Part shown: in pieces, positions 1-64,000 of the stretch
How the letters are laid out: the number at the start of each line of letters is the position of its first letter
Numbering within the stretch: position 1 is the first letter of the stretch
Assembly: GCA_001787405.1 (NCBI GenBank)
Contig: MFWV01000011.1
Location: 48,857-112,856 of the forward strand
Direction: 5' to 3'
Length of the DNA: 64,000 nucleotides
From: Candidatus Pacebacteria bacterium RIFOXYA1_FULL_38_18
GTDB taxonomy: Bacteria; Patescibacteriota; Microgenomatia; UBA1400; PJMF01
Position numbers and translations under genes: made by a program
The notes under the pieces: model-generated
Seen by the model: the letters and a program-made list of their open reading frames with translations, nothing else
Databases searched by the model: none
Told to the model about the DNA's origin: nothing

Positions 1-201
1 AATCAGTCAGTCAATCAGATGGCTCAGGCTAATCAACCGACTCAACCAATTAATCAATCAGCTAATCAATCAGCCGATCAGCCAATTTCTCAAACTTCAG
101 CTCAATCAGCTAATATTGATAAAAAAGAAAAGGACGAACAATCACCTTCTTACTCTGGTCACTACGACATAAACGACTACTCACCGCCAACTTCCCCTTG
201 A
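1..201 (+). CDS. 3' end of a gene running off the window start; Q/S/N/P-rich low-complexity C-terminus
   Basis: Frame 1 is open from nt 1 to the TGA at 199-201. ORF-track entry 19..201 is its internal Met. The DNA is made of AATCAG/TCAGTC-type short repeats. Confidence 0.3.
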   Translation, partial: NQSVNQMAQANQPTQPINQSANQSADQPISQTSAQSANIDKKEKDEQSPSYSGHYDINDYSPPTSP

Positions 202-318
202 CAGTTTGTGGGAAACTATGTGTATAACTATGAACGATCAATGGTAGCTACTAACTACCATGTAGATTACATTTATTATCCTTAGTTTTTTAATACAGCC
301 GCCCAAGAAAAAAATAGT

Positions 319-1809
319 ATGTTTACTACCACTCTCGAAGAGAGCGAAATTATTAAAATCTGGTCTGCTACTCAAAAAGAATTAGCGGATCAATTAACTC
401 CAGCAGTTTTTAATACCTGGATTGTTTCCAATCCTTTGACAAAAATTGAGGTTGACCAACAAAATAACGCCTTAGCCACTATTGTTTGTCCTACTGCTTT
501 CCATGCCACCAATCTTAAAAAAAATCTTTATACCCAAATCAAGCAATCACTGGAAAAACAACTCAAAAAAAACACCGAACTATCTTTTATAGTTGGTTCT
601 CCAGTAAATAAACAAACAGATGATGAACAAAAAAATTCTACAAGAAAAGCTACTATTGGTAATAATTTTTTAAAGATACCCCATCAAAAATCTCCCTCAC
701 CTACCGTAGATGAACTATTCTCGGCTCACACCCTACAAGCTACTATTCAAGACAGAATGAAGGCTGCGGCGCGTAGAGTAGGCCTACGCCCCGATTACAC
801 CTTCAAAACCTTTGCCGTCTCCACTAGTAACGAACTAGCCCACGCCGCAGCCACCGCAGTCTCCAATAATCCAGGTACTACCTATAATCCCCTTTTTCTT
901 TATGGCGGGGTAGGGGTTGGAAAAACTCATCTAATGCATGCCATTGGCTACAACGTGCTTCAACAAAATCCGGAAACGAATATTATTTATAGAACTGGAG
1001 AAGAATTCACAAATGAAATCGTAGCAGCCATTCAAACCAAGAAAGCCTTTGACTTTAAAAGAAAATATCGCAATGCTCAAATATTAATGATCGATGATAT
1101 CCAATTCATTGCCGGAAAAATGACTGTTCAGGAAGAATTTTTTCACACCTTCAATGCTCTCATCAAACAATCCTTCCAAATCATTCTTACTTCCGATCGC
1201 CCCCCTCATGAAATTAATCTCATGGAAGATAGATTACGCTCTCGTTTTGAAGCTGGTTTGATGATTGATATCCAACAACCTTCTTTTGAACTGAGAACTG
1301 CCATTTTACTAATTAAAGCTCAAGCCAATAATTTAGATCTCCCCATGGATTTAGCTCAACATATCGCTTCCAAAGTTGATAGTGCTAGACGCATTGAGGG
1401 TATTGTCACTCAACTTCGATCAGAAATAGAATTAAAAAATAAAGTCATTTCTCTTGAGTTGATTCAGGAAATTACTAAAAGCGAAAAAATTAATCATCAA
1501 AATATTTTACGAGTTAATCCTCAAGACGTTATTAAAACCGTAGCCAATCATTACCGTATCAAACAAAGTGCTGTCAAAGGCAAAAGACGTACAAAAGAGG
1601 TAGTAACCGCTCGTCATACTGCCATGTTTTTCTTGAGGAAAGAACTTAATATGCCTTTAGAGGAAATTGGGAAGTGGTTCTCGGGTAGAGATCATACTAG
1701 TGTTTTGCATGCTATTAAAAAAATAGAGAAAGAAACTATTGAAGAAAACTTGGTTCAGCAAGATATTTCTGCAATAAGAATGTCGCTTAATGCTCTTTCA
1801 AAATCATAG
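319..1809 (+). CDS. dnaA: chromosomal replication initiator DnaA
   Basis: 496 aa with AAA+ Walker A GGVGVGKTHL and Walker B ILMIDDIQF. The C-terminal DnaA-box-binding domain (VTARHTAMFFLRKEL...GRDHTSV) is present. dnaN follows. Confidence 0.95.
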   Translation: MFTTTLEESEIIKIWSATQKELADQLTPAVFNTWIVSNPLTKIEVDQQNNALATIVCPTAFHATNLKKNLYTQIKQSLEKQLKKNTELSFIVGSPVNKQTDDEQKNSTRKATIGNNFLKIPHQKSPSPTVDELFSAHTLQATIQDRMKAAARRVGLRPDYTFKTFAVSTSNELAHAAATAVSNNPGTTYNPLFLYGGVGVGKTHLMHAIGYNVLQQNPETNIIYRTGEEFTNEIVAAIQTKKAFDFKRKYRNAQILMIDDIQFIAGKMTVQEEFFHTFNALIKQSFQIILTSDRPPHEINLMEDRLRSRFEAGLMIDIQQPSFELRTAILLIKAQANNLDLPMDLAQHIASKVDSARRIEGIVTQLRSEIELKNKVISLELIQEITKSEKINHQNILRVNPQDVIKTVANHYRIKQSAVKGKRRTKEVVTARHTAMFFLRKELNMPLEEIGKWFSGRDHTSVLHAIKKIEKETIEENLVQQDISAIRMSLNALSKS

Positions 1810-2087
1810 TTTTCCCCAAATGTGGAAAACTTTGTAGAAAACTCTGTGGATTATGTTTGGAAAACTGTGGATAATTTTGGGCAATTGTGTAAAGCCCTTG
1901 CATTTTTCCCCGCTTTTCCCTCACAATACACATAGTTTTTCAGGTGGTAAATCAAGAGAATCCACAATGCTTTTTATGTTTTTACTTGATAAAAAGCGCG
2001 GTTTTTCCCACTTATCCACCGTCTCTATTACTACAACAAATATAATTAAGTAATAAGAAGATAGGAATGAAAAAAATAAAATAAATC
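1810..2087. promoter_or_regulatory. oriC: candidate oriC: DnaA-box cluster plus AT-rich unwinding region between dnaA and dnaN
   Basis: TGTGGAAAA at 1821-1829 (rc TTTTCCACA). TGTGGATTA at 1846-1854 (rc TAATCCACA). TGTGGATAA at 1866-1874 (rc TTATCCACA, a perfect box). GAATCCACA at 1958-1966. TTATCCACC at 2012-2020. An AT-rich tract follows at 2040-2087. Confidence 0.6.
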
Positions 2088-3194
2088 ATGAAAATTACAG
2101 TTTTACAAGAAAACCTAAAAAATGCTTTAGGTAGTTTGCAAAAAGTTATTCCCAACCGACCGCAATTACCAATTCTTTCATCTGTTTATCTAAAAGCAGA
2201 AAAAGATTCATTGGTTCTGGCTGCCACAGATCTTTATTTGGGAATCAAAAATACTATCCCAGCCAAAGTGACTAAGGGAGATACTCTGGTAGTACCAGGA
2301 GATATTCTTAAGAATTTGATATTTTCTTTTTCAGCTGGAGAAATAGAAATAGAAAAAAAAGATAATTCTCTTATTTTAAAATATGGTAATAGTATCTCCT
2401 CAATCCCCTATCAATCAGCAGAGGATTATCCATTATTTCCAGAGATATCAGGCGAGAGTTATTCGCTTTCTACTAAGCTATTGGAAAAAATAGAAAAATA
2501 TATTTCTTTTGCTGCTGCTATCGATCAAACCAGACCTATTTTAGCTTCATTATTATTTTCATTTAAAAAACAGGGATTAGAGATAGTAGGTACAGACGGT
2601 TTTAGATTGGCTACTCTAAATACGACTGAAAGTATTAAAGATTTTGAGGAAGATCTTCTCATTCCAGTTAAGGCTTTAAGTGAAGTATTTCGTATGGTTT
2701 CCCAAACAGAAGAAAAACAGGTGGAGTTTAAAATTGCCAGAGAATTAAAACAAGTTTTGTTTTCCATTAATGGTGCTCAAATATATGTTCGTTTGATTGA
2801 AGGCGAATATCCACCTTATAAAAAAATTATTCCACCTGATTTTGAACACAAATTTGCTTTGGATTGGGATGAATTAAATACACAAGTCAAGAGAGCCTTT
2901 ATTTTTTCCAGAGATATTTCCAACATTATTCGCTTTGAGATTAGTAAAGGTAGATTGGAGATAAAAGCTAGTTCACCCGCCCATGGTGAATATCAGGGTG
3001 AGATTAGCATCTCTCATCAGGGAAATCCATTGGAAATAGCCTTTAATGCTGTTTATTTATTGGATTTTTTGGCTACCCAACGAGCGAGTGAATTAATTTT
3101 TATGATGAATGAAAGTCTAAAACCAGCAGCGTTCAAAATTCAGGAGGAAAAAGATTATTTATATATCGTAATGCCTTTTCGCACTACAGACTAA
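2088..3194 (+). CDS. dnaN: DNA polymerase III beta sliding clamp
   Basis: 368 aa, immediately after dnaA and oriC. Typical N-terminus MKITVLQENLKNAL and a three-domain length. Confidence 0.9.
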   Translation: MKITVLQENLKNALGSLQKVIPNRPQLPILSSVYLKAEKDSLVLAATDLYLGIKNTIPAKVTKGDTLVVPGDILKNLIFSFSAGEIEIEKKDNSLILKYGNSISSIPYQSAEDYPLFPEISGESYSLSTKLLEKIEKYISFAAAIDQTRPILASLLFSFKKQGLEIVGTDGFRLATLNTTESIKDFEEDLLIPVKALSEVFRMVSQTEEKQVEFKIARELKQVLFSINGAQIYVRLIEGEYPPYKKIIPPDFEHKFALDWDELNTQVKRAFIFSRDISNIIRFEISKGRLEIKASSPAHGEYQGEISISHQGNPLEIAFNAVYLLDFLATQRASELIFMMNESLKPAAFKIQEEKDYLYIVMPFRTTD

Positions 3195-3220
3195 AAAACA
3201 GTCTGGTATAATTCCACATC

Positions 3221-3370
3221 ATGCCAAAAAGAACTTGGAACCCTAAAAAGAAAAAACGTTTACGAACTCACGGTTTTATAGAACGGATGAAAACCCTGAC
3301 TGGCCGTTCTGTATTAAAACGTCGTCGCGCTAAAGGGCGACAAAAACTCACTGTGGTTAAGAAAAAATAA
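3221..3370 (+). CDS. rpmH: 50S ribosomal protein L34
   Basis: Hand translation gives [49 protein letters not shown] (49 aa). This is the canonical L34 sequence. It is absent from the ORF track because it is under 60 aa. It sits upstream of rnpA as usual. Confidence 0.9.
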
Positions 3371-3411
3371 CTACGTGTTTAAGTTTGCGTGAGCACTTAT
3401 ACTAAAGCAAT

Positions 3412-3750
3412 ATGCTTGCTCGTTTTCATAGACTCAACTTTCGTTTGCAAAAAGATAGAGATCTTTTTCGTTTTGGAAAATTTCAGCAAGAGAAGAATTT
3501 CCAATTAGCCTATGATTTTAAAGGTGAAAATTTTCAATTTAGTGTAATGGTTCCCAAAAAAATCATTAGTTCTGCTGCAGCTAGAAATGCTCTACGTCGT
3601 ACAATTACTACAGCGCTACCTAGAGAGTTTGTAGAATTTAATAATTTACGCCTGGCAATAAAGATTACTTCCAGAGATGCTACTTTACTCAAACAAACAG
3701 ATTGGAAGAATTTTTTTGATAATTTATTCAAAAAATTATCAGTGCAATAA
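3412..3750 (+). CDS. rnpA: RNase P protein component
   Basis: 112 aa, basic, directly downstream of rpmH. N-terminus FHRLNFRLQKDRDLFRFGK is typical of RnpA. Confidence 0.8.
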   Translation: MLARFHRLNFRLQKDRDLFRFGKFQQEKNFQLAYDFKGENFQFSVMVPKKIISSAAARNALRRTITTALPREFVEFNNLRLAIKITSRDATLLKQTDWKNFFDNLFKKLSVQ

Positions 3751-3831
3751 ACTCAATTCTAAATAAAAAATCAGTTTAGAAAACTCAACTTAAAAAGACC
3801 GACTTAAAAACCTAATCTAAAAAACTCAACG

Positions 3832-4029
3832 ATGTTTAATAAAAAAGCTTTTAATATTTATCGATCTTTGGAGCCGATTAAACAAAGAATTCTTTTTACA
3901 GCTTTTGGTTTTAATAGCCACTGTAAACATTTTCCCACCTGTAGCGTTTATACTGAAAAACAAATTAACAAGCATGGTACAATCATGGGATCTTTAAAGG
4001 GATTTATAAGAATTTTAACTTGTTGGTAA
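3832..4029 (+). CDS. yidD: membrane protein insertion efficiency factor YidD
   Basis: 65 aa with the conserved C(K/R)xFPTCSxY motif (CKHFPTCSVYT). It lies between rnpA and yidC. Confidence 0.75.
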   Translation: MFNKKAFNIYRSLEPIKQRILFTAFGFNSHCKHFPTCSVYTEKQINKHGTIMGSLKGFIRILTCW

Positions 4030-4030
4030 T

Positions 4031-4780
4031 ATGAATTTTTTAATCACACAATTTATCCAATTATTGTCTTTTTTAAATGAATTTTTGGGCAGTTTAGGCT
4101 GGTCAATTATTGCTTTTACTCTATTGGTTAGGCTTGTTTTATTACCCATCACTCTCTCTTCTATTCGTGCTCAAAAAAAACTAAAAGACCTACAACCAGA
4201 ATTAAAGAAAATATCTGGTAAATTTAAAAATAATAAACAAGCTTTACAACAAGCTCAAATGGAGTTGTATAAAAAATACAATATTAATCCACTGGCTGGT
4301 TGTTTACCCCAAATTGTTCAGATTTTCGTCTTGATTATTCTTTACCGCGCCTTATTGGATTTCCTAGGAAATGGTACTGCCAATGGAACTAATTTACAGT
4401 TTTTTTGGTTAAATTTGGGAGAACCAGATAATACCTATATTTTGCCAATTTTAGCTGGTGTTAGTCAACTTTTCTTATCTTTTATGATTGCTCCTGGTGC
4501 AGAAATTCCAGATGTAGTATCCAATAAAAGCAAGAAAAAGAAGATTCAAGAAGCCAATAAAAAAGAAGAGAAAACTGCTGATATGGCCGCTACCATGCAA
4601 CAACAAATGTTGTTTATTATGCCTCTGATGACCGGCTTTTTAGCGGCACGCTTTCCTTCAGGATTAGCACTCTATTGGGTGGCAGCCACGATTTTTAGTA
4701 TAGTTCAGCAATATTATGTTTCTGGCTGGGGAGGTTTAACTTCCTATTGGCAAAGATTGTTAATTAAAATTAAAAAATAA
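4031..4780 (+). CDS. yidC: membrane protein insertase YidC/Oxa1 family (short form)
   Basis: 249 aa polytopic protein in the rnpA-yidD-yidC-jag context. Confidence 0.8.
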   Translation: MNFLITQFIQLLSFLNEFLGSLGWSIIAFTLLVRLVLLPITLSSIRAQKKLKDLQPELKKISGKFKNNKQALQQAQMELYKKYNINPLAGCLPQIVQIFVLIILYRALLDFLGNGTANGTNLQFFWLNLGEPDNTYILPILAGVSQLFLSFMIAPGAEIPDVVSNKSKKKKIQEANKKEEKTADMAATMQQQMLFIMPLMTGFLAARFPSGLALYWVAATIFSIVQQYYVSGWGGLTSYWQRLLIKIKK

Positions 4781-4787
4781 AGAGCAT

Positions 4788-5252
4788 ATGAAAAAGATTA
4801 AAGATAGGATCTTAAGAATTTTTGATTTTTATGAAATTGAAGAAGCAGATATTGATTTTGAAGAAGTAAAACAAAACGAAAAAATTTATTTAAACATCCT
4901 CTTACCAGAGGATCAAGCAAAGCATTTTATTGGTAGTAGAGGTGAAACGTTGGAAGCATTGGAGCTTTTGACAAGACTAGCTCACTTGGACGAGTTGAGC
5001 GAGGGAGAAAAGTTAATAATTGACATTAATGGTTACCGCAAGGAGAAAGAAGAAAAACTCCGAGAACGGGCGATTAGAGCAGCTCAAGGGGTCATTGAAA
5101 CTGGGCGCGAATATATTTTTGCTGATTTAAATTCCTATGAGCGCTATCTCGTACATAGCGCTATTGGAGAAAATCAGGAATTAAGTCAAGTAGAGACTGT
5201 TTCTGAAGATGATGCTTATGGTCGGGTTTTGATCATCAAACTTAAAGTTTAA
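4788..5252 (+). CDS. jag: Jag/KhpB-like RNA-binding protein (KH plus R3H domains)
   Basis: 154 aa. KH-like GSRGETLEALELLTRLA and R3H-like LNSYERYLVHSAI. It follows yidC. Confidence 0.7.
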   Translation: MKKIKDRILRIFDFYEIEEADIDFEEVKQNEKIYLNILLPEDQAKHFIGSRGETLEALELLTRLAHLDELSEGEKLIIDINGYRKEKEEKLRERAIRAAQGVIETGREYIFADLNSYERYLVHSAIGENQELSQVETVSEDDAYGRVLIIKLKV

Positions 5253-5263
5253 TTTAATAGAAC

Positions 5264-5680
5264 ATGCAATTAACTATTCACACTGATGGAGGTTCTCGGG
5301 GCAATCCCGGCATTTCTGGCGGAGGAGCCGTGGTTTTTCAAGATGATCGAGAAATACATTCTATGAGTGCTAGTTTTGGAATAAAAACCAATAACGAGGC
5401 AGAATACTTGGCAGTGATAATGGCTCTAAAATGGTTGAAAAAATTTTCTCAGAAACAATCAATCAAACAAGTAAAGTTTTTTCTTGACTCAAAACTGGTT
5501 ACAGAACAACTCAATAAGGCTTGGAAAATCAAAGAACCACGTTTGAGAACTTTAGCTCATAATTGTTGGGAAATTATCGAAACACTCCCCTATTCAGTTA
5601 TTTTTTCTCATGTGAGACGTGAGAAAAATGCCGAAGCAGATTTGCTAGCCAATCAAGCGATGGATACAGCTACAATGTAA
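5264..5680 (+). CDS. rnhA: ribonuclease HI
   Basis: 138 aa. IHTDGGSRGNPG, EAEYLAVIMALKW and the C-terminal NAEADLLAN are RNase H fold catalytic motifs. Confidence 0.8.
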   Translation: MQLTIHTDGGSRGNPGISGGGAVVFQDDREIHSMSASFGIKTNNEAEYLAVIMALKWLKKFSQKQSIKQVKFFLDSKLVTEQLNKAWKIKEPRLRTLAHNCWEIIETLPYSVIFSHVRREKNAEADLLANQAMDTATM

Positions 5681-5690
5681 GTAGCTGTCT

Positions 5691-8642
5691 ATGTCTCGTT
5701 TAGAAACCTTACCGGCATCCCAAAATCAGCGCGTCCTCTTAATTGGAGCTCAGACGTGGTTATTTTCTTTAATCAAAGAGAGATTTATTGACTACGATAT
5801 CCAAGTGATTGAAGTAACTGAGATTGATTTTCTAAAAATTGATCACCAGAGTTTACATCTAGAAACCATTTATAAAATTATCTGGTGGGTTGACTTCACC
5901 GATTTGAGGACTCAGCAATTGGTGTCCAATAATCTCCAATCAATGAAGGATATTTCATTCATTATTTTGGGTAAATTACCAGAATTATTCCTATTGGAAA
6001 CAGAGAAATTACCTCAAGAGATTACTAAAGCTCAAGAATTTTTTGTCAATCTTGCCGGAAAATTTACTTCAGCTCAATTGTTTTTTGTCAGAGATTTGGT
6101 AAATGAGGAAGAATTATCAGTAATTTTTCAATTTGTTTTTCGAGGGTTTAAAAAAAACATTCTCCTAGATCCTCAGGCTCACTGGTTTTTCTGCACTCGG
6201 CGAGATTTTTTTAAAGCCATCGAGCCCTATCTAGTCAGACCCCATGCCGTGCAACGAGTCTTAATCCAGGGTAAAAAAATTATTAGTAGTGTGATTCTAA
6301 AAAAAATAGTGGATTTATTAGCGCGTTATTACAATCTTTCCTTCAAAGTAATTTCTGTTATCGCCGAACGCCACTCTCCCCCACTCTTGGGTTTTGCAGA
6401 AGCTACCATAACATCACAAACAACGAATTTTATTGATGACTTTATTCGTCAAAAAAAATCGTGGCAAAAAGTGGCTGAGGATCTCCCCTTTCCTTCTGAA
6501 AAACATCTCTATCAAGACCTTTTAGAATCAAACGAAGATCGGCCTTTAGACAATATTCAGTTAAATGAATCAATTGAACTGATGAAAGAGAATTATTCTG
6601 AGAGAAATTCAATAAATGGTAAAAAGCCAAAAGTTTCTATTTCCGAGTCTCAAAGTAATTTTGAGCAACAGGAGGTTGATAAAGAAAAAAGATTGATAAA
6701 TGGGGAAGAAATTACAAAAGAACCTGTGGAAGAAGAGAAGATAGAAAGGGAACTAGCTCGCATTTTTCATCAGCAAAGAGATGAAAAAAAGCAAAAAAGA
6801 ATTGGTTTTAAAATAAAAATAATCAAAAAAATAGCCCAAAAATCCAAAAAAAATAAAACACTTTTTTTTGGCGGAATGGTTGCCGTGTTTGTGGGGGGAG
6901 TAATTCTTTCTCTCTGGGGAATATTATTTCTTACCACTGTTTTTGCTCGCAAAGAAGTGATGGCTTTTTTCACGACAAATTCTTCTCAAACAAAGCAGGT
7001 ATATCAACCTGATTTCTGGACTCAAGCATTAATTTCTCAAACAAATTTTTATCAAAATTTTTTGGATAAATCCTGGCTTGGAGCTAGTGGCGAGTTGGCA
7101 GAATTTAGTCAAGATTTTACTCAACTCAGTCAACAGCAAATAGAAATTAAAAATTTGGGAGGGCAATATCTTTTAAGTTTATTGAGTGGAAAAGAGGCTT
7201 TATCAGATTTATCGTCCTTACTGAATGAAAAACTGACCGAGGTTCAAAAATCAACCAATAAGATAGTTAATTCCGCAGAACTGGTTTTACCAGGCATATT
7301 AGATTCAGAAAATGATTGGTTGACGGCTTTTCAGCAAACCACTCAAAATCAAGCCCTAGCACTTCAACTGCCAGACCTATTAAGCTCTATTTTTGGAGGA
7401 GAAGGAAAGCGTACCTACGCAGTATTATTACAAAACAATTTAGAATTAAGACCAACAGGTGGTTTTATTCAAGCAATTGGTTTTCTCACGTTTGATCAAG
7501 GATTGTTAATTGATAGCCAAATTGTTAATCCTTATGATCTTGATCAGCGAGTGTTGGCCTCGGTTTTGGCTCCAACAGAGATAAGAAAATATTTGGGAGA
7601 AAATAATTGGTATTTGCGTGATAGTAATTGGAATCCGGATTTTCCAGAAACTGCCTTAAGAGTATCTTGGTTTATTCGTCAAGCAATTGGCCTGCAGGTG
7701 GATGGGGTTTGGGCCATTAATTATCTTGCTCTACAAGATATGTTGGAAGCAATTGGCCCATTGGAATTAGCCAATTATAATGAGCTATTAACAGAGAAAA
7801 ATCTTTTGGAAAGAGTAGAGTTTCATTCAGATGATGAGCTAACCAATGTTAAAGAACAACAACAAGATTATGCCACCACTGTTTTTAATCAATTTTTATT
7901 GCAATTACAGACAATGTCACCAGAGCAAGCTACGGCGTTTTTGGATACTTTACAACTTGGTTTAACCAACAAACAAATTTTGGTTAGCCTATTTGACCAG
8001 GAACAGGCAGAGCTTACAGAGAAAATGGGTTGGAATGGTCAGATAATTAATCCAATTTGTCCCACTCGATTTTCACAAGTAACTTGTTTGGTTGATCAAA
8101 TTTTTCAAGTAGAAACAAACATTGGACTGAATAGGGTAGGGGCTTATATCAAAAGAGAAATAGAACATCGCGTAGATTTGAGTGACGAAAAAATTGCTCA
8201 TACTAGATCAATAATTTTTAAAAACACCAGTCGTTCCGATGGTTGGCCCCTGGGTTCTTACAAAACCTATCTTCGTTTTATTCTGGACGGGGAAGCTCAG
8301 CCCAGTTCCATAAGCATTGATGGTCGAAAAATCGTGGGCGATCAAGTGATGATCTATGGAGAAGGTGGTAGGCGAGTGGTGGGAGTGCCGGTAGAAGTAC
8401 CCAAGCAAGCAACGGTTACAGTGGAGTTTTATTACTTGACCGAGACAATACCTCAAGAATCATTCTCCTATTTATTATTTGATCAACAACAATCTGGAGT
8501 AGAGGAGACACCAACCAAGATTGTTATTTATAATTCCGATCAAAAACCAAGCCTAATAGCTCCTCGAGCTGAGTTATTTGGCAACTCGGTGGAATTTAAT
8601 CAAATCAAGAACGAGCATCTATTTGTGGGAGTACGCTATTAA
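5691..8642 (+). CDS. large single-pass membrane protein (about 390-aa cytoplasmic N-domain, TM, about 570-aa extracytoplasmic domain); function unknown
   Basis: 983 aa. One strong TM (FFGGMVAVFVGGVILSLWGILFLTTVF). Downstream RPTGGFIQAIGF motif. No recognisable catalytic signature. Confidence 0.55.
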   Translation: MSRLETLPASQNQRVLLIGAQTWLFSLIKERFIDYDIQVIEVTEIDFLKIDHQSLHLETIYKIIWWVDFTDLRTQQLVSNNLQSMKDISFIILGKLPELFLLETEKLPQEITKAQEFFVNLAGKFTSAQLFFVRDLVNEEELSVIFQFVFRGFKKNILLDPQAHWFFCTRRDFFKAIEPYLVRPHAVQRVLIQGKKIISSVILKKIVDLLARYYNLSFKVISVIAERHSPPLLGFAEATITSQTTNFIDDFIRQKKSWQKVAEDLPFPSEKHLYQDLLESNEDRPLDNIQLNESIELMKENYSERNSINGKKPKVSISESQSNFEQQEVDKEKRLINGEEITKEPVEEEKIERELARIFHQQRDEKKQKRIGFKIKIIKKIAQKSKKNKTLFFGGMVAVFVGGVILSLWGILFLTTVFARKEVMAFFTTNSSQTKQVYQPDFWTQALISQTNFYQNFLDKSWLGASGELAEFSQDFTQLSQQQIEIKNLGGQYLLSLLSGKEALSDLSSLLNEKLTEVQKSTNKIVNSAELVLPGILDSENDWLTAFQQTTQNQALALQLPDLLSSIFGGEGKRTYAVLLQNNLELRPTGGFIQAIGFLTFDQGLLIDSQIVNPYDLDQRVLASVLAPTEIRKYLGENNWYLRDSNWNPDFPETALRVSWFIRQAIGLQVDGVWAINYLALQDMLEAIGPLELANYNELLTEKNLLERVEFHSDDELTNVKEQQQDYATTVFNQFLLQLQTMSPEQATAFLDTLQLGLTNKQILVSLFDQEQAELTEKMGWNGQIINPICPTRFSQVTCLVDQIFQVETNIGLNRVGAYIKREIEHRVDLSDEKIAHTRSIIFKNTSRSDGWPLGSYKTYLRFILDGEAQPSSISIDGRKIVGDQVMIYGEGGRRVVGVPVEVPKQATVTVEFYYLTETIPQESFSYLLFDQQQSGVEETPTKIVIYNSDQKPSLIAPRAELFGNSVEFNQIKNEHLFVGVRY

Positions 8643-8986
8643 CATTATTAGTTATTAAATCAGCATTATTAATTTCAAAAATAAAAAACAACTCAAAACA
8701 CGTTGTGAAAATATACTGTTTACTAATTATTCATTGGTTTTTATTCGCCCCACTTAGATTAAAAATTGATTAAAAAATCCTTAAAAAATGCCAAAATTAT
8801 TTTTTTAGGTTTTGCCCTTTTCACGTGAGCTCCCTCTGGTGTACATTAAAAAATCCTTAAAAAATCGAGTTTTCTCAATTATTTAATAATGATTTGTGTT
8901 AGAATGTGCGCTTACTTTTAATCGATTAAACTAATTACTTGAATTAATTGATTAAATCAATCGACCATCAAGTTAAATAAAAAATT

Positions 8987-9670
8987 ATGACCAAAATTAC
9001 TTTCCCAGTTCAAAAACGGGCAACTCAAAAACCAAAGGAACTTCGTCGAGAAGGAATTATTCCAGCCAATATTTTTGGCGATGGCGACTCGATTGCCATT
9101 CAGGCGGATACGCTTGGTTTTAGTAAGCTTTATGAACAAGTGGGAGAGACTGGACTAGTTTACTTAGAAATTGAAGGAGATGCTGATCAGCATCCAGTCT
9201 TGGTAGAAGAAGTGCAAACAGATCCAGTTAGTGGAGAGTTATTGCATGTTTCACTCAAACAAGTAAATCTAAAAGAAAAAATCGAGGCCGAAGTGCCGGT
9301 CGAGACAATCGGCGAATTTGATGTTCCTCAAGGTGTTTTGGTGGTAGTCAAAGACCAAATCGAAGTAGAGGCTTTACCAGCAGATTTACCAGAGAAATTT
9401 GAAATAGACATTAGTGCTTTAACTGAAATTGGCCAAATGGTAACTTATGCTGATCTGAAATATGATAAAAATAAGGTTCGTTTGATTTTGGGTGAAGAAG
9501 GTGAAGAAGAACCAGTGGTGTTGGTACAAGAGCAAAGAGCTGAGGAGCCAGAAGAAGAACCAGAAGTGATCGAAGGTGAAGAGAAAACCGAGGGCGAAGC
9601 TGAAGGTGAAAAAGCTGAGGATTCCAAAGAGGCTGGTGAGAAACCTGAGGAAGCTAAAAAAGCCGAGTAA
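8987..9670 (+). CDS. rplY: 50S ribosomal protein L25 / general stress protein Ctc with acidic C-terminal extension
   Basis: N-terminus MTKITFPVQKRATQKPKELRREGIIPANIFG is typical of L25. The last 60 aa are E/K-rich. Confidence 0.85.
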   Translation: MTKITFPVQKRATQKPKELRREGIIPANIFGDGDSIAIQADTLGFSKLYEQVGETGLVYLEIEGDADQHPVLVEEVQTDPVSGELLHVSLKQVNLKEKIEAEVPVETIGEFDVPQGVLVVVKDQIEVEALPADLPEKFEIDISALTEIGQMVTYADLKYDKNKVRLILGEEGEEEPVVLVQEQRAEEPEEEPEVIEGEEKTEGEAEGEKAEDSKEAGEKPEEAKKAE

Positions 9671-9813
9671 AAACTTGACTGAGATTTGGTTGAAGCTTGG
9701 TTTTGAATGAGTTGGAGTCTGGTTAAAAATTGATTATAGCTTGGTTGAAACTTGGTCAAGATTAATTTAAGCCAAATCTGGCAATCGATAATTTAAACTT
9801 CAAACTTGTCTTT

Positions 9814-10251
9814 TTAATCAATAAAAAAATCTCTATTTGGATTGATAAAACGTGCTAATTGTAAGTATTTATTTGCTTCTTCATATTGTTGCGCTTCATG
9901 AGCCAAAATGGCCAAATTTATATAATCGGCCTGAGGGATAAAGTTTTTTTTCAGGGTTTCAGTGCGGTAAGTTTGAAAAACTTCACTCAATTGCTCGTTT
10001 TTAATAGTGCGATAAACGGGAACTATCTCTTGACTATTTTCCAAAGAAATATTTAATTTGACAGCGTGTTGAGGCTGGGCGTTTGGTAACCAAATCAAGC
10101 CGGCTCCAAGCGCGATTAAACAGACAGTGAGGAGTAAATTGACCACCATCAGCCGAGTGATTTCCAACGGAAAGAAAATCAATTGACCAAAAGTCAGTCC
10201 AAGTTTGCCGATTAGTTTTAATGTAAAAAGAGGGAACTTAAGTTTCCACAT
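9814..10251 (-). CDS. hypothetical membrane protein
   Basis: 145 aa with one or two N-terminal TM helices. Confidence 0.45.
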   Translation of the reverse strand: MWKLKFPLFTLKLIGKLGLTFGQLIFFPLEITRLMVVNLLLTVCLIALGAGLIWLPNAQPQHAVKLNISLENSQEIVPVYRTIKNEQLSEVFQTYRTETLKKNFIPQADYINLAILAHEAQQYEEANKYLQLARFINPNRDFFID

Positions 10252-10258
10252 AAAGCTA

Positions 10259-12487
10259 TTATTCTTTGGATTTAGTTGGCCATAAAGCAGTAATTAATAA
10301 TGGTTCATTTGTTATTTTTTTCTCGACCAAAGTTTGCCAAACAGCTTCTGTTACGAAAGGCGTAAATGGATGAAGTAATTTAAGAAAAGTTTGTAGACCG
10401 GCAATTAGTTGCTGGCCGCCGAGCTTGCCAGCTTTGGCGGTTTCTATACATTCGTCGCAATACCAATGCCAGAATTCGTTATAAGCAGTCTCGGCGGCCA
10501 GCCCTAATTGAAAATTAGTTAGATTCTTGGTAATTACTTGACTAACTTCCTCGATTTTTTTATTAAATTGATCATTAATTTTTTCTTCACCTGCCTGAGT
10601 AGTATCCAGGTGTTCCAAAACAAATCGGGAAGCATTCCAAAGCTTATTGGTTAAATTGCGCATGGCTCTGAAATCTTGTTCACCCACGGCTTTGTCCAAT
10701 CCCGGCGTCGACCGGATTATTAAGGCCATTCTGAGCGCATCAGCACCGTATTTTTCGGTTAGTTCCATTGGGTTGACCACGTTACCCTTACTCTTACTCA
10801 TTTTTTGACCTTTGGCGTCTCTAATCAGTCCGTGTAAATAGATATCAGTGAATGGCAGTTTGCCAGTAACATATTTTCCCATGAACAACATTCTCATCAC
10901 CCAAAACATCAAAATATCATAGGCAGTCTCCAGCACTTGAGTGGGGTAGAAGCGTTCAAAATCTTTTTCAGACAAACTCTTGAGGGTAGTAAACGGCCAT
11001 TGTGCCGAGCTAAACCAGGTGTCCAGCGTGTCGGTTTCTTGAAGATAATTTTCACCGGGAGATTTGAGAGCAATCATATATTCGGCCGTCAATGGTGCGC
11101 GTAATTCTTGTAAACCCTGTCCAATTTCTTTGATTGCATAATTTTTAGCTAATAATTCTGAGCTAGTTCCAGTAATTTTTTCTCCAGTTTTGGTCAAAAA
11201 AGTAATTGATAGATCTAGATTTTTTTCTAGGTCGTACCAAACCGGCATTCTAATTCCCCAAACAATTTGACGTGAAATATTCCAATCATAGAGATTTTCG
11301 AGCCAGTGTTTGAGAATTTTGTCGTAACCAGTGCCATGAATACGAATCTTTTTCTCTTTTAGTGCTTCCAACACTGGTTTAACCAATGGCTTAACTTTGA
11401 TAAAAAATTGCGGTAGCAAAAGTGGTTCGATGACGTGCTTGCAACGATAACAGGTTGCTATTCTATTTTTATATGATTCATCAATCTTTTCTATCAATCC
11501 ATTTTTTTGCAAATCCGCTACTACTTGTTCACGAGCTACCTTAACTTTCAATCCAGCATATTTCCCCCCAGTCGCGACGATTCGTCCCATCAAATCAATT
11601 GCTGGATTAATAGGCAAGCCAAGCTTTTTTGCTACGGCAAAATCTTCTCGATCATGAGCGGGGGTAAGTTTAACCACGCCGGTGCCAAAGTCCGGATCTA
11701 CAAAATCATCACCAATAATTTCCATTTCGACTTGAGTTAGAGGATTCAAAACCTTTTTGCCAATTAGTGCTCGTCTCTTTTTATCTTTGGGATTTACTGC
11801 CAAATGAGTGTCGGCAAAAATTGGTTCTGGTCGAACCGTAGCCACAGTCACAAACTCACCAACCCGATCGACCAAAGGATATTTAACGTAATAAAGCGGA
11901 GTAGTTTGTTCTTGATGAATTACTTCCAACTCAGAGAAACTAGTCCCGCAGTGAGTGCAGTAATTGACCAATTGTTCATCTCGATAAAGCAGATCATCTT
12001 GGTCTAGTTTGAGCAGGGTTTTTAATGCCTCATCGACGGCTTTTTGATCAAGAGTAAAAACAAATCTAGACCAATCAGCACTTGCTCCCAATCTTTTCAT
12101 TTGTTTGATAGCTACTCCAGAATTTTCCTGAACATAATCCCAAATCATCTGGTAAAGAGTTTCCCGATCAAAATCAAACCTGGTTTTATTTTCCTTTTTT
12201 AGTTTTTTTTCAAAGACAAATTGAGTTTCGATTCCGGCGTGATCTGCGCCTGGTAACCAGAGGGTATCATCACCCAGCATACGATGAAATCTAGTGAGGA
12301 CGTCCTCGATTGCCACAAACATGGCATGACCCACATGCAGAGGATCATTGGCATTGGGTGGAGGCATGATAATGGTAAAGGGTTTTTGATTTTTAGCTAG
12401 CTGTTTTGCCGGAGAAAAAACCTGATTTTCTTCCCATAATCCATAAATTTTTTGCTCGTATTCTTGATGATCGTAACGCTTATCCAT
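10259..12487 (-). CDS. valS: valyl-tRNA synthetase (short form, no C-terminal coiled-coil)
   Basis: 742 aa. PPPNANDPLHVGHA (HIGH), GADHAGIETQ and KMSKSKGN are the ValRS pattern of class I aaRS. Confidence 0.9.
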   Translation of the reverse strand: MDKRYDHQEYEQKIYGLWEENQVFSPAKQLAKNQKPFTIIMPPPNANDPLHVGHAMFVAIEDVLTRFHRMLGDDTLWLPGADHAGIETQFVFEKKLKKENKTRFDFDRETLYQMIWDYVQENSGVAIKQMKRLGASADWSRFVFTLDQKAVDEALKTLLKLDQDDLLYRDEQLVNYCTHCGTSFSELEVIHQEQTTPLYYVKYPLVDRVGEFVTVATVRPEPIFADTHLAVNPKDKKRRALIGKKVLNPLTQVEMEIIGDDFVDPDFGTGVVKLTPAHDREDFAVAKKLGLPINPAIDLMGRIVATGGKYAGLKVKVAREQVVADLQKNGLIEKIDESYKNRIATCYRCKHVIEPLLLPQFFIKVKPLVKPVLEALKEKKIRIHGTGYDKILKHWLENLYDWNISRQIVWGIRMPVWYDLEKNLDLSITFLTKTGEKITGTSSELLAKNYAIKEIGQGLQELRAPLTAEYMIALKSPGENYLQETDTLDTWFSSAQWPFTTLKSLSEKDFERFYPTQVLETAYDILMFWVMRMLFMGKYVTGKLPFTDIYLHGLIRDAKGQKMSKSKGNVVNPMELTEKYGADALRMALIIRSTPGLDKAVGEQDFRAMRNLTNKLWNASRFVLEHLDTTQAGEEKINDQFNKKIEEVSQVITKNLTNFQLGLAAETAYNEFWHWYCDECIETAKAGKLGGQQLIAGLQTFLKLLHPFTPFVTEAVWQTLVEKKITNEPLLITALWPTKSKE

Positions 12488-12622
12488 GACCTGAATTGTA
12501 TCACGATGGCCTCTGGGAAGAGAGCTCGAGCATGATTTATCTAAACTTTTTCGACTAATAATTAATTACAGCAAGAATAGTTATCACCTAGTGGAATATT
12601 TTTTATTCAAATTTTTAGAATC

Positions 12623-13243
12623 ATGACCCGATCCCAACTCTCGCCTCAATTATTAGCTCGCCGGGTTGTATTAGTTAATGAACAAGATGAAGAAATTGGC
12701 TCGGCTAGCTTAATTGAAGCTCATCAGAAAAAAGGATTGTTGCATCGTGCTTCTTCTGTGTTTTTATTTCGTAAAAAAAATGGCAAATTAGAGTTTCTCA
12801 TCCAACAGAGAAGTCCACAGAAAGTTCTAGCAGCCAATCTATGGGCCAATACTGTTTGTGGCAATGTTACTCCAAAGGAGGATTGTAAACATTGCATTAC
12901 TCGTAGACTTAGAGAAGAATTGGGGATTGAAAAATCAGATCTGACTAAATTAGTAAAATATCGCTATCAAGTTGATTGCGGTGGTGGTTTTGCCGAAAAC
13001 GAAATAGATCAAATTTTTGTGGGTTGGTATGATGGCTCAATTAATCCCGATACTAGCGAGGTTATTCAAGCTAAATGGGTTGATTGGCAATCATTTTTGG
13101 CTTTTATTCAAAAGGGAACTATACCAACTGATAAAAATGAAAAACTAATTTTTCAACAAGATAATTTTGCTCCCTGGATAAAATTGATGTTTAATGAACC
13201 TCAAGTTTTGGAATCATTGGAAAAATTTATTAAACAATCATGA
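12623..13243 (+). CDS. idi: isopentenyl-diphosphate delta-isomerase type 1 (Nudix family)
   Basis: 206 aa. LLHRASSVFLF, WANTVCGNV (catalytic Cys) and ENEIDQIF (catalytic Glu) align with E. coli Idi. Confidence 0.8.
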   Translation: MTRSQLSPQLLARRVVLVNEQDEEIGSASLIEAHQKKGLLHRASSVFLFRKKNGKLEFLIQQRSPQKVLAANLWANTVCGNVTPKEDCKHCITRRLREELGIEKSDLTKLVKYRYQVDCGGGFAENEIDQIFVGWYDGSINPDTSEVIQAKWVDWQSFLAFIQKGTIPTDKNEKLIFQQDNFAPWIKLMFNEPQVLESLEKFIKQS

Positions 13244-13938
13244 CAACCCCCCAACACGTAGCGATTATTATGGATGGCAATCGTCGTTGGGCACGCCAAC
13301 AAGGTCTGCAGGCCTCACTGGGCCATAAACAAATGGTGGAAGAGGGAATTGAGCGGATAGTAAGAGGGGCGAAAAAGTTGGGAATTAAGTATCTTACTCT
13401 TTGGGCTTTTAGTACGGAAAATTGGCAGAGGGATAAAAAAGAAGTGCAGTTTTTGATGAAACTTTTTCGCCAAATGTTTACCAAAGAGGTTAAAAAACTT
13501 CACGAAAAAGGAGTAAGAATTCGCACCATAGGTGATCTGAGTCGTTTTGATCAAGATATTCAGGATAGTATTGCCAAATGGGTTGAAGAAACAGCAAAAA
13601 ATAAGGATATCACCGTGATTTTTGCTCTTAATTATGGTGGCCAGGATGAAATCTTGCGAGCAATAAATAAGATTACTCAAGAAATAAAATCAAATAATTC
13701 TCAACCAAAAAAACTTAGTCAGTCAAGATTTGAACAATACTTGGATACGGCTGATTTGCCCAAAGTGGATTTAATCATTCGTCCAGGAGGAGAACAGCGT
13801 TTATCAGGTTTTCTTGCCTGGCAAAGTGCTTATGCGGAATTGTATTTCACGGATGTATTAATGCCGGATTTTGATGAAAATGAATTAACAAAAGCCGTGA
13901 AAGAATTTCAACGTCGTCAACGAAGATTTGGCAAATAA
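13240..13938 (+). CDS. uppS: undecaprenyl diphosphate synthase
   Basis: 232 aa. HVAIIMDGNRRWA and the cis-prenyltransferase fold. It overlaps the idi stop by 4 nt. Confidence 0.9.
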   Translation: MTTPQHVAIIMDGNRRWARQQGLQASLGHKQMVEEGIERIVRGAKKLGIKYLTLWAFSTENWQRDKKEVQFLMKLFRQMFTKEVKKLHEKGVRIRTIGDLSRFDQDIQDSIAKWVEETAKNKDITVIFALNYGGQDEILRAINKITQEIKSNNSQPKKLSQSRFEQYLDTADLPKVDLIIRPGGEQRLSGFLAWQSAYAELYFTDVLMPDFDENELTKAVKEFQRRQRRFGK

Positions 13939-13947
13939 TAAAAATAC

Positions 13948-14388
13948 TTAAAGTGGCCACTGAGTCTCGGGCCCAGGGATTCTGAATTTTAAAATAGTTT
14001 TTACCCCTGTAAAATCACTGATTAGATTGAGAATAATAAAGGCAGACAGTGCTACCACTAGGCCGATTACTGCAGAAGTGATTGATTTTTGGGCTTTTTC
14101 TACGTTTTGACTATTTCCACCAGATAGCAAAATATTAAAGGCAGCCACAACGACCATGATAAAGGAAACTATTCCTACTAAAGTTAAAAAAGTAGCCAAG
14201 ACATTGGCCAATAAACATTGAAAACCTTGGATAGTGGCTACCGAGCTATCATTTTCACTCACACACACTCCACTCCAAGAACTGGTTTGGGCTAGAGCAG
14301 GGGAGGCGCTAGCTAAAAAACCAAGCAAGGCAGAGCCGATGACCGCTATTTTCCGATTAATATTTTTCATATAAGCGTAATTATACAT
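13948..14388 (-). CDS. small secreted two-TM protein, VirB2/TrbC-like (T4SS pilin-like), paralog 1 of 7
   Basis: The signal peptide is better from Met7 (MKNINRKIAVIGSALLGFLASASPALA). Two hydrophobic helices flank a GGNSQNVEKAQKSITSAVIGL loop motif. It shares the family motif with the next six genes. Confidence 0.6.
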   Translation of the reverse strand: MYNYAYMKNINRKIAVIGSALLGFLASASPALAQTSSWSGVCVSENDSSVATIQGFQCLLANVLATFLTLVGIVSFIMVVVAAFNILLSGGNSQNVEKAQKSITSAVIGLVVALSAFIILNLISDFTGVKTILKFRIPGPETQWPL

Positions 14389-14445
14389 ACAAAATCGAGA
14401 TAAAAAAATCTATTCAAAGCTGGACGGTTTGGTTTTTTTAAAAAA

Positions 14446-14480
14446 TAAAAAAAAGAAGCCCTCGCACGTTAGTGAGAAGG
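14446..14480 (-). terminator. rho-independent terminator downstream of pilin-like paralog 2
   Basis: On the minus strand AGAAGCC...GGCTTCT forms a 7-bp stem followed by CTTCTTTTTTTTATTTTTT. Confidence 0.5.
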
Positions 14481-14503
14481 CTTCTGAATTTCAATTAATT
14501 TAA

Positions 14504-14902
14504 TTAACCATTGATGGTTCTAGTTTCCAGCACTTCATTTAGGTCTTTGAAGCCCAAGAAGTTCAAGGCTAAAGTAAGAATGGCATAAGAAGCAGCCACT
14601 ACGATCAAGCCGATTATCGCTGAGGTAATTTTGTTTCTAGCACTTTCGGTTTTACCTTTATCACCTCCGCTAGTAATCCATTCAATACCTCCCCAAATGA
14701 GATAGAGAAAGACCATTAAGGCTGCTAACACCATAACAAAACTCAAAATACCATTTAACAACTTACCAAAATCAGTGGCGAAACCCTGACCTGGGGTAAC
14801 TTGAGTTTTGGCGATATCCACAGCTCCAGCTGGGACTACGGCAGCAACCAAGCTGGCAATGGACACACTGGTTGACAGAGTGAATTTTTGAAATTTATTC
14901 AT
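14504..14902 (-). CDS. VirB2/TrbC-like pilin-like protein, paralog 2 of 7
   Basis: Sec signal peptide (…AAVVPAGA|VD), TM1, loop WITSGGDKGKTESARNKITSAIIGLIVV, TM2. Confidence 0.65.
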   Translation of the reverse strand: MNKFQKFTLSTSVSIASLVAAVVPAGAVDIAKTQVTPGQGFATDFGKLLNGILSFVMVLAALMVFLYLIWGGIEWITSGGDKGKTESARNKITSAIIGLIVVAASYAILTLALNFLGFKDLNEVLETRTING

Positions 14903-15025
14903 GATTCTCCTTTTATTAATTTCTAAATTTTTTTACCCTAAAACAAGATTGCTGATCATTATACTCATATCTTGCCATAAACGTCAAAACATTATCAGTT
15001 CGCTTTTTCCAGTCAATCTCGAATT

Positions 15026-15367
15026 TTAACAAGTTCCTCCAAAATCAAGTATGCAGATATTTAAAAATTTTTGCAACAAAATAAAGAGTGCGGTGGTAGA
15101 AGCCAGTACGATTAAACCAATTAACGCTTGAGTAATTTTATTTCTAGAACTTTCTAGTTTGCTTTTATCACCCTCACTAGTGATCCATCCCAAGGCGCCT
15201 AGCAAAAGATAAATAAAAGCGACCAACACTGCCACCACCATGATTGCGCTCATTAGCGTACTCATAAAACCACCAAAACCACCTTTGACACTAGAACCAG
15301 GCAGATTGGCTTGATCAGCAGCACCGCTTAGATTGATGGTAGTCTGTTGGGCGATTAAATTATTCAT
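15026..15367 (-). CDS. VirB2/TrbC-like pilin-like protein, paralog 3 of 7 (no obvious signal peptide)
   Basis: WITSEGDKSKLESSRNKITQALIGLIVL lies between two TM helices. The N-terminus MNNLIAQQ resembles paralog 7. Confidence 0.6.
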   Translation of the reverse strand: MNNLIAQQTTINLSGAADQANLPGSSVKGGFGGFMSTLMSAIMVVAVLVAFIYLLLGALGWITSEGDKSKLESSRNKITQALIGLIVLASTTALFILLQKFLNICILDFGGTC

Positions 15368-15372
15368 GTTTT

Positions 15373-15792
15373 TTAATTCAAAGCACTAGGAATAGTTATT
15401 TTCAAAATATTAAAACTTTCACCAAAAAATAGGTCGCTAATGAAACTTAAAATGACGAAAGAACCAACTAAAATAATCAAACCAATAATTGCTTGCATGA
15501 TGCGATTTCTGGCTTTTTCCAGTTTACCCTTTTCACCCTCACTAGTAATCCACTCAAAAGCTCCCAAGATAAAGAATACCAAGACCGTGATTGCTCCAAT
15601 GCCAATAATGGCGCTCCAAAGAGTTACGAAATAATTGGCAAAAGTAACTCCGCTAGCTGCTCCTTCAGCGTCATTACCCAGCGCTCCCTCGACTACTGGA
15701 TTGGTTAATTGAGCAAAAGCGGGAGAAGCTGTTGCCAGTGTAAAAACACTCAGGGTTGATAGAGCGCTGCCGATTTTGATTATTTTTTTCAT
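15373..15792 (-). CDS. VirB2/TrbC-like pilin-like protein, paralog 4 of 7
   Basis: Signal peptide …ASPAFA|Q. Loop motif EWITSEGEKGKLEKARNRIMQAIIGLIIL between two TMs. Confidence 0.65.
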   Translation of the reverse strand: MKKIIKIGSALSTLSVFTLATASPAFAQLTNPVVEGALGNDAEGAASGVTFANYFVTLWSAIIGIGAITVLVFFILGAFEWITSEGEKGKLEKARNRIMQAIIGLIILVGSFVILSFISDLFFGESFNILKITIPSALN

Positions 15793-16208
15793 AATCCTCC
15801 TGAAACTGGGGCAATAATATTTTGAATTTGTTCGGCAGGATTCAAGAAATCAAAGCCCAATAGACTGCCCAACAACCCAATAATGCTGTATGAAGCGATG
15901 ATGATAATCATACCCAGTGCTCCATGTACCATTTGATTCCTAGCTTTTTCCAGTTTGCCCTTATCTCCCTCACTAGAAATCCATTGAAAGGCACCAATGA
16001 CAAACTGCACCACAAAAAACAACGCACCCAAAGCAGTTAAAAAGCCAATTATATTGGAAACAAAAAGTTCTAGATTGGTTAATGCTCCAGTACCAACATC
16101 TGATCCTTCACTATAAGCATCAGTGGGGGGAGTAAAACCACCTAGAGGAACATCTTCAGTAGCACCTTTACCTGCTTGAGTGATTAATGAAAAAAAACTA
16201 AATAGCAT
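15789..16208 (-). CDS. VirB2/TrbC-like pilin-like protein, paralog 5 of 7
   Basis: Loop motif QWISSEGDKGKLEKARNQMVHGALGMII between two TMs. Overlaps paralog 4 by 4 nt. Confidence 0.6.
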   Translation of the reverse strand: MLFSFFSLITQAGKGATEDVPLGGFTPPTDAYSEGSDVGTGALTNLELFVSNIIGFLTALGALFFVVQFVIGAFQWISSEGDKGKLEKARNQMVHGALGMIIIIASYSIIGLLGSLLGFDFLNPAEQIQNIIAPVSGGL

Positions 16209-16220
16209 AATTTGGACTCC

Positions 16221-16712
16221 TTACGAAACTCCTCGCAATGTAGGATTGATAATGTAAGTAGCATCACCAAAGAAAATCAGACCGATGATTGCAGCAATGG
16301 TATAGGCCCCCACAATCAAGCCAAGACCAACCAGACTATTAGTCATCATGGAGGAAGCTTGAGTAACACCCTTGCTGTCTCCAGAAGAAATAATGTATTG
16401 CCAGCCAGCCAAGATAAAATTGATCAGCACCCAAACTCCAGCAGCTACGGTGGCTAGACGAATGAGATTGGAAATAAAAGTAATAAGACCAATTCCGCCC
16501 TCACCTTCGGCGTTATAACGATCTACACCCGCTGGGGCTTCGATAGTACCAAAAATACTAGTTTCATCACTAGTTTTAGGATTAGTGGGAGTAATTTGAC
16601 CTACGGCAATTACTGAATTGGTAAAGCCACCCAGAAAAATTCCCAGGACAATTGTGAGAGAAAGAAAAAACTTGGTTAGTTGGTTGGTCAAACTAGATTT
16701 CATTTTCATCAT
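16221..16712 (-). CDS. VirB2/TrbC-like pilin-like protein, paralog 6 of 7 (longer N-region)
   Basis: Signal peptide, then a roughly 70-aa hydrophilic region, then TM1, loop QYIISSGDSKGVTQASSMMTNSLVGLGLIV and TM2. Confidence 0.55.
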   Translation of the reverse strand: MMKMKSSLTNQLTKFFLSLTIVLGIFLGGFTNSVIAVGQITPTNPKTSDETSIFGTIEAPAGVDRYNAEGEGGIGLITFISNLIRLATVAAGVWVLINFILAGWQYIISSGDSKGVTQASSMMTNSLVGLGLIVGAYTIAAIIGLIFFGDATYIINPTLRGVS

Positions 16713-16731
16713 GATTGTAGTATAGCTTTCT

Positions 16732-17067
16732 CTACAAAGGAATATCTGCTCCCGTGATTACTTTGATAATTTGTAAAATCCAATAGGCAGCAAACATGAT
16801 AACTAGACCAGCCACCATAGTGCTGGCGATTTTTTGGGCTTCTTGTAAACCTTTTTCTCCTTGAGCAATGAATTTATAACCGATCACAATAATAAGGACC
16901 ATGATCACTACGCCAGCAATAACGAAGAGATTTGGTACTATCAAATTGACTAAATCAGCAGGGGTGCTAAAGACTTCGCTAACAGGTTTCCCTCCTTGTA
17001 AAATATAGGATGATCCAAGATCTAAATCTCCTTCACCGGTGTTTTGAGCAATGAGTAGATCCAGCAT
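16732..17067 (-). CDS. VirB2/TrbC-like pilin-like protein, paralog 7 of 7 (divergent, no signal peptide)
   Basis: Two TMs flank KFIAQGEKGLQEAQKIASTMVAGLVIMF. First gene of the array, divergent from the sigma-factor gene. Confidence 0.5.
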   Translation of the reverse strand: MLDLLIAQNTGEGDLDLGSSYILQGGKPVSEVFSTPADLVNLIVPNLFVIAGVVIMVLIIVIGYKFIAQGEKGLQEAQKIASTMVAGLVIMFAAYWILQIIKVITGADIPL

Positions 17068-17110
17068 TGAATGGTATTATATCAGCAACCGGAGAAGAAA
17101 AAAACGTGTC

Positions 17111-17656
17111 ATGCACATCTTAATCAAAGACGAACAAAAACTAGTTGAACAATTGAGACAAGGCAAAAACCAAGCCGTAAAGACTTGGTTTAAATTATTT
17201 TCTCCTTATTTATTAGCCATTACCTTAAAAAAAGTTTCCAGCCACCAGGATGCAGAGGAATTAGTTCAAGAAACCTTCATCAATTGTTTGCGTCAACTAC
17301 CTCTGTTTGAGGGTCGGTCTAGATTAAAAACCTGGATGGTAAGTATTTTGCATCATGAAATTGCGGATTTTTATCGTAAAAAATATGCCAAAAAAACTCT
17401 GCAGACTATTCCACTAGTCAATCTTATTTTGACTCAACCGATCAAAGATGCGAGTGAAACTTCACAAAAAGTACGACAAGTACTATCAAATATGAGTCAG
17501 CGCAAGAGAGAATTACTATTGATGAAATATGTAGACAAAAAACAAGTCAAGGAAATCGCTCACTATTGGCAAAAAACAGCCAAATCAGTAGAAGCTGAAC
17601 TCTTTCGCGCCAGAGAGGAATTTCGATTGCTTTATGCTCAATTGGAAAGAGCTTAA
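17111..17656 (+). CDS. ECF-type RNA polymerase sigma-70 family factor
   Basis: Region 2 (ELVQETFINCLRQLPLFEGRSRLKTWMVSILHHEIADFYRKK) and region 4 (RKRELLLMKYVDKKQVKEIA) are present. The start is taken at Met21 to avoid a divergent overlap with the pilin array. The ORF track starts at 17051. Confidence 0.8.
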   Translation: MHILIKDEQKLVEQLRQGKNQAVKTWFKLFSPYLLAITLKKVSSHQDAEELVQETFINCLRQLPLFEGRSRLKTWMVSILHHEIADFYRKKYAKKTLQTIPLVNLILTQPIKDASETSQKVRQVLSNMSQRKRELLLMKYVDKKQVKEIAHYWQKTAKSVEAELFRAREEFRLLYAQLERA

Positions 17657-17894
17657 AAAATTTAGATTAAAAAAACCTAAACAGTTTAATTTGAAAGAAA
17701 CAAAAGATATGCAACAAGCTCAATTTTTACAAACCCTTGCCGAGGAGGCTCGTTTACAAGCTCAAATTAGCTCCACAAAAGTAGTGCCAAAAAGTTTGGA
17801 AAGAATGGCTAATTTAATCGGCAATCATACTTGGAAATTATTATTAGTAGTTTCTGGAATAATGTCCCTGCTCACAGAAATATGGCAGCGATGA
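17634..17894 (+). CDS. possible anti-sigma factor (small protein with C-terminal TM)
   Basis: 86 aa. Overlaps the sigma gene 3' end. C-terminal TM is TWKLLLVVSGIMSLLTEIW. The only support is position and topology. Confidence 0.3.
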   Translation: MLNWKELKKFRLKKPKQFNLKETKDMQQAQFLQTLAEEARLQAQISSTKVVPKSLERMANLIGNHTWKLLLVVSGIMSLLTEIWQR

Positions 17895-18247
17895 TACATC
17901 AACGATCTTTACACATTGCAACATCATTACTGTATTCCATTGGTCAGATTACCCAGGGTTTGTTTTTGCATCCCTATCAAACTATGCAGTTGTTGGTTCG
18001 TGAAAAAGTATTTTTTTGGCTGACTTTTTTACCTATGGGAGTGTGGGTGGTGGCTAGACTATTTTGGGGGTTAATCATCGTGCCTTTGGTGCGCTTGACT
18101 TTTTCCTGTAGCCAAACTGGCTTTATGGGTTGTGATTTGATTTCTTTTTTTAGTCGTTGGTTATTTTATTTTTGTATTTTATGGCAATTAATATTGTTAT
18201 ATTTGTTTGTCAGATTTAGTTATGCTTTTTTCAAAAAGAACTCATGA
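17882..18247 (+). CDS. hypothetical polytopic membrane protein
   Basis: Hydrophobic ORF between the anti-sigma candidate and recF. Start chosen at an internal Met; the ORF track starts at 17831. Confidence 0.35.
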   Translation: MAAMIHQRSLHIATSLLYSIGQITQGLFLHPYQTMQLLVREKVFFWLTFLPMGVWVVARLFWGLIIVPLVRLTFSCSQTGFMGCDLISFFSRWLFYFCILWQLILLYLFVRFSYAFFKKNS

Positions 18248-19335
18248 AAGTAGCTAAAATATTTTTTCAACACTTTCGCTTGTTTGAGCAACAAGAAGTA
18301 ACTCTAAATGATGTTACGTTGTTGGTGGGTGATAATGGTTCCGGCAAGACTTCTGTAATTGAAGGTTTATATTTACTTTCTCACGGTGAAAGCTTTCGAG
18401 CTTATAAAATTGATGAAATGATTGCTTTCAATCAGGAGTTGGCCAGAGTAGGAATTTCTTTGGTAGAAGAGATAGAAGAGAACAAATCAGCTTCAAGTTC
18501 AAAAACAGATATTTTGGAAGTGACATTGACTCGGGGATTGGTACAGGGATCGCGAACTAGAAAACGATTGTTTTCCATCAATGGAGCTGGTAAAAGTCAG
18601 AAAAATTTTGTAGGTGAATTTCAAGCAATTGTTTTTCAGCCAGAGGACATGAGGTTGGTAGAAGGCTCGCCTGGTCGTCGCCGTTCTTTTATTGATGAAG
18701 TTTTACAACTAACTAATCCAGAATATGCTTATTCGTTGCACACTTATGAACAAGCTCTTAAACGGTTAAATAAATTTCTAGAACAAGTTCGAGAGAGAGA
18801 ACAGCCTCGCTCGGTGTTGAAATATTGGGAAATGCTTTTGGTCAAACATGGAAAAATTTTGCAGACCGACAGACTTGAGTTTTTTGAGTTTTTACGACGC
18901 TTAGATTCACCTTTTAGTTTTGATGTGCGTTATTTAATTTCTGAAATTTCTGAAAAAGCACTTGATTCTCGTCAGGAAAAGGCTATTGCAGCTGGTCATG
19001 TCTTGATTGGTCCACATAAAGATGATTTTGAGATTTTATTTGCTGGTGAAAATTTAGACAATCGAGAATTGTCTATTTATGGCTCGCGTGGTCAACAACG
19101 CTTGGGAGTTTTATGGTTAAAACTAGGCGAATTGAGGTTTTTGGAAAAAATAAAAAAACAAAAGCCGCTTTTACTTTTGGATGATATTTTTTCTGAGTTG
19201 GATGAAGCTTCGGAAAACTTAGTGCTTGAATTGGTTGGTAAATATCAAACCGTAATTACTACGGCCAATGAAAATACTAAAGAATTTCTAAAACAAAAAC
19301 TAAAAAAATTAACGATTAAGAAGATGAAAAATTAA
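18244..19335 (+). CDS. recF: DNA replication and repair protein RecF
   Basis: 363 aa with Walker A GDNGSGKTS near the N-terminus. SMC-like, including the C-terminal LLLDDIFSELD signature region. Confidence 0.85.
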   Translation: MKVAKIFFQHFRLFEQQEVTLNDVTLLVGDNGSGKTSVIEGLYLLSHGESFRAYKIDEMIAFNQELARVGISLVEEIEENKSASSSKTDILEVTLTRGLVQGSRTRKRLFSINGAGKSQKNFVGEFQAIVFQPEDMRLVEGSPGRRRSFIDEVLQLTNPEYAYSLHTYEQALKRLNKFLEQVREREQPRSVLKYWEMLLVKHGKILQTDRLEFFEFLRRLDSPFSFDVRYLISEISEKALDSRQEKAIAAGHVLIGPHKDDFEILFAGENLDNRELSIYGSRGQQRLGVLWLKLGELRFLEKIKKQKPLLLLDDIFSELDEASENLVLELVGKYQTVITTANENTKEFLKQKLKKLTIKKMKN

Positions 19336-19343
19336 TTTGTTGA

Positions 19344-20141
19344 TTAAGAGTTTGATAAAGAGTCTCGCAATGTTTGCCAAAGAACTTGAGGAATGGCGGT
19401 AGCCAGATCACTAGTATTGAAATATGGTCCGACAGATTCATAAAGAAAATCGCCGGTTTTTTTATTAATATAACTACCAACGACACAGGCGGTGAGGGCG
19501 TCATGAGTGCAGTAGAGCGCGGCGACGAGGCCGGCCAAAACGTCGCCAGTGCCACCTTTGGTCATACCTACATTTCCACCCTCGATTTTTATTTCCACGC
19601 CGTCGCCGCGCACTACATCCACTTGTCCTTTAAGTAAAATCACGGCCTGAATTATTTGCTGATCAGTTAGTTTATCTTCAACGATCTTCATTTCTCTGGA
19701 GTGGGGCGTGATGATGTGATTTGATTTTAATAGTTGAGGTTGAATCATTTGCAGGGCACCGGCATCTAGCACCCATTTTTTGGCTGAGTATTTTTTTAAC
19801 AAAGTATTGGTTAATTGTTCAGTTTCTTCAGTTCTTTCCATACCTGGTCCAATCAAAATACAATCAGCTTCTTCGATATATTTTTCCAGCTCATCACGTG
19901 GTATCACAATACCATTCCAGAAATTACCCTTGGCCTCCTGAATGAGTTTATTATTACTGGGTATGGAAGAATAAAAAACCATGTCAACAAAGTGGGAAGC
20001 CACATCCAAACTCCATTTGCTGGCAGCATGAAATAGCTCTGATCCGCCGATAATCAATAATTTGCCATTTTGACCTTTATGAGAGCTTGTCATGGGCAAA
20101 TGAATGTTTTGTAAAAATGATGCGATGAAAGTAGGAATCAT
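19344..20141 (-). CDS. nnrD: ADP-dependent NAD(P)H-hydrate dehydratase (YjeF C-terminal domain only)
   Basis: 265 aa. GKLLIIGGSELFHAASKW, CILIGPGM, ITPHSREM and GGNVGMTKGGTGDVLAGL match the carbohydrate-kinase-like fold. Confidence 0.8.
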   Translation of the reverse strand: MIPTFIASFLQNIHLPMTSSHKGQNGKLLIIGGSELFHAASKWSLDVASHFVDMVFYSSIPSNNKLIQEAKGNFWNGIVIPRDELEKYIEEADCILIGPGMERTEETEQLTNTLLKKYSAKKWVLDAGALQMIQPQLLKSNHIITPHSREMKIVEDKLTDQQIIQAVILLKGQVDVVRGDGVEIKIEGGNVGMTKGGTGDVLAGLVAALYCTHDALTACVVGSYINKKTGDFLYESVGPYFNTSDLATAIPQVLWQTLRDSLSNS

Positions 20142-20479
20142 TATGATTTTTTCTTTAAATCAGTTTCTTTTTCTGCTTTATATTCCAAAGTTTTTTGAAT
20201 TCTGGCCAATTGCATGGTGACCAATACCGCCAATAAAGTCATGACTGTGGCATAAATAAAAAGAGAAATTGCTCCGCTTTTTTCTCCCAATAGAGGATCA
20301 ATGTAAATGGTAACGGTATTTTTGATTGCTTCATTCCAAGCCAAAGCCACTACCAAACCAAAACCACTAGTTGCCAAGGTAATGATATTGGTGACGATTG
20401 CCAGGGGCATATCTTTGATAGATTCTGGGGTTTTGATTTTGGACATGAAATTATTATACCAATTGGCTAGGAGCGGCAA
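20141..20479 (-). CDS. hypothetical small membrane protein (2 TM)
   Basis: 112 aa with two hydrophobic helices. Confidence 0.45.
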   Translation of the reverse strand: MPLLANWYNNFMSKIKTPESIKDMPLAIVTNIITLATSGFGLVVALAWNEAIKNTVTIYIDPLLGEKSGAISLFIYATVMTLLAVLVTMQLARIQKTLEYKAEKETDLKKKS

Positions 20480-20496
20480 CGAAGTGAAAATATTCC

Positions 20497-21621
20497 TTGC
20501 ATATTTTGCAAAAATTCTTTTACAATACGGTCAAAATGTATCAGCCTCAATTTCGAATTACCAATAACCTACTCACTTACATTTCCAACATTGAAGCCAG
20601 CAAGGCTGTGATCAACAATTCTCCACTAGTTCCTGCTTGGGAAGCCAAGTTTCGTGATGATGCTCTGACTCGCACCGTTCACTTTGGCACCAAAATAGAA
20701 GGCAATGATTTGACCAAAGATCAAGCGCAAAAGGTTATTCAGCTCAAAGGTGTTTCCAATAGCAAAGAGGCATCTGAAAAAACGGGAGTCACTGCTCGCG
20801 AGCGAGATATCCAAGAGGTAATTAATTATCGCAACGTTTTATTGTGGATTGATCAACAAAAAGCATTGGATCGCAAACCAGACATTTCATTGCAAACTTT
20901 GCACACCTTACATTCGCTGACCATGAAAGGTTTACTCGATGAAAAACTAGTTAGTCATTTTCGTCAAAAACAAGTTGTTGTGCAAGGAATAGGCAACAGC
21001 GAGGTGGTTTTCCGTCCCCCAGTTTCAGTGGAGGTGCCATTTTTGGTAGATGAATTATTTGCTTGGATTAATAGTCCAGAAGCCCAGCAATTTCATCCCG
21101 TTTTTCGAGCAGCTATTGTTCACTATCAATTAGTTTATATTCACCCTTATGTTGAGGGAAATGGTCGTACTGCCAGAGCCTTAGCCACACTGCTCATGTA
21201 TTTATTGGGTTATGATTTCAAACGCTTTTTCTCATTGGAACAATATTTTGATGGCGATGTGGATCGCTATTACAAGGCTCTTTTATCAGTTCAACAACAG
21301 AGTGGAGACACAACTTATTGGTTAGAATATTTTTGCTATGGTTTGGCAATAGAGATAGATAAAGTTAAATCACAAGTGCAAAAACTTTCCAAAGATCTCA
21401 AGATGAAAAAAGAACTAGGTCGACAAGTGGCTTTATCTGAGCGACAGATTATTTTGCTTGAGCTTCTTCAAAATCAAGGAGAAATTACTTCAGACGATGC
21501 TCAGGAAATTTTACCCAATATTTCAGTTGATACTATTTTGCGAGATATTCGTGATTTAATCCAAAAAGGAGTAGTGGCAAAACACGGAGTGACCAAAGGT
21601 GTGACTTATAAATTGGCTTAA
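20497..21621 (+). CDS. Fic family protein (AMPylator-type) with C-terminal winged-helix
   Basis: Fic motif HPYVEGNGRTARAL. 374 aa. C-terminal HTH-like segment. Confidence 0.85.
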   Translation: MHILQKFFYNTVKMYQPQFRITNNLLTYISNIEASKAVINNSPLVPAWEAKFRDDALTRTVHFGTKIEGNDLTKDQAQKVIQLKGVSNSKEASEKTGVTARERDIQEVINYRNVLLWIDQQKALDRKPDISLQTLHTLHSLTMKGLLDEKLVSHFRQKQVVVQGIGNSEVVFRPPVSVEVPFLVDELFAWINSPEAQQFHPVFRAAIVHYQLVYIHPYVEGNGRTARALATLLMYLLGYDFKRFFSLEQYFDGDVDRYYKALLSVQQQSGDTTYWLEYFCYGLAIEIDKVKSQVQKLSKDLKMKKELGRQVALSERQIILLELLQNQGEITSDDAQEILPNISVDTILRDIRDLIQKGVVAKHGVTKGVTYKLA

Positions 21622-21699
21622 AAATTAGCCTAAAAATGAATTTTAAAATAAAATGTTTCCTGAGTTTGAGCAAAATTCTGTTAAAGTAAAGGTAATCTT

Positions 21700-23493
21700 A
21701 TGACTTTTTTTACTTTTGCCCAGCATCTCAAAAAAATCGAGGCAGTTAGCGCTCGATTGGAAATTACTAGATTATTATCTCAATTATTTTCTGAGTTAAA
21801 AATCAAAGAAATTCCGCCGGCAATTTATTTATCACTTGGTCGATTGGTCCCGCAATATCAATCATTGGAATTTCAACTTTCAACCAAAATGATTCTTCGT
21901 GCATTAACCAAACATTTGGCTCACCACCCCGATATTTATGGAGCCAATGGATCAATGAGTAATTTGTTTAATGAAACAGATGAAAGTTTATATGAAGAGC
22001 GAGTAAATAAACTTTATAAACAAACTGGTGATATTGGTGAGACTACTGAACAGTTGTTAAGCTTGGGTGATAAAGAAGGCCTGAAGCCTGATTTACTAGA
22101 AGTTTATGAGCAATTGGTACAGATTGCCAAAGAGGGCGGAACCGGCTCTCAAGAGCGAAAAATAGCAGGACTAATTGATCTTTTTGAAAAACTAGATTCC
22201 AATTCTCTGCGTTTTATCGTGCGTATCATAGTGGGTAAATTGCGTTTGGGTTTTTCTACTATGACCGTGCTTGATGCTCTGTCATGGACTAAACACAATG
22301 ATAAGTCTGAGAGTGGCAAGCTTGAGGAATTATTTCAAAAAAAAGCTGACCTAGGATTATTAGCTCAAGTTTATTTGGATCCCCAACATAATTTAAAAGC
22401 AGTGCAAAAACTTTATCAAATTTCTGAGGGTATTCCAGTCATGCCGGCTTTATGTCAGCGACTCAATTCTGCCGAAGAAATTATTGCCAAAATGCCAAAA
22501 GTAATTGTTGAACCAAAATATGATGGTTTGCGCATTCAAATTCATTTGGGTAAAGACAAAAATAGTAAAAAATGGGTGCGTTCATTCACTCGTAATCTGG
22601 AAGAAACCTCTCAGATGTTTCCGGAATTAAATCAAGCTTTGACAAAACTGGATTGTGTTAGCTGTATTTTGGATGGGGAAGTGGTGGGAGTAGATAAAAA
22701 AACTGGCAAGATTGTTGCTTTTCAAGAAACATCTACGCGTCGTCGTAAACACGGCATAGCAGCAAAGGCTGAGGAATTGCCAGTGCGTTTTTATTTATTT
22801 GATGTATTAGAAAAAAATGGACAATCATTAATTGACACACCGCTTAGTGAGCGCAAAACAATCTTAAAACAAATCGTGAAAGCCGATACTGATGTTTTTA
22901 CCACTGCGCCTTTTATAGTCACTAGCGATCCCGAAGAATTACATGATTATCATACGAAACAATTGGCATTGGGATTGGAAGGAGCAGTAATCAAAAAACA
23001 TGACTCTGTTTATAAAAGTGGTCGCAAGGGCTGGCGTTGGGTGAAGATTAAAGAAGAAGAAGGCACTAGTGGCAAACTTAGTGACACACTGGACTGTATC
23101 GTGATGGGTTATTACGGTGGTCGGGGTAAGCGTGCGGCTTTTGGAGTGGGCGCTTTTTTAGTTGGTTTATTGGGTGATGATGGCAAAATTTATACACTGG
23201 CCAAGATTGGTACTGGACTCACTGATGAACAATTTAAAGAACTAAAAAAGCGCCTCAACAAACACGAGGTAAAGGTCAAACCCAAAGTTTATAAAGTACA
23301 TAAGAACCTAATTCCAGATGGCTGGATTGAACCATCTTTTGTGGTGGAAATTGCTGCTGATGAACTGACTCGTTCGCCAGTTCACTCGGCTGGTAAAGCC
23401 CTGCGCTTTCCTCGCTTAGTCAAGTTTAGAGACGACAAAACTTGGCAAGAAGCAACCACTCTCAAAGAAATGGAAACCATTAAAATTGGTTGA
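21700..23493 (+). CDS. lig: ATP-dependent DNA ligase (Lig I / archaeal-eukaryotic type)
   Basis: 597 aa. Motif I KYDGLRIQIH (adenylation lysine). N-terminal DNA-binding domain, then adenylation and OB domains. Confidence 0.85.
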   Translation: MTFFTFAQHLKKIEAVSARLEITRLLSQLFSELKIKEIPPAIYLSLGRLVPQYQSLEFQLSTKMILRALTKHLAHHPDIYGANGSMSNLFNETDESLYEERVNKLYKQTGDIGETTEQLLSLGDKEGLKPDLLEVYEQLVQIAKEGGTGSQERKIAGLIDLFEKLDSNSLRFIVRIIVGKLRLGFSTMTVLDALSWTKHNDKSESGKLEELFQKKADLGLLAQVYLDPQHNLKAVQKLYQISEGIPVMPALCQRLNSAEEIIAKMPKVIVEPKYDGLRIQIHLGKDKNSKKWVRSFTRNLEETSQMFPELNQALTKLDCVSCILDGEVVGVDKKTGKIVAFQETSTRRRKHGIAAKAEELPVRFYLFDVLEKNGQSLIDTPLSERKTILKQIVKADTDVFTTAPFIVTSDPEELHDYHTKQLALGLEGAVIKKHDSVYKSGRKGWRWVKIKEEEGTSGKLSDTLDCIVMGYYGGRGKRAAFGVGAFLVGLLGDDGKIYTLAKIGTGLTDEQFKELKKRLNKHEVKVKPKVYKVHKNLIPDGWIEPSFVVEIAADELTRSPVHSAGKALRFPRLVKFRDDKTWQEATTLKEMETIKIG

Positions 23494-23582
23494 TTTGGCT
23501 GAAATTAATTGGTTGAGCCGATGAAAACCAATTTAGTTGCAATTAATTGGTTCGGCTGAAATTCATTGGCTACGAGACTAAA

Positions 23583-24446
23583 TTAAAACTGAAGCTCGCG
23601 CAAGTTTTGCAAAATTTTTCTGGCTCTTTGGCGTTGTTTCTCTGAAGCTTCTTCCAGGAGCTTACTCAATTTTTTGAAAGAAAAACTCTTGACTTGATCA
23701 TAATATTTGCCACCCTTCATCACGTAACCAAAGTCTTTATTGCTAAAATCTTTACCCTGTAAATAACGCAGATTCATTTGGGCAGCTATTTTGAAAAACT
23801 TTAGAGTGCCCTCTTTGTTCATTCTGCGCAATGAATAATAATAGACAGGTTTTTTGAAGAGAGAAAATGAATATCCTTGATTGACTAAATTTTGCACAAA
23901 AATAGTATCTTCATAAATTTTCTGTTTTTCATCAAATTGATAGGTTTTTAGCAATTTTGTTCGACAACCAATTAATGCTCCAAAAGCAGAGACTCTACCC
24001 AATAAATGGTAAAGCTCTAGACCGTAATTGATACCTTTTTGAGTGGCTTTTTTTAATAAATCTTTATTATTTTCTACTTTAACCAAACAAGTAAAAACAT
24101 CTGTTTCTGGATTTTGCTTAAGTTGTTTTTTTATTGTTTTTAAAAAATTTTTATCCAAACGATTGTCTGCATCCATAAAAATTACCCACTCACCTTTGGC
24201 CAATTTAGCACCAGAGTTGCGTTGATGAGCTACATTTCTTTTAGTTACTACTTTGATTTTCAAAGTTAATCGATCGGCAAATTGATCAGCCAGCTTCACT
24301 GTTTGATCTTCAGAATTTCCATCTACGTGAATGACTTCAAAATCGTCAAAAGTTTGACTAGCAAGATCTTTTAATAGCAAAGGAAGATATTTTTCTTCAT
24401 TTAAAGTGGGAATTACGATTGAAAAAAAAGGTGATTTTGATATGGT
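23583..24446 (-). CDS. glycosyltransferase family 2
   Basis: FSIVIPTLNEEKYL, HVDGNSEDQT and DAD match the GT-A fold. Start at internal Met (MTISKS) because the ORF-track start at 24551 would overlap pth. Confidence 0.75.
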   Translation of the reverse strand, partial: TISKSPFFSIVIPTLNEEKYLPLLLKDLASQTFDDFEVIHVDGNSEDQTVKLADQFADRLTLKIKVVTKRNVAHQRNSGAKLAKGEWVIFMDADNRLDKNFLKTIKKQLKQNPETDVFTCLVKVENNKDLLKKATQKGINYGLELYHLLGRVSAFGALIGCRTKLLKTYQFDEKQKIYEDTIFVQNLVNQGYSFSLFKKPVYYYSLRRMNKEGTLKFFKIAAQMNLRYLQGKDFSNKDFGYVMKGGKYYDQVKSFSFKKLSKLLEEASEKQRQRARKILQNLRELQF

Positions 24447-24494
24447 CATAATTTTCAGTTCGTATATTGTAAAGCACATTGCTAGAATACTTCT

Positions 24495-25022
24495 ATGAGA
24501 GCAATCATTGGTTTGGGTAATCCAGAGGATCAGCATCAGAAAACTCGACATAATGTTGGTTTTCGAGTAATTGATATTTTAGCCAATCAGCTTGATATTA
24601 CGCTGACAACTTCTCCCAAACTTTTTTCATTGGTTGGTAAAAATAATGATTGGTTGTTGGCCAAACCGCAAACTTACATGAATAATTCTGGCCAAGCAGT
24701 GCAAGCAATTTTGCATTTTTATAAACTCACTCCTTCAGATTTAATTGTTATTCATGATGATTTAGACATTCCTTTTGGTTTTTTTAAAATCCAAAAAGGA
24801 ACAGGACCCAAAGCTCACAATGGTTTGTTATCTATTTATGAAGCTTTGCATAGTAAAGATTTTATCCACGTTAGAATTGGTGTTGAGAGTAGAGAACAAG
24901 ATCGATCTATGCCTGGAAAAAACTATGTCTTATCATCTTTTACCGATGAAGAAGAGAACCGACTGCAAACAGTGATTGGCCAAGCGGTTCAAGAATTGCT
25001 ACCATTGTCCAAAGGTAATTAA
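24495..25022 (+). CDS. pth: peptidyl-tRNA hydrolase
   Basis: 175 aa. MRAIIGLGNPEDQHQKTRHNVGF is the canonical N-terminus with the catalytic His. Confidence 0.9.
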   Translation: MRAIIGLGNPEDQHQKTRHNVGFRVIDILANQLDITLTTSPKLFSLVGKNNDWLLAKPQTYMNNSGQAVQAILHFYKLTPSDLIVIHDDLDIPFGFFKIQKGTGPKAHNGLLSIYEALHSKDFIHVRIGVESREQDRSMPGKNYVLSSFTDEEENRLQTVIGQAVQELLPLSKGN

Positions 25023-25054
25023 GTTAGTTGTAAGAATTAATTGCTCCAAATTAC

Positions 25055-26293
25055 ATGCCCGCCATCAATTTTGCCAACTCTCATCATTTTAATTGGCCAC
25101 GAATAGGAGTGGATAAATCAAGCAACATGCGCATTTTATTTGGTATTCGCATGTTGAGAGAGCTGGCAAATAAATTTGCCCTGTTTTTTTTACCAGTATT
25201 TTTATTTCAATTGGGTCAAAGCACTCAGTTTTTACATGCTCAAGGTTTGACTGAATTTCAGAGTGGAATCGTGCTCATGTCATTTTTTTTTGCTGGCTCC
25301 AGATTGTCGGTACTATTATTGGTTTTTCCGGTTGGAAAATTTATTCATAAATATGGTTTTACTGCTAGCTTGATTCTTTCTCATTTGCTATATGCAGTGA
25401 TGTTGGTATGTTTTCGTATCTCCTTGGATAATCTTAGTTGGTTGTGGTTGGGAATGGTGGCAGATGGAGTGAGCACCTTGTTGATGTGGAGTTCTTTTCA
25501 TACTATTTTTTCCAAAAATGCTCACAAATCCAGAATGGGTCGTGACTTAGGCTTTATGCAGGTTTTATTAAATTTGATCTGGATGATTGCTCCTGCTCTA
25601 AGCGGTATTGTGATTTTCTTGTTTGGTTACGAAATATTATTTTCTGTTGGTTTGGGAATAATTGGTTTGATTATCATCATTGCAACCTTTTTGAATGTGC
25701 CTCGTGAAAGAGATGAAGTTAGTTTGAAGGAATTATCGCTTTGGATTAATGAGCGCAGATTTATCAAGCTCGGCTTTTCCATCGCTGGTAAGACTTTATA
25801 CGATATTGGTATTTTTGTTTGGCCACTATATGTTTTCTTATTATTGGGTAACACCGAACGAGTAGGTATTTTGTATAGTCTTTCGTTTTTATTATCCATG
25901 ATTTTCAGTTTATTTATTGGTGCCAAACTAGATCATAAAGAACGTAAACGGCCATTTCTTATCTCTGGTGGTTTGCTATCAATTTTGTGGATCATTCGTT
26001 CGCAGATTTTTAATTTTTGGTCGATTGCCATCGTAGATTCTTTTGATAAATTAACGAGCAATTTTCATTGGTTATTTTTCGACAGAGTGCTTGTGAATAG
26101 AGGTAAAGGACGAGAAGCTTTTTCCTATTTCATCTACCGAGAGATAATTATTAGTTTAACGGCAATAGTTTTTTGGTCGGTTTTTGCTTTGACGTTTTTG
26201 ATTTGGCCATTGGAGTGGAAAGGATTGTTTGTTATGGCAGCAGTTGGCGTGTTAATGAGTTTGCTGATTAGCAAGAAACACGATCAAGTTTAA
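25055..26293 (+). CDS. polytopic membrane transporter, MFS-like (putative)
   Basis: 412 aa with about 10-12 TM helices. A loop resembles MFS motif A. Assignment is weak. Confidence 0.45.
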   Translation: MPAINFANSHHFNWPRIGVDKSSNMRILFGIRMLRELANKFALFFLPVFLFQLGQSTQFLHAQGLTEFQSGIVLMSFFFAGSRLSVLLLVFPVGKFIHKYGFTASLILSHLLYAVMLVCFRISLDNLSWLWLGMVADGVSTLLMWSSFHTIFSKNAHKSRMGRDLGFMQVLLNLIWMIAPALSGIVIFLFGYEILFSVGLGIIGLIIIIATFLNVPRERDEVSLKELSLWINERRFIKLGFSIAGKTLYDIGIFVWPLYVFLLLGNTERVGILYSLSFLLSMIFSLFIGAKLDHKERKRPFLISGGLLSILWIIRSQIFNFWSIAIVDSFDKLTSNFHWLFFDRVLVNRGKGREAFSYFIYREIIISLTAIVFWSVFALTFLIWPLEWKGLFVMAAVGVLMSLLISKKHDQV

Positions 26294-26304
26294 TTTCTTT
26301 TTCA

Positions 26305-26730
26305 TTGGCAATACCTGGTAAAATAAGGGCAGTGTCAACTGCAAAAACTCAATCAACTGTATCAAATCAGTCAGTCGGTCCATCAGATCGACCAAGTCAA
26401 CCAACTGCGCCTAATAAGCCAGTCGGTTTCCAGTCAGCCCAAGGCTTGTTTGCGAATTATAAATTGGAAGACAAGGGCGGTTATATTACTCGGGAATTTC
26501 AAGATTATGGTTATCGTTTGGCAATAGAATTGGGAGATTTGCCACACAAAAGTTTGTATATCAAAATGGCCAAACAAATAGAGCGAGGAATTTTGGAAAA
26601 AGCTCTTTCTTTTGTAGCAGATTCTCAAGCAGATAGTAAAGCCAGATTGTTTATGTGGAAGGTTAAACAACTAAGAGAAGAAGCCAAAACTAAAACCGAG
26701 ACTCAACTAAAAAACAAAAAAAAATCATGA
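26305..26730 (+). CDS. hypothetical protein with Q/S/P-rich N-terminus
   Basis: 141 aa. Low-complexity STAKTQSTVSNQSVGPSDRPSQPTAPNKP, then a basic C-terminal region. Confidence 0.4.
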   Translation: MAIPGKIRAVSTAKTQSTVSNQSVGPSDRPSQPTAPNKPVGFQSAQGLFANYKLEDKGGYITREFQDYGYRLAIELGDLPHKSLYIKMAKQIERGILEKALSFVADSQADSKARLFMWKVKQLREEAKTKTETQLKNKKKS

Positions 26731-27902
26731 AACATCGTTCTACAAAAATACTTATCCTCCTACTTTTAATTGGAGTAATTCTGTCTGGTTATAATTATTT
26801 TCAGCGACCATTTCTACAACGTTTTCTTCAATCAGAACAGACAACCGAGATTAAACGAGAGGTAGAAGTAGATCCCAGACAATTGATTTTAGAAAATCTT
26901 TCCACCAAAGAAAAAATTATGCAGACTATTGCTTTGCCAGTAATTTTGGGCGAAGCTACTCCTTCGGCTGATGCTCAGTTAGCTTGGATCGAGACTAATA
27001 ATCCCGGTTTTATTACGATTTTTGGCAATAATCTGACGGCAACGGAGGTTGCTAGTTTTACCAGTCAATTGAGTAAATTGGAAAGTCAGCAAAGACCACT
27101 GGTGGCAGTAGATCACGAAGGAGGAGCAGTGCAACGTTTGCGCGGACAAGGTTTTATAACTCTTTCCAGCTGGAGACAGAGCTGTCAAATGGACTCCGAT
27201 TCTAGAATTAAGATATTTAGTCAATCAGCCTCAGAACTCAATCAAGCTGGGGTTCAGATTGTTTTTGCTCCAGTAGTAGATGTTGCTCGTGCTAATTCTT
27301 TTTTGGGTAATAGAGCTTGCACTGATGCTGAAGAAATTGTAGCTACTACCAAAGATTATGTGACTAGTTTTGCTCAATACGGAATTTTATCAGTCATTAA
27401 GCATTTTCCAGGAATTGGTTCACTAACTAGTGATCCTCACAATCAACTAGATTCAGTTTCACTGGAATCGAGTGATACTTCAGTTTTTAATCAAGTTTTA
27501 AAGACTTTTCCCAATCTTGGTGTGATGACCACTCATGTAGCAGTAGAAAATAAAACATCAGGCTTACCTTGTAGTTTGAGTGCTTTATGTCTCAATTCTT
27601 TTTCAAGTAATTTTCCCCAAGTACTTATTTTCACTGATGCGTTGGAAATGGCTTCCGCTGGTTTTAGCTTGGAGGGCAACTCGGAAATTGAATCACCCAA
27701 ATCACTTTCCCAACGTGCTCAAGAAGCTCTAATTGCCGGTAACGATGTATTGGTTTTTGGGGAAACTATTGATATGGAAAAAATGATGATTCTAGTTGAT
27801 GAATTAGTTGACCGATATGAAAATGAAGAATCGCTTCGCGATAGAGTAGATGAGGTAGTGTTCAAGATTTTGACTCTTAAAACATCAGCAGAAAAATTAT
27901 AA
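26727..27902 (+). CDS. secreted glycoside hydrolase family 3 (NagZ-like beta-N-acetylhexosaminidase)
   Basis: Signal/TM at N-terminus. VAVDHEGGAVQRL, FAPVVDV and KHFPGIGS are GH3 N-domain motifs. Confidence 0.75.
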   Translation: MKHRSTKILILLLLIGVILSGYNYFQRPFLQRFLQSEQTTEIKREVEVDPRQLILENLSTKEKIMQTIALPVILGEATPSADAQLAWIETNNPGFITIFGNNLTATEVASFTSQLSKLESQQRPLVAVDHEGGAVQRLRGQGFITLSSWRQSCQMDSDSRIKIFSQSASELNQAGVQIVFAPVVDVARANSFLGNRACTDAEEIVATTKDYVTSFAQYGILSVIKHFPGIGSLTSDPHNQLDSVSLESSDTSVFNQVLKTFPNLGVMTTHVAVENKTSGLPCSLSALCLNSFSSNFPQVLIFTDALEMASAGFSLEGNSEIESPKSLSQRAQEALIAGNDVLVFGETIDMEKMMILVDELVDRYENEESLRDRVDEVVFKILTLKTSAEKL

Positions 27903-28379
27903 ATGTTGACAAATAAATCCAATTCACAAGTATTGATCTTTAAAGCATTGGTAGTGTTGGCCTATTTAGCAATTTTCTTTTTTCTCATTCCTTGGGGTTG
28001 GCACGTACTCTGGTTTTCCATTGGAGTATTGTTTGGACTGGGATTTTTATTGGGTGACGAAAAGTTTTTTTTCAGTTGGTATCGCGAACAAGTCACTGAT
28101 CGATTTTTGGTTACGCGCTCACCTTTGTTTTTGTTGTCATTAATTCCTCTGACTATTTTTGTGATGACTTCATCAGGAAGTTTTTTGGCCAGTGGCATGA
28201 TGGGAAGTATAGTGCTTTATTTATTATTGGAAATGACGGAACTCAAACACGACTCGCTCGCGTTTGACCAGCGTTTTTTACAAGGTATTAGTGGTCAAGT
28301 TTCTACACAAGCAATTCAATTAATCTTACTTGGAGGTTGGTTATTTTTCTTTTTAGTTCATTTATTAATGATTTATTGA
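27903..28379 (+). CDS. hypothetical polytopic membrane protein
   Basis: 158 aa, about 4 TM. Confidence 0.45.
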   Translation: MLTNKSNSQVLIFKALVVLAYLAIFFFLIPWGWHVLWFSIGVLFGLGFLLGDEKFFFSWYREQVTDRFLVTRSPLFLLSLIPLTIFVMTSSGSFLASGMMGSIVLYLLLEMTELKHDSLAFDQRFLQGISGQVSTQAIQLILLGGWLFFFLVHLLMIY

Positions 28380-28381
28380 AT

Positions 28382-28834
28382 ATGAAAAATAGAACCAAAG
28401 GACTTTTGGTTGCGGGTTTTTTGATAGCGGTTTTTTTATTGAGTCGATTTGCTGGTTTGACTAAATTTCAGCAGGTGAAATTACTGAATTTACCAGATCA
28501 TTCAATTATTGAGTTCCAAATTAGGGGAAAACGACTAATAGTAGAGGTAGTTAACACTCCAGAAAGTAGAAATAGAGGCTTGAGTGGACGAGAAAGATTG
28601 GAAACTGATGGTATGTTGTTTGTTTTTGATCGTCCCCAAATAATTGGTTTTTGGATGAAGGAAATGAAGTTTCCCATTGATATTATTTGGTTAAACAATA
28701 ATTCGATAGTTGGCTTGGAGCGCAATATTCAACCACCATCGCCTGATATTTTAGATGAACAACTAGAAAAATTTCTCTCTCCCCAGCCTGCTAATATGGT
28801 TCTGGAGACCAATCCTTTTTTGTTTGACGACTGA
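28382..28834 (+). CDS. DUF192 (COG1430) family protein, membrane-anchored
   Basis: GMLFVFDRPQIIGFWMKEMKFPIDIIWLNNNSIV matches the DUF192 core. Start set at Met16; the ORF track starts at 28337 and overlaps the upstream gene. Confidence 0.7.
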   Translation: MKNRTKGLLVAGFLIAVFLLSRFAGLTKFQQVKLLNLPDHSIIEFQIRGKRLIVEVVNTPESRNRGLSGRERLETDGMLFVFDRPQIIGFWMKEMKFPIDIIWLNNNSIVGLERNIQPPSPDILDEQLEKFLSPQPANMVLETNPFLFDD

Positions 28835-28883
28835 GTTTGCTGCGGCTCTTTTTTATGCTTGAGAAAACCAGTATTATAAAGGA

Positions 28884-29780
28884 GTGACTGATACTGCCCA
28901 ATCCACTACTGGCTTGGTTCGTCGTTTAGTTAATGATCCCAATTCAACTATTGGAGCAATGATTAAACGAGGCTCTTTAGGAGTTTCTTCTGGAAGTCTG
29001 ATTAATGGGATTAGTCAGCCACTTGTGATGGTTAATAGCTCAAGCGATCAATCTACCGATCTTACGAAGAAAAAATCAACTAGAGAATTGGATTTTTTAG
29101 AGCAAGCTATTAATGAAGCAAAAACTGCAATGTCATCCATTCAATCAACTCAACCAATTAATTCTGATTTTCAGTCAACGCCCCAACCTACTCAGGCTCA
29201 AAACTCGGATGATTTTTCTTCAAATCCTCAACCCGCAAGAGCTCAGTCGTTAACCGATCAAACTCAAAACTCTCGGAATTCTTGGGCTTCAAAAACGCAA
29301 CCTTCAAACACAGTAGCAGAGGGAGTGATGTCTCAAGCCATGCCTCAAGCTATTAATCAAGCAATTGATGATGCCGGTCAACAACAAACGTCGGTGACTG
29401 GTAAAAAAGAGGCCATAGAAAATGTTGGTTTGGATCAAGTTGCCATTGATGCTGCTCGTGGGGCGCAGTTGGTGGAAACAGAACCACAACCAGAGATTCC
29501 ACCAGAAGTAGAAAGTTATTTAGAAAAAGTGGAGGAGCGCAAAGAAACTGCGCCCCAAGAAATAGTCATTGCCGATGGAACTCAAGCCTCACCAAACAAT
29601 CGTTCTTATCCAGCTCAACCCGTAGTGGTTTTACCCATTACTGCAGCAGAAGAAAAAGAAGGAATCAAAAAAAGCCCTAAATTTAGCATTCGTTGGTTGG
29701 TAGAATGGAGCAAGAAGCTAATGAAGATCTTTATGGGAAAAGTAATTTATAGACCAGTAGAGGAGAAGATAGACCAGTAG
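28884..29780 (+). CDS. hypothetical S/Q/T-rich protein
   Basis: 298 aa, mostly low complexity. Sits upstream of the membrane ATPase, possibly co-transcribed. Confidence 0.45.
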   Translation: MTDTAQSTTGLVRRLVNDPNSTIGAMIKRGSLGVSSGSLINGISQPLVMVNSSSDQSTDLTKKKSTRELDFLEQAINEAKTAMSSIQSTQPINSDFQSTPQPTQAQNSDDFSSNPQPARAQSLTDQTQNSRNSWASKTQPSNTVAEGVMSQAMPQAINQAIDDAGQQQTSVTGKKEAIENVGLDQVAIDAARGAQLVETEPQPEIPPEVESYLEKVEERKETAPQEIVIADGTQASPNNRSYPAQPVVVLPITAAEEKEGIKKSPKFSIRWLVEWSKKLMKIFMGKVIYRPVEEKIDQ

Positions 29781-29793
29781 AGGAGAAGAAAGT

Positions 29794-32133
29794 TTGATGT
29801 TTATAGAATCTGATAGTTTTGTCACCAGTGTTTCTATGTTTTTCATCAATCTCTTTTTATGGATAGGAATTATTGGTTTAGTACTTATTTTGGCTTATTT
29901 ATTTTTACAATGGTTTAAACATCGCAAACGCGAAGTCTATTCTCTGGACTTTGTAACACTACTAGTTCGTCTTCCCAAAGACAATGAAGTAAAGATTGAT
30001 GCTGCCGAACAAATGTTTGCCGGACTTTATTCTCTCAAAAATGATGGAATTTTCTCTTTCTTAAAACCAGAAGAAATCATTAGTTTTGAGATAGTGGGCC
30101 TCAAAGAAGAAATTGCTTTTTATGTTAGTTGTCCCAGAAAAATTAGAGATTTAGTAGAAAAACAAATTCATGGAGCATATCCCTTTGCTGATATCAAAGA
30201 AACTGATGAGGTAAATATTTTTAGCGAAAAAGGGCGAGTAGCTTTTTCTTCATTGAAACTTAAAGAAGGTCACTCTTTACCTTTAAAGACTTACAAAGAT
30301 TTACCAACAGACGGCTTGTCATTGATTACTTCTGCTTTTTCCAAAATGGGAGAAGGAGATGGTGCGATCTTGCAAATCTTGATCAGACCGGAAGGCAATC
30401 GTTGGCAGAAAAAAGGCAGAAACTACATCAAAAACGAAAAAAAACGAGAAGCTGATCCTCAAAAAGCAACTTATGGCCATGATCCAAAAGAAATGGAAGC
30501 AGTAACAACCAAAGTTGAAAAACCAGGCTTCAGAACCTCAATCAGAGTAGTGGTATCTTCAGCTCATGAATCAATAGCCCACTCACATTTAAATAACATT
30601 GACGGTGCTTTTTCTCAATTTGCTTCTACCTATAACCAACTCACTCATTCTCGTTTTTACATCAAACATCTTTTTATGATTGATTTTATTTATCGTTATA
30701 TGCCGTTATTTAATATAGGTACTTCAATTTTGAATACCGAAGAGTTAGCCACTGTTTTTCACTTTCCCAATAAAACTGTGGAGACTCATCACATCAAGTG
30801 GCTACAAGCCAAAAACGCACCAGCCCCGCATCAAATTCCCAATGAGGGACTCTTTTTGGGCAAATCTCTTTATCGTGGAGAAATACGAGATGTGCACATG
30901 AAGCTGAAAGATCGTCAACGCCACATGTACATCATTGGAAAAACTGGTACCGGTAAATCTGAGTTTTTGAAAGAAATGATCATGCAGGACATTATTAAAG
31001 GAGAAGGAGTTTGTGCCATTGATCCGCATGGTGAGTTTGTAGAAGATATTTTGCAATTAATGCCACCAGAACGGGCAGAAGATGTCATCTATTTCAACCC
31101 ATCAGATCTAGATCGGCCGATGGGTTTGAATATGATGGAAGCAGATTTTGAGGAACAAAAGCATTTTGTGGTGAGTTCCATTATTGGTTTAATGTACAAA
31201 TTATATGATCCGCATCGCACTGGTATCATCGGTCCGCGATTTGAGCATGCCATCAGAAACGCTATGTTGACAATCATGTCTAGAGAAGGTTCTACTTTTA
31301 TTGAGCTAGTTCGGGCCCTAACAGATCAAAAATTTGTTGAAGAGCTCTTGCCTTATGTTAAAGATCCGGTAGTAAAACGATATTGGACTGATCAGATTGC
31401 TCAAACCAGTGATTTCCATAAGTCAGAAGTGCTTGACTACATTGTGTCCAAATTTGGCCGTTTTGTGACCAATAAAACGATGAGAAACATCATTGGCCAG
31501 CCCAAGAGCTCTTTTAATTTCCGCAAAGCAATGGACGAGAAAAAAATTATTTTATGCAACCTTTCCAAAGGCATCTTGGGTGAGGAAGATGCCAAGTTTC
31601 TTGGTTTGATTCTAGTGCCAAAAGTCCTAACTGCTGCTATGAGCAGACAAGATGTGCCGATGGATCAGCGAACTGATTTTTTTCTCTATGTGGACGAGTT
31701 TCAAAACTATGCTACCGAGGATTTTGCCACCATTCTTTCAGAGGCTAGAAAATACAAACTCAATTTGATTGTAGCCAATCAGTTTATTGGTCAGATTGAT
31801 GAGGAAGTCAAAAACGCGGTGTTTGGTAATGTTGGCACCATTATTTCTTTCCGCATTGGCGTAACAGATGCCAATTTCCTACAACATGAATTTACTCCAG
31901 TTTTTAACGAAACAGACTTGGTTAATGTAGAAAAGTATCACGTTTACATTAAAACCATTGTCAACAATGAGCCAGTATCAGCTTTCAGCATGTCATTGGA
32001 AAAAGACATGGACGCCATCAAAGCCCAAATGAATCCCAAGTTGGCAGAAATGATCAAACAGCTTTCCCGCTTAAAATATGGTAAAGAGAGATCCGTAGTT
32101 GAGGCAGAAATTTCCATTAGAGCAAGATTATAA
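29794..32133 (+). CDS. membrane-anchored P-loop ATPase of the FtsK/HerA/VirB4/VirD4 (TraG-like) superfamily
   Basis: 779 aa. N-terminal TM helices. Walker A IIGKTGTGKSEF. DPHGE motif. Walker B FFLYVDEFQNY. ARKYKLNLIVANQ arginine-finger/Q region. Confidence 0.6.
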   Translation: MMFIESDSFVTSVSMFFINLFLWIGIIGLVLILAYLFLQWFKHRKREVYSLDFVTLLVRLPKDNEVKIDAAEQMFAGLYSLKNDGIFSFLKPEEIISFEIVGLKEEIAFYVSCPRKIRDLVEKQIHGAYPFADIKETDEVNIFSEKGRVAFSSLKLKEGHSLPLKTYKDLPTDGLSLITSAFSKMGEGDGAILQILIRPEGNRWQKKGRNYIKNEKKREADPQKATYGHDPKEMEAVTTKVEKPGFRTSIRVVVSSAHESIAHSHLNNIDGAFSQFASTYNQLTHSRFYIKHLFMIDFIYRYMPLFNIGTSILNTEELATVFHFPNKTVETHHIKWLQAKNAPAPHQIPNEGLFLGKSLYRGEIRDVHMKLKDRQRHMYIIGKTGTGKSEFLKEMIMQDIIKGEGVCAIDPHGEFVEDILQLMPPERAEDVIYFNPSDLDRPMGLNMMEADFEEQKHFVVSSIIGLMYKLYDPHRTGIIGPRFEHAIRNAMLTIMSREGSTFIELVRALTDQKFVEELLPYVKDPVVKRYWTDQIAQTSDFHKSEVLDYIVSKFGRFVTNKTMRNIIGQPKSSFNFRKAMDEKKIILCNLSKGILGEEDAKFLGLILVPKVLTAAMSRQDVPMDQRTDFFLYVDEFQNYATEDFATILSEARKYKLNLIVANQFIGQIDEEVKNAVFGNVGTIISFRIGVTDANFLQHEFTPVFNETDLVNVEKYHVYIKTIVNNEPVSAFSMSLEKDMDAIKAQMNPKLAEMIKQLSRLKYGKERSVVEAEISIRARL

Positions 32134-32317
32134 GTTTATTTATTTGGCAAACCTCAGTAATCTTTGCATGATTTTGATAGATTTTGGAGACTATCTATAT
32201 GTGTGTTATTGCGAATGTGTTGTTGTAAATATGTTATTGCAAAAAATTTATAAATATTAACTTTTTTGACTTGAAACAAACACATAAACGCACTCAAAAC
32301 AAATTATTTTTTCAATC

Positions 32318-33184
32318 ATGAGCATAAACTCAACTTCTCTGGGAAAAATTATTCTTACGGGGGAGCATAGTGTAGTTTATGGTTACCCCGCTTTGGCCAT
32401 ACCTACCAAATTAGCCACTCATGTAAAGGTTTGGAAAAAACGAGAGGGAAGATCTACCAAACAGTCACTTCCTCTCAAAGTTGTTCAAGTTATTGACGTC
32501 ATAGGTGAGCATTTTCCAGAACTTGATTTAGGTTTATCTTTTCAGATTTTTTCTTCATTGCCACAAAATTCAGGCCTCGGTTCCTCTGCAGCGCTGGCTC
32601 ATGCTCTTGTAAAAGCTATTGCTGGATATTATCACCGCCAATTAACAAAAGAACAGCTTTTTCAGATTGTTCAAAAATGTGAAAAAATTTTTCATGGAAA
32701 ACCCAGTGGAATTGATGCTGCTACTGTAGTTTATGAAACCTGTCTGCGTTTTATAAGGTCTAAAGATCAAGTTACCATTAAAAAACTTGATTGTCTGAAA
32801 ACGATTCCACCCTTTCTTTTACTTGACTCTGGAAAGGCCACCGAAACAACAAAAGCAATGATAAAAATTGCCAGCGGCAATCCAGCAAAGAAAAGCATTT
32901 TAAAACAAATAGGCGCAATTACTCAAAAAATCGAGAATCTTTTACAAGATGAAAAATTTTCTCCAGAACTTATTACAGAGAATGAAAGATTGCTGGAGAA
33001 ATTGGGCGTGGTTGGTAAAAAAGCCACTCTCATCATTCGTGCTATCGAAGAATTTGGAGGTTTTGCAAAAATTACTGGAGCAGGGGGAGTGGCGAGTGGT
33101 TCTGGCGTCATTATTGCTTTTCACAAAGACATCCAGAAATTAAAGAATTATTGTAAAATCAAACGATTTCACTCATTCAATTAA
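32318..33184 (+). CDS. mvk: GHMP kinase, mevalonate kinase-like
   Basis: 288 aa. N-terminal GKIILTGEHSVVYGYPALAIP (MK signature). GHMP motif PQNSGLGSSAA. Glycine-rich GAGGVASGSG. Confidence 0.75.
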   Translation: MSINSTSLGKIILTGEHSVVYGYPALAIPTKLATHVKVWKKREGRSTKQSLPLKVVQVIDVIGEHFPELDLGLSFQIFSSLPQNSGLGSSAALAHALVKAIAGYYHRQLTKEQLFQIVQKCEKIFHGKPSGIDAATVVYETCLRFIRSKDQVTIKKLDCLKTIPPFLLLDSGKATETTKAMIKIASGNPAKKSILKQIGAITQKIENLLQDEKFSPELITENERLLEKLGVVGKKATLIIRAIEEFGGFAKITGAGGVASGSGVIIAFHKDIQKLKNYCKIKRFHSFN

Positions 33185-33222
33185 ATAGAAGCTAAAATTA
33201 AAATGGCAAAAGAAAATAATTT

Positions 33223-34206
33223 ATGAATAAGATTCAAGCCTCTGCTCCAGGAAAATTAATGTTGTTTGGTGAGCATGCGGTGGTGTACGGACATCCGTGT
33301 ATTGTTACTGCCGTTGATCAGCGCATTTTTGTAGAAGTTCAAAAAAAAGATAATCATTCTTTTTCTGTTGTAGCGCCCGAAGTAGGAGTGGACAAATATA
33401 CCAAAAGTTTGATTGAAATTGGAAAGGCAACTATTCCCAGATCTGTTGTTTTCCTAGAGAAATTATATAAAAAATTTATTGAAAAATATTCTGTTGGTGG
33501 CGGAATTCAAGTCACGACTAGAAGTGAGTTTTCTGCAAAATTTGGTTTTGGCTCAAGCAGTGCCGTTACAGTGGCTTTTGCAAAAGCTTTGACAAAATTG
33601 TTCGCGATTGAGTTATCAAAGAAAGAATTATTTGACCTTTGCTATCAAACCGTTATTGATGTGCAAGGAGTTGGATCAGGGTTTGATTTGGCTTCAGCAA
33701 TATGGGGTGGCACTATCTATTATATTAAACCTGCAAAAATAGTAGAGCAACTTTCTGAAAAAGAAATTCCCATCAGCGTGGCATACACCGGCATTAAAGC
33801 CGATACTACAAGTCTGGTAAAAATGGTTGCGGAAGAAAAGGCCAATAATGCAGACAAGATCAATGAGATTTTTGAGCAAATAACCATTATTACTAAATTG
33901 GCAAAAACGGCAATATTGGCAAGTGATTGGCCACAGGTGGGGAACCTTATGACTCAAAATCAATTGTTGTTGGCAGAATTGGGAGTGAGTAGCACAGAGC
34001 TGGATTCGCTCATCTCAGTCTCATTGTTATCAGGAGCATATGGAGCAAAATTATCTGGTGCTGGTGGAGGTGATTGTATGATTGCTCTAGCCGATCAGAA
34101 AATCAAGAAAAAAATGGAGATAGAGCTTGAAAATGTTGGCGGTCAGGTGCTACAGGTGCATACCGGCGCTGATGCAGTAAGATTGGAAACAGAAAGCAAA
34201 AAATGA
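33223..34206 (+). CDS. second GHMP kinase (phosphomevalonate kinase or MK paralog; assignment unresolved)
   Basis: 327 aa. SAPGKLMLFGEHAVVYGHP (MK-type GEHAVV, not ERG8-type GEYAV). FGFGSSSA. KLSGAGGGDCMIAL. Confidence 0.7.
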   Translation: MNKIQASAPGKLMLFGEHAVVYGHPCIVTAVDQRIFVEVQKKDNHSFSVVAPEVGVDKYTKSLIEIGKATIPRSVVFLEKLYKKFIEKYSVGGGIQVTTRSEFSAKFGFGSSSAVTVAFAKALTKLFAIELSKKELFDLCYQTVIDVQGVGSGFDLASAIWGGTIYYIKPAKIVEQLSEKEIPISVAYTGIKADTTSLVKMVAEEKANNADKINEIFEQITIITKLAKTAILASDWPQVGNLMTQNQLLLAELGVSSTELDSLISVSLLSGAYGAKLSGAGGGDCMIALADQKIKKKMEIELENVGGQVLQVHTGADAVRLETESKK

Positions 34207-35183
34207 AGAAACAAACAGTACTAGCTCATTCTGATGTAGCGCTAATTAAATACTGGGGTAAAAAAGACGTAGCAACTCAACTTCCAGAAAATAGCAGTGT
34301 CTCAGTTGCTCTAAATGGATTGGATACCATCACAACTGTAGAGTTTGACGATAAATTATTGGCAGACGACATTGTTATCCAAGGCAGTAGAGAAGCCAAA
34401 GAAGTAGAGCGAGTAGTTTTACATTTGGAAAGAATTAGAAACTTAGCCCAAATTAAAACATACGCAAAAGTTGTATCAAAAAACACCTTTCCCAAAGCAA
34501 CTGGGCTTTCTAGTTCTGGTTCTGGGTTTGCTGCTCTGACTTTGGCTGCAATTGGTGCTCTTGAACTGAAACTTTCCCCCAAAGAAATAAGTATTCTTGC
34601 TAGAAAAGCCTCTGGTACAGCTTGTCGTTGTGTGATGGGTGGTTTTATTAAGTGGCTCGCTGGAGATACATCAAGTTCTTCTTATTCAAAAACAATTTTT
34701 GATGAAAATTATTGGGATATTAGAGATGTAATTGCCATTGTTGATTTTGATAAGAAAAAAGTATCTTCTTCTGAAGGTCATTTATCAGCGCACTCAAGTC
34801 CGTTTTATCAAGTTCGCTTACAGCGAATTCCCAGTAAAATTAAAAAAATTAAACAATATATAAACGATAAAGATTTTTCATCCTTTGGCAAACTAATCGA
34901 ATCAGAAGCTTTGGAATTTCACTCAATTCTTCTGACAAGTAAACCCCCACTCATCGCTTGGTATCCTGGCACTATTGCGGTGATGAATCTTGTACAAGAA
35001 ATGCGAAAACAGGGTATTGAGGCATATTTCACCATCAATACGGGCTTTAATGTTCATATATTAACACTTCCTCAATTTGTAGATGAAGTTCAGAAGAGAG
35101 TTTCAAGTTTGTCATTTGTTCGTGATGTTATGAAAGCAACCGTGGGGGGTTTTCCCCAAAAATTGGATACCCACTTATTTTAA
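34203..35183 (+). CDS. mvaD: diphosphomevalonate decarboxylase family (MVD, or phosphomevalonate decarboxylase)
   Basis: 326 aa. ALIKYWGKKD, TGLSSSGSGFAAL and the GHMP fold. Overlaps the upstream gene by 4 nt. Confidence 0.85.
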   Translation: MKKQTVLAHSDVALIKYWGKKDVATQLPENSSVSVALNGLDTITTVEFDDKLLADDIVIQGSREAKEVERVVLHLERIRNLAQIKTYAKVVSKNTFPKATGLSSSGSGFAALTLAAIGALELKLSPKEISILARKASGTACRCVMGGFIKWLAGDTSSSSYSKTIFDENYWDIRDVIAIVDFDKKKVSSSEGHLSAHSSPFYQVRLQRIPSKIKKIKQYINDKDFSSFGKLIESEALEFHSILLTSKPPLIAWYPGTIAVMNLVQEMRKQGIEAYFTINTGFNVHILTLPQFVDEVQKRVSSLSFVRDVMKATVGGFPQKLDTHLF

Positions 35184-35268
35184 AAATGAATATTTTGGTT
35201 GCGAAAAACTAAAAAAACTTGATTTCAAGAACATAAAAAACTATTGCGAAAACTTATTTTGGATAACT

Positions 35269-35580
35269 TTACCGTGCTTCGTAACTATCTACCACCTGTT
35301 TGCAGTAAAGATATTGACCGTAATCAATAGCCTTTTGCTGAATACTGGGGCTACTCTCATCTACTTGAATACTGGTTCCTAGAACATTTTTTGCTTGAGT
35401 GCCAATTTCTTGGGCGCGAGAAGACATAATGGCAAACTGCTGACTGATGTTGCCCTGAAGAGCATCGATTTCTATGGGAAGACTTGGGTTATTGGCTAGG
35501 GAATTATTTTTAAAGAAATAAATATAGCCAGCAACCAGGAGGCCGATAATAGCCAGCGTGATATAAATTTTTCTTTTCAT
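35269..35580 (-). CDS. hypothetical small membrane-anchored protein
   Basis: Start taken at internal Met (MKRKIYITLAIIGLLVAGYIYFF) to avoid overlap with the ABC permease gene. Coordinates are approximate to about 3 nt. Confidence 0.35.
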   Translation of the reverse strand: MKRKIYITLAIIGLLVAGYIYFFKNNSLANNPSLPIEIDALQGNISQQFAIMSSRAQEIGTQAKNVLGTSIQVDESSPSIQQKAIDYGQYLYCKQVVDSYEAR

Positions 35581-35602
35581 TACTTTTGAGTATAACTTAG
35601 AT

Positions 35603-36823
35603 TTACTCGTAGCGCAGAGCTTCGATAGGGGAAAGTCTAGAAGCTCGTCTGGCTGGGGCAACGCCAAAAATGATTCCTACGGCTGCTGAAACACCAAAAG
35701 CCAAAAGTACCGCTTCCATAGTGACTTTGGCAGGGAAGAAGGCTTGTATGGCCAAAGAACCTAAATAGGCGATTCCCAAGCCAATCAAGCCACCAATGAC
35801 CGATAATAGGGCTGATTCGATTAAAAATTGAAATAAAATTTGATTGGGTGTAGCACCCAGGGCTTTACGCAAGCCAATTTCTCGGGTACGTTCAGTCACT
35901 GACACCAACATGATGTTCATGATTCCTATTCCGCCCACGATCAAAGAAATTGCTCCAATCCCACCCAAGGCAATAGTGAGTGTTCCCAAAATACTATTGA
36001 TTGTGTCTAGCAACTGAGTTTGATCAAAAACCGTAAACTCATCATCATCCAAAAATTTACTCAGGCTTTTTTCTACACCAGCTTTTGCTGACTCAACATC
36101 ATTTTGGTCCACTGCTTCAAAAGTAAATGAATCAATTAACTCAATATTGAAGTCATCAAACAGAGTATTGAGAGGCAAATAAACATAATTATCAAAATTT
36201 GGTCCACCAAAACTACCTCCCTGTTTCATCAACACACCGCTAACTGTGTAGGTTCGACTTTCAATGCGGATACGTTTACCTACCGGATCAATTTTACCGA
36301 ATAATTCTTCTGCGATACCATTTCCCAATACCACCACTCGCTCACTTCTGGATTCAGAGGCTTCATCAAACCATTTACCTTTTTCAGTCTCCATTTTGAC
36401 TACTTCACCATAATTGGCGGTTACGCCATAAAGAGTGATGCGTTTTGTGATTTCGCGGTATTTAGCTTCACCAGTGCTAAAGCCACTAGCTACTCCTGCT
36501 CTTATTATTCCTCGATTGTCACGCAAGACCTGATTAAGATAGGAACGTTTTAGGACTGGTTTGGTGCTTTCTATAAAACTGCTTTCACCAGAAAATCCAG
36601 ATCCTTCACCAAAAGGATTTCCTGGAGAAACAAAAATAATATTGCCTCCCAAACTGGCAAACTGATCGCTAATGTAAGCTTGCAAGCCAGCACCGATTGA
36701 AATGAGTAAAACAACGGAGGACACACCGATAATTACTCCCAGCATGGTAAGAAAAGCACGTCCCTTATTGACCGCGATGGCTTTAATGGCAATTAAAAAA
36801 GTATTTTTTAGATTTATATTCAT
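35603..36823 (-). CDS. ABC transporter permease, FtsX/MacB family
   Basis: 406 aa. N-terminal TM, large extracytoplasmic domain, three C-terminal TMs. Overlaps the ATPase gene by 4 nt. Confidence 0.8.
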   Translation of the reverse strand: MNINLKNTFLIAIKAIAVNKGRAFLTMLGVIIGVSSVVLLISIGAGLQAYISDQFASLGGNIIFVSPGNPFGEGSGFSGESSFIESTKPVLKRSYLNQVLRDNRGIIRAGVASGFSTGEAKYREITKRITLYGVTANYGEVVKMETEKGKWFDEASESRSERVVVLGNGIAEELFGKIDPVGKRIRIESRTYTVSGVLMKQGGSFGGPNFDNYVYLPLNTLFDDFNIELIDSFTFEAVDQNDVESAKAGVEKSLSKFLDDDEFTVFDQTQLLDTINSILGTLTIALGGIGAISLIVGGIGIMNIMLVSVTERTREIGLRKALGATPNQILFQFLIESALLSVIGGLIGLGIAYLGSLAIQAFFPAKVTMEAVLLAFGVSAAVGIIFGVAPARRASRLSPIEALRYE

Positions 36824-37554
36824 GATTTGAGTTTTCCGTTTACGATTTTTCCGTCAATCAAAGAAATATGTTTTTTGGCAATCTCAGCCACGTCATGTTC
36901 ATGAGTTACCATGATGATGGTTTTGCCCTCGAGATTGAGTTGCTTGAGAATTTTTTTAACCTCTTCACCACTTTTTGAATCCAAGTTGCCAGTTGGTTCA
37001 TCAGCAAAAATAATAGCGGGATCGTTGACTAGGGCTCGGGCGATAGCCACTCGCTGTTGTTGGCCGCCAGAAAGCTGAGAGGGGCCGTTATCCAGACGAT
37101 CTCCCAATCCTAGTTTTTCTAGAATATTGCGAGCTTTCTGGCGGCGAGTAGTTTCATCTATTCCAGCATAAACGAGAGGTAAGGCTACATTTTCCAAAGC
37201 AGAGGTTTTGGCTAACAAATTGAAAGTTTGAAAAACAAAACCAACCTCTTTATTTCTCAAGCGAGCCCTCTCTATTTCGTTGTATGTACTGGTATCTTTA
37301 CCATTAATCAAGATTTTACCCGAACTGGGTGTAGCTAGGATGCTAGCCACTTGTAAAAAAGTCGATTTTCCAGAGCCAGAGGGTCCCATGACAGAAAGAA
37401 ATTCGCCTTCTTTGACAGTCAAAGAAATATCGTCCAATGCTTTGATTGTTTGTGTTCCCACTTGATAAATTTTGGAAACATTTTTTAGTTCCAAAATAGT
37501 TGAATGAGTTTTTTTGGTATTTTTTAACTTACCTGAGTGTTTATTTTGAGGCAT
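36820..37554 (-). CDS. ABC transporter ATP-binding protein (MacB/LolD-like)
   Basis: Walker [10 protein letters not shown]. Signature [15 protein letters not shown]. Walker [13 protein letters not shown]. Start at internal Met, just downstream of the adaptor gene stop. Confidence 0.9.
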
Positions 37555-37576
37555 TGCATTGGTTGAGTTGATCAAT

Positions 37577-38620
37577 TTATTCAGGCAATAGAATCTCATC
37601 AGCTTCTGACAAGCCTGATAAAACCTCTATTTTTTCTTCTGTTTCCATTCCAGTAACAAGCTCCCGCTCTTCATAGGTATTTTTACCAGTGCGAAGATCA
37701 ACATAGACTTTTTCATCACGTTCTCTAGTGGCAATCAAAGGAACGGTGAGAACATTTGCTTTTTCTTCTATTTTTATCTCAACATCCCCATTCATGCCCA
37801 ACCGATATTTATTCAAGCTATCTATCTGATCAATGGGCATTTCTACAGCAAAAACTGTACCGCTAGCAGACAAGGTGCTCTGATAAGCAATGTAATTTAT
37901 GAAACTATCTATGTTTTCATCAGCATATGCATCCAGACTAATTACGGTTGATTGATTGGTCTGAATCAAAGAAATGTCTGCTTCGTCTACTAATGCTCGG
38001 AAAATAAGTGTTTTAGGATTGACGATCAGAAAAGAATCAGTTGCTAGTAGTTGTATGCCAGACACATTGGTCGGGGATTGAACTAAAATGCCATCAATGG
38101 GTGAAGACATCACGGTATTGGCTACAGTAATAGCTGCTATTTCCAGATCTATGACTGAATTTTCCAGATCTAATTGATTTTTTTCTACAGTACGGTTTTC
38201 CTCCTGATCTATTGTTCTGTCTTTGACATCATCAAGTTGTTGATCCCAATCCAGACGTTCTTTGGAATAAAGATTTAAATATTTTTCTTTACTTTTGGCA
38301 ACGCTGGCAGCATCAATTTGAGCAATTGTTTGCCATTTTTTTACCGAATCACCCTCTTTAGCTCCCAAATAAGTAACTTTACCACCAGCTAGAAAGCGTA
38401 AAGAAGCTTTTTCTTTGGCATCAATTACACCAGAAACCTCCAATGTTTTTATCAAATTTTCTCTAGTAGGAGAGATAAAAATAAGTTGTTCTTGATCTTG
38501 TGATTTAGCCAGAACCAGGCGACCGGCAACCAACAAGATAACTAAACCAATAATTATCCACCAGCGCTTTGTTTGCCAGAGATTTTTTAGTTTATTTAAA
38601 AACGGTTTAAAAAATTTCAT
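37577..38620 (-). CDS. efflux periplasmic adaptor / membrane-fusion protein (HlyD/MacA-like)
   Basis: 347 aa. N-terminal TM, then coiled-coil and beta-barrel-like regions. First gene of a three-gene efflux operon. Confidence 0.7.
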   Translation of the reverse strand: MKFFKPFLNKLKNLWQTKRWWIIIGLVILLVAGRLVLAKSQDQEQLIFISPTRENLIKTLEVSGVIDAKEKASLRFLAGGKVTYLGAKEGDSVKKWQTIAQIDAASVAKSKEKYLNLYSKERLDWDQQLDDVKDRTIDQEENRTVEKNQLDLENSVIDLEIAAITVANTVMSSPIDGILVQSPTNVSGIQLLATDSFLIVNPKTLIFRALVDEADISLIQTNQSTVISLDAYADENIDSFINYIAYQSTLSASGTVFAVEMPIDQIDSLNKYRLGMNGDVEIKIEEKANVLTVPLIATRERDEKVYVDLRTGKNTYEERELVTGMETEEKIEVLSGLSEADEILLPE

Positions 38621-38649
38621 GAGCAGCTATTCTATCAAATTATTGCAAG

Positions 38650-38723
38650 TGCGTGCGCTAGGACTCGAACCTAGAACCACCAAGGTATAAGCTTGGTGCT
38701 CTGACCAATTGAGCTACGCACGC
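38650..38723 (-). tRNA. tRNA-Ile, anticodon UAU (reads AUA)
   Basis: Hand-folded cloverleaf. Acceptor GCGTGCG/CGCACGC. D-stem GCTC/GAGC. Anticodon stem CCAAG/CTTGG with loop CTTATAC. T-stem CTAGG/CCTAG with loop TTCGAGT. No encoded CCA. Confidence 0.75.
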
Positions 38724-38815
38724 TTTAATAAAAGAAATTATAACGGATGTTTCATAAAAACCCGAGAGAGATTATCAAAATGTCCAAAATATAAAACGTG
38801 ATAAATTTGATTGGA

Positions 38816-39523
38816 TTAGAGCAAGAGTAGTAGTAATGCTCCTATTCCCAGAGTGGCTAAACCAACTTGTAGATAATTTAGCCAGTCAGCAGGACCGCTT
38901 TTGTATAATTCTTCAGGATAATCAGGTTGTCCGTCCGCAACAGATGCGGAAGGTGTTGAGGTTGGAGCAGAAGTAGGCGTTAGTGTAGTTGTTGGTGTAG
39001 TAGTTGGTGTAGTCGTTGGCGTAGTAGTTGGTGTAGTCGTTGGCACTGGCTCTTCACAACAACTAGCAACTGTAGGATTGGCAATACAGGCATCTTTATA
39101 ATCTTCTACTGCACAGTATTTTTCTCCATCATCAGCAGTAATACAGACCAAGTCGCCAGCGCAGTCAGTATCGGTTCCACAAGGAGTGTAACCACACTCA
39201 CTAGGTTCAGCTGGCTCTAATACAGTAAAGGTCAAAGTACAACTTGATTGTCGAATAATAGAGGCTTCTGGGAAAGATTGCGGAGCACTAGGAGCTACTG
39301 GCTCTTGACTCAAGTATTGTTTTTGAGCAATCAATACGCCCACCAAACCAATAGCAAAAAACACGATCAGAATCAAAATTGTCCAGATTGTTCTGGCTAT
39401 GGGTGGTTTTTGCGGAGGAACAGCCCGTTCTTTGGCGTAACGCTTGGCAAATTCCTGTTGCTTTGGCGTTGAACTAGTCATTGGGGCTTGGTTGGCTGGT
39501 GGGTTTTGATAAGTGTTTTCCAT
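38816..39523 (-). CDS. cell-surface protein: N-terminal signal-anchor, Cys-rich module, (PTTT)n linker, conserved C-terminal GPADWLNYLQVGL-TM tail
   Basis: Start taken at MENTYQ, 4 nt after the upstream stop. PTTTPTTTPTTTPTTT linker. C-terminus KSGPADWLNYLQVGLATLGIGALLLLLL is paralogous to the tail of 40681..41589. Confidence 0.6.
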   Translation of the reverse strand: MENTYQNPPANQAPMTSSTPKQQEFAKRYAKERAVPPQKPPIARTIWTILILIVFFAIGLVGVLIAQKQYLSQEPVAPSAPQSFPEASIIRQSSCTLTFTVLEPAEPSECGYTPCGTDTDCAGDLVCITADDGEKYCAVEDYKDACIANPTVASCCEEPVPTTTPTTTPTTTPTTTPTTTLTPTSAPTSTPSASVADGQPDYPEELYKSGPADWLNYLQVGLATLGIGALLLLLL

Positions 39524-39527
39524 CAAT

Positions 39528-40544
39528 TTATTCACAAGTACTTGGTGTATAAGGTTCCCAATCACAGATAGTAGTGTTTGATGAGTTTGTATAACAAACA
39601 GCACATTGCACTGCATAACTTCCAGCTAGTTCAATGTCGTAACTTATTCCCCAGCTATTTGATATAAGTTGCAAAGGCGAATCGTGGTGATTACTGCCAC
39701 ATGGTTCCCATATTTTGAATGAATAGAAGTATTCATCATTATCTATGGGAGTAGTAGCCGAACAAACAAAATTAACAGTAGTTTCACCGGGTATAAAGCC
39801 AGCATCGTCTTCACCATTCAACGCAATATTTGTTCCACTAGTAGGATCTAACATTGTTATACTATGACATTGTGGACCGACGGGTGATGTAGGTGTGGGA
39901 GTAGATGTAGGTGTGGGAGTTGGTGTAACGGAAGGAGTTGGTGTTGGGGTTGGCGTGTTGTCGCAGGTAGAATCATATTCACAGGTACTATAACGAATTT
40001 TCTGCACTTGATAAGTGCCATTGGCCCCAGTGCAAAAATTACCATCTTTCATACAATCGAAAATCCAAATCTGGCACCTATCTGTTCCTACACATCTTGT
40101 GTCTACACAATGATCTGCATATTCGCTACAACCAGAAGGACAACTACTCACAATATCATCCTCAAATTGTGGTCTATGATAGCAAGCATTATTGTTTACG
40201 CTACCACCTGAAGGATAACTAGTTGGAGTGGGAGTGGGTTCTTCTCCTGCTTTAATAGGAGTGGGAGTGGGTTCTTCTCCTGCTTTAATAGGAGTGGGAG
40301 TCGGTTCTTCTCCTGCTTTGGTAGGAGTTGGAGTGGGAGTGGGTTCTTCTCCTGCTTTATAAGCCTGCTGGCGAACGTCCTGACTTTGTTTGGTTAAAAA
40401 TAAACCTACGGCCGCTCCTATAAGGAGCACTAATAAAACTATACCACCCATCCAGAGTGACAATGTTTTTTTTTGGGGACTAGAAAATTTACTAAAGTCT
40501 TTATTTGGTTGTGGACTGATAAAACTAGAATTATTTTCTGACAC
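39528..40544 (-). CDS. cell-surface protein: N-terminal signal-anchor, KAGEEPTPTPI tandem repeats, large Cys-rich domain
   Basis: 338 aa. TM GGIVLLVLLIGAAVGLFL, then QDVRQQAYKAGEEP shared with 40681..41589. About 20 Cys in the C-terminal half. Confidence 0.6.
   Translation of the reverse strand: MSENNSSFISPQPNKDFSKFSSPQKKTLSLWMGGIVLLVLLIGAAVGLFLTKQSQDVRQQAYKAGEEPTPTPTPTKAGEEPTPTPIKAGEEPTPTPIKAGEEPTPTPTSYPSGGSVNNNACYHRPQFEDDIVSSCPSGCSEYADHCVDTRCVGTDRCQIWIFDCMKDGNFCTGANGTYQVQKIRYSTCEYDSTCDNTPTPTPTPSVTPTPTPTSTPTPTSPVGPQCHSITMLDPTSGTNIALNGEDDAGFIPGETTVNFVCSATTPIDNDEYFYSFKIWEPCGSNHHDSPLQLISNSWGISYDIELAGSYAVQCAVCYTNSSNTTICDWEPYTPSTCE
40225..40360. repeat. 33-nt in-frame tandem repeat (about 4 copies) encoding KAGEEPTPTPI
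   Basis: GGAGTGGGAGTGGGTTCTTCTCCTGCTTTAATA recurs head-to-tail with one or two substitutions. Confidence 0.7.
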
Positions 40545-40680
40545 AGTGTTAATAATTCTTCGCTTTATTTCAAAACCATTTTTATATAAGTGAAGAATCT
40601 TTCTCCAGTATATAGAACTTTTTAGGTAAAGGTCAACTAAGAACGCTTGGGAATTTTTTTATTTTAATTGATGAGTAATT

Positions 40681-41589
40681 TTAAATGAAGAGCAGTAACA
40701 AAGCTCCAATTCCCAACATGCCCAAGCCAATTTGCAAGTATTTTAGCCAATCTTCTGGTCCGGTTTCAGGCAAAGTGCTGGGAAGAGTGGGCTGATCATC
40801 CTGATAGCCAGTGGTACCAGTGGTGGTACCAGTAGTCGTAGTTTCAGTATAGGCGAGAGTATCGGTATTTTCATCAGTCTCATCAGTTCTAGTATAGGCA
40901 AGAGTATCGGTATTTTCATCAGTGTCATCAGTGGTGCTAGTTGGAGTGGGAGGAGTTGGGGTAACAGTCGTTGTAGTAGTGGTGCTAGTTGGAGTGGGAG
41001 GAGTTGGGGTAACAGTCGTTGTAGTAGTGGTGCTAGTTGGAGTGGGAGGAGTTGGGGTGATAGTAGTTCCGCTAGTTGGAGTGGGAGTTGAGATGACAGT
41101 AGTTCCACTAGTGGGAGTGGGAATCGGTTCCTCTCCCGCTTTGGTAGGGTCTTCTCCTGCTTTAATAGGAGTGGGAGTCGGTTCCTCTCCTGCTTTGGTA
41201 GGGTCTTCTCCTGCTTTGGTAGGGTCTTCTCCTGCTTTAATAGGAGTGGGAGTCGGTTCCTCTCCCGCTTTGGTAGGGTCTTCTCCTGCTTTATAAGCCT
41301 GCTGGCGAACGTCCTGACTGATTTGAGTAAGATATAAACCAGCTCCACCACCTATGATGATAATCAATAATCCTATCAAGGCAATGATAGTGTTTTTTGA
41401 CAATTTACCCTTTTTCTTTGGTGGTTGAGTTGAAGAGGGGGTAGCAGTTTCTGATTTATTTGGAACTTTTTCCTCGTTCTTTGTTTGTGCGCTAGTTGGC
41501 TCGCTTATATTTTCCTTTGGAAGATCAGTCGGCAACTCTGGAGGCAAAGAATCTGTAGGCTGGGGTGTAGAACCAATAACGTTGATCAT
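40681..41589 (-). CDS. LPXTG-type cell-surface protein with KAGE(D/E)PT repeats and poly-Thr/Pro stalk
   Basis: N-terminal signal-anchor. KAGEDPT / KAGEEPTPTPI repeats. TTTTTTVTPTPPTPTS triplicated. C-terminus LPETGPEDWLKYLQIGLGMLGIGALLLLFI. Confidence 0.65.
   Translation of the reverse strand: MINVIGSTPQPTDSLPPELPTDLPKENISEPTSAQTKNEEKVPNKSETATPSSTQPPKKKGKLSKNTIIALIGLLIIIIGGGAGLYLTQISQDVRQQAYKAGEDPTKAGEEPTPTPIKAGEDPTKAGEDPTKAGEEPTPTPIKAGEDPTKAGEEPIPTPTSGTTVISTPTPTSGTTITPTPPTPTSTTTTTTVTPTPPTPTSTTTTTTVTPTPPTPTSTTDDTDENTDTLAYTRTDETDENTDTLAYTETTTTGTTTGTTGYQDDQPTLPSTLPETGPEDWLKYLQIGLGMLGIGALLLLFI
41105..41300. repeat. in-frame tandem repeats (21-nt and 33-nt units) encoding KAGEDPT / KAGEEPTPTPI, plus a thrice-repeated roughly 57-nt Thr/Pro unit at 40930-41100
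   Basis: GGTAGGGTCTTCTCCTGCTTT and GGAGTGGGAGTCGGTTCCTCTCC(T/C)GCTTTGGTA units. GGTGCTAGTTGGAGTGGGAGGAGTTGGGGTAACAGTCGTTGTAGTAGT occurs three times. Confidence 0.65.
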
Positions 41590-41644
41590 AAAAATGAAAT
41601 TAAGATTTATTAAATAAATAATATCTATTGCTGGTAAGCATAGA

Positions 41645-42757
41645 TTATGAACTAGAGAGGTGTAAAGAAGAAGTTATGGTTTGATATTTATTTCTGATAT
41701 TTATGAATATTGCTGCGAAAAAAAATGCCATAATCCGCGGTCTTATGAGGCGAACCAAAGAAGAATCATTTTTAATAATTAATTTGAGAATATTTAGTCT
41801 GATAAGAATTTTTTTAATTTTTGGTTCATATTTTTTAAGATGCCAAAACTTCAAAGGAGGAAACTCAGCGAACCACTCGATTGGCAATAAATGAGCCAAT
41901 ATGAGAATTTTCCAAGATGTATTTTTACTAATAAAACTTGGAGTTGAGTATCTAAAGAAACAATTGCTCAAAATTATCATCAACCAGGCCTCATTTTGAA
42001 ACTGATATTGTTTTGCTAATTGTAAAAAATTAGACCATTGACTTGGTTTTTTATAGGTTTGAGTTAATTTTCCGATTTCATAAAGCGTGCCCAGACCCGT
42101 TGCTAAATCATTGAATAAAAAACGAATGCACAAAGACAGTAATTGATAGTTTTTATTTTGAATGTGGTGATTGTGTTTTGTGTTGTTCAATAGTGCTGTG
42201 GAAAATTTCCGCACAATTAGGATCTCTTGCGCATTGAGAGTGCCAAAATGTGGATGTGCAATCATGCTATGAATATCAAGATTTAAATAACGAGCCTTAG
42301 AATAAGTAATTTCTTTGGGCGGATAAATGGTTTTTTTATAACCCTGATTGGTTAACCATTGATCAATAATCATCATGCCCTGCTTGTTGGTAAGCAAATC
42401 AAGATCATTAGTAAGAAATAATTGCTGATTTAGTTTGTTTTTAAAATCCTTAAAAAAAATACCTTTTATTTTTGTTTTCTCCAAAAAAGAAATTAGACGT
42501 TGTTTTTCTTTTTCATATAACAAGCTGGAAAAAATGCTATTTTTTTGATGTTTGATTAGTTTGTTTTTAAAAGATTTATTCAAATGTTTTTGACAATTTT
42601 GACAGTTTGTAAAGTGATCTAAGGCATGGAAAACTTTATTAAACATTGCTTTTTCATAGAGTTTGCTAGTGCTTTTTTTAACTAAATTGATTGGAGGACA
42701 AACAGAGGAATTGTTTTGCAATAAAAAAACCAAGATTTCTATATCGGCATTTAACAT
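41645..42757 (-). CDS. uncharacterised nucleotidyltransferase (pol-beta superfamily, NTP_transf_5-like)
   Basis: 370 aa. hhxDhDhh metal-binding motif TNDLDLLTN. Size and composition fit the PF14907-type family often found in peptide-modification clusters. No HMM was run. Confidence 0.45.
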   Translation of the reverse strand: MLNADIEILVFLLQNNSSVCPPINLVKKSTSKLYEKAMFNKVFHALDHFTNCQNCQKHLNKSFKNKLIKHQKNSIFSSLLYEKEKQRLISFLEKTKIKGIFFKDFKNKLNQQLFLTNDLDLLTNKQGMMIIDQWLTNQGYKKTIYPPKEITYSKARYLNLDIHSMIAHPHFGTLNAQEILIVRKFSTALLNNTKHNHHIQNKNYQLLSLCIRFLFNDLATGLGTLYEIGKLTQTYKKPSQWSNFLQLAKQYQFQNEAWLMIILSNCFFRYSTPSFISKNTSWKILILAHLLPIEWFAEFPPLKFWHLKKYEPKIKKILIRLNILKLIIKNDSSLVRLIRPRIMAFFFAAIFINIRNKYQTITSSLHLSSS

Positions 42758-42760
42758 AGA

Positions 42761-43702
42761 GTGATTATAATCGTTGTTATGATATCTGTTTTGATTGCTA
42801 CTAAAGAACGGCCAGATTCATTACTTGTGTGTCTTCAATCAATTGTCTCCAATCAATTCACTCAGTACGAAGTGATTGTTATTGATCAGAGCAATGTTGT
42901 CAGTGCGCTAATCAAACAATATCTTAAAAAGCATCATCGCATACATTTTTATCATCTGCCAAATAGGGGTAGGGAGAGGGGCAAAAGTTATGCCCTACAA
43001 CAAGGATTGATGAAAGCAAAAGGAGAAATCATTGCTTTTACAGACGATGACTGCATAGTGGATAAAAAATGGTTAAAGATTCTTTGGCAAGGTTTTGCCC
43101 AAAACAAATGTGATGGTCTATTTGGTCAGGTTTTACCATATCAGCCAGCTCAACATGCTGATGAAACTTGCCCCTGTACAATGCGTTTTGCAAAAAAAGA
43201 ATTTGTTCGTCAACCGCGCTACCATGTTTCCATTGGTTACGGCAATAACATGGCTTTTAGAAAGCAAGCTCTTGATGAGATTGGTTCACCAAAAACCTGG
43301 CTCGGTCCCGGATCAATTGGTTCGAATGCGGAAGATGCGGAGCTTACCCTACGGGCATTATTTGCCAAAAAAATTATTTTGAGATATCCAAAATCTATTG
43401 TTTATCACAATCGTTGGTTGAATGCTCAAGAAATGAAAGAACAGCAACTCTCTTACACTCAAGGAGAAGCGGCTTGTTATGGCTATTTTTCCTTTCTTGG
43501 ATCAAATTTTTGCAAACAAATATTAATTAGAGGAATCAAAGCCAATCTTCAGAATTTAAAACGCAATCTATTGTCAGTTTTTAGTTTTAACAAAGGTAAG
43601 CGGACGCGAAACAACGTTTATTGGAATTTTCGATCATTACTAGCTAGTGCACGAGGATTGAGTGTAGGATTTTGGTTTTTTTTAACAGAGTCTTTAAAAT
43701 AG
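42761..43702 (+). CDS. soluble glycosyltransferase family 2
   Basis: VLIATKERPDSLLVCLQSI, VIDQSN and AFTDDDC are GT-A motifs. No TM. Confidence 0.7.
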   Translation: MIIIVVMISVLIATKERPDSLLVCLQSIVSNQFTQYEVIVIDQSNVVSALIKQYLKKHHRIHFYHLPNRGRERGKSYALQQGLMKAKGEIIAFTDDDCIVDKKWLKILWQGFAQNKCDGLFGQVLPYQPAQHADETCPCTMRFAKKEFVRQPRYHVSIGYGNNMAFRKQALDEIGSPKTWLGPGSIGSNAEDAELTLRALFAKKIILRYPKSIVYHNRWLNAQEMKEQQLSYTQGEAACYGYFSFLGSNFCKQILIRGIKANLQNLKRNLLSVFSFNKGKRTRNNVYWNFRSLLASARGLSVGFWFFLTESLK

Positions 43703-43703
43703 T

Positions 43704-44699
43704 TTGATTAAAATTATGTCAATATCAGCTTCAATTATTATTCCAACCAAAGAGAGATTTGAAACTCTCCAGCATTGTTTATTGGCTACAATTAAACAAT
43801 TATCCAAAGAGGACGAAGTAATGGTGGTAGAAAATGGTCAAGCTTATCAAAAAACTAAACACTTAATTAATATTTTAGCCAAAAATCACCAAATAAGTTA
43901 TGTTCATGAATCACGACTTGGACCAGCTTTTGCTCGCAATAAAGGAATTAGTTTGGCTCGCAATGAAATCTTGATTTTTTTGGATGATGATTGTGTGCCT
44001 GGTCCGGGCTGGTTGAAAGCAATTAAAAAGCGTCATGAAAATGAAAAAAAACACCAGCAAACAGTGGTTTTTCAGGGAAAAATTAATTATGTTTATAAAA
44101 AATCGAATGCATTTGTTGAGTTATTTCATTTAAGAAATCGGATGGATTGGCAAGTAATTCGGAAAACTCCGGGATGGAAAATGGGGAAATTCATAAATTT
44201 TTTAAATGCTGGAATTTTTTCTGTTCGAAGGTCGGTTTTAGTTAAAAATAAGATTAAATTTAATGAACTTTTTTTTCCTTTTGTTGGTGAAGAGAGAGAT
44301 CTGACAGCGCAATTACATTTGCATGGTATTTCCATTGTTTATGCATCGGAAATACAAGTAACACATTACAAAGATAGAGGAAGCGTAGTGAATTCATTAA
44401 AAAGATCTTTTCAGGCGGGATTGGCACAAGAAATACTGAACGTTTTATATAAAACCAATCAATCAACAAAATCTTTGTTTAAGAAATCTTTTCGAAAAGA
44501 AAAAAATGGAATAATCGCTGAATTGTTAAAACAATTTAATCAGCAGTCACTATTTACCATTACAGGTATGATCATTACTTATTTGCGATTGAGTATGTTG
44601 GTCCTGGGAAGAGTTTATGGCAAATTTTGGTGTCTGTTGCAAAAAAACAAGCTTTATGAACATAGAAAAAAGCTATTTTTATCAATCACTAAGAACTAA
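43704..44699 (+). CDS. soluble glycosyltransferase family 2
   Basis: SIIIPTKERFETLQHCL and IFLDDDCVPGPGWL match the GT-A fold. No TM. One nt after the previous GT2 stop. Confidence 0.7.
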   Translation: MIKIMSISASIIIPTKERFETLQHCLLATIKQLSKEDEVMVVENGQAYQKTKHLINILAKNHQISYVHESRLGPAFARNKGISLARNEILIFLDDDCVPGPGWLKAIKKRHENEKKHQQTVVFQGKINYVYKKSNAFVELFHLRNRMDWQVIRKTPGWKMGKFINFLNAGIFSVRRSVLVKNKIKFNELFFPFVGEERDLTAQLHLHGISIVYASEIQVTHYKDRGSVVNSLKRSFQAGLAQEILNVLYKTNQSTKSLFKKSFRKEKNGIIAELLKQFNQQSLFTITGMIITYLRLSMLVLGRVYGKFWCLLQKNKLYEHRKKLFLSITKN

Positions 44700-45168
44700 T
44701 AAGCTTGCGATATAGATGTTTTAAAAAAGGATATTTATAAAGATTTTTTATTTTTAATAAATTTGGAAAATGGTGATTCAGTCGTGAATACCAAGTCAGA
44801 ATAAAAACAAAAAACCGCGAGCGATTATTTTCCAAAAAGATAGTATGCGAAGGATATATGATTTTTATAGCTTTTCCCATGAGTTTTTTAATATCAACCT
44901 GGTTATCATAATCTAATTTATTATCGCCCTTGGTAATAACATATTTTTTTTTAATAGCCATTAAGCGATGAAGAATTATTTGATTGTTTTTTTTAAAAGC
45001 TACAATATCGCCAACCGTATATTCTTGAGAATAATTAAGTTTTAAAACAACTTTTGCACCATGTTTAATTAAGGGTTCCATGCTATAACCCTTGCTAGTG
45101 GTTTGTATAATAAGCGAATGTTTATTAGTAATGAATTGAGTAATTAATGAAACATTTTTCATTGTCAT
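44689..45168 (-). CDS. S26-family signal-peptidase-like serine protease (Ser/His SipW/ER-type), no obvious TM
   Basis: GYSMEP (nucleophile Ser). ILHRL (His replaces the Lys of the KR box). KGDNKLDYDNQ (GDNxxxSxDSR-like). Start ambiguous; the ORF track gives 45234. Confidence 0.5.
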   Translation of the reverse strand: MTMKNVSLITQFITNKHSLIIQTTSKGYSMEPLIKHGAKVVLKLNYSQEYTVGDIVAFKKNNQIILHRLMAIKKKYVITKGDNKLDYDNQVDIKKLMGKAIKIIYPSHTIFLENNRSRFFVFILTWYSRLNHHFPNLLKIKNLYKYPFLKHLYRKLISS

Positions 45169-45185
45169 TGTGCATTGCTGATTTG

Positions 45186-46334
45186 ATGATTTTACTATAC
45201 ACGAACACAAATCAAGAGCATGATTTTTTGGCAAACAAATATGAGGACTATATAGTAACGGACAGTCAAGAAAAAACTGCAGTAGTATCTATTGCTTGCG
45301 GTTTTGAACATCGTGAGAAAGAAATTCCCAGCTTTGTTTTTAAAGAAAGTGTAATAGAGAGGTTTGGTTTATTTAGTGAGTTTTTCCGCAAAATATTAAT
45401 GGGAGTATTAAATACTCATGATGGAGCTTTATTGCATGCCAGTTCTATTGTTTATAAAAATCAGGGCTTTATTTTTATTGGTCATGAAGGAGCAGGCAAA
45501 ACAACTATTCGCAAATTACTAAATAACTACGTTTCTTTGGGCGATGATACAGCTATTATACGAATTAGAGGGGAAAAGACTTATCTATATGGTTCTCCAC
45601 TTTATCAACGAACTAAGCGTTCTTATCCGAATAAACGAGTTTTGATCTGTGGTATTTTTTCTTTAAAACAAGCAAAATATGCTCTAATTAATGATCTTGA
45701 TCTCAATCAGCAAGTGAAAGCGCTGTCGTCAAATGTTTTTTTATCTGGCTTAAAAGAATTTAACAATGAAAATAGAAAATTAAGTTTGACATTATTTACT
45801 TTGGGACAGCAACAACTTGTTCATAATTTATCTTTTGCCAAAACATCCCCAGTATCAAAAGTACTAAAAATATTTGCTCAAAAACCCTGGCAAAAAAAAT
45901 CAATCAAGAACCTATTGGTTCAAGCCAGCACTGTCTTTGTTCAAGAACTCCAAGATCATGTTGTTTGGTCGAAGGGTGTTGCCGATCGCGACTTTTTAAC
46001 TCAATGTTTGATAATTAATGAACATAGTTGGATTTTTGAATTCGGTTCACAGCGAATTTTGAAAGTAATAGCAGATAAAATTATTGGAAATCAAGAAGAG
46101 GCTTATCATCATTCTCTTGTGTTTAAAAAAATTAAACAATTCAAAGAAATCAAGGTTTTGCCTACGATAGTTGTTGTTCGAAAAGAAAATAATTTTGTAA
46201 TTATTGATGGCAATCATCGGGCATTGGCTTGGTATTTGCATAATAAAAATAATTTAACTGGAGAAATTTTGGTGTTAGTAGGAGATTTAAAAAATAATTT
46301 TAAAGAAAATAGTAAAATTTTTGCTTATTTATAA
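45186..46334 (+). CDS. HPr-kinase-like P-loop kinase fused to a C-terminal ParB/Srx-like domain
   Basis: GFIFIGHEGAGKTTIRKLL...LGDD fits the HprK C-domain pattern GxxGxGKS/T...hhDD. C-terminal VIIDGNHRALAWYL is ParB-like. Start ambiguous; the ORF track gives 45147. Confidence 0.5.
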   Translation: MILLYTNTNQEHDFLANKYEDYIVTDSQEKTAVVSIACGFEHREKEIPSFVFKESVIERFGLFSEFFRKILMGVLNTHDGALLHASSIVYKNQGFIFIGHEGAGKTTIRKLLNNYVSLGDDTAIIRIRGEKTYLYGSPLYQRTKRSYPNKRVLICGIFSLKQAKYALINDLDLNQQVKALSSNVFLSGLKEFNNENRKLSLTLFTLGQQQLVHNLSFAKTSPVSKVLKIFAQKPWQKKSIKNLLVQASTVFVQELQDHVVWSKGVADRDFLTQCLIINEHSWIFEFGSQRILKVIADKIIGNQEEAYHHSLVFKKIKQFKEIKVLPTIVVVRKENNFVIIDGNHRALAWYLHNKNNLTGEILVLVGDLKNNFKENSKIFAYL

Positions 46335-46369
46335 TTTTTGATTTTTTATAAAACTAATTAAGGTTGAAC

Positions 46370-46915
46370 AATTATTTTCAAAAACTACCGAACAACGTCG
46401 ATTGTTGGGAGTTTGGGCACATCCAGATGACGAATCACTCAATATAGAAGAAATTTTGGCTCTAGCAAACAAAGCTAAAATAAATACGCAAATAATTTGT
46501 CTTATGGAGAAATGGGCTTATCTCAAAATAGTGCCTTAGGGACTCGAGGGCGAGATGGGAAATCTGGCAAGAAAGCGATCGGTCGTGGAAGCTTTATTTT
46601 AGCGTTCTGGAACAGGACATAAAACGTCTTTATAAACATTCCAGAAAACTAACGATTTGGAAAAATATGCTAAAAGCAGATTTTCAAATAAGTATTACCA
46701 AAACAACTGATCAAAAAATAACGGCCTGTTTAGCTCACGTCAGCCAGTTGTCAGTTCTCAACAAACCAATCCCATTAAAAATAATTTTTAAAATGTTTGA
46801 TAATGAGTATTTACATCTAGTAACTGCACAAAACAAATATAATTTTCAATTTGTGAATTTTTTCACTCAAAGGTATAATTATCGTGTCAAAAACAAAACC
46901 GAAGGCTTTTCATAA
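46370..46915 (+). pseudogene. decayed LmbE/PIG-L-family deacetylase gene (no start codon, frameshift)
   Basis: Hand translation of 46378.. gives EQRRLLGVWAHPDDESLNIEEILALANKAKINTQIICLMEKW, with the PIG-L AHPDDE motif, ending in a stop. The reading frame of ORF 46667..46915 continues it after a frame change. Confidence 0.4.
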
Positions 46916-46931
46916 TAAAAAGGAATATTTT

Positions 46932-47216
46932 ATGGCTAAAAAATTTGACGATAATACTATGATAAAAAGAATGCAGGGCATTGTTTATAAAGAAGTTGAA
47001 GGGGTGTTTTATATTTTGAACTATCAAACAGTAACATTGCACACACTCAATGAAACAGCTAGCTTTGTCTGGAAAGAATTGGCCAAACCCAAAACTATTA
47101 AACAATTAACTGAAACGATCGTTGATAATTTTTCAACAACGAAAACTCAAGCAAAACAAGATCTTGAAAAATTCATTATCAAGTATAAAAAACTTGGCTT
47201 TCTTGAACTGATATAG
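46932..47216 (+). CDS. PqqD-family protein (RiPP recognition element-type peptide chaperone)
   Basis: 94 aa from MAKKFDDN with RBS AAGGAA 8 nt upstream. LNETASFVWKEL, LTETIVDNF and AKQDLEKFIIKYKKLGFLEL match the PqqD/RRE consensus. Confidence 0.65.
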   Translation: MAKKFDDNTMIKRMQGIVYKEVEGVFYILNYQTVTLHTLNETASFVWKELAKPKTIKQLTETIVDNFSTTKTQAKQDLEKFIIKYKKLGFLELI

Positions 47217-47242
47217 TTATCAAATAAAAATTAAAAAATTAT

Positions 47243-47341
47243 TTACTGGTATGATTCCAGAGTAAAAACATCTATTTCAATTTTTTCAACTTTTTCCGCT
47301 GGAGCCTTGTAGGCTTTTTTGGTTTTTTGGTTTTTGTTCAT
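47243..47341 (-). CDS. candidate 32-aa peptide (possible modified-peptide precursor)
   Basis: AGGAGA is 4 nt upstream of the ATG on the minus strand. Product MNKNQKTKKAYKAPAEKVEKIEIDVFTLESYQ. Convergent on pqqD-like; 50 nt downstream of the previous minus-strand gene. Confidence 0.4.
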   Translation of the reverse strand: MNKNQKTKKAYKAPAEKVEKIEIDVFTLESYQ

Positions 47342-47393
47342 AAAATCTCCTATTTTTATTTGGTATTTTATTACTTGATAAAGTATTTCATTT

Positions 47394-48317
47394 TTAAGAA
47401 TTAATGTCAACTTTGTATTGAAAAATATTTTTTTCATTTAATTGGTTATTAATCTTTTTTTTGTTCGAGAAAATCCCAATAAAATTTCCTTTGCATTTAT
47501 AAATTTGAGTATAACGGGCGATTTTAATATATTTTTCAAAAAATGAACGATGATCGATTGATGATTTTTTCAAACCAAAATTGACAATGACGTACTCACT
47601 AGATGCGAGAATTTTTTTAATAAAAATACTATTTTTTATCTTTGGAACAATAAGATGATCGACAAAGAGATCAACAATTATAAGACCATATTGCTTTTTA
47701 TTTTGCGAAGTATATGCAAAAGCATCAGCTTGAATTAATTTAATTTTAGAAATTTTTGATCCAAGAAAACTTTTTCGCAAGGGTAAAAAATATTTTTTAG
47801 CTACTTTAATCATAATGGGAGAAATTTCTACTACATCGCTGGAGATTTCAAGACTAGTCAATAATTCCAATGGAATTACTGCTCCGCCCCCACCTAGCAC
47901 TAATGCAGAGCGTTTTTGAGGTTGATTTTTTTTAATTAATTTACGAATGAAGTCTAAATACAACCAAGAATTATGATTTTTTAAATAAATAGAAGAATAA
48001 GATACATTAGATTTCGGCTGGCAAATTGTTCTCAATGATTTGGATGGATGTAAAGGAAAAAAACGATCTCTAACAATGAAATGTTCCTTATTTTTTTCGA
48101 TTATTTCTTTTTGAAAAACAGTTATACCTTTAGTTAACCCTAAAAAAACTAAAATAAGAATAATATTAATAAAAACCAAAGTAATAACGACGAAAATTTC
48201 TAAGGGAAGTTTAAATACTAAATTAAAAATTAACCAAATGATGAATGAAGATAAAAAAAATAAGATTTTTTTATAACCAATAGAGGTTTTGGTAATCCAA
48301 AAAGGTTTTATTTTCAT
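47394..48317 (-). CDS. membrane-anchored spermidine-synthase-like (PABS fold) protein
   Basis: Two N-terminal TMs. VLGGGGGAVIPLEL glycine-rich motif. GLIIVDLF. Confidence 0.55.
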   Translation of the reverse strand: MKIKPFWITKTSIGYKKILFFLSSFIIWLIFNLVFKLPLEIFVVITLVFINIILILVFLGLTKGITVFQKEIIEKNKEHFIVRDRFFPLHPSKSLRTICQPKSNVSYSSIYLKNHNSWLYLDFIRKLIKKNQPQKRSALVLGGGGAVIPLELLTSLEISSDVVEISPIMIKVAKKYFLPLRKSFLGSKISKIKLIQADAFAYTSQNKKQYGLIIVDLFVDHLIVPKIKNSIFIKKILASSEYVIVNFGLKKSSIDHRSFFEKYIKIARYTQIYKCKGNFIGIFSNKKKINNQLNEKNIFQYKVDINS

Positions 48318-48362
48318 TGTAATGATCGTATAAAATTGACTAAAATCTGCTTTGACAAATTA

Positions 48363-49112
48363 TCAATGACGAACCAGAACATTTTTTTTATAAGCTTCTA
48401 TAGCCCTTATTCCATCATTTTGAATAAGTTTTCCTTTTTCCAGCCAAATGATTCTCGTGCAATGATCTTTTAGATAATCCAACCAATGACTGACGCTAAT
48501 AATTGTTTTACCTTGTTTGTAAAATTGATTGATTTTTTGCAAAGATTTTTTTCTAAACTCTTCATCTCCCACAGCTATTGCCTCGTCCAAAAGTAAAATA
48601 TCTGGATCAGAGTGAACAGCAATAGAAAATCCTAGTCTCAAGGACATTCCAGAAGAATAGGTGTAAAGGGGAGAGTCAATAAATTTTTTTAGGCCGCTAA
48701 ACTGAATAATTTTTTTATATTTTTTTTCTATTTCTGGTCTCGTCATGCCAACAATAAGTCCATTGAGAAAAATGTTTTCTTCTCCAGTGAGTTCAGGATG
48801 AAAACCCGCTTCAAGTTCTATTAATGAAACAATTCTTCCTTTAGTGATAATTTTTCCAGTTGTGGGAGCGGTTATGCCAGCGATCATTTTGAGAACAGTT
48901 GTTTTTCCAGATCCATTGGGCCCAATGATTCCCACTTTTTCTCCACTATATATTTCGAAAGAAACATCTTTTAGAGCCTCAAATTTTTCTCTAGATTCCA
49001 GTCCCAAAAATGATCCTACCAGAGTTGGTTTTTGGTGTTTAAGAACGTATTTTTTACAGACTTTTTCAAAATAGATAACTGTTTGTTTTTTGCGTTTCAT
49101 TTTTACATCCAA
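48363..49112 (-). CDS. ABC transporter ATP-binding protein, polysaccharide/teichoic-acid exporter type (Wzt/TagH-like)
   Basis: Walker A GPNGSGKTT. Signature YSSGMSLRLGFSIAV. Walker B ILLLDEAIAVGD. Confidence 0.85.
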   Translation of the reverse strand: MDVKMKRKKQTVIYFEKVCKKYVLKHQKPTLVGSFLGLESREKFEALKDVSFEIYSGEKVGIIGPNGSGKTTVLKMIAGITAPTTGKIITKGRIVSLIELEAGFHPELTGEENIFLNGLIVGMTRPEIEKKYKKIIQFSGLKKFIDSPLYTYSSGMSLRLGFSIAVHSDPDILLLDEAIAVGDEEFRKKSLQKINQFYKQGKTIISVSHWLDYLKDHCTRIIWLEKGKLIQNDGIRAIEAYKKNVLVRH

Positions 49113-49858
49113 TCATCAAAATATTTTTGTTCTTTTTTAAATACCAGAATTCCCAGAATGGTAATTATGATCGTAGAGAAAATTGGCAACCAAAGAGCGT
49201 CTGGAGAAAGAAGATAATCTTGAATACCAAAAGAAACTCTAAACAGCTGAATGATAGCAGTGAGTGGATTTAAAAATAAGATTAGTTTAATTTTCTCTGG
49301 AATTAACTGAATTGAGTAAATGATTGGAGTGGCATAAAACCAAATAGGAATTATGGCTCTGACAAGAAAACTCATGTCTCTAAACTTCACATTAAGACTA
49401 GCAAAGAATAAAGAAATGCCGATTGTAAAAATAAAAATCCAAAAAATTGCCAGAATGAGTGTGAAAAAATTGATCATGGTTAAAGAAAATGGAAAAACCA
49501 AAATAAAGCCCACTATAAGATGAAAGAGATTTGATAGAACCAAAGAAAGAATCAGTGATTCTCTAGGAAAAACTGCTTTTTTGATCAAATGTCTTTCATC
49601 GACAAACAAAGAAACAGCTTTGGAAAAACTGATTGAGAAAAAATTCCAGGGCAAAAGTCCTAGAAAAAGATATAAAAAGTAATTTTCAGTTCTAATTCCT
49701 GGGAAAAATTGCAATACAAACCCAATAACCAACATTTGCAATAAAGGGTTGATTATCAGCCACAAAAACCCCAGTACCACATGTTTATATCTACCCTTGA
49801 GCTCTCTGGTAGTTAGCGCAAGCGTAAAATCCAGCCATCTTTTCCATTTTTTTATCAC
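49103..49858 (-). CDS. ABC-2 type transport permease (Wzm/TagG-like)
   Basis: 251 aa, 6 TM. Overlaps the cognate ATPase gene. Confidence 0.75.
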   Translation of the reverse strand: MIKKWKRWLDFTLALTTRELKGRYKHVVLGFLWLIINPLLQMLVIGFVLQFFPGIRTENYFLYLFLGLLPWNFFSISFSKAVSLFVDERHLIKKAVFPRESLILSLVLSNLFHLIVGFILVFPFSLTMINFFTLILAIFWIFIFTIGISLFFASLNVKFRDMSFLVRAIIPIWFYATPIIYSIQLIPEKIKLILFLNPLTAIIQLFRVSFGIQDYLLSPDALWLPIFSTIIITILGILVFKKEQKYFDDWM

Positions 49859-49871
49859 CCAATTTCCTTTT

Positions 49872-51002
49872 TTAAAAATTTTTTACAGCATCAGAGATAG
49901 CAATTATCTTATTCTTCCAACTGTTTGCAAGGGAAAGTTTTTTTTGTTTAGTTTTTTTGTTTTTAGCATGTTTCTCATTCAACAGAGAGCTTATATGTTC
50001 TTGCCATTCTTGGGAAGAGTGGCCTATTTTAATCAAATCTATAAATTTCTTCAGTTCAATTATGGGTGTAGCAATTACTGGTTTACCTAAATAAAAATAC
50101 TCAAAAATCTTCATGGGATAGGAGTATTGATTGGATTTTAAGGCAATATTGTAGGGAATCATACAGACATCAAATTGCTTGATGATATTTGGTAACTCGC
50201 GACGATTAGTGCTTTGGCCAAAGAACACGTTTGGTAGTGTTTTAAGCTTTCGGTTAGTCTCGAAATCGTCGGTAGCTTCAAGATCTTGCCTTGGTCCCCA
50301 AAAAACAAATAACCATTGGGGATTCTGTTTGATCAATCGATGTAGGAGTGCAAAATCTAGGCGGTAGTCAACCGAACCAACATAGCCAATGATAGGTTTG
50401 TTTTTGGGAAATTTTACTTTTGTTTTTAGAGGTCGTTGAAAATCATTGAGTCTGAACCCCTGGGGAACAATGGCGGTGGGTTGTCTAGTTTTTGAGTGAA
50501 GTTTGGCCAATACTTGAGAGTTAACGAAGAAGAAATCAGAGTTTTTGATCAATTTTTTTTCTTGAATTCGCAGTAATTTTCTCAATTTTATCTCGCAATG
50601 CCAGACATAATCCACGCAGTCATATAGAGAGATCAGTTTGGGATAGAAAATCTTTATTTTGGGGTAAAACCAAAAGAGGGAATCGAAAATCCATAAGACA
50701 GTGTGCTGTTTTCCACGACCATAGCGAATTAACAAATACCAAAGATTTAGCAATTGATTGAGTTTTTCTATCCATGCAAATCGGCGAAAAGGAATGAGAT
50801 AACGAGGTTGGTAGGCTAACAGATTGGCTTTTGATGGAAAGGTATTTAGTGGTCGTGGTTTAAGAAAAAACCTGGCATCAGCATTGATGTAAGCCACTAC
50901 TAGGTTGTTTTTAGCCAGCTCCAAGCAAGTTTGCATTTGATAATCAGCAGACCAATTCCAAGGTAATTGAAAGGGAATGATGATTAAACTTTTTTTAAAC
51001 AT
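49872..51002 (-). CDS. glycosyltransferase family 1 (GT4-like)
   Basis: IGYVGSVDYRLDF, FDVCMIPY and GKPVIATP are GT-B C-domain motifs. Start at internal Met; the ORF track gives 51032. Confidence 0.7.
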   Translation of the reverse strand: MFKKSLIIIPFQLPWNWSADYQMQTCLELAKNNLVVAYINADARFFLKPRPLNTFPSKANLLAYQPRYLIPFRRFAWIEKLNQLLNLWYLLIRYGRGKQHTVLWIFDSLFWFYPKIKIFYPKLISLYDCVDYVWHCEIKLRKLLRIQEKKLIKNSDFFFVNSQVLAKLHSKTRQPTAIVPQGFRLNDFQRPLKTKVKFPKNKPIIGYVGSVDYRLDFALLHRLIKQNPQWLFVFWGPRQDLEATDDFETNRKLKTLPNVFFGQSTNRRELPNIIKQFDVCMIPYNIALKSNQYSYPMKIFEYFYLGKPVIATPIIELKKFIDLIKIGHSSQEWQEHISSLLNEKHAKNKKTKQKKLSLANSWKNKIIAISDAVKNF

Positions 51003-52581
51003 GATTTGTTGTCTTTTGGTCAAATAAAGCAAGGCCTACATATAGAAAAAAATATGAAGAGAGTTCTGGATGATTGAGAAAGATGGGATAAAACATGGCA
51101 CACAGTAAATAAATGCCGGCAGCCAAGTTATATTCTTTGATAATGCCAGTTTTTAATCCCAAAAAAAATGGTTTGACGGTCAAAAAGCCAAATAATAAAA
51201 AGAGCGTTAGACCAACAATTCCGGTTTCGGCTAATAATTGAAAAAATAAATTATGCGGATAAGTAGGATCAAAGGCAAGTTGCTCTCCTTTAAATTCAGT
51301 TGCTAAATAATAAGGAGAAAGATTGATTCCCACTCCGAACAACGGATTATCCAACGAAAGGCGAGTGGCGTAGTACATCATGCGCAAGCGATAGGTAGCA
51401 CTACCATATTGAGTAAATACGTCTGATAAGGTTTCTATTCGGCGAGCTAAATAAGGGGCTAGGGCAATAGTAATGATTATTAAAATCGCAGCGAAAACAC
51501 CCATTACTTTTGACGGAATCCTTATTTTATTTTTTTTATTCGATTGCTGCCAGCGCTTCCAACTCCAAAAAGCTCCCACCAACCAGATGCCATACAAAAT
51601 TCGACTACCAGTAAAAACCAAGGCTAGACTACCCAAACCAATTGATAAAAGAGTAATTATTTTTGAAGCATTAATAATTCTTTTTTTACTCAAAAGAGCG
51701 GGAAGCAAAATAGCCATTTGCATCAATAAAAAAGTACCTAGAATGCTGGGTTCAAAAAAAGTACCGGCAAGTCTTAATAAACCTCTGTTTTCCGAAGATA
51801 AAATACCAAGTTGGGCTCCGGGTAAGTAAACCTCAATGTCTTTTCCCAGCGGTCCACCAGCCAAGCGTTGAACAAGCACCCAGCCAGCTTCAAACAATAA
51901 CACGGCCACAACAACGCTAAAAATAATTTTTCTCAATTGAGTTTTCTGTTTGGCAAATAATAGAAAAGGTAAAGCTATCAGCATCATCATTCTGACTAGT
52001 TGCAAGGAGGACAATAGACCAATCTCAGGAACAATGCTGAAAGTGCCACTCAAAATAGTCCAAACAATGAACAAAAAAAACAACCAAAGCGATTTGTTTT
52101 TTTGAAATGATAACTGAATTTGCTTGGCAGTCTGTTTGCCACGCAAGTACAAATAACCCAATAAACCCAAGAAAATATCTGCAATATAGATTGGAAAAAA
52201 ATAACTAATATCAAACCACGCCCAACGTTCTATATCTTCTTTGGGAAGCAACATTATTTGATAGGCTCGGCCTTTTGGAAATAAAAGAGTGGCAATCAAT
52301 CCAGCAAAAAGTGATAATTTCAAATTTTTGGTGATGCGATAAATTATTAACCAATAAAGGAAAGTAAATAAAATGAGAGTGCGATTGCTTGTGCTAAAAT
52401 ACAGGCTAACATAATAAAGGAGTGTAACAAAAAAAAGCCTGAGCGAAGGAGCTGAAACCATTACAATGGTTCGCCCAATAAAGCTTTTTGATATGGTACG
52501 CAATAGTTTCATGAAGTTCATTATACCTAAACGTTTTTTGGGAAAATTTAATATCTTTGACCTGGTTATAGCGGTTGCCAT
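50995..52581 (-). CDS. polytopic membrane protein, O-antigen ligase/polymerase (Wzy_C)-like
   Basis: 528 aa, more than 10 TM, with a periplasmic loop in the C-terminal third. The true start is probably an internal Met (about 52461) because of divergent overlap with 52466..53329. Confidence 0.4.
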   Translation of the reverse strand: MATAITRSKILNFPKKRLGIMNFMKLLRTISKSFIGRTIVMVSAPSLRLFFVTLLYYVSLYFSTSNRTLILFTFLYWLIIYRITKNLKLSLFAGLIATLLFPKGRAYQIMLLPKEDIERWAWFDISYFFPIYIADIFLGLLGYLYLRGKQTAKQIQLSFQKNKSLWLFFLFIVWTILSGTFSIVPEIGLLSSLQLVRMMMLIALPFLLFAKQKTQLRKIIFSVVVAVLLFEAGWVLVQRLAGGPLGKDIEVYLPGAQLGILSSENRGLLRLAGTFFEPSILGTFLLMQMAILLPALLSKKRIINASKIITLLSIGLGSLALVFTGSRILYGIWLVGAFWSWKRWQQSNKKNKIRIPSKVMGVFAAILIIITIALAPYLARRIETLSDVFTQYGSATYRLRMMYYATRLSLDNPLFGVGINLSPYYLATEFKGEQLAFDPTYPHNLFFQLLAETGIVGLTLFLLFGFLTVKPFFLGLKTGIIKEYNLAAGIYLLCAMFYPIFLNHPELSSYFFLYVGLALFDQKTTNHV

Positions 52582-53329
52582 TTTATTAATTTTTGGTTCG
52601 TTTTTATGGCTGAGAGTTTCCAGAAAAACTGAATGGATTTCATTGCGAATGGTTGTCTCAAATGATGAATGGTGGTACGAGGGGGCAGCTCCTCAATGGT
52701 GGTACACGGATGGATTGACTGCTGGCCAAACAGCCAAGAATACTTTTGGAGAAGTAATGGCAGAAATTACCAATGTACAAAGTTTTGATATTGGCAGTTA
52801 TCGCAGGAGAGTTTTTATTGATCTAAAAGTTAAGGGATATTTTGATACCAAACGAGGAATTTATATTTACAATTATCAGCCATTACAAATCGGCAAACCA
52901 CTTGACCTAACATTTGGTAAAAATAATTTACGAGGAGTTGTCACTTATATCGAAAATGCCCCAGAAGATTTTATAGAAAAGACTATTGAAGTATATATTC
53001 CGGCAGTACATTTATGGGTGGCACAGTCATATGAAAAAGGCATGCAAGTCAAGGATTTGCAAGGTAGAATTTTGGCTGAAATTGCTTCTGTAACAATTAC
53101 TCCCACCACTGCTCTAGAAATAACTGAGATTTTTCCTGGTGTTGCAGAAAAGAAGTTTGGCCCCGAGCAATTTTATGATTTAAAACTAGTGGTTAAGATT
53201 AAAACTTTTGAAAGTGGAGGAGTTAATTATTTTGTTGATCGATCAGCCATCAAAATAGGTGAATACATCTGTTTTCAATTTCCACAAACAACTGTTCGTC
53301 AGGCAGAAATTATTGGGATTATAGAGTAA
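52466..53329 (+). CDS. hypothetical N-terminally anchored protein
   Basis: 287 aa. TM FNIFDLVIAVAILLIFGSFLWL. Start uncertain. Confidence 0.45.
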   Translation: MVRPIKLFDMVRNSFMKFIIPKRFLGKFNIFDLVIAVAILLIFGSFLWLRVSRKTEWISLRMVVSNDEWWYEGAAPQWWYTDGLTAGQTAKNTFGEVMAEITNVQSFDIGSYRRRVFIDLKVKGYFDTKRGIYIYNYQPLQIGKPLDLTFGKNNLRGVVTYIENAPEDFIEKTIEVYIPAVHLWVAQSYEKGMQVKDLQGRILAEIASVTITPTTALEITEIFPGVAEKKFGPEQFYDLKLVVKIKTFESGGVNYFVDRSAIKIGEYICFQFPQTTVRQAEIIGIIE

Positions 53330-53350
53330 AATAATTTTTTTTAAAATTTC

Positions 53351-54019
53351 ATGTTTAAAAAATTGCGTGTTTTAGCATATTACTCCTTTTTGCCTTGGTC
53401 AAAGCGTATTTTTATCTCTTTCCGCTTACTCAGTTGTCCTTTTTTAGAATTGATAGATTACATACCTCAAAAAGGATCCTTACTTGATGTTGGCACTGGT
53501 TTTGGTTTATTGCCATTATTATTAACAAAGACAAAACATAAACAACAAATTATGGGTATTGATCCAGACATCAATCGTATTAAATGTGCTAAAAAAGCTA
53601 GTCAGGCTTTTCCCAATCTTCAATTCAAGTCAGGCATTATTCACCAGCTGAAAATCAATAAAAAGTTCTCAAGCATTACTATTATTGATGTTTTATATTT
53701 ATTACCGAAATTACAAAAACAAAAAATGATTCAATCAACTCGAAATTTGTTAAAATCCAACGGGCAACTTTTGCTAAAAATTAATGACCGATCTTTTAGT
53801 TTGAGTTTTTTTCTAACTTGGTTGCAGGAAAAAATTACTATTCATCTGCTTGGAGAAACAACTACTAGTTTTCCTGATGTATATTTTGAAAATGTAGTGG
53901 AAGTTAAAAAAATGCTCAGAAATAATGGTTTTAAAGTCAAAAAAACAGTTAGATTGCGCACTCCCTTTCCATTTTTTCATCAACATTGGTTGGTGATTGG
54001 TGAAAAGAAACATCAATGA
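53351..54019 (+). CDS. class I SAM-dependent methyltransferase
   Basis: Motif I LLDVGTGFGLLPLLL. Rossmann-like. Confidence 0.75.
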   Translation: MFKKLRVLAYYSFLPWSKRIFISFRLLSCPFLELIDYIPQKGSLLDVGTGFGLLPLLLTKTKHKQQIMGIDPDINRIKCAKKASQAFPNLQFKSGIIHQLKINKKFSSITIIDVLYLLPKLQKQKMIQSTRNLLKSNGQLLLKINDRSFSLSFFLTWLQEKITIHLLGETTTSFPDVYFENVVEVKKMLRNNGFKVKKTVRLRTPFPFFHQHWLVIGEKKHQ

Positions 54020-54024
54020 CTAAT

Positions 54025-55605
54025 CTAATTAAGTTTTGATTCGGCATGCATAACCATGATCGGCTTAATTGGAGAATCGATAACTTCTTTCAAGATAAAT
54101 TTTTCTTGATAATATTTTTCATTAATATATTTTTCAAAACTATTTAAACAATCAATTTTAGTAAAACTATCCTGCACATCATGACAAATGATATATAGAA
54201 CTTTTGGTGAAGTATTTGATTTACGCTTGGCTTTACTAGTTTCCATATCGATGTCTACTAAATATTGATGGGTTATTTTTTCTAAAACATACCAATAAAA
54301 AGAAGTCTCCCAACCATAAGGGTCATAATTACTAATTGCCAGAAGATCTATGTCGGTTAATTGCAATTTTTTTTGTTTCGTATTTTCCAAAATAGCTGTA
54401 ATAGTAATATTGGTTTTTTCTATGTGGTTAAAACTACTGTTATTTTGGACTAGTTTTAAATCATAAAAAATTAAAAAGAATATCAAAAAAACTATGATTG
54501 GTATAAATAGTTTTTTGTTTAATCTACTCAATAAAGCTCCTAACCAAAGAAGTAAAAAAGGAATAGCGATAAATAAGTAAGCTCTTTCATCCATAAGATG
54601 AGGATTTTTAAAAACGATAGCCAAAAAAAGTATGGGACTAAACCATAATAAAAATATACCCACGATTTTTTTCTGTATTAGTTTCTGATTTATCATTGAA
54701 TAAATTTCTGAAATTATTCCGCCCAATATGATGAAAAACAAAATTGTTTGACTAAAAAAAGTGGGGAAAATATATTTGAGCATTTTTTTAAAACTAACAA
54801 CAAGTCTTGTTCCAAAAGAATCTTCCGTGATAGTGAAATCTGGATTTTGCAGATAATTATTTAAGGTTTGAAAATTAATCCAATCATATTTCAATTCAAT
54901 TTGAAGTAGGGGTAAATAAATTAAGATAGCACCCATTAGAGTTAGTGCCATTGTTTGTTTTTTCTTTTTAATTTTTTTGAAACCAAAACAGTACAAACCG
55001 ATTTTGATTGGTAGCAAAAGATACATGGGTGGATAAAATTGAGTGGCTAGCAAGCTAACTAGGGAAGAGGCAATGAAAAATTTGTCTTTTCTTTTTTTTA
55101 TAAATTTAGCTGCCAAAAACAGAGCAATACTTTCAAAAAAGACCGCTATTACTGGTTGAGATGTCCATATCGAAGCATGAATCATACTATGAGAGAACAG
55201 TGCTAAAACGAGAGCTGTCATACCAGCCTGTTTTCCCCAAAGAGATTTGGCTGCTTGATAGAGTAAGTAAGCTTGAATTAGATTGAGAAAAACAAAAATT
55301 AGGACATATCCCTCAGCAGTTTTAAAGCCAAGCAAATAAACTAAGCTAATAAAATAATAACCCAGAGGAGAATTGTGCATTAAATATTGATTTTTTGTGT
55401 CCAAAGCACTAATTTCTCCTACTGTTGGTAGAACCTTGTATTTGATGAAGTGCTCTGCAGTCAGTAGTTGTACTCCCTCATCTCCTGCAAGAGTATTTAG
55501 GTGATTCCAATTAAATACTCTCATCACTCCAGCGATCAAAAAAAGAATGATAATTGGTAATTTATTTTTAACAAACTGAGTAGTTTTTTTTTGACTATTT
55601 TTCAT
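54025..55605 (-). CDS. GT-C fold glycosyltransferase, ArnT/PMT_2-like (GT83/GT39-type)
   Basis: 526 aa, about 11 TM. First extracytoplasmic loop carries LAGDEGVQLL (the DE motif of GT-C enzymes). Confidence 0.6.
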   Translation of the reverse strand: MKNSQKKTTQFVKNKLPIIILFLIAGVMRVFNWNHLNTLAGDEGVQLLTAEHFIKYKVLPTVGEISALDTKNQYLMHNSPLGYYFISLVYLLGFKTAEGYVLIFVFLNLIQAYLLYQAAKSLWGKQAGMTALVLALFSHSMIHASIWTSQPVIAVFFESIALFLAAKFIKKRKDKFFIASSLVSLLATQFYPPMYLLLPIKIGLYCFGFKKIKKKKQTMALTLMGAILIYLPLLQIELKYDWINFQTLNNYLQNPDFTITEDSFGTRLVVSFKKMLKYIFPTFFSQTILFFIILGGIISEIYSMINQKLIQKKIVGIFLLWFSPILFLAIVFKNPHLMDERAYLFIAIPFLLLWLGALLSRLNKKLFIPIIVFLIFFLIFYDLKLVQNNSSFNHIEKTNITITAILENTKQKKLQLTDIDLLAISNYDPYGWETSFYWYVLEKITHQYLVDIDMETSKAKRKSNTSPKVLYIICHDVQDSFTKIDCLNSFEKYINEKYYQEKFILKEVIDSPIKPIMVMHAESKLN

Positions 55606-56707
55606 TGACCAGTAAATCTATTACCAATAAACAATCTTCAGAATTGCCAGCATAACAATCATAACGATATTGATATTGAATTATGCCGATCAAAATAATG
55701 ATAGCCCAAAAAAGAATTGGTTTTTTGATTAATTTTTGTAGCAAGACTAGAAACAATAGGTAAAAAACAGGCAAAACTGGGAAAATATATCTGGGTAAAA
55801 AATAACCAAGTTTAGTTATCATGAGTAGGCTGGGCAGAGAAGTAATACCCAAAATTAAACCAGGGATAGATATCTTTTTGATTTGTTGGATAAGTTTTTT
55901 ACTAGTAAGCAACATAACAAAAATAGATTCAGAAATAATATATCTTCCCTGACGAACAGTGATATAAACAATGGCGTCCCACAAACTTTGCCAGGGTTGT
56001 TCATCAAAATATCTCTCAGGTGAATAGATCCACCAACCAGTTATTTGCAAATGAATGACCAACCAGAGGACTGTAGTTAATAAAAAGGGGAAGACATAGC
56101 GAATGATCCAGTTTAATTTATTGGTTATTTCTTTTTCCAAAAAAAGATAGGCAATTGCTGATGCACTCAAGAAAAGACTGTTATCAATTCTGGTTAAAAT
56201 AGCAATCAAGCCAATGATGGTAAAACGTAAATATTTTTTTTCTAGTAAGAAAATTACAGCTAGAAAGCGCAAAGCTGTGCCAATGATTTCAAAATAAACC
56301 AAATGTGTTTGTGCTAAAAAAAGAGGGTTAGTTAAAAATAGTAAAACCAAAGCCATGCCTACTTTTTTATTAACCAATTTGTTACCCAATAAGTACATAA
56401 CAATAAGGAAAAAAATTGAGAGCAATAACCCTAGTATATGAATGAGTAGCAAATGATTGCCTGGCATTTGCAAAATTAAAGCAATAGCCAGAGGTAATAA
56501 AAAGGTGTGAGGATAATCACTAAATCCCAGATAAGAAAATAAGTTGCTTGTTTCAGCAATTGATCCAGCTGCAGCTATCAAAAACCATTCGGTATCCCAG
56601 TAGAAAGGGAGCAAAAATCCTTGTTTTAGGATCCAAAAAAGAAGAAAAACAACAAAAATAAAAAATAAAACTAAATATTGATTTTTTTTGATTAAAATTT
56701 TAATCAT
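55595..56707 (-). CDS. hypothetical polytopic membrane protein
   Basis: 370 aa, 9-10 TM. Confidence 0.45.
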   Translation of the reverse strand: MIKILIKKNQYLVLFFIFVVFLLFWILKQGFLLPFYWDTEWFLIAAAGSIAETSNLFSYLGFSDYPHTFLLPLAIALILQMPGNHLLLIHILGLLLSIFFLIVMYLLGNKLVNKKVGMALVLLFLTNPLFLAQTHLVYFEIIGTALRFLAVIFLLEKKYLRFTIIGLIAILTRIDNSLFLSASAIAYLFLEKEITNKLNWIIRYVFPFLLTTVLWLVIHLQITGWWIYSPERYFDEQPWQSLWDAIVYITVRQGRYIISESIFVMLLTSKKLIQQIKKISIPGLILGITSLPSLLMITKLGYFLPRYIFPVLPVFYLLFLVLLQKLIKKPILFWAIIILIGIIQYQYRYDCYAGNSEDCLLVIDLLVNEK

Positions 56708-58079
56708 ATAAATTGCCTGGGTGAGTAATGTTTGTCTCGATCAATGGACTCGAAATTCTGTTTTTTGTCAATGTAAGTGAAAAATATCTGGCAAAAAACA
56801 AAGCTTGTAAAACACAAAACATTAAATATTTATGAGGTCTAAATATCAAGTAAGAAATAGTAGAGGCAGTGCTTCTAATCGATAATTTATATTGATTGGT
56901 CATTTTTACAACTAGCTGATTGAGTAAATTAAAAGTATGAATGTGCTGTTCTGAATCAACGTAAGTCGGTGAAAGAGTCAATGATTCAAGTCGCTTAAAC
57001 TGATTATTTAACTCTAGATCAATTTCATTTAATCGAATTTGCCCAAATAAAAGTTTTATCAGAAAAATAAAAAGAGAGAAAAAATTTCCTTGATGATTTA
57101 CTAATGATGGAATTAAATAAGATTTTGTTATTGGTTTACCTCTAGTTAAATTAAAATGAAGACCAATTTTAATTTGTTTTTTGAAATGAAGTAATTTTTG
57201 AGCTTCTGATTTAGAAATTAAGTTGGCCAATACGGAAACGCCGTCCAAGTTTTTGGCTTCGATTTGATTTAATATCGCTTGATCAACAAGCGGAGATAAA
57301 CCGTAGTCATCAGCGATTATTAATTTATTTTTTTGATATATATTTTTTCGGTCAAAAGTATTTATCAAATAAAAACTCGCTAATCGATAAAGATCAATCA
57401 AAAGAGCTCTCATTCTTTTCCAAGAAGTGTAGCGACTGGGTCTGAGTTCAGTAACTTTAATAGGAATTTCCTTAATAGTTTGCTGTTGCTGGTGGAGTTT
57501 TAATAATAACTCAGTATCTAAAATTTCATGTTTAGTGGCACAGTTTCTTAGAGTATTAATCAAGATTGGAGTAAGGCGAAAAGCCTTCAATCCATGAGTG
57601 TCTGTACCTGGATAAGCAAATAAAATTTTCAATAATTGATGAAATAATTTGGTTTGTGCGCGTCGCAATAAATTTCTTTGATCATAATTTTTAATTAGGG
57701 TTTTTGAACCAATTATTATTTTGTGTTTTTTAAGTAATTTCTGGGTTTGAGAAATAAAATCATGATCAAATAAATCGACATTGAGAATATAAACAAATTG
57801 ACCTAAAGAGCTTAAGATTCCATGTTTGAGTGCTTGTCCATAAGAAGCCTTGTTGACACGCAAGGCTCGTAAGCTCGAATATTTTTTAGTTAATTGTTTA
57901 ATAATTGACCAAGATTGATCACTACTACCATTTTCTACCAGTAGAACCTCGAATTTAGTAATGCGCTCTTTATTTAATAATTGATAAAAAAGTTTTATCT
58001 GTGAAGAAAGATGAAGAGCCTCATTGTGAACTGGGAAGATAAAACTGTGTTTTTTAGGGTGAATGATTTTTTTTGTCAT
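56700..58079 (-). CDS. fusion: GT2 polyprenol-phosphate-sugar-synthase-like N-domain plus YdjC/ChbG-like carbohydrate deacetylase C-domain
   Basis: N-domain FIFPVHNEALHL, LLVENGSSDQS. C-domain KLIIADDYGLSPLVDQAIL, IKIGLHFNLTRGKP (YdjC-family). Confidence 0.6.
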   Translation of the reverse strand: MTKKIIHPKKHSFIFPVHNEALHLSSQIKLFYQLLNKERITKFEVLLVENGSSDQSWSIIKQLTKKYSSLRALRVNKASYGQALKHGILSSLGQFVYILNVDLFDHDFISQTQKLLKKHKIIIGSKTLIKNYDQRNLLRRAQTKLFHQLLKILFAYPGTDTHGLKAFRLTPILINTLRNCATKHEILDTELLLKLHQQQQTIKEIPIKVTELRPSRYTSWKRMRALLIDLYRLASFYLINTFDRKNIYQKNKLIIADDYGLSPLVDQAILNQIEAKNLDGVSVLANLISKSEAQKLLHFKKQIKIGLHFNLTRGKPITKSYLIPSLVNHQGNFFSLFIFLIKLLFGQIRLNEIDLELNNQFKRLESLTLSPTYVDSEQHIHTFNLLNQLVVKMTNQYKLSIRSTASTISYLIFRPHKYLMFCVLQALFFARYFSLTLTKNRISSPLIETNITHPGNLYD

Positions 58080-59290
58080 TAATAAATCTGATGGTTTTTT
58101 TTAAGAACACTATCATATTTTTTCATAAACTTATCATTTTGATCAGTATTGTGATTTTTCTTTATATACTGATTATTATCGTTTACCATTTTTTGAGCTT
58201 TTTGGGGAGAAGAAAGAATTCTTATAATTGCTTCAATGAATTGTTTTGTTGAATTTGCTTCTAAATAATGTTTATTTTTTATCAATTTTAAACCTTCTAC
58301 TCCAAGTGATGTAGAAACAATTGGTAGGCCGGCGGCCAAACTGGTAAGTGCTTTCAATCGCACTCCACCACCCATTTTGAAAGGCAAGACAAAAACATCT
58401 GCTTGGGCTAAAAATGGTGTTAAATCAGTTTGATAGCCATGCAAAATCACATTTTTTTTGATTGGTAAGGTTTTTTCAAAAGGAGGATATGATCGACCCA
58501 CAATATGAAACTCAACATTGGGAATTTGTTTTTCTATTGTTGGCAGTATTTTTTTGATAAACCACCTCACAGCATCTTCGTTTGGCGGCCAGCCGAGCAT
58601 GCCGATAAATAAAATATAAGGGTTTTTTGAGCGCCGTTTTTTAATTGGTTTTGCCTGGTAAATTAACGGCTGAGCCGCCACATGCTCCACTCCAAATATT
58701 TTTTGCAAGCGCTTTTTTTCAGGTTCAGAAATCGCAAAAATAAAATCAAATTTGGGCAACATTTTTCTTTCATAAAAATAAGTCAGCACCATCTCAATCA
58801 ACAAATATAATTTACGCGTTGGTTTGATGGTGTGTACAAACCTAGTCCAATAAAGATAGGTTTCCACATTATGATGTTCCAGAATCCATTTTTCTTTTTT
58901 TATTTTCGGCAAGTATTGCGCAGTATTGAGATGATCAATATGAATAATGTCTGGTTGGAATTGTTGGATGGTTTTTTTGATAAACCTACCGGCCGGTAAA
59001 TGAGTATATTGAAAAACATAATGAGGAATACCTTGTATAAAATTTTTGAAAAGCCCCCACAGATCACCTTTAACCGAAGCCAAAATTGTAGAACTATAAA
59101 AAATCTTTACCCGGATGCCCGCATCGGTTAAAACCTTTACATCACTTGGCTTTGGTTTTTCTTCAGAAATAAAAACCGCAAACACCTGATATTGCTTAGC
59201 CAGAGCAAGTACGGTATTAAGAGTCTTAATCTTGCCACCAGAATCTGGTGGATAAGGAAAAAGTTGACTAAGATAAAGAATTTTTTTCAT
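58079..59290 (-). CDS. glycosyltransferase family 1 (GT4-like)
   Basis: ILFIGMLGWPPNEDAV and LPFKMGGGVRLKALTSLAAGLPIVST match the GT-B fold. Confidence 0.75.
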   Translation of the reverse strand: MKKILYLSQLFPYPPDSGGKIKTLNTVLALAKQYQVFAVFISEEKPKPSDVKVLTDAGIRVKIFYSSTILASVKGDLWGLFKNFIQGIPHYVFQYTHLPAGRFIKKTIQQFQPDIIHIDHLNTAQYLPKIKKEKWILEHHNVETYLYWTRFVHTIKPTRKLYLLIEMVLTYFYERKMLPKFDFIFAISEPEKKRLQKIFGVEHVAAQPLIYQAKPIKKRRSKNPYILFIGMLGWPPNEDAVRWFIKKILPTIEKQIPNVEFHIVGRSYPPFEKTLPIKKNVILHGYQTDLTPFLAQADVFVLPFKMGGGVRLKALTSLAAGLPIVSTSLGVEGLKLIKNKHYLEANSTKQFIEAIIRILSSPQKAQKMVNDNNQYIKKNHNTDQNDKFMKKYDSVLKKNHQIY

Positions 59291-60765
59291 TGTTCAATAT
59301 AAAATTTTTCTATAGTATATTTTTCATCCTCATTATTTTCGTTGATTGTAACTTGATAAAGTGTATTAAAATTTTCAGGTTCAACAACAGTTGGTTGAGA
59401 ATTGCTTATTACCACCAATTCTTTTTGTAGTTTTTCTTCCAAAAAAAGCCAAAGAGCAGAATTGAAGGTACTATCACTATCAGTTAATTCATAAACTTCA
59501 TTAATTAAATTTATAGAAAAGTGCTTGCTGTTATTATTTTTACTTACATCCAAGCTAATTTTTTGAGAAATGTCTTCTAATAAAGCGATTTCTTTTCCAG
59601 GCCAATAAATTAATTTAATTTTAACACTCTGTAAATATAAAAATACCAATAATAATCCCAGAATAATTCCAATATTTTTAAATTCTTTTCCTGATTTACA
59701 GATATAAAAAATTGCCAATGGTATTTGTAGATGAAAAAGTATTAAAAAAGGAAAAAAATATCCTCCATAAAATATATAAAGGAAGCCACTTATTGAAAGA
59801 ATAATTAGAGTCGATGTGTATTTATTAAAACTTTGATAAGAAGCAGATTCTTTGAAAAATGAAAGATAAAAAAACAAGAATATTAGAATCAACGAACCTA
59901 TTAGTAATGATTGATAAATATCACTTAGCCAAAAATCATTGATATTGAATAATGCTTGAGTAGCAATATTAATATTGCTTACTATTTGCTGAGCATTGGT
60001 TGTAATTAATGAAGCTTGACTATAATTTTTGATTAAATAATTTAAGTTAAAACTAAATGATAATCTGAAACTAAAACTGATGACCATAATTGTAAAAATT
60101 ATTAGTCTTTTTTGTTTAGTCTTAAAAGACTTTATCAAAACCCAAATAAACATCAGAATTACTAAAATGAAAGTGGAGTAGTGAAGATGAATTAGTATAT
60201 TACTAACAACGAAAAAAATAGCCAGTTTTAGCGAAGCTTTATTGAGGCTTTTTACAGAGATTAAATTAAAAAAAACAAAAACCAATAAAGGTATAAATAA
60301 TATTAACAAATGCATTTGCCAAACCCATCTAGAAGCTTCAACAAAGATTGGATTAATAGCAGTATAGAATGCCAAATAATAACCAGCAGTTTTATTTTCA
60401 ATTTTTTTCCCCAAAGCATAAGCAACCAAGACAACAAGAGATTGAATAATGGCAAAAAGGATTATCATTCCTTCAATAGATGGTGCTAGAAACCATAAAA
60501 AACCAATAATTAAAAAATAAAGCGGTGAGTTACTTAAAAAACTGTTTGTGGTAGCAGGACGAGCGGAGAAAGGCGCTGAGAAATTTGCCAAGTGTTTAGC
60601 AACTAGCAAATCTCTGCCTGTATCACCCATGATAGAAGTAGTATTTAAAATATTGTAAGTTCTCAAAAAAATCGCCAGAGCCAAAATGACCAATAAAGGA
60701 GTAGCTTTTTTCACCCAAAAAACCAAAGATTGCAAATTAAACGAGGGAGGACTGATTTTGAACAC
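59287..60765 (-). CDS. polytopic membrane protein, possible GT-C family glycosyltransferase
   Basis: 492 aa, about 12 TM. Early loop IMGDTGRDLLVAKH. Confidence 0.45.
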   Translation of the reverse strand: MFKISPPSFNLQSLVFWVKKATPLLVILALAIFLRTYNILNTTSIMGDTGRDLLVAKHLANFSAPFSARPATTNSFLSNSPLYFLIIGFLWFLAPSIEGMIILFAIIQSLVVLVAYALGKKIENKTAGYYLAFYTAINPIFVEASRWVWQMHLLILFIPLLVFVFFNLISVKSLNKASLKLAIFFVVSNILIHLHYSTFILVILMFIWVLIKSFKTKQKRLIIFTIMVISFSFRLSFSFNLNYLIKNYSQASLITTNAQQIVSNINIATQALFNINDFWLSDIYQSLLIGSLILIFLFFYLSFFKESASYQSFNKYTSTLIILSISGFLYIFYGGYFFPFLILFHLQIPLAIFYICKSGKEFKNIGIILGLLLVFLYLQSVKIKLIYWPGKEIALLEDISQKISLDVSKNNNSKHFSINLINEVYELTDSDSTFNSALWLFLEEKLQKELVVISNSQPTVVEPENFNTLYQVTINENNEDEKYTIEKFYIEQ

Positions 60766-60897
60766 TTATTTATTAAATAGCAGTTTTCGCATTTTTGCAT
60801 CATTAAATTTTTTCAATGAATAAAATATGAAATTTTTTTGAGTGGGTTTTTTAATTGGGTAAGATGAAAAATAATGGCTGCACTACCACGTATTTCA

Positions 60898-60937
60898 CTC
60901 CAAATTTTTCTATAGTATATTTTTCATTCTCATTATT
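60898..60937. repeat. roughly 40-nt near-copy of the 3' coding end of gene 59287..60765 (59305-59343), now in that gene's upstream intergenic region
   Basis: AATTTTTCTATAGTATATTTTTCAT(C/T)CTCATTATTTT occurs at both places. The intergenic copy reads ...NNENEKYTIEKFGVKYVVVQPLFFILPN* on the minus strand. Confidence 0.6.
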
Positions 60938-60973
60938 TTTATTTTTTAAAATCATTTATTTTCTATTTACTAA

Positions 60974-61423
60974 TTACTTTTTGTAAGTAATTTTTAATGC
61001 CAGATCAGTTTCAAAATCAGGTATTAACAAATTATTATTTCCCGCTATTACGCTTCCGCTCTCTACTTCCAGACCAGTTTGAGGATCCAACCAAATAAAC
61101 GTACCATCAAAATTGGCTAAATAAACAGAATCGTCAATTATTGTTGCTGGAAAAGGACTGTAATTTTGAGCAGTAAACTCCCAGACTAAATTACCAGTAT
61201 TTTGTTTTAGAGCATAAGTGTTGTTGTTTTGACTGCTAAAAATTATTAAATCATCGTCAAAACTCAAGTTGTCAAAAATCTCAAGCTTGTTATTTGGTCC
61301 GATACTTTCATCACTATAAAATTGCCAATTTACGGCTCTACTATTAATCAATAAAAACAGACAGATAGACAAACTGAAGATGATTATTGGTTTTAAAGTT
61401 TTTTGATTGAGTTTAATTTGCAT
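60974..61423 (-). CDS. small secreted protein with PQQ-like beta-propeller repeats
   Basis: Signal peptide. YALKQNTGNLVWEF and FIWLDPQTGLE repeats. Confidence 0.5.
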   Translation of the reverse strand: MQIKLNQKTLKPIIIFSLSICLFLLINSRAVNWQFYSDESIGPNNKLEIFDNLSFDDDLIIFSSQNNNTYALKQNTGNLVWEFTAQNYSPFPATIIDDSVYLANFDGTFIWLDPQTGLEVESGSVIAGNNNLLIPDFETDLALKITYKK

Positions 61424-62198
61424 TGAAAGTCTTTTTTATTTTTTTGAAAAGATTAACGGAAAATTGTTTGCTAATTAAAAAGATAAATAAAAAATTGAAA
61501 ACCAGATAACGCCGGCCCAATCTTCTTGGTTCCTGCAATAATCTAAAAAACCATTCCAGGCCAGCTGACCTCATCCAATGCGGGGCTTGTTTCACTCGAC
61601 CGGTTAAAAAATTAAAAGCCGCTCCCACACCAATTGCGATACCGGTTTTCAAGTTTGGTAAATTGTCGATCATCCATAGTTCTTGTTGTGGGCAACCTAA
61701 CCCTATAAAAATTAATTGTGGTTTAGCAATATTAATTTGTTTAATAATTTGTTGATTTTTTTGTTTGGGCAATGGGCGCACGGGAGTATCAACATGACCA
61801 ACCACCCTGATACCAGGAAATTTTTTTTGCAAAACATTTTTGAGTTTTTTACTTTGCCCCCTTATTCCGCCTAATAAAAAAATTGTTGCTCCAATTTGAC
61901 TAGCTCGTGCACAGATTTTAAGCATCAAATCTGGTCCATAGACTCGTTCAACGTGTTTTTGTCCATCGGCTTTCAGCAACCACACTAGGGGCATCCCATC
62001 CGGAGTGACCAATCCAGCTCGATTTAGTCCAGCCAACAATCGAGGGTCTTTTTGACACTCCATGATTGAATGAACCGCGGCCACACAAACATAATTTTTG
62101 CGTCGGTTTTTAACCCAATCGAAAATTATATTAAGTGCCAGCGGATAGTTAAGTTGTGAGACTTTGACTCCTAAAATATCGGTATTTTTGTTCATCAT
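61413..62198 (-). CDS. WecB/TagA/CpsF family glycosyltransferase (GT26)
   Basis: 261 aa. ILGVKVSQLNYPLALNII...VTPDGMPLVWL matches the family. Confidence 0.8.
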   Translation of the reverse strand: MMNKNTDILGVKVSQLNYPLALNIIFDWVKNRRKNYVCVAAVHSIMECQKDPRLLAGLNRAGLVTPDGMPLVWLLKADGQKHVERVYGPDLMLKICARASQIGATIFLLGGIRGQSKKLKNVLQKKFPGIRVVGHVDTPVRPLPKQKNQQIIKQINIAKPQLIFIGLGCPQQELWMIDNLPNLKTGIAIGVGAAFNFLTGRVKQAPHWMRSAGLEWFFRLLQEPRRLGRRYLVFNFLFIFLISKQFSVNLFKKIKKTFNAN

Positions 62199-62204
62199 AT
62201 GTGA

Positions 62205-63392
62205 CTATTCCAGTGATGATTTTTTTGCAAACTGAGCTTGAATAATCTGTAGCAATTGTTGTTGAAATTTTTGCTCACTAAATTTCGCAGCTTGTCTTCG
62301 GCAATTTTGGGCAGACCAAGTATTTTTCTCGAATTCTTTAATAGCTCTTTCCAGAGATTTTATCGAAAACCTATCAAACAACAAGCCTGTTTTTTTGTGA
62401 ACCACTGTTTCCTTGACTCCTCCAGAGGCAAACGCAATCACCGGCACTCCACAGCTCATGGCTTCCACTGGTACTAAACCAAAATCTTCTTCGATGGCAG
62501 TATAAATCAATGCTCGAGCTTGACCATAAAGTTTAATCAGTTGTTGATCGGTGACAAAACCGACAAAACTAATATTCGGACCTGCGATCTTTTGCAGATA
62601 TTTTTTCTCTGCTCCCGTACCAATCACTATCAGTGGCTTGTTAAGTCGATTAAAAGTTTTAATGACTAATTCAGCACCCTTTTGTTTGACTAGTCGGGAA
62701 TGAAATAAATAGTATTGGGGTTGAGCTGCCGATCGTTTTGACAGTTCAGTTGTTTTGGGTAAAATAGCCGGCGGATAAATCACTAGACTTTTTCTGTCAT
62801 AATATTTGGCAATGCGTTTTTGAGTAGTTTGGGAATTGGCAATTAATTGATCGACTCGTTGAGCGGCTTGCCAATCTTTTTTTCTTAAATAAGTGAGCCA
62901 GCCAGAAAATATTTTTTGAAAAAAAGGTTTTTTAACCCAATTCATTTCGTTGAATTCACGATACAGATAGCGGGGGGGAGTATGAAGATAAGCAAGGTGC
63001 AGAGTGGAGAATTTAGTTTTAACCGATTTGGCAGAAAATGAATGTGACGAAGAAATCACCAGATCGTATTGATCGAGTTTGAGCCGTTCCCAATAAGCTA
63101 TCACCAATGGTTTTAAAAAACTAATATATTTTTCTGGCAGTGGTATCTTGTTTAATAAGGAAGTGTGGATGGTGTGTGTCCGACTCAATTTTTTCCAATA
63201 AGGTTTTTTAATGAGGGCAATATAGACCTCAGCTTGAGGAAATAATTTTAAGATGTTTTCTAAAACTCGTTCGGCACCACCGAGGTAAAGGTAGCAATCA
63301 TGCACCACTGCAATCTTGAGTTTATCGAAATCAATGACTGGCAGTTGTTTATTGGGCAACTGGGTCTGTATTGTATTTTTATCTTGCCTCAT
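62205..63392 (-). CDS. glycosyltransferase family 1 (GT4-like)
   Basis: GGAERVLENILKLFP and EEDFGLVPVEAMSCGVPVIA. Confidence 0.8.
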   Translation of the reverse strand: MRQDKNTIQTQLPNKQLPVIDFDKLKIAVVHDCYLYLGGAERVLENILKLFPQAEVYIALIKKPYWKKLSRTHTIHTSLLNKIPLPEKYISFLKPLVIAYWERLKLDQYDLVISSSHSFSAKSVKTKFSTLHLAYLHTPPRYLYREFNEMNWVKKPFFQKIFSGWLTYLRKKDWQAAQRVDQLIANSQTTQKRIAKYYDRKSLVIYPPAILPKTTELSKRSAAQPQYYLFHSRLVKQKGAELVIKTFNRLNKPLIVIGTGAEKKYLQKIAGPNISFVGFVTDQQLIKLYGQARALIYTAIEEDFGLVPVEAMSCGVPVIAFASGGVKETVVHKKTGLLFDRFSIKSLERAIKEFEKNTWSAQNCRRQAAKFSEQKFQQQLLQIIQAQFAKKSSLE

Positions 63393-63433
63393 AATTGATT
63401 AAATAATTACCGCTTATTTATGATCTTATACGT

Positions 63434-64000
63434 ATGATACCTTCTTTTGTAGCAATTCCATCTATTTTTTCCTTATTTTCAATCTTTTTTTTATTGCTGG
63501 GTGAGTCTTTTTTGCGTTGGTACTTTATGGGATTGTTTGCTTTAGTTTTTTTGATAATTTTCAAAAAACTTAATTTTTCTCTGGTTGCAACTTTATCAAA
63601 ACAGTTTTTATGGTGGGGAATATTTTTATCAATTCTTCTTGTTTCTTTTTTATTTACGCACAACATGCCCCTAAGTTTGGATTCATTGTCATTTTACTTG
63701 TTCGCTTTTTTAACATTTATTTTGTCTCTAGCAATTGATTTTAAAGATTTTAAAAAAGAATATTTAGCTTACTTTATTTTTTTTATTGGTTTTGTTTTTT
63801 CTCTTTTGAGTTTATTTTTCCTTTTTAATCAAAAGCTGGCGGCATCTTTACCAGGGATGAATTTGATTTATGCAACTTATGGTCATAATCACTTGGCTGC
63901 TTTTTTATTATTGATTTTACCTTTGAGTTGGAGAGAAGTATTTATTTCTTTTCAAAATAAAGAACGAGGTCTTTATTTACTAAAGTTGATTGGAACATTG
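63434..64000 (+). CDS. 5' part of a polytopic membrane protein gene running off the window end
   Basis: ATG at 63434. The frame is open through 64000 and encodes successive hydrophobic helices. It is absent from the ORF track because no stop lies in the window. Confidence 0.4.
   Translation, partial: MIPSFVAIPSIFSLFSIFFLLLGESFLRWYFMGLFALVFLIIFKKLNFSLVATLSKQFLWWGIFLSILLVSFLFTHNMPLSLDSLSFYLFAFLTFILSLAIDFKDFKKEYLAYFIFFIGFVFSLLSLFFLFNQKLAASLPGMNLIYATYGHNHLAAFLLLILPLSWREVFISFQNKERGLYLLKLIGTL

Follow-up and report, generated by a model that had tools for sequence, protein, structure and literature searches.

A Microgenomates-restricted C-terminal tail of surface proteins, probably an extended and charge-less form of the LPXTG sortase signal

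Three surface-protein genes and their neighborhood

The window analyzed in this study is a 64-kb stretch of DNA from a Candidatus Pacebacteria MAG (Microgenomates). It encodes, one after the other on the minus strand, three Pro/Thr-rich surface proteins, followed by a tRNA gene and a conserved MacAB-like cassette. The three open reading frames had been described in an earlier note made from the letters alone; their positions and the Pro/Thr-rich character of all three products were borne out by our analysis, which places all of them on the minus strand. The features of the locus are as follows.

40681..41589 (−), gene C, 302 aa, with the same gene call in public records: a cytoplasmic N-terminus of ~67 aa, a transmembrane (TM) segment, QDVRQQA, KAGE[ED]PT and PT/T-rich repeats, and the LPETG tail
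41296..41316 (−), QDVRQQA motif of the class-1 N-terminal module, immediately following the N-terminal TM segment of gene C
40684..40773 (−), tail of gene C, LPETGPEDWLKYLQIGLGMLGIGALLLLFI, with LPETG at 40759-40773
39528..40544 (−), gene B, 338 aa, without the tail: N-terminal TM segment, QDVRQQA (40362-40382), KAGEEPTPTPI repeats, a Cys-rich region, a PT linker, and a beta-rich C-terminal domain
38816..39523 (−), gene A, 235 aa: N-terminal TM segment, PVAPSAPQSFPEA (39263-39301), a disulfide-rich module of ~50 aa, PTTT repeats, and the tail, with LYKSG replacing LPxTG
38819..38908 (−), tail of gene A, LYKSGPADWLNYLQVGLATLGIGALLLLLL, with LYKSG at 38894-38908
38649..38723 (−), tRNA-Ile(UAU), between gene A and the HlyD-like gene
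35269..38620 (−), the MacAB-like cassette as a whole
37577-38620 (−), HlyD-like adaptor of the cassette
36820-37599 (−), ABC ATPase of the cassette
35603-36823 (−), MacB/FtsX permease of the cassette
35269-35580 (−), small 103-aa TM protein of the cassette

The most likely start of gene A, as predicted from its orthologs, is the ATG at 39523 (MENTYQ...) and not the upstream ATG at 39616; the ATG at 39523 lies 4 nt past the TAA stop of gene B. In the GenBank record, a gap of 33 N stands in place of the PT repeat of gene A (~39068-39125 of the window), a point at which several assemblies break. Of the three tandem-repeat periods reported at this repeat, two (12 and 24 nt) are divisible by 3, and the PT-repeat architecture is the same in the orthologs. 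The repeat layout given for gene C is based on its tandem repeats.

The three genes had been described as paralogs. Genes B and C have in common the stretch ..QDVRQQAYKAGE[ED]PT.. and the KAGEEPTPTPI repeats (67% identity over 76 aa, E = 9e-23), whereas genes A and C share the tail alone (24 of 39 residues identical, E = 7e-14), and the comparison of protein A with protein B gave nothing significant. The genes thus form a mosaic, in which gene C combines a B-type N-terminus with an A-type tail. The nearly identical C-termini reported for two of the genes were found in A and C, over a tail of ~30 aa, with one correction: the tail of gene C had been read as LPETG-GPEDW, while the actual sequence is LPETGPEDWL..., with a single G common to LPETG and GPEDW.

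The two tail genes are 1.2 kb apart, and genes B and C have near-identical DNA repeats in common, as would be expected if the shared tail resulted from a recent local duplication or from gene conversion between neighbors. However, the two tails are only 61% identical in DNA, with many synonymous differences, indicating old copies under protein-level selection and not recent conversion. Moreover, orthologous A-type and C-type genes are present in many species, and the tail was found in 167 protein clusters elsewhere. On the basis of the cluster count and the tail DNA identity we rejected recent duplication, which we regard as extremely improbable.

The arrangement of the locus recurs in related genomes. 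A B-type gene lies directly upstream of an A-type gene in at least 19 related loci, and the order (C)-B-A-(C)-tRNA-HlyD-ABC-FtsX-small was found in 27 of the 39 tabulated loci, 37 of which are GTDB loci. The recurrent neighbor families that were identified are HlyD, ABC, FtsX, the small TM protein, and a T4CP-like ATPase. In each of the 27 loci with the HlyD-ABC-FtsX-small cassette, tail genes come immediately before it, and tail proteins without the cassette nearby were found in loci L014, L020, L023, L038, L041, L043, and L044. The tRNA-Ile gene occupies the same place, in either orientation, in 27 of the 27 related loci checked. Because it always lies between the tail genes and the cassette, the two do not form one operon and their adjacency may be inherited synteny; the cassette was therefore downgraded as a dedicated partner of the tail proteins. 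A VirB2-like pilin array and a T4CP-like ATPase are also present in the window, and in locus L006 the window's dnaA has a VirB4-like ATPase immediately upstream.

A family of C-terminal tails in Microgenomates

A profile built from the two window tails was searched in 1.84 billion representatives and matched 167 protein clusters at E ≤ 1e-3, with 28 at E ≤ 1e-10, a resemblance that, judged on sequence, is far beyond chance. An occurrence in these two genes only is thereby ruled out. The profile match ends within three residues of the C-terminus in 147 of the 150 best matches, and the carriers are otherwise unrelated proteins of 30 to 1504 aa, which supports the proposal of the earlier note that the tail is a dedicated, conserved C-terminal sorting or anchoring module. 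A word-indexed search with the 40-aa tail returned no match although the collection holds near-identical tails (e.g. P0021), and is thus uninformative. Pfam and NCBIfam contain no model describing the tail. As shown here, the tail is restricted to Patescibacteria/Microgenomates genomes: all 37 GTDB loci lie on Patescibacteria-type contigs (Woesebacteria, Pacebacteria, and "Patescibacteria group"), and every C-terminal LPxTG-type signal in ~0.7 Mb of related loci has this tail form, none of them being canonical with a basic tail.

The consensus of the family is QPxLPxELP[QE][TS]GP[EA]DWxN[WY]L[KQ]AGLxxLGxGAxLLLLL-COOH. Over 155 tails, the pentapeptide columns hold L in 144, P in 143, T, S, or A in 153 (81, 63, and 9, respectively, so that S is nearly as frequent as T at P1), and G in all 155. 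The GP[EA]DW spacer and three glycines of the helix are almost invariant in the same tails, QPxLP is conserved upstream of the pentapeptide, and K and R are absent from the last eight residues in 148 of 148 tails. AlphaFold modeled DWLNYLQVGLATLGIGALLLLLL as a single terminal helix (gene A residues 211-234, pLDDT ~72-81). This model and the missing basic residues agree with the earlier description of a hydrophobic C-terminal helix lacking a basic tail.

Since LPx[TS]G is near-invariant, the pentapeptide is the rule and the LYKSG of gene A a rare variant. Orthologs of gene A carry LPVSG, LPVAG, or LPQSG, and the Pro is missing from gene A and a few relatives. Variants with LY recur in other species (P0033, P0076, L028, L072, and L075), LYQTG is among the Pro-less forms persisting in several species, and xTESG replaces LPxTG in one sub-branch.

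Passengers, N-terminal modules, and the sorting enzyme

The passenger domains of the family are typical of sortase substrates. Among 100 family members, 23 contain DUF11, 17 an RrgB-type isopeptide-forming fimbrial domain, and one a GBS104-like tip-pilin Ig domain; genes A, B, and C do not contain the isopeptide-forming fimbrial domain. In most members the cytoplasmic region at the N-terminus is long, the TM segment beginning at a median of residue 49, and a conserved motif follows the TM segment. Two such N-terminal signal-anchor modules are conserved, ..YLxQxxQ[DE]xRQQA and ..PVAPNAPxSxPxA, which stop sharply at ...RQQA or ...PxA, and ordinary signal peptides are found in one sub-branch (P0089, P0104, P0138, and P0143). 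In a fold search with the model of gene A against the PDB, no match was significant (E > 1), those returned being small disulfide knots. The model of gene B, with a pLDDT of 44, was unusable, and the search for gene B homologs was swamped by PT-rich words and yielded one true ortholog.

Gene C scored 19.0 bits against the LPXTG_anchor model TIGR01167 (curated cut-off 15.9), aligning to positions 1-29 of 34 of the profile. Neither gene A nor its orthologs matched this model, only 4 of the 100 family members reached it at E ≤ 0.01, and Pfam PF00746 (Gram_pos_anchor) was not matched. No exosortase-, rhombosortase-, or archaeosortase-type model was among the 25 families listed in an NCBIfam scan of the 100 members, and the annotated recurrent neighbor families of the loci include no polytopic exosortase-like gene.

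To look for the enzyme itself we scanned the window and 84 loci for the sortase catalytic motif ([TSAV][LIVMF]x[TSA]C, preceded by GH and followed by R), a scan run without a positive control that a very divergent sortase could escape. No sortase was seen in the window with ~10 kb on each side; for the window this had already been proposed, and it rests there on the motif scan of all open reading frames and on the Pfam annotations covering most of them. Likewise, no sortase-like open reading frame was detected within ±10 kb of 74 tail loci (~1.1 Mb). According to Meheust et al. 2019 (PMC6744442), nearly all Microgenomates have the sortase family, which occurs in 1020 CPR genomes. The enzyme acting on the tail is therefore a putative one, and its presence in the genome rests on the literature (PMC6744442).

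It was suggested previously that LPETG is one variant of a new signal resembling PEP-CTERM or PGF-CTERM. The family points the other way, LPx[TS]G being near-invariant in the 155 tails and LYKSG the exception. Together with the score of gene C above the TIGR01167 cut-off, the fimbrial and DUF11 passengers, and the distribution of sortases (PMC6744442), this makes an LPXTG sortase that explains both tails more likely. We thus propose that the tail of gene C, gene A, and at least 167 clusters is probably a Microgenomates-specific version of the LPXTG sortase signal, of the form QPxLPxxLPx[T/S]-G-P[E/A]DWxx[W/Y]L[K/Q]xGLxxLGxGAxLLLLL-COOH. It is best read as an extended, charge-less LPXTG signal and not as a wholly new sorting system.

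That the tail proteins are cleaved, which enzyme cleaves them, and to what they become attached are points that we infer. The N-terminal signal-anchor would insert the protein while its N-terminus remains cytoplasmic, so that the stalk, rich in Pro and Thr, and the passenger domains, Cys-rich or Ig-like, come to lie outside the cell, and the C-terminal helix, from the DW aromatic belt onward, would keep the precursor in the membrane. The membrane sortase of the lineage would then cut between T/S and the invariant G and join the cut protein to peptidoglycan or another pilin-like subunit. In this scheme gene C would be a standard substrate; gene A (LYKSG), a recurrent variant, may be a poorer substrate or stay membrane-anchored. 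QPTLPSTLPETGPEDW peptides would be the expected cleavage substrates of a Microgenomates sortase.

The same tail could also act as an uncleaved C-terminal anchor, the proteins being hairpins held in the membrane at both ends and the LPxTG-like stretch a conserved juxtamembrane element or an evolutionary relic. Such an anchor would fit the missing basic tail, the strongly conserved helix with its invariant glycines and DW/W aromatic belt, the persistence of the Pro-less variants (LYKSG, LYQTG, and xTESG) in several species, and the lack of a sortase adjoining any of the 74 loci. However, the most conserved positions are those of sortase P4, P3, P1, and P1′ (L, P, T/S, and the invariant G), the passengers resemble those of sortase substrates, and the lineage is rich in sortases (PMC6744442), and we consider an uncleaved anchor unlikely.

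The missing basic tail and the conserved spacer and helix leave room for recognition beyond that of a generic sortase; a generic anchor that is cleaved and discarded would not need a near-invariant spacer and glycines, which hints at specific recognition within the membrane. The tail might then belong to a dedicated new sorting pathway, recognized in the membrane by a partner other than the housekeeping sortase, possibly the neighboring HlyD/MacB-type ABC system or a protease, with the N-terminal modules in the same pathway. Points in favor of such a pathway are the extended conservation that canonical LPXTG signals do not have (QPxLP upstream, GP[EA]DW spacer, and GxxxxGxG helix), the two sharply ending N-terminal modules, the place of the tail genes before the cassette in all cassette loci, and the lack of a Pfam or NCBIfam model. 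Yet the tRNA-Ile gene always intervenes, loci without the cassette also carry tail proteins, the LPx[TS]G core points to a sortase, and no exosortase-, rhombosortase-, or archaeosortase-type motif or model was matched, so that we hold a new pathway to be quite improbable.

More speculatively, and in our view with rather low probability, the tail, with its extended motif, invariant helix glycines, and lack of stop-transfer charges, would form with the two N-terminal modules and the B-A gene pair a two-ended pathway, specific to Microgenomates, that sorts envelope or host-contact proteins, with recognition inside the membrane by a specialized partner. Candidates for this partner are a co-evolved sortase whose exosite is extended and an enzyme other than a sortase, perhaps with the HlyD/MacB-type system, and the proteins sorted in this way may be the surface adhesins "missing" from the type IV secretion or attachment apparatus of CPR.

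The lifestyle attributed to CPR/Patescibacteria is one of attachment to host cells, and to our knowledge the anchoring of their surface proteins is essentially uncharacterized. The tail proteins now go under the label "hypothetical protein," most of them being overlooked by existing LPXTG models; with an HMM of the tail, annotators could find the handful of wall-anchored surface proteins of each Microgenomates genome. A tail that lacks basic residues and conserves its spacer and helix likewise calls into question the minimal requirements of a sortase signal, and the conserved N-terminal modules offer a second testable handle on envelope-protein targeting.

Comparison with known sorting systems

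The PEP-CTERM/exosortase, PGF-CTERM/archaeosortase, and GlyGly-CTERM/rhombosortase signals resemble the tail in combining a short motif with a TM helix at the extreme C-terminus; like them, the tail is lineage-restricted and carried by few, otherwise unrelated, proteins per genome. Its signature is, however, LPx[TS]GP[EA]DW instead of PEP, PGF, or GG, and no Arg/Lys-rich cluster follows the helix (0 of 148).

The tail proteins differ from sortase-assembled pilins in that no adjacent class C sortase was found within ±10 kb of the 74 loci. The Pam pilus system of CPR (10.64898/2026.03.03.709456) was considered and rejected, as its pilins assemble by donor-strand exchange and have ordinary signal peptides and no LPxTG. 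PrgB and PrgC of pCF10, from a monoderm conjugative type IV secretion system (T4SS), are likewise Pro- or repeat-rich wall-anchored surface proteins, in a monoderm with a FATA-type T4SS, but the tail proteins have no homology to the PrgB adhesin domain. PrgB-like adhesins were not detected in CPR (T4SS preprint 10.1101/2025.01.22.634366). A link of the tail proteins to a T4SS is positional and speculative.

The YSIRK-G/S and KxYKxGKxW proteins, like the tail proteins, have extended N-regions and combine a family-specific, conserved N-terminal targeting element with a C-terminal sortase signal. In the tail proteins, the motifs (Q[DE]xRQQA and PVAPNAPxSxPxA) follow the hydrophobic segment instead of preceding it, and they have no sequence similarity to the YSIRK-G/S and KxYKxGKxW elements.

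Canonical LPXTG signals are defined by a positively charged C-terminal tail, whereas the Microgenomates tail ends in ...LLLLL-COOH without terminal positive charges. The tail also differs in its conserved QPxLPxE upstream, its GP[E/A]DW..[W/Y]L[K/Q]xGL spacer, and its invariant helix glycines, most family members fall below the TIGR01167 threshold, and the N-termini of most members are long signal-anchors with conserved motifs of their own in place of the ordinary signal peptides of LPXTG substrates. As in the canonical signal, however, a C-terminal LPx[T/S]G is followed after a few residues by a hydrophobic helix at the extreme C-terminus, in a lineage that, according to the literature, encodes sortases. 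Gene C lies above the TIGR01167 cut-off. As in LPXTG substrates, this arrangement is found on surface proteins of several kinds, among them isopeptide/pilin-like proteins and stalk proteins rich in repeats.

Architecture of genes C, B and A

Genes C, B and A are minus-strand genes encoding Pro/Thr-rich surface proteins. Two of them, A and C, end in a tail of about 30 residues comprising an LPxTG-like motif, GP[EA]DW and a hydrophobic helix.

40681-41589, minus strand: gene C, 302 aa
41296-41316, minus strand: QDVRQQA of gene C
39528-40544, minus strand: gene B, 338 aa
40362-40382, minus strand: QDVRQQA of gene B
38816-39523, minus strand: gene A
39263-39301, minus strand: class 2 N-terminal module of gene A
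39100-39230, within gene A: Cys-rich module, about 50 aa, ECGYxPCxTDxDCxxxLxCxTADDGxxYC..ACxxxPxxxxCCEEP

The gene C product begins with about 67 cytoplasmic residues and one TM helix, followed by QDVRQQA. Its stalk consists of KAGE[ED]PT(PTPI) repeats and then of T/P-rich repeats that are tandem at the DNA level, and the protein ends in ...QPTLPSTLPETGPEDWLKYLQIGLGMLGIGALLLLFI. Gene B has an N-terminus of the same kind as gene C, QDVRQQAYKAGEEP, beyond which lie Cys-rich segments, a PT linker and a beta-rich C-terminal domain; it lacks the tail. Gene A ends in ...QPDYPEELYKSGPADWLNYLQVGLATLGIGALLLLLL. Its true start is almost certainly the ATG at 39523 (MENTYQNPPAN), judging from the start in all orthologues, 4 nt past the stop codon of gene B.

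The earlier note had described three paralogues. Pairwise comparison upheld the likeness of B and C, which have an N-terminal module and repeats in common (E=9e-23). The tail is the sole part common to A and C (24/39 identical, E=7e-14), and A and B have nothing significant in common, so the set is a mosaic, not three paralogues. At the DNA level the tails of A and C are only 61% identical and differ at many synonymous sites, which indicates old copies under protein-level selection.

Part of contig MFWY01000010.1 (GCA_001787375.1), from a Rifle-groundwater Candidatus Pacebacteria MAG (Microgenomates, CPR), is the reverse complement of the window. It carries a 33-N gap within the PTTT repeat of gene A (window 39068-39125), and gene A is missing from its GenBank annotation. 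Several other assemblies, including three metagenome assemblies, break at the same repeat, so its copy number in the window is uncertain; the window sequence is continuous across it, and the architecture of the orthologues is alike. The Cys-rich module of gene A, also present in family protein P0171, is shuffled among A-type and B-type proteins. CarbpepA_inh (Pfam) was matched by 2/100 scanned family members (1.5e-8), not necessarily in this module, and a fold search with the gene A model returned knottin-like matches only, none significant.

The tail as a C-terminal module and its distribution

A profile built from the two window tails only was run over 1.84 billion representative proteins. 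The tail proved to extend well beyond the two genes in which it had been noticed, with 167 clusters at E<=1e-3 and 28 at E<=1e-10. Among the best 150 of the 167, the match ended no more than three residues from the C-terminus in 147, in proteins spanning 30 to 1504 aa. The consensus of 155 aligned tails is QPxLPxELP[QE][TS]GP[EA]DWxN[WY]L[KQ]AGLxTLG[IV]GAxLLLLL-COOH. As described earlier, the hydrophobic helix has no basic tail: the last eight residues are free of K and R in 148/148 tails. In an AlphaFold model of gene A with seven orthologues, DWLNYLQVGLATLGIGALLLLLL forms a single terminal helix (pLDDT ~72-81), and the N-terminal TM is modelled at pLDDT 83-91.

The pentapeptide columns (L 144/155; P 143/155, with Y in 5; T 81, S 63 and A 9; G 155/155) make LPx[TS]G an almost invariant component of the signal and LYKSG of gene A an unusual copy, contrary to the proposal that LPETG is one variant of a new signal. 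Gene A orthologues have LPVSG, LPVAG or LPQSG at this site. Since a few other species likewise have LY variants (P0033, P0076, L028, L072, L075), Y may be tolerated at the Pro position.

Across the family (proteins P0001-P0162, loci L008-L084), the tail proteins divide by their N-termini into two classes, whose modules lie directly past the TM helix. Class 1, that of genes C and B, has KKK, a TM with conserved G/YL and then ..YLxQxxQ[DE][VIL]RQQA, and conservation drops from about 4 bits to <1 bit right after the A of RQQA. Class 2, that of gene A, has a TM, ..Q[RK]Q..PVAP[NT]APxSxPxA and then a conserved C[TS]LxFxV strand. Neither module has a Pfam or NCBIfam model. Signal peptidase I usually follows a -3/-1 rule, with which ..RQQA and ..PxA are at odds; both may be processing or recognition sites. 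A small sub-branch pairs a shorter tail with signal peptides of the ordinary kind, which shows the two protein ends to be independent modules.

Scanning one genome per GTDB species yielded 37 tail loci, all 37 on Patescibacteria-type contigs (Woesebacteria, Pacebacteria/'Paceibacterota', 'Patescibacteria group'), and a metagenome scan added a further 37. Some tail-bearing GTDB records are titled Pseudomonadales, Limisphaerales or Methylococcaceae (among L009-L011, L019, L020, L024, L026, L027, L029, L030, L032, L036, L041 and L044). Most of those with comparable gene order have Microgenomates synteny and thus look like CPR contigs that were mislabelled or mis-binned. Several genomes carry more than one tail locus, frequently with two or three tail genes in tandem, which points to a handful of substrates in each genome. 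In about 0.7 Mb of related loci, all LPxTG-type C-termini have the tail form and none is a canonical LPXTG C-terminus with a basic tail.

Gene neighbourhood

38649-38723, minus strand: tRNA-Ile(UAU), between the last tail gene and the HlyD-like gene
35269-38620, minus strand: MacAB-like cassette (HlyD-like adaptor, ABC ATPase, MacB/FtsX permease, 103-aa TM protein)

The order (C)-B-A-(C), tRNA-Ile(UAU), HlyD-like, ABC ATPase, MacB/FtsX permease, small TM protein was found in 27 of 39 tabulated loci (37 of the 39 being the GTDB loci), often with a T4CP-like ATPase next after the small TM protein. From this order the cassette is a possible functional partner of the tail genes. The tRNA occupies the equivalent site in 27/27 related loci checked (L008-L045), in both orientations; because it always intervenes, we take the adjacency to be conserved synteny, which does not prove a functional link. 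In at least 19 loci a tail-less B-type gene lies immediately upstream of a tailed A-type gene, and in many of these the stop codon of one overlaps or abuts the start codon of the other (window 39523-39530; L010, L012, L016, L018, L035 and others). B and A hence look like a functional pair, and the codon arrangement points to coupled translation and to a complex of the two proteins.

Elsewhere in the window, a 779-aa DUF87/TrwB_AAD_bind/TraG-D_C protein (29794-32133, plus strand) resembles T4SS coupling proteins; its family occurs in 19 related loci, often adjoining the MacAB-like cassette. Of seven tandem small proteins at 13948-17067 (minus strand), three were scanned and two clearly match T4SS_pilin (PF18895); we assign them as a putative VirB2-like pilin array, as described for Microgenomates. 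In L006, the stretch just upstream of dnaA has VirB4-, PrgI- and TraC-like genes. A possible peptide-maturation (RiPP-like) cluster at 41645-47216 contains NTP_transf_5, two GT2 genes, an S24/S26-like peptidase (44689-45234), a ScmC-like protein (45147-46334), an 82-aa ORF and a PqqD-like protein (46884-47216).

The tail and known sorting signals

No sortase gene was found in the window by a motif scan of all ORFs and Pfam annotation of most, in agreement with the earlier note, nor within 10 kb of any of 74 tail loci. A sortase family has been reported in over half of CPR genomes and as 'near ubiquitous in Microgenomates' (Meheust et al. 2019, PMC6744442, whose supplement gives PF04203/K07284 in 1020 CPR genomes), and a complete Microgenomates genome was reported with a sortase gene (PMC7143001). 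The LPXTG anchor model TIGR01167 scored 19.0 bits on gene C (curated cut-off 15.9); the match breaks off at profile position 29 of 34, before the basic tail, which gene C lacks. Against this model, E<=0.01 was not reached by gene A, by its orthologues or by 96/100 family members. Scans of the window genes and of 100 full-length family members gave no Pfam or NCBIfam model of this tail; among the 25 NCBIfam families listed for those members, none was of PEP-CTERM, PGF-CTERM or GlyGly-CTERM type. The passenger domains are the set that sortase substrates would be expected to carry.

Passenger domains in 100 full-length family members (Pfam and NCBIfam scans)
DUF11 repeats: 23
RrgB-type isopeptide-forming fimbrial domain: 17
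bMG10: 14
DX-like Cys modules: 6
GBS104-like tip-pilin Ig domain: 1

Taken with the motif and the literature on Microgenomates sortase, these passengers point to a tail that probably functions like, and is, a sortase signal. Tail proteins have a long basic cytoplasmic segment and then a TM, and the C-terminal helix starts at a DW/W aromatic belt three residues past the invariant G. We infer that the precursor would span the membrane twice, with stalk and passenger outside, and that a membrane sortase would cut T/S-G and join the protein to peptidoglycan or another subunit, probably by conventional chemistry. The PT stalk is perhaps glycosylated; GT2, GT4, PMT_2 and Wzy_C genes occupy the downstream 20 kb. 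A large glycan-assembly region at 47394-63392 (GT1/GT4, GT2, two Wzy_C, PMT_2 at 54025-55605, WecG, ABC-2 exporter) could glycosylate such stalks.

The earlier note had proposed a dedicated sorting signal analogous to PEP-CTERM and PGF-CTERM. The unusual features of the module keep a modified form of this proposal alive, though we consider it unlikely; the LPx[TS]G core speaks for sortase. Because the tail lacks the basic residues that are a defining feature of the canonical family, and mostly scores below the family HMM threshold, we class it as a lineage-specific variant of the sortase signal, neither a plain member nor a categorically new system. We found no description of it in the literature searches made. 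It can serve as a marker for CPR surface proteins and poses the concrete question of what a sortase signal requires. Whereas the canonical signal has stop-transfer charges, the Microgenomates tail is without them; it also differs in a conserved upstream QPxLP, a retained GP[EA]DW spacer and near-invariant helix glycines (GLxxLGxGA), which together suggest specific recognition in or at the membrane.

What the first reader, a model, noticed from the sequence alone, without database searches (positions are those of the whole stretch)
41645..47437. Cryptic peptide-modification (RiPP-like) island lacking any known core cyclase
Eight adjacent elements sit in 5.8 kb. (1) An NTP_transf_5-like nucleotidyltransferase. 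(2, 3) Two soluble GT2 enzymes. (4) A Ser/His-type S26 peptidase with no TM. (5) An HPr-kinase-like P-loop kinase fused to a ParB/Srx-like domain. (6) A decayed LmbE/PIG-L deacetylase. (7) A standalone PqqD-like RRE. (8) A convergent 32-aa ORF with a near-ideal RBS. A standalone RRE plus an HprK-like kinase plus a PF14907-type nucleotidyltransferase is the accessory-gene set described for phosphorylated lasso peptides of the paeninodin type. Here there is no lasso cyclase (Asn-synthetase-like C) and no B2 transglutaminase-type protease. There is also no radical-SAM, YcaO or LanB/LanM enzyme. Either this is a new route that decorates a small peptide by phosphorylation, nucleotidylation and glycosylation and trims it with an S26-type protease, or it is a decaying cluster. 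The pseudogene supports decay.
Basis: partly seen in the sequence, partly recalled or inferred. Interest (0 to 1): 0.8.

Follow-up and report, generated by a model that had tools for sequence, protein, structure and literature searches.

The report
Linear phosphorylated-peptide (LPP-like) cluster in CPR
This is a real gene cluster in a tiny groundwater bacterium (Pacebacteria, CPR) that most likely phosphorylates, glycosylates and trims a conserved 32-residue peptide; it is a new variant of the "linear polyphosphorylated peptide" pathway, described in 2026 and thought then to be confined to Bacillota.

Summary
The 32-aa ORF is a genuine precursor. Twelve distinct relatives sit at the same place in syntenic CPR loci. 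They share the leader K-x-x-Y-x-x-P-x-E-K-V-E-K-I and have hypervariable C-terminal tails.

The core gene set matches the Linear Polyphosphorylated Peptide (LPP) family of Popov et al. 2026 (PMC13381572):
- a SipW/archaeal-type signal peptidase
- a discrete PqqD RRE
- an HprK/ScmC-type kinase
- a PF14907 nucleotidyltransferase
- a YxxP leader, no lasso cyclase or B2, and a glycan-locus setting

The RRE keeps the residues by which LppB binds YxxP. Ser30 of the peptide lies 20 residues after the Tyr; the phospho-Ser of LppA lies 19 after it.

The CPR form differs in several ways:
- cores of only about 2-10 residues
- an ABC-2 exporter instead of an MsbA-type one
- a tightly linked GT2, a PIG-L deacetylase and a membrane SpeE-like protein
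- a sulfiredoxin/ParB-fold domain on the kinase
- peptidase-nucleotidyltransferase fusions in some relatives

Only PIG-L is decayed. It is an accessory gene, so the cluster as a whole is not decaying.

The parts
41645..42757 (-). PF14907 (NTP_transf_5) nucleotidyltransferase, counterpart of LppN/PsmN
   Evidence: Pfam E 4e-15. DLD and LDIH motifs intact. Homologues lie in syntenic loci. In L003, L005 and L008 it is fused to the S24/S26 peptidase domain.
42761..43702 (+). GT2 glycosyltransferase 'a', an extra copy in this lineage
   Evidence: PF00535 E 3e-24 with a DDD motif. Only L008 has a closer match to this copy than to GT2b.
43704..44699 (+). GT2 glycosyltransferase 'b', the copy conserved next to the cassette
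   Evidence: PF00535 E 2e-21. Orthologues at 25-41% identity sit adjacent in L001, L002, L007, L009, L010, L013 and L014. A GT2 gene is called at the same position in L020 and L022.
44689..45168 (-). Soluble archaeal/SipW-type signal-peptidase-like leader peptidase, counterpart of LppS (ORF open to 45234)
   Evidence: TIGR02228 E 4e-13 and Peptidase_S24 E 5e-6. Ser29 in GYSMEP and His67 in HR match LppS S29 and H68. The S-M-x-P...H-R spacing of 37-38 residues holds in 10 of the 11 CPR homologues examined (the pattern scan gave no reliable His for L020). No TM segment.
45147..46334 (+). Two-domain kinase: an HprK/PEPCK-fold P-loop kinase (ScmC family, about residues 1-250) plus a C-terminal sulfiredoxin/ParB-fold domain (about 290-395)
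46360..46915 (+). PIG-L/LmbE de-N-acetylase pseudogene
   Evidence: AHPDDE motif and later family segments spread over three frames with stops. Identical over the aligned parts in four separate assemblies. Intact orthologues lie at this position in L001, L002, L007, L010, L014, L020 and L022. Absent in L008, L009 and L013.
46932..47216 (+). Discrete PqqD-type RiPP recognition element, counterpart of LppB
   Evidence: PF05402 E 2e-11; lasso_PqqD models E 2e-6. Best PDB hits are LppB 9x8z_B (E 0.003) and PbaB1 9x90_B. LppB N33 and D70 are invariant and F74 is F or Y in 10 CPR RREs.
47243..47341 (-). Precursor peptide gene: MNKNQKTKKAYKAPAEKVEKIEIDVFTLESYQ
   Evidence: AGGAG RBS. Twelve distinct homologues at the same locus position. 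A profile search gave hits from E 5e-10 to 2e-5 in 5.8 billion proteins. Against L023, codons 8-27 have 9 synonymous and 0 non-synonymous changes, while every core codon differs.
47382..47410 (-). Promoter-like site (TTGACA-17-TGnAATACT) upstream of the precursor gene. Weak evidence.
   Evidence: Scan hit, though the number of hits in the region is no higher than in shuffles. The element and the RBS are conserved in L023 while neighbouring bases vary.
47394..48317 (-). Membrane-anchored spermidine-synthase-fold (SpeE-like) protein, accessory
   Evidence: PF01564 E 5e-7. N-terminal TM region at residues 13-70. Linked to the cassette in L001 and L002, and to ScmC in L003 and L004.
48363..49112 (-). 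ABC transporter ATPase (Wzt/TagH-like)
   Evidence: Orthologues at 53-65% identity next to the cassette in L001, L002, L007, L009 and L014. ABC_tran is called at the same position in L020 and L022.
49103..49858 (-). ABC-2 type permease
   Evidence: PF01061 on the identical contigs L016 and L017. Orthologues at 41-50% identity in the same loci.

Best explanation
This is an intact biosynthetic cluster for a ribosomally made, post-translationally modified peptide (RiPP) of the linear phosphorylated (LPP) type, in Candidatus Pacebacteria (Patescibacteria/CPR).

Proposed mechanism:
1. The 32-aa precursor is bound through its Y11-x-x-P14 motif by the discrete PqqD RRE. This step is inferred from conserved contact residues.
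2. The RRE presents the C-terminal tail to the ScmC/HprK-fold kinase. The kinase puts one or more phosphates on a Ser 19-20 residues after the Tyr, here Ser30. This is inferred by analogy with LppK acting on LppA Ser3.
3. The soluble SipW-type serine peptidase, also RRE-dependent, removes the leader, most likely after Thr27 (VFT|LESYQ; compare FET|AQS in LppA). It could instead cut one or two residues earlier.
4. The PF14907 enzyme, working closely with the peptidase, and the adjacent GT2 enzyme(s) build a sugar on the phosphate, as PsmN does in pseudomycoidin. In relatives a PIG-L enzyme would then de-N-acetylate a HexNAc. That step has been lost here.
5. The membrane SpeE-like protein and the ABC-2 transporter, which lie immediately upstream of the precursor on the same strand, finish and export a very short phosphoglycopeptide of about 5-7 residues.

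Shown here: gene content, folds, catalytic and binding residues, synteny, and precursor conservation with a hypervariable core. Inferred: all of the chemistry and the order of steps.
For: Domains:
- The LPP paper defines the family by TIGR02228 + PqqD + HprK-like (TIGR04249/ScmC, TIGR04352, TIGR04355) + NTP_transf_5 in polysaccharide loci, without a cyclase. The window has all four families.

RRE and peptidase:
- The RRE's best solved relatives are LppB and PbaB1.
- The LppB residues that bind YxxP (N33, D70, F74) are conserved in 10 of 10 CPR RREs.
- The peptidase Ser and His align with LppS S29 and H68.

Precursor:
- Twelve distinct homologues carry an invariant Y..P.E.
- The leader is under purifying selection (9 synonymous, 0 non-synonymous changes) while the core is replaced.
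- A Ser or Thr lies 19-20 residues after the Tyr in 8 of 12 peptides; in LppA the phospho-Ser is the 19th.

Coupling and context:
- S24/S26-NTP_transf_5 fusion proteins occur in three relatives.
- PsmN is required for adding hexose to phospho-Ser.
- No lasso C/B2, rSAM or YcaO among the Pfam-scanned ORFs of the window.
- The region is identical in four separately assembled contigs.
Against: - There are no expression or mass-spectrometry data.
- The PIG-L gene is a pseudogene, so the ancestral product cannot be made unchanged.
- Two of the 12 homologous peptides have no Ser (P0015 ...HTWWC, L009 ...LRGY), yet LppK was strictly Ser-specific.
- Beyond YxxP the leader consensus differs from the LPP motif.
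- The transporter is of a different type.
- TIGR02228 scores just under its curated cut-off.
- The RRE hit to LppB is weak (E 0.003) and barely better than the hit to the lasso RRE PbaB1.
- The GT2s, the SpeE-like protein and the ABC-2 transporter could belong to the surrounding glycan locus rather than to the peptide pathway.
Confidence: 0.75

Rival explanations
1. Peptide-primed glycoconjugate. The short peptide is not a free natural product. It acts as a phosphoserine-linked primer or anchor on which the neighbouring glycan machinery builds and exports a polymer that ends up on the cell surface. That machinery comprises the GT2s, GT4s, WecG/TagA, a Wzy_C ligase-like protein and the ABC-2 Wzm/Wzt-type exporter.
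For: The cassette always sits inside a glycan locus. ABC-2, GT2, Wzy_C, DUF4330 and GT4 genes travel with it across CPR classes. The exporter is of the polymer-export ABC-2 type, not a peptide-type MsbA. In this window the precursor lies directly downstream of the transporter genes on the same strand. The LPP authors also note the capsule-locus context and could not find the final product.
Against: No chemistry is known for such priming. Hypervariable cores fit a diffusible or antagonistic peptide better than a structural primer. The glycan genes could simply be neighbours.
Confidence: 0.12
2. Decaying, non-functional remnant of a once larger cluster (for example a lasso cluster) that has lost its core enzymes.
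For: The PIG-L gene is frameshifted, and reproducibly so. No class-defining cyclase is present.
Against: All other genes are full length with catalytic motifs intact. The same cyclase-free architecture recurs in at least 12 loci across Beckwithbacteria, Shapirobacteria, Paceibacterota and Pacebacteria. The leader is under purifying selection. PIG-L is dispensable in three relatives. A cyclase-free pathway has been shown to work in Paenibacillus. The cores are too short for a lasso fold.
Confidence: 0.06
3. Ordinary phosphorylated lasso-peptide cluster (paeninodin or pseudomycoidin type) whose cyclase and B2 protease lie outside the window.
For: The kinase, PF14907 enzyme, RRE and YxxP leader are the accessory set of such clusters. 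The RRE hits lasso_PqqD models.
Against: No Asn_synthase or transglutaminase-like gene among the Pfam-scanned ORFs of the 64 kb window, nor among the genes called with precomputed Pfam hits around the cassette in relatives. A dedicated serine leader peptidase is present instead of B2. The tail after the leader is only about 2-10 residues, too short for a 7-9-membered macrolactam ring plus a threaded tail (own knowledge of lasso architecture).
Confidence: 0.04

Closest known systems
Linear Polyphosphorylated Peptide (LPP) clusters of Bacillota: lppA-K-B-S-D-N of Paenibacillus alginolyticus (Popov et al., Nat Commun 2026, PMC13381572)
   Same: - SipW/archaeal-type signal-peptidase-like leader peptidase with the catalytic Ser and His at the same positions.
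- Discrete PqqD RRE that keeps the YxxP-binding Asn, Asp and Phe.
- HprK/ScmC-type kinase and a PF14907 nucleotidyltransferase.
- YxxP leader about 10-11 residues from the N-terminus.
- A hydrophobic residue followed by Thr, then a Ser three residues further on (FET|AQS in LppA, VFT|LES here).
- No cyclase or B2, and an embedding in a polysaccharide locus.
   Different: - Host phylum is Patescibacteria; the paper states that LPP is restricted to Bacillota.
- Precursors are 28-46 aa with cores of about 2-10 aa, against 35-200 aa (a 45-aa core in LppA).
- The leader consensus after YxxP is x-E-K-V-E-K-I, not x-V-L-x-H-Q-x-I-x-F-E-T.
- An ABC-2 (Wzm/Wzt-like) exporter replaces the MsbA-like one.
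- GT2 is almost always adjacent, and PIG-L and a SpeE-like membrane protein are frequent.
- The kinase carries a C-terminal sulfiredoxin/ParB-fold domain in about 24 clusters at 50% identity.
- Peptidase-nucleotidyltransferase fusions occur in some loci.
Phosphorylated or glycosylated lasso peptides: paeninodin and pseudomycoidin (PMC6993621)
   Same: An HprK-like kinase acts on a Ser near the C-terminus of an RRE-bound precursor. A PF14907 enzyme (PsmN) is needed to add hexose to the phosphate.
   Different: There is no macrolactam synthetase and no B2 cysteine protease, and the core is too short for a lasso. The Bacillota lasso leaders use WxxP, whereas this peptide has YxxP as in LPP.
SynChlorMet cassette (ScmC/ScmD, TIGR04248/9) and the HprK-related kinase A/B 'HPr-rel-A' cassettes (TIGR04352-5) of NCBIfam
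   Same: The kinase is assigned to the ScmC family (PF27840). The RRE gives a weak ScmD hit (E 1e-4) and the kinase a weak HprK_rel_B hit (E 0.0016). These too are kinase + PqqD (+ nucleotidyltransferase) sets.
   Different: All hits fall far below the curated cut-offs. No ScmE/F radical-SAM/SPASM enzymes are in the window. Those cassettes have no described precursor or peptidase (own knowledge).

Membership tests
LPP (linear polyphosphorylated peptide) RiPP clusters | Archaeal/SipW-type signal peptidase I homologue (TIGR02228) acting as leader peptidase, with catalytic Ser and His | tested here: met
   TIGR02228 is the best NCBIfam hit: E 4e-13, 49.7 bits, just under the 51.85 cut-off. Ser29 (SMEP) and His67 (HR) match LppS S29 and H68. 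The motifs hold in 10 of the 11 CPR homologues examined. Catalysis was not tested.
LPP (linear polyphosphorylated peptide) RiPP clusters | Discrete PqqD-type RRE with the YxxP-binding residues (LppB N33, D70, F74) | tested here: met
   PF05402 E 2e-11. The best PDB hit is LppB 9x8z_B. N and D are invariant and F is F or Y in 10 CPR RREs aligned to LppB.
LPP (linear polyphosphorylated peptide) RiPP clusters | HprK-like kinase (the paper's category: TIGR04249/ScmC, TIGR04352, TIGR04355) | tested here: met
LPP (linear polyphosphorylated peptide) RiPP clusters | PF14907 NTP_transf_5 nucleotidyltransferase | tested here: met
   E 4e-15, above the gathering score.
LPP (linear polyphosphorylated peptide) RiPP clusters | MsbA-like ABC exporter in the core set | tested here: not met
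   The linked transporter is a two-gene ABC-2 permease plus ATPase. No MsbA-type fused transporter is present in the window.
LPP (linear polyphosphorylated peptide) RiPP clusters | Precursor with a conserved N-terminal YxxP-containing leader and a variable C-terminus | tested here: met
   Twelve homologous peptides have invariant Y..P.E and hypervariable tails.
LPP (linear polyphosphorylated peptide) RiPP clusters | Full leader consensus YxxPxVLxHQxIxFETxxS | tested here: not met
   Only Y, P, a hydrophobic residue plus Thr before the tail, and a Ser about 19-20 residues after Y are shared. The middle of the CPR leader is EKVEKI.
LPP (linear polyphosphorylated peptide) RiPP clusters | Poly-phosphorylation of a core Ser and RRE-dependent leader cleavage | not testable with these tools
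   This needs expression and mass spectrometry. Only the positional analogy Ser30 to LppA Ser3 is available.
LPP (linear polyphosphorylated peptide) RiPP clusters | RRE, peptidase and kinase fall inside the published LPP clades | tested here: inconclusive
   Only LppB (from the PDB) could be compared. It scored E 0.003, almost tied with the lasso RRE PbaB1 at E 0.0032. Sequences of LppS, LppK and LppN were not obtainable. The word-indexed search with the peptidase returned only two close hits.
Lasso peptides | Asn-synthetase-like macrolactam synthetase (C) and transglutaminase-like leader peptidase (B2) | tested here: not met
   Neither PF00733 nor a Transglut_core3-type hit was found in any Pfam-scanned ORF of the window, nor in the precomputed Pfam lists of related contigs. 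The rest of the genome was not examined.
Lasso peptides | Core long enough for a 7-9-residue ring closed on Asp or Glu, plus a tail | tested here: not met
   The tails after the conserved leader are only about 2-10 residues. The required length comes from own knowledge.
SynChlorMet (SCM) cassette | ScmC + ScmD together with radical-SAM/SPASM ScmE and ScmF | tested here: not met
   There is no radical-SAM gene among the scanned ORFs of the window. The ScmD hit is E 1e-4, 22 bits against a cut-off of 100. A rSAM/SPASM gene lies about 2.5 kb beyond the nucleotidyltransferase in L020 and L022 only.

The most novel reading that the evidence does not exclude
In these reduced-genome bacteria the ribosomal peptide may not be a secreted natural product. 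It may be the primer or anchor of a surface glycoconjugate. Its near-C-terminal Ser would be phosphorylated, and a sugar would be attached to the phosphate by the PF14907 and GT2 enzymes. The chain would then be extended, exported and ligated by the co-conserved ABC-2, GT4 and Wzy_C machinery. The Srx/ParB-fold domain on the kinase would act as a second phosphotransfer or nucleotide-binding module. This would be a gene-encoded peptide primer for envelope glycan synthesis.
Probability: 0.12. Interest if true: 0.85.

Novelty: new variant of a known kind. Interest (0 to 1): 0.55.

Why it matters
The LPP pathway was described only in 2026. Its final product and its role are unknown, and it was reported as confined to Bacillota.

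The CPR variant shows that the pathway reaches into Patescibacteria, where few peptide natural-product pathways have been characterised.

It also offers practical handles on the open questions:
- The cores are very short, which makes mass spectrometry simple.
- GT2 and PIG-L genes are tightly linked, which points to a HexNAc-derived sugar on the phosphate.
- Natural peptidase-nucleotidyltransferase fusions argue that cleavage and the still-unexplained PF14907 step are coupled.
- The kinase carries an extra sulfiredoxin/serine-kinase-fold domain that may bear on how several phosphates are added.

The hypervariable cores beside strictly conserved leaders suggest a role in cell-cell interaction for these symbiotic bacteria.

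Tried and rejected
- Sequence-level support for the ParB call failed. Pfam on the C-terminal 116 residues gave only DndB at E 0.056. The first AF2 model, from 4 sequences, was poor (pLDDT 56). The question was settled only with a 23-sequence alignment.
- A PDB profile search with the kinase alignment found only generic P-loop matches.
- A PDB search with the peptide profile found nothing relevant, so the LppA leader is not detectably similar by HMM.
- The word-indexed protein search with the peptidase gave only two near-identical hits, so no link to LppS could be made.
- The genome and metagenome locus scans found only 3 and 6 loci because the patterns were narrow.
- No precursor could be found in L008. 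The contig starts at the edge of the cassette.
- The promoter and terminator scan gave counts no higher than in shuffles, so the precursor promoter is only a hint, supported by its conservation in L023.
- Rfam found only a tRNA nearby.
- The hits of both GT2s to the mycofactocin MftF model (E about 1e-19 to 1e-20, about 70 bits against a cut-off of 280) were dismissed as generic GT2 similarity.
- Literature searches for PF14907, NTP_transf_5 and Patescibacteria + RiPP + PqqD found no description of this CPR cassette.

Full report
**Setting.** The window starts at dnaA/dnaN and has about 27-43% G+C. The small ORF at 47243-47437 is identical to a protein that NCBI names as coming from Candidatus Pacebacteria bacterium RIFOXYA1_FULL_38_18. 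Four separately assembled metagenome contigs carry the region at 99.8-100% identity. From 47.4 to 63.4 kb the window is a glycan-assembly locus. It holds an ABC-2 transporter, GT1/GT4 enzymes, Wzy_C, PMT_2, GT2-YdjC, WecG/TagA and a methyltransferase.

**Observation.**
- PF14907 scores E 4e-15, the two GT2s E 3e-24 and 2e-21, and PqqD E 2e-11.
- The peptidase's best NCBIfam model is the archaeal-type signal peptidase I, TIGR02228 (E 4e-13). It also hits SipW. It has no hydrophobic segment. From the ATG at 45168 it has Ser29 (GYSMEP) and His67 (HR).
- By sequence the kinase shows only a P-loop plus LGDD. The collection's precomputed Pfam call is PF27840 'ScmC'. With 23 full-length homologues, AlphaFold2 gave a pLDDT-91 model.
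- The LmbE/PIG-L remnant carries AHPDDE and later family segments in three different frames. Four assemblies show the same lesions.
- The 32-aa ORF has AGGAG 5 nt before its ATG.

**The small ORF is a real precursor.** In the closest relatives a small ORF lies at the same place, next to the PqqD gene. Genome and metagenome scans with the kinase, and a profile search with the peptides, brought the total to 12 distinct peptides. Loci retrieved only through the peptide (L020, L022) show the same neighbours.
- All 12 share K-x-x-Y-x-x-P-x-E and most share EKVEKI. The last 2-10 residues are unrelated (for example LESYQ, VTIE, STAE, GIPSDAI, VTTSDY, WWC, GEGGTAS).
- Against the near relative L023, codons 8-27 carry nine synonymous and no non-synonymous changes. 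Every codon after Thr27 differs.
- A conserved leader with a hypervariable core is the signature of a RiPP precursor.

**Synteny.** The following genes recur in Beckwithbacteria, Shapirobacteria, Paceibacterota and unnamed metagenome contigs: peptidase, kinase, (PIG-L), PqqD, precursor, GT2, ABC-2 pair and PF14907. Wzy_C and DUF4330 are often nearby.
- PIG-L is intact in seven loci and absent in three. Its decay here is therefore loss of an accessory step, not decay of the cluster.
- In three loci the S24/S26 domain is fused to the N-terminus of the PF14907 protein. That argues the two act together.
- More distant ScmC homologues in Patescibacteria sit with PqqD, PF14907 and SpeE-like genes, plus other tailoring enzymes such as YcaO/nitroreductase or QueC-PqqD.

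**What it corresponds to.** Popov et al. (Nat Commun 2026, PMC13381572) started from SipW-like peptidases found beside lasso genes in Bacilli. [quoted passage not shown] These clusters often lack a cyclase and B2 and lie inside capsular polysaccharide loci. Their precursors carry YxxPxVLxHQxIxFETxxS.
- Their domain table uses TIGR02228, PqqD, NTP_transf_5 and TIGR04249/04352/04355. These are the same families found here.
- They showed that LppK puts up to four phosphates on core Ser3. LppS cleaves after Thr-1, needs the RRE and prefers phosphorylated substrate. LppN was silent in the heterologous host. The final product and its function remain unknown, and they state that LPPs are restricted to Bacillota.
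- In pseudomycoidin, the PF14907 enzyme PsmN is required for adding one or two hexoses to the phospho-Ser.

**Direct comparisons that were possible.**
- The window RRE's best solved relatives are LppB (9x8z_B, E 0.003) and PbaB1 (9x90_B).
- The LppB residues that fix the Tyr and the Pro kink (D70, N33) and the Phe that divides the pockets (F74) are invariant or conservatively kept in 10 CPR RREs.
- I rebuilt LppA from the mutagenesis primers as MEENTKREQKLYARPMVLSQQPVRFET|AQSWNK.... In LppA the Tyr is preceded by 11 residues and in the window peptide by 10. LppA has FET|AQS and the window has VFT LES. The phospho-Ser is the 19th residue from Tyr in LppA. A Ser or Thr lies at position 19 or 20 in 8 of the 12 CPR peptides, and in the window it is Ser30 at position 20.

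**Mechanism.** The steps are set out under Best explanation. The firm parts are the parts list, the folds, the conserved binding and catalytic residues, the precursor and the absence of a cyclase. The chemistry is inferred from the Paenibacillus and Bacillus pseudomycoides work. Three points stay uncertain:
- The cleavage site is uncertain. After Thr27 is the LppA analogy. After position 15 from Tyr would fit the [IV]-[DE]-[VAT] pattern seen in several homologues.
- The acceptor residue is unclear in the two peptides that lack Ser.
- It is not established whether the GT2s, the SpeE-like protein and the ABC-2 transporter serve the peptide or the surrounding glycan pathway. The precursor lies directly downstream of the ABC-2 and SpeE-like genes on the minus strand. 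It also has a conserved promoter-like element of its own.

**Rivals.**
- An ordinary lasso cluster is unlikely. No C or B2 gene occurs among the Pfam-scanned ORFs of the 64 kb window or among the genes called around the cassette in relatives. A serine peptidase takes the place of B2, and the cores are too short.
- A dead remnant is unlikely, given the intact motifs, the purifying selection and the recurrence of the architecture.
- The more adventurous reading, a peptide-primed surface glycoconjugate, is not excluded. It is favoured only by the constant glycan-locus context and the polymer-type exporter.

**Novelty and score.** The logic is known, although only since May 2026, so this is not categorically new. 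It differs from the described family in several ways:
- host phylum
- precursor size
- leader consensus
- exporter type
- constant GT2 and frequent PIG-L and SpeE-like partners
- the Srx/ParB-fold domain on the kinase, present in about 24 clusters at 50% identity out of 8,240 kinase-family clusters
- peptidase-nucleotidyltransferase fusions

I rate it a new variant of a known kind, with interest 0.55.

Noticed in passing
window 38816-41589 (-): Three adjacent Pro/Thr-rich secreted proteins with repeated 'KAGEEPTPTP' units. Each ends in a hydrophobic tail preceded by LPETG (40681-41589) or a similar motif, which looks like sortase sorting signals. None has a Pfam hit.
   Followed up: partly
window 35603-38620 (-): A MacB-type ABC exporter (MacB_PCD/FtsX permease, ATPase and HlyD-like adaptor) about 3 kb upstream of the cluster. 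It could be an alternative peptide exporter.
   Followed up: no
L003 4481-5731, L005 6165-7439, L008 177-1685: Single proteins with an N-terminal S24/S26 peptidase domain fused to PF14907 NTP_transf_5.
   Followed up: yes
L003 3325-12976 / L004: A different Patescibacteria cluster: ScmC-like kinase, a 536-aa SpeE-like protein, YcaO, nitroreductase, sulfatase, PAPS reductase, the S24-PF14907 fusion and PqqD. It looks like a hybrid azoline/phosphorylation RiPP-like island.
   Followed up: no
L005 8001-10282: An ScmC-like kinase lies next to a QueC-PqqD fusion protein and two small ORFs with a YxKPSIK motif. The ORFs are MKKSNNQKLIQAKKKYTKPSIKTSKIKINIQTWY and a 44-aa one.
   Followed up: no
L020 920-2050, L022 947-2047: A radical-SAM/SPASM gene lies about 2.5 kb beyond the nucleotidyltransferase (past Wzy_C) in two related loci. 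A Metallophos phosphoesterase and DUF4330 also travel with the cassette. DUF4330 is in the window as well, at 52466-53329.
   Followed up: no
L019 605-644, window about 44719-44741: One of the four otherwise identical assemblies differs by a rearrangement or insertion of a few tens of bases where the 3' ends of GT2b and the peptidase gene meet.
   Followed up: no
window 13948-16712 (-) and 29794-32133 (+): Four paralogous small membrane proteins that resemble TrbC/VirB2 pilins (by eye), plus a TraG/VirD4/HerA-like ATPase. These look like type IV secretion or conjugation-like components, as are common in CPR genomes.
   Followed up: no
window 32318-35183 (+), 12623-13938 (+): By eye from the translations, not HMM-checked: mevalonate-pathway kinases and decarboxylase, an IPP-isomerase-like Nudix protein and undecaprenyl-diphosphate synthase. 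If correct, the organism can make the polyprenyl carrier that the neighbouring glycan locus needs.
   Followed up: no
L008 3935-4951 (-): A 'reversibly glycosylated polypeptide' (PF03214, E 1e-49) gene sits beside the cassette in the Paceibacterota locus.
   Followed up: no

Follow-up and report, generated by a model that had tools for sequence, protein, structure and literature searches.

A 32-residue peptide of Candidatus Pacebacteria as the probable precursor of an LPP-like RiPP pathway

Organization of the locus

The window, which is the whole 64-kb stretch of DNA that was analysed, contains a very small open reading frame lying tail to tail with a PqqD-like gene. These two are surrounded by the following genes and signals:

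41645-42757, minus strand: PF14907 (NTP_transf_5) nucleotidyltransferase-like protein (56 bits, cutoff 31; E=4e-15)
42761-43702, plus strand: second GT2 glycosyltransferase, by domain match
43704-44699, plus strand: GT2 glycosyltransferase
44689-45234, minus strand: archaeal/SipW-type signal-peptidase-like serine protease, S24-like (PF00717; TIGR02228 sigpep_I_arch at 49.7 bits, cutoff 51.85)
45147-46334, plus strand: predicted HprK-like P-loop kinase, 395 aa (precomputed Pfam match ScmC, PF27840)
46348-46915, plus strand: remains of a PIG-L (GlcNAc deacetylase) gene, disrupted across three frames
46932-47216, plus strand: discrete PqqD-like RiPP recognition element (RRE), 94 aa (PF05402, E=2e-11; sub-threshold matches to lasso PqqD chaperone models)
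47243-47341, minus strand: putative precursor peptide gene, 32 aa plus stop, MNKNQKTKKAYKAPAEKVEKIEIDVFTLESYQ
47346-47351, minus strand: Shine-Dalgarno sequence AGGAGA, 4 nt 5' of the ATG
47382-47410, minus strand: promoter-like TTGACA-17-AATACT
47394-48317, minus strand: membrane protein with a spermidine-synthase-like (SAM-dependent transferase) domain (PF01564), directly upstream of the peptide gene
48363-49858, minus strand: ABC-2 transporter, candidate exporter, with ATPase (48363-49112, PF00005) and permease (49103-49858, PF01061)
49872-51032, minus strand: GT1
50995-52581, minus strand: Wzy_C O-antigen-ligase-like protein
52466-53329, plus strand: DUF4330 protein

Most of these genes recur in related loci, which are designated here by L numbers. 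One GT2 gene (43704-44699) adjoins the module in almost all of them. The spermidine-synthase-like gene recurs in L005, L006, L007, L094, L095, L097, L098 and L099, and the ABC-2 transporter accompanies the module in L005, L006, L021, L022 and L094-L099. The decayed PIG-L gene was recognised by tblastn with the intact PIG-L proteins of L005, L006, L011 and L021; the annotated 82-aa ORF at 46667-46915 is its C-terminal remnant, and the gene is intact at the corresponding position in eight related loci. The GT1, Wzy_C and DUF4330 genes (49872-53329) form a glycan set that also recurs beside the module, but it is uncertain whether this set is part of the peptide pathway. The true start of the signal-peptidase-like gene is probably the ATG at 45168.

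The peptide gene

Direct reading of the minus strand between 47100 and 47600 shows AGGAGA at 47351-47346, a TTTT spacer at 47345-47342 and an ATG at 47341-47339. The frame opened by this ATG runs to a TAA stop at 47245-47243 and translates as the 32-aa peptide listed above. The leader of the peptide contains KK-x-Y11-x-x-P14 followed by EKVEKIEI, and its tail, which ends in ...ESYQ, carries the hydroxyl residues T27, S30 and Y31. The promoter-like site, a consensus match in 10 of 12 positions with a TG extension, extends across the upstream gene's stop codon; it would supply a separate transcript for the peptide. A promoter scan of the region gave six such sites against 4.9 expected from shuffles, which is not above the shuffled level.

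A longer ORF of 64 aa (47243-47437) shares the same frame and stop. Its ATG lacks a preceding purine-rich stretch (…aataaccaattaaATG), and it overlaps the 3' end of the upstream 307-aa gene, the stop codon of which is at 47396-47394, by 44 nt. A protein search with the 64-aa form matched only itself, and an Rfam search over the peptide ORF matched nothing.

Orthologues and selection

Searches with a custom peptide profile, which included a metagenome scan anchored on PqqD, found orthologues in 14 other divergent loci. Together with that of the window, this gives 15 distinct peptides of 22-39 aa, all encoded in syntenic clusters of CPR bacteria (Patescibacteria). The hosts include Pace-, Beckwith-, Shapiro- and Roizmanbacteria, and further peptides come from unbinned CPR contigs. 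In L012, the kinase, the PqqD-like protein and a fusion of the S24 protease with the NTP-transferase are present and the peptide was not found; the contig ends 176 nt away.

The start signal is a common property of the family. A purine-rich, Shine-Dalgarno-like stretch precedes the aligned start in all 13 peptide genes checked (the window and 12 loci). Its core is of the strong GGAGG/GGGGG type in 12 of these 13, and it is placed 4-9 nt upstream in 11 of the 12 loci other than the window. The weakest site is that of L095, where AAGGAA is only 2-3 nt from a GTG start. The residues N-terminal to the aligned start, by comparison, differ between the window (MKKIFFNTKLTL…) and L011 (MEIVTLDLILDK…), and an in-frame stop is found 0-7 codons 5' of the aligned start in L005, L016, L021 and L022.

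With a pN/pS of 0.32, the leader block KKxYxxPxEKVEKIxI shows purifying selection, and the peptide tails are variable. Over the 16 codons of this block in the nine peptides analysed, pS is 0.85 and pN is 0.27, with pN below pS in each of the 36 pairs. The YxxP motif occurs in all 15 orthologues, in the window as Y11-K-A-P14 after KK. Furthermore, all 15 peptides have a Ser, Thr or Tyr within the last four residues. The position 15 residues past the YxxP proline (P+15) is occupied by Ser or Thr in 10 of the 11 CPR peptides that reach it, for which the binomial probability against the peptides' own composition is 5e-9, a value that ignores relatedness and thus overstates independence. The sole exception is the peptide of the window, which has Glu29 at +15 and Ser30 at +16. 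Four orthologues end at P+13 or P+14, so that their tail is nearly absent. Under the spacing of the Bacillota system described below, the core of these four would consist of one or two residues, and the cleavage site, or cleavage itself, may therefore differ in them.

The 32-codon frame is thus in all likelihood a genuine gene, which is conserved and encodes a tiny peptide. An earlier note on this DNA had described both candidate frames, the short one with AGGAGA 4 nt before its ATG and the 64-aa one lacking a ribosome-binding site and overlapping the upstream gene by 44 nt, and direct reading agrees with it on both. Its choice of the short form as the gene is upheld by the unconserved N-terminal extension, the stop codons upstream of the start in orthologues and the ribosome-binding site at the short start. 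The convergence of the peptide gene on the PqqD-like gene also stands; the distance given as 27 nt is the difference of coordinates, and the gap from stop to stop is 26 nt (47217-47242). Conservation of the frame and selection in relatives, which the same note had proposed as a check, speak for the gene: the frame recurs in the 14 other loci under the constraint given above.

Linkage of the peptide to the enzymes

The peptide gene stays with the genes of the PqqD-like protein, the kinase and the S24 protease despite changes of position and strand. In the window, L005, L011, L013 and L094 it follows PqqD in convergent orientation. L021 has it upstream of the S24 gene and L022 has it upstream of PqqD, and in L095 it is placed between the ABC genes and GT2. 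The last of these loci also has a 476-aa gene which, by appearance only, resembles a fusion of S24 with the NTP-transferase.

Several of the enzymes are fused to one another. The S24 protease is joined to NTP_transf_5 in L007, L009 and L012, and an ABC ATPase is joined to S24 in L022 and in OGV92686.1. These fusions tie the parts of the cluster together. In the case of the ABC ATPase, the fusion suggests, by analogy, that removal of the leader is coupled to export.

The proteins of the module

The PqqD-like protein of the window has its best PDB matches in LppB (9x8z_B, E=0.003) and PbaB1 (9x90_B). LppB belongs to the linear polyphosphorylated peptides (LPP) of Bacillota, a system comprising LppA/K/B/S/D/N (Popov et al., Nat Commun 2026) and called Bacillota-restricted (PMC13381572). 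In the crystal structure of LppB with LppA (9x8z), an Asn (N33) fixes the kink at the Pro and an Asp (D70) binds the Tyr of the leader (PMC13381572). An Asn and an Asp of the window protein align to these two residues, the numbering of LppB having been verified against V35, C39, I56 and F74 of PMC13381572, and both are invariant in six CPR homologues. Less in keeping with LppB-like binding, the peptide of the window is acidic at P+2, a position taken in the LppB structure by a hydrophobic pocket residue. A profile of the CPR PqqD proteins fails to separate LppB from the lasso B1 proteins, and the profile therefore gives no placement within the RRE clade of the LPP.

The kinase matches TIGR04355 (HprK_rel_B) weakly. 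Its GxxGxGK[ST] and LGDD motifs are invariant, and it carries an extra C-terminal domain with an invariant DGNH motif. A low-confidence AF2 model (pLDDT 56) matches, by Foldseek, the folds of PEPCK and HPr kinase and, weakly, Spo0J. A search of the kinase profile against PDB sequences returned generic P-loop matches only. The assignment as an HprK-like kinase draws on the precomputed Pfam match and this model. In the pseudomycoidin system, a kinase of the PsmK type phosphorylates the C-terminal Ser of its peptide, and the DD pair of PsmK is essential (PMC6993621). The kinase of the window keeps the corresponding pair.

The gene of the signal-peptidase-like protein is 1.7 kb from the PqqD gene. 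Six CPR homologues retain its Ser (GxSMxP), His (HR) and Asp (KGDN), and a profile of the CPR peptidases scores the LppS proteins of Bacillota (Supplementary Data 1 of PMC13381572) at 48-60 bits. By analogy with LppS, the S24-like protein is a probable leader peptidase. The PF14907 protein is the counterpart of LppN and PsmN and has a DLD motif in the window, as it does in L013. The ABC-2 transporter is the probable exporter of the peptide product.

Proposed pathway

By combining the gene content of the locus with what has been reported for related systems, it is possible to outline how the peptide might be processed. The ORF at 47243-47341 is with good probability the precursor peptide gene of an LPP-like RiPP pathway in Candidatus Pacebacteria. 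Translation of the 32-aa peptide would be driven by its own Shine-Dalgarno site. The discrete PqqD-like RRE would then grip the N-terminal KKAY11KAP14, its conserved Asp holding the Tyr and its conserved Asn holding the kink at the Pro, and would offer the short tail at the C-terminus to the HprK-like kinase, which might phosphorylate a hydroxyl about 15-16 residues past Pro14, most likely that of Ser30 and possibly several times. In Bacillota, LppK polyphosphorylates Ser3 of the core, which is 15 residues past Pro-13 (PMC13381572). The PF14907 protein and the GT2 enzymes may subsequently put sugar on the phosphate or on the peptide. The archaeal-type signal-peptidase-like protease would cut off the leader in an RRE-dependent manner, as LppS cuts after Thr-1 only in the presence of LppB (PMC13381572), leaving a product of approximately 3-7 residues, which the ABC-2 transporter would carry out of the cell. 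What the sequences themselves establish is the gene, its conservation and pattern of selection, its occurrence together with these enzymes, the fusions and the conserved register. Binding by the RRE, phosphorylation, glycosylation, cleavage and export are all drawn here from the biochemistry of the Bacillota LPP and of lasso peptides.

Two proposals of the earlier note enter this scheme. The first, that the PqqD-like RRE binds the leader of the precursor, finds support in the KKxYxxP motif, to which discrete RREs bind, in the conserved Asn and Asp and in the joint travel of the peptide with PqqD, and such binding is inferred by analogy with LppB. The second, that the kinase, the NTP-transferase or the GT2 enzymes act on hydroxyls of the C-terminal tail, is favoured by analogy and by the register of Ser/Thr at P+15.

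Alternative explanations

The same modifications might serve a different end. The peptide might be a carrier or primer, in which a phospho-Ser, 15-16 residues from the YxxP motif, anchors a phosphodiester-linked glycan and the product is not of the antibiotic type. The NTP-transferase-like protein, the GT2 and the GT1 would perform the glycosylation, a Wzm/Wzt-like ABC-2 transporter would export the product, and the S24 protease would clip the leader at the membrane. The outcome would be a surface glycoconjugate anchored on a peptide of 3-7 residues, possibly used at the cell surface by episymbiotic bacteria. This explanation overlaps with that of an LPP-like precursor; the two part only over what becomes of the product and what it does. 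It draws on the observations that the CPR module is always found within a glycan set (ABC-2 transporter, Wzy_C, DUF4330, GT1, GT2), that the counterparts in Bacilli sit in capsule loci (PMC13381572), that the S24 protease is joined to an ABC ATPase in the two cases mentioned above, and that pseudomycoidin receives a hexose on its phosphate, for which the PF14907-type protein PsmN is needed (PMC6993621). On the other hand, genes for undecaprenyl-diphosphate synthase and the mevalonate pathway are present in the window, so that a lipid carrier is available, the glycan genes are possibly mere neighbours, and a glycopeptide has never been observed in any LPP system (PMC13381572). A carrier function is thus considered rather unlikely.

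The chance is slighter still that the peptide is a conserved small protein of unrelated function, such as a regulator or a chaperone partner of PqqD, which is never modified. The very short tail, almost absent in four orthologues, would suit such a protein. A conserved leader with a variable tail is, however, the pattern of a RiPP precursor, and the hydroxyl residues in the last four positions of every peptide, the Ser/Thr register at P+15, the presence of the YxxP motif together with an RRE having the matching Asn and Asp, and the strict co-occurrence of the peptide with the kinase and the peptidase all argue for modification.

It is highly improbable that the annotated 64-aa ORF (OGJ37523.1) is the true product, or that the frame arose by chance in AT-rich DNA. 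The 64-aa form is the choice of the gene callers and short ORFs are abundant in AT-rich DNA, but the extension is unconserved, runs 44 nt into the upstream gene and lacks a ribosome-binding site, stop codons lie just 5' of the short start in orthologues, and the purifying selection acts at the level of codons.

A lasso-peptide precursor of the paeninodin type, with the kinase and the NTP-transferase as tailoring enzymes, can practically be dismissed: such clusters typically have a YxxP leader, PqqD, an HprK-like kinase and a PF14907 protein, but neither an Asn-synthetase-like cyclase nor a B2 protease was found within ±10 kb by Pfam annotation or in the related loci, no ORF of 220 aa or longer in the 64-kb window matches a lasso cyclase, and the tail of at most 9 residues after the leader has no room for a 7-9-residue ring and a threaded tail, the lasso core being about 15-25 aa long with an Asp or Glu at position 7-9.

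Two other peptide systems were considered and rejected. For PQQ (PqqA), radical-SAM and PqqB/C genes were not found near the peptide, and the TIGR03859 PqqD model gives 14 bits against a cutoff of 46. For mycofactocin (MftA), MftC is lacking, the tail ends in …ESYQ and not in Gly-Val-Tyr, and the GT2 proteins score 70-71 bits with the MftF model, the cutoff of which is 280.

Implications

If the proposed pathway is correct, the window locus and its 14 relatives constitute a sister system of LPP in several CPR lineages, in which RiPP pathways have rarely been recognised. The CPR precursors would be among the shortest that depend on an RRE, and most of them have been missed by gene calling or given a wrong length. 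As the modified part comprises few residues and the GT2, PIG-L and NTP-transferase genes are tightly linked, the mature structure may be easier to solve than in Bacilli. The conserved P+15 register offers a testable molecular-ruler model, in which the RRE positions the substrate for the HprK-like kinase, and the fusions of ABC ATPase and protease make the proposed link between the peptide, the glycan and export directly testable.

Comparison with known systems

The tailoring of paeninodin-type lasso peptides (PadeK/PsmK, PsmN; PMC6993621) resembles the module of the window in its HprK-like kinase, PF14907 protein, discrete PqqD RRE and [Y/W]xxP leader. The kinase acts, or in the window would act, on a Ser near or at the C-terminus of a precursor that has a leader, and in the lasso system the PF14907 protein is needed for hexose addition to the phosphate. 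The window differs by having neither a macrolactam synthetase nor a B2 cysteine protease, by a peptide that would stay linear and is far too short for a lasso, and by an RRE of the Tyr-binding type (Asn/Asp) rather than the Trp-binding type (Gly/Gln).

In the peptidase-containing ABC transporters (PCATs) of class II bacteriocins and lanthipeptides, the ABC half-transporter bears a C39 cysteine protease at its N-terminus. The fusions in L022 and OGV92686.1 are similar in that a putative leader protease is joined to an exporter ATPase, but here a Ser/His/Asp protease of the S24/S26 type is attached C-terminally to an ABC-2 (Wzt-like) ATPase, and in the window the two genes are separate. The SynChlorMet system (TIGR04248; PF27840) is related through the match of the kinase to ScmC and the weak match of PqqD to ScmD (E=1e-4). 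The Scm radical-SAM/SPASM enzymes are missing from the window cluster, whereas the more distant soil loci L042, L037 and L047 do have them.

The closest likeness is to the LPP, the core of which consists of the SpI-like LppS, the RRE LppB, the HprK-like LppK, the NTP-transferase LppN and an exporter, encoded in polysaccharide loci and lacking a cyclase (PMC13381572). LppN was inactive in a heterologous host; a pair of SpI and RRE from Microgenomates appears in Supplementary Data 1 as one unstudied singleton (PMC13381572). The window likewise has an archaeal-type SpI-like peptidase, a discrete RRE, a predicted HprK-like kinase and a PF14907 NTP-transferase, has no lasso cyclase in its cluster and lies inside a glycan locus. 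The CPR precursors share the N-terminal KKxYxxP, the RRE shares the Asp that binds Tyr and the Asn that fixes Pro, and in 10 of the 11 CPR peptides that extend this far, though not in that of the window, a Ser or Thr at P+15 coincides in position with the phospho-Ser mapped in LppA.

There are also clear differences, beginning with the hosts, which are CPR bacteria here and Bacillota in the LPP. The CPR precursors have 22-39 aa (32 in the window) compared to 35-200 aa, and 1-8 residues past P+12, the position equivalent to the Bacillota cleavage site, compared to a core of about 45. The part of the leader that follows YxxP reads xEKVEKIxI in CPR and VLxHQxIxFET in Bacillota. A profile of ten Bacillota LppA leaders scores the CPR peptides at 0-5 bits and aligns over KKxYxxP only, and homology of the whole leader sequence is for this reason not claimed. 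The exporter is an ABC-2 (Wzm/Wzt-like) transporter with a separate ATPase, in contrast to the MsbA-like LppD; a fused permease-ATPase of the MsbA type was not found within ±10 kb of the window peptide. GT2, PIG-L and the spermidine-synthase-like membrane protein are regular members of the CPR clusters, the CPR kinase has its additional C-terminal domain, and the S24-NTP-transferase and ABC-S24 fusions belong to CPR. As judged from the sequences, the cluster of the window matches the core gene set of the LPP, and the peptide family appears to extend from Bacillota to CPR in a much shorter form.

The small gene and its surroundings

Direct reading of the minus strand over 47100-47600 bears out what the earlier note had described. 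AGGAGA stands ahead of the ATG that opens the 32-aa ORF; the longer, 64-aa ORF (47243-47437) has no purine-rich stretch before its start and shares 44 nt with the upstream 307-aa gene; and the small gene is convergent on a PqqD-family gene (46932-47216; PF05402, E=2e-11), the two stop codons lying 26 nt apart.

Features around the peptide gene
41645-42757, minus: PF14907 NTP_transf_5 gene
42761-44699, plus: two GT2 genes
44689-45234, minus: S24/S26 protease, just short of the archaeal signal-peptidase-I model
45147-46334, plus: P-loop protein (precomputed Pfam ScmC match, weak HprK-related kinase B match)
46348-46915, plus: decayed PIG-L (GlcNAc deacetylase) gene, between kinase and PqqD
47243-47341, minus: peptide ORF MNKNQKTKKAYKAPAEKVEKIEIDVFTLESYQ, start ATG 47341, stop TAA 47245-47243
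47351-47346, minus: Shine-Dalgarno AGGAGA, then a TTTT spacer and ATG 47341
47394-48317, minus: membrane protein with a spermidine-synthase-like domain
48363-49858, minus: ABC-2 exporter

Public annotation holds the 64-aa form alone (hypothetical protein OGJ37523.1), and the 32-aa sequence is absent from the protein collection. The sequence of the window recurs unchanged in contig MFWY01000010.1 of the Candidatus Pacebacteria MAG GCA_001787375.1; four same-species contigs, 100% identical over the region, are uninformative on conservation. A promoter-like TTGACA-17-AATACT at 47410-47382, not above chance in the scan, could give the peptide a separate transcript. A weak terminator-like hairpin on the plus strand (47301-47317; 7 bp, 3 GC, then a T-run) lies 85 nt past the PqqD stop and within the peptide ORF, so that transcripts running towards each other from the PqqD operon and from the peptide gene could overlap.

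Genes for GT1, Wzy_C and DUF4330 proteins follow beyond the ABC-2 exporter. What is left of the PIG-L pseudogene is split over three frames (58 N-terminal residues, a short internal segment and 118 C-terminal residues), with about 200 nt missing, and the annotated 82-aa ORF is its remnant; eight related loci have an intact PIG-L gene, and three (L013, L094, L099) lack it. Three adjoining Pro/Thr-rich proteins with KAGEEPTPTP repeats occupy 38816-41589 (minus strand), where the repeats create incidental overlapping ORFs on the two strands; the 302-aa member carries an LPXTG-type sortase signal at its C-terminus (…LPETGPEDWLKYLQIGLGMLGIGALLLLFI). The genes dnaA and dnaN (319-3194) stand at the start of the window, which therefore probably lies near the replication origin.

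Conservation and selection

Divergent relatives were reached through the kinase, by scanning a PqqD alignment against metagenomes, and by looking up contigs after a profile search with PqqD. A profile built on the peptides, run on all six frames of every locus (L numbers), yielded 15 distinct peptides of 22-39 aa, the window's included, from Beckwithbacteria (L011), Shapirobacteria (L013), Roizmanbacteria (L095) and unbinned contigs. In these peptide-bearing relatives the kinases are 30-49% and the PqqD proteins 29-54% identical to those of the window.

Start signals were checked for 13 of the 15 peptides. All 13 have a purine-rich ribosome-binding stretch before the start codon at the aligned N-terminus, with a strong GGAGG/GGGGG-type core in 12; the signal of L095 is weaker (AAGGAA, 2-3 nt from GTG). 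In-frame stops 0-7 codons upstream of the start exclude a long form in L005, L016, L021 and L022; it is possible in the window and L011, whose extensions are unrelated, and the 64-aa form, like a chance ORF, is poorly supported. The earlier note had looked to frame conservation and dN/dS, and both favour the gene: the frame is conserved in the 15 peptides, and over the 16-codon leader block KKxYxxPxEKVEKIxI (nine peptides, 36 pairs) pN is 0.27 and pS 0.85, with synonymous sites saturated and pN below pS in every pair. Rfam gives no match over the ORF. Given the start signals, the upstream stops, the substitution pattern and the lack of an Rfam match, the small ORF very likely encodes a protein and is under selection. 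The N-terminal two-thirds of the peptide are conserved and the tail is variable, the layout of a RiPP precursor.

Linkage within the module

The peptide gene shifts place and strand among the loci, always within the module. In the window and in L005, L011, L013, L094, L096, L098 and L099 it follows PqqD closely in convergent orientation; elsewhere it lies upstream of S24 (L021), directly upstream of PqqD (L022) or between the ABC genes and GT2 (L095). Gene fusions tie the parts of the module together: S24 is joined to NTP_transf_5 in three lineages, L007 (4484-5731), L009 (6168-7439) and L012 (177-1649), and by appearance possibly in a 476-aa NTP_transf_5 gene of L095 (3656-5086). An ABC ATPase-S24 fusion in L022 (5584-6591) matches the architecture of OGV92686.1 in the supplement of Popov et al.

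Several more distant cassettes were also seen. In the CPR cluster L009 (8713-11246) PqqD is fused to a QueC-like PP-loop ATPase and accompanied by a radical-SAM/SPASM-like enzyme, a ScmC-like kinase and a tandem pair of small genes that carry the motif KKKYxKPSIK (…SKYVKPSIKKNIKVHF… and MKKSNNQKLIQAKKKYTKPSIKTSKIKINIQTWY). In L022 the peptide has a QueC-like gene, a PLP decarboxylase and a methyltransferase as companions, and no kinase was found in the stretch of that locus covered. In L007/L008 (Patescibacteria contig Hain_H41) genes for a ScmC-like kinase, PqqD and S24-NTP-transferase occur together with YcaO, nitroreductase-family, sulfatase and PAPS-reductase-like proteins; the profile found no YxxP peptide there. 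High-GC soil contigs (L042 3838-8015, also L037 and L047) carry a row of NTP_transf_5, short ScmC-like kinase, PqqD, radical-SAM/SPASM enzyme and S24 protease, which is a related but different cassette, outside the CPR and Bacillota-type GC content.

Tail register and the putative modifying proteins

Linear polyphosphorylated peptides (LPPs) were described by Popov et al. (Nat Commun 2026; PMC13381572) from clusters within capsule loci of Bacilli, and were termed restricted to Bacillota. Each combines LppS, an archaeal-type peptidase resembling SipW, with the discrete RRE LppB, the HprK-like kinase LppK, an NTP-transferase so far uncharacterised (LppN) and an exporter, and a lasso cyclase is absent; the precursors (LppA), of 35-200 aa, carry YxxPxVLxHQxIxFETxxS. 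In a heterologous host LppK placed up to four phosphates on core Ser3 and LppN was silent; LppS cleaves after Thr-1, solely when LppB is present. Supplementary Data 1 of that work (PMC13381572) contains a Microgenomates ABC-ATPase-SpI fusion beside an RRE, a singleton left unstudied there, with the arrangement seen here in L022. In the lasso peptide pseudomycoidin the C-terminal Ser is phosphorylated by a homologous kinase, and adding hexose to that phosphate requires the PF14907 protein PsmN.

When the peptides are aligned at the YxxP proline, 10 of the 11 CPR peptides long enough have Ser or Thr at P+15, the same register as the phosphorylated Ser3 of LppA (P-13 to S+3). The window peptide alone departs from this, its Ser30 falling at +16 and Glu29 at +15. 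All 15 have Ser, Thr or Tyr within the last four residues, and many tails can be read as a hydroxyl residue followed by Asp/Glu, or as a hydroxyl at the very C-terminus (…SDAI, …SDY, …ISD, …NSD, …SEC, …SEF; …VIS, …VQS, …IQT, …LAT, …RGY). Thr at P+11, present in 7 of 15, may be a cleavage site that would leave 3-7 residues; under the Bacillota spacing the CPR 'core' would have 1-8.

The best PDB matches of the window PqqD are LppB (9x8z_B, E=0.003) and PbaB1. In the 9x8z_B alignment it has the equivalents of LppB N33 (Pro kink) and D70 (Tyr), and this Asn and Asp are invariant in six CPR homologues. As paeninodin-type RREs have Gly and Gln instead, the CPR PqqD appears to be of the Tyr-binding type, which fits the invariant Tyr of the peptides; an RRE profile did not separate the CPR proteins between the LPP clade and lasso B1 proteins. 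The S24 protease retains Ser, His and Asp, and the CPR S24 profile scores 48-60 bits on LppS sequences, slightly above housekeeping archaeal-type peptidases. The kinase retains its P-loop and an LGDD motif, and its low-confidence model matches PEPCK and HPr kinase folds. The CPR HprK-like kinases have an extra C-terminal domain (residues ~300-395, invariant D-G-N-H motif); from weak Foldseek matches of the low-confidence model to the Spo0J/ParB N-terminal domain (69 residues, prob 0.9), it may be a ParB/sulfiredoxin-like nucleotide-binding domain.

Proposed pathway and comparison with LPP

The direct observations are a selected small gene that looks translated, its obligate company, the fusions and the conserved register. 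By combining these with the published systems, a pathway can be proposed. The RRE would bind KKAYKAP of the peptide, and the kinase would phosphorylate a hydroxyl, either that of Ser30 or one beside it. The NTP-transferase-like and GT2 enzymes would attach a sugar, the S24 protease, aided by the RRE, would cut off the leader, and the ABC-2 transporter would export the small product.

The main alternative, which we consider unlikely, is that the peptide is a carrier, a glycan being built on its phospho-Ser and exported as a surface glycopeptide; however, the window has a gene for undecaprenyl-diphosphate synthase and three for mevalonate-pathway GHMP kinases/decarboxylases (13240-13938, 32318-35183), which speaks against a need for replacing the lipid carrier. 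A lasso precursor is poorly supported, as no asparagine-synthetase-like cyclase was found within ±10 kb or in window ORFs of at least 220 aa, and so is an unrelated small protein.

The earlier reading of a precursor peptide serving the adjacent enzymes is, as a whole, supported by the LPP-like gene set, the selected gene and, in the related peptides, the P+15 register. The CPR system shares the defining gene set of LPP and would work like the LPP pathway. After YxxP, however, the LPP leader has VLxHQxIxFET and the CPR leader xEKVEKIxI, and the Bacillota leader profile detects KKxYxxP alone in the CPR peptides. The CPR precursors are far shorter, and their exporter is ABC-2 rather than MsbA-like. 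Unlike in LPP clusters, GT2 is nearly always there, PIG-L and the spermidine-synthase-like protein are frequent, and the kinase has its additional C-terminal domain. Because leader block, precursor size and exporter type depart from those of LPP, the system is not filed as a plain LPP member; the comparison supports the locus as a minimal CPR version of an LPP-type RiPP system, with its chemistry proposed by analogy.
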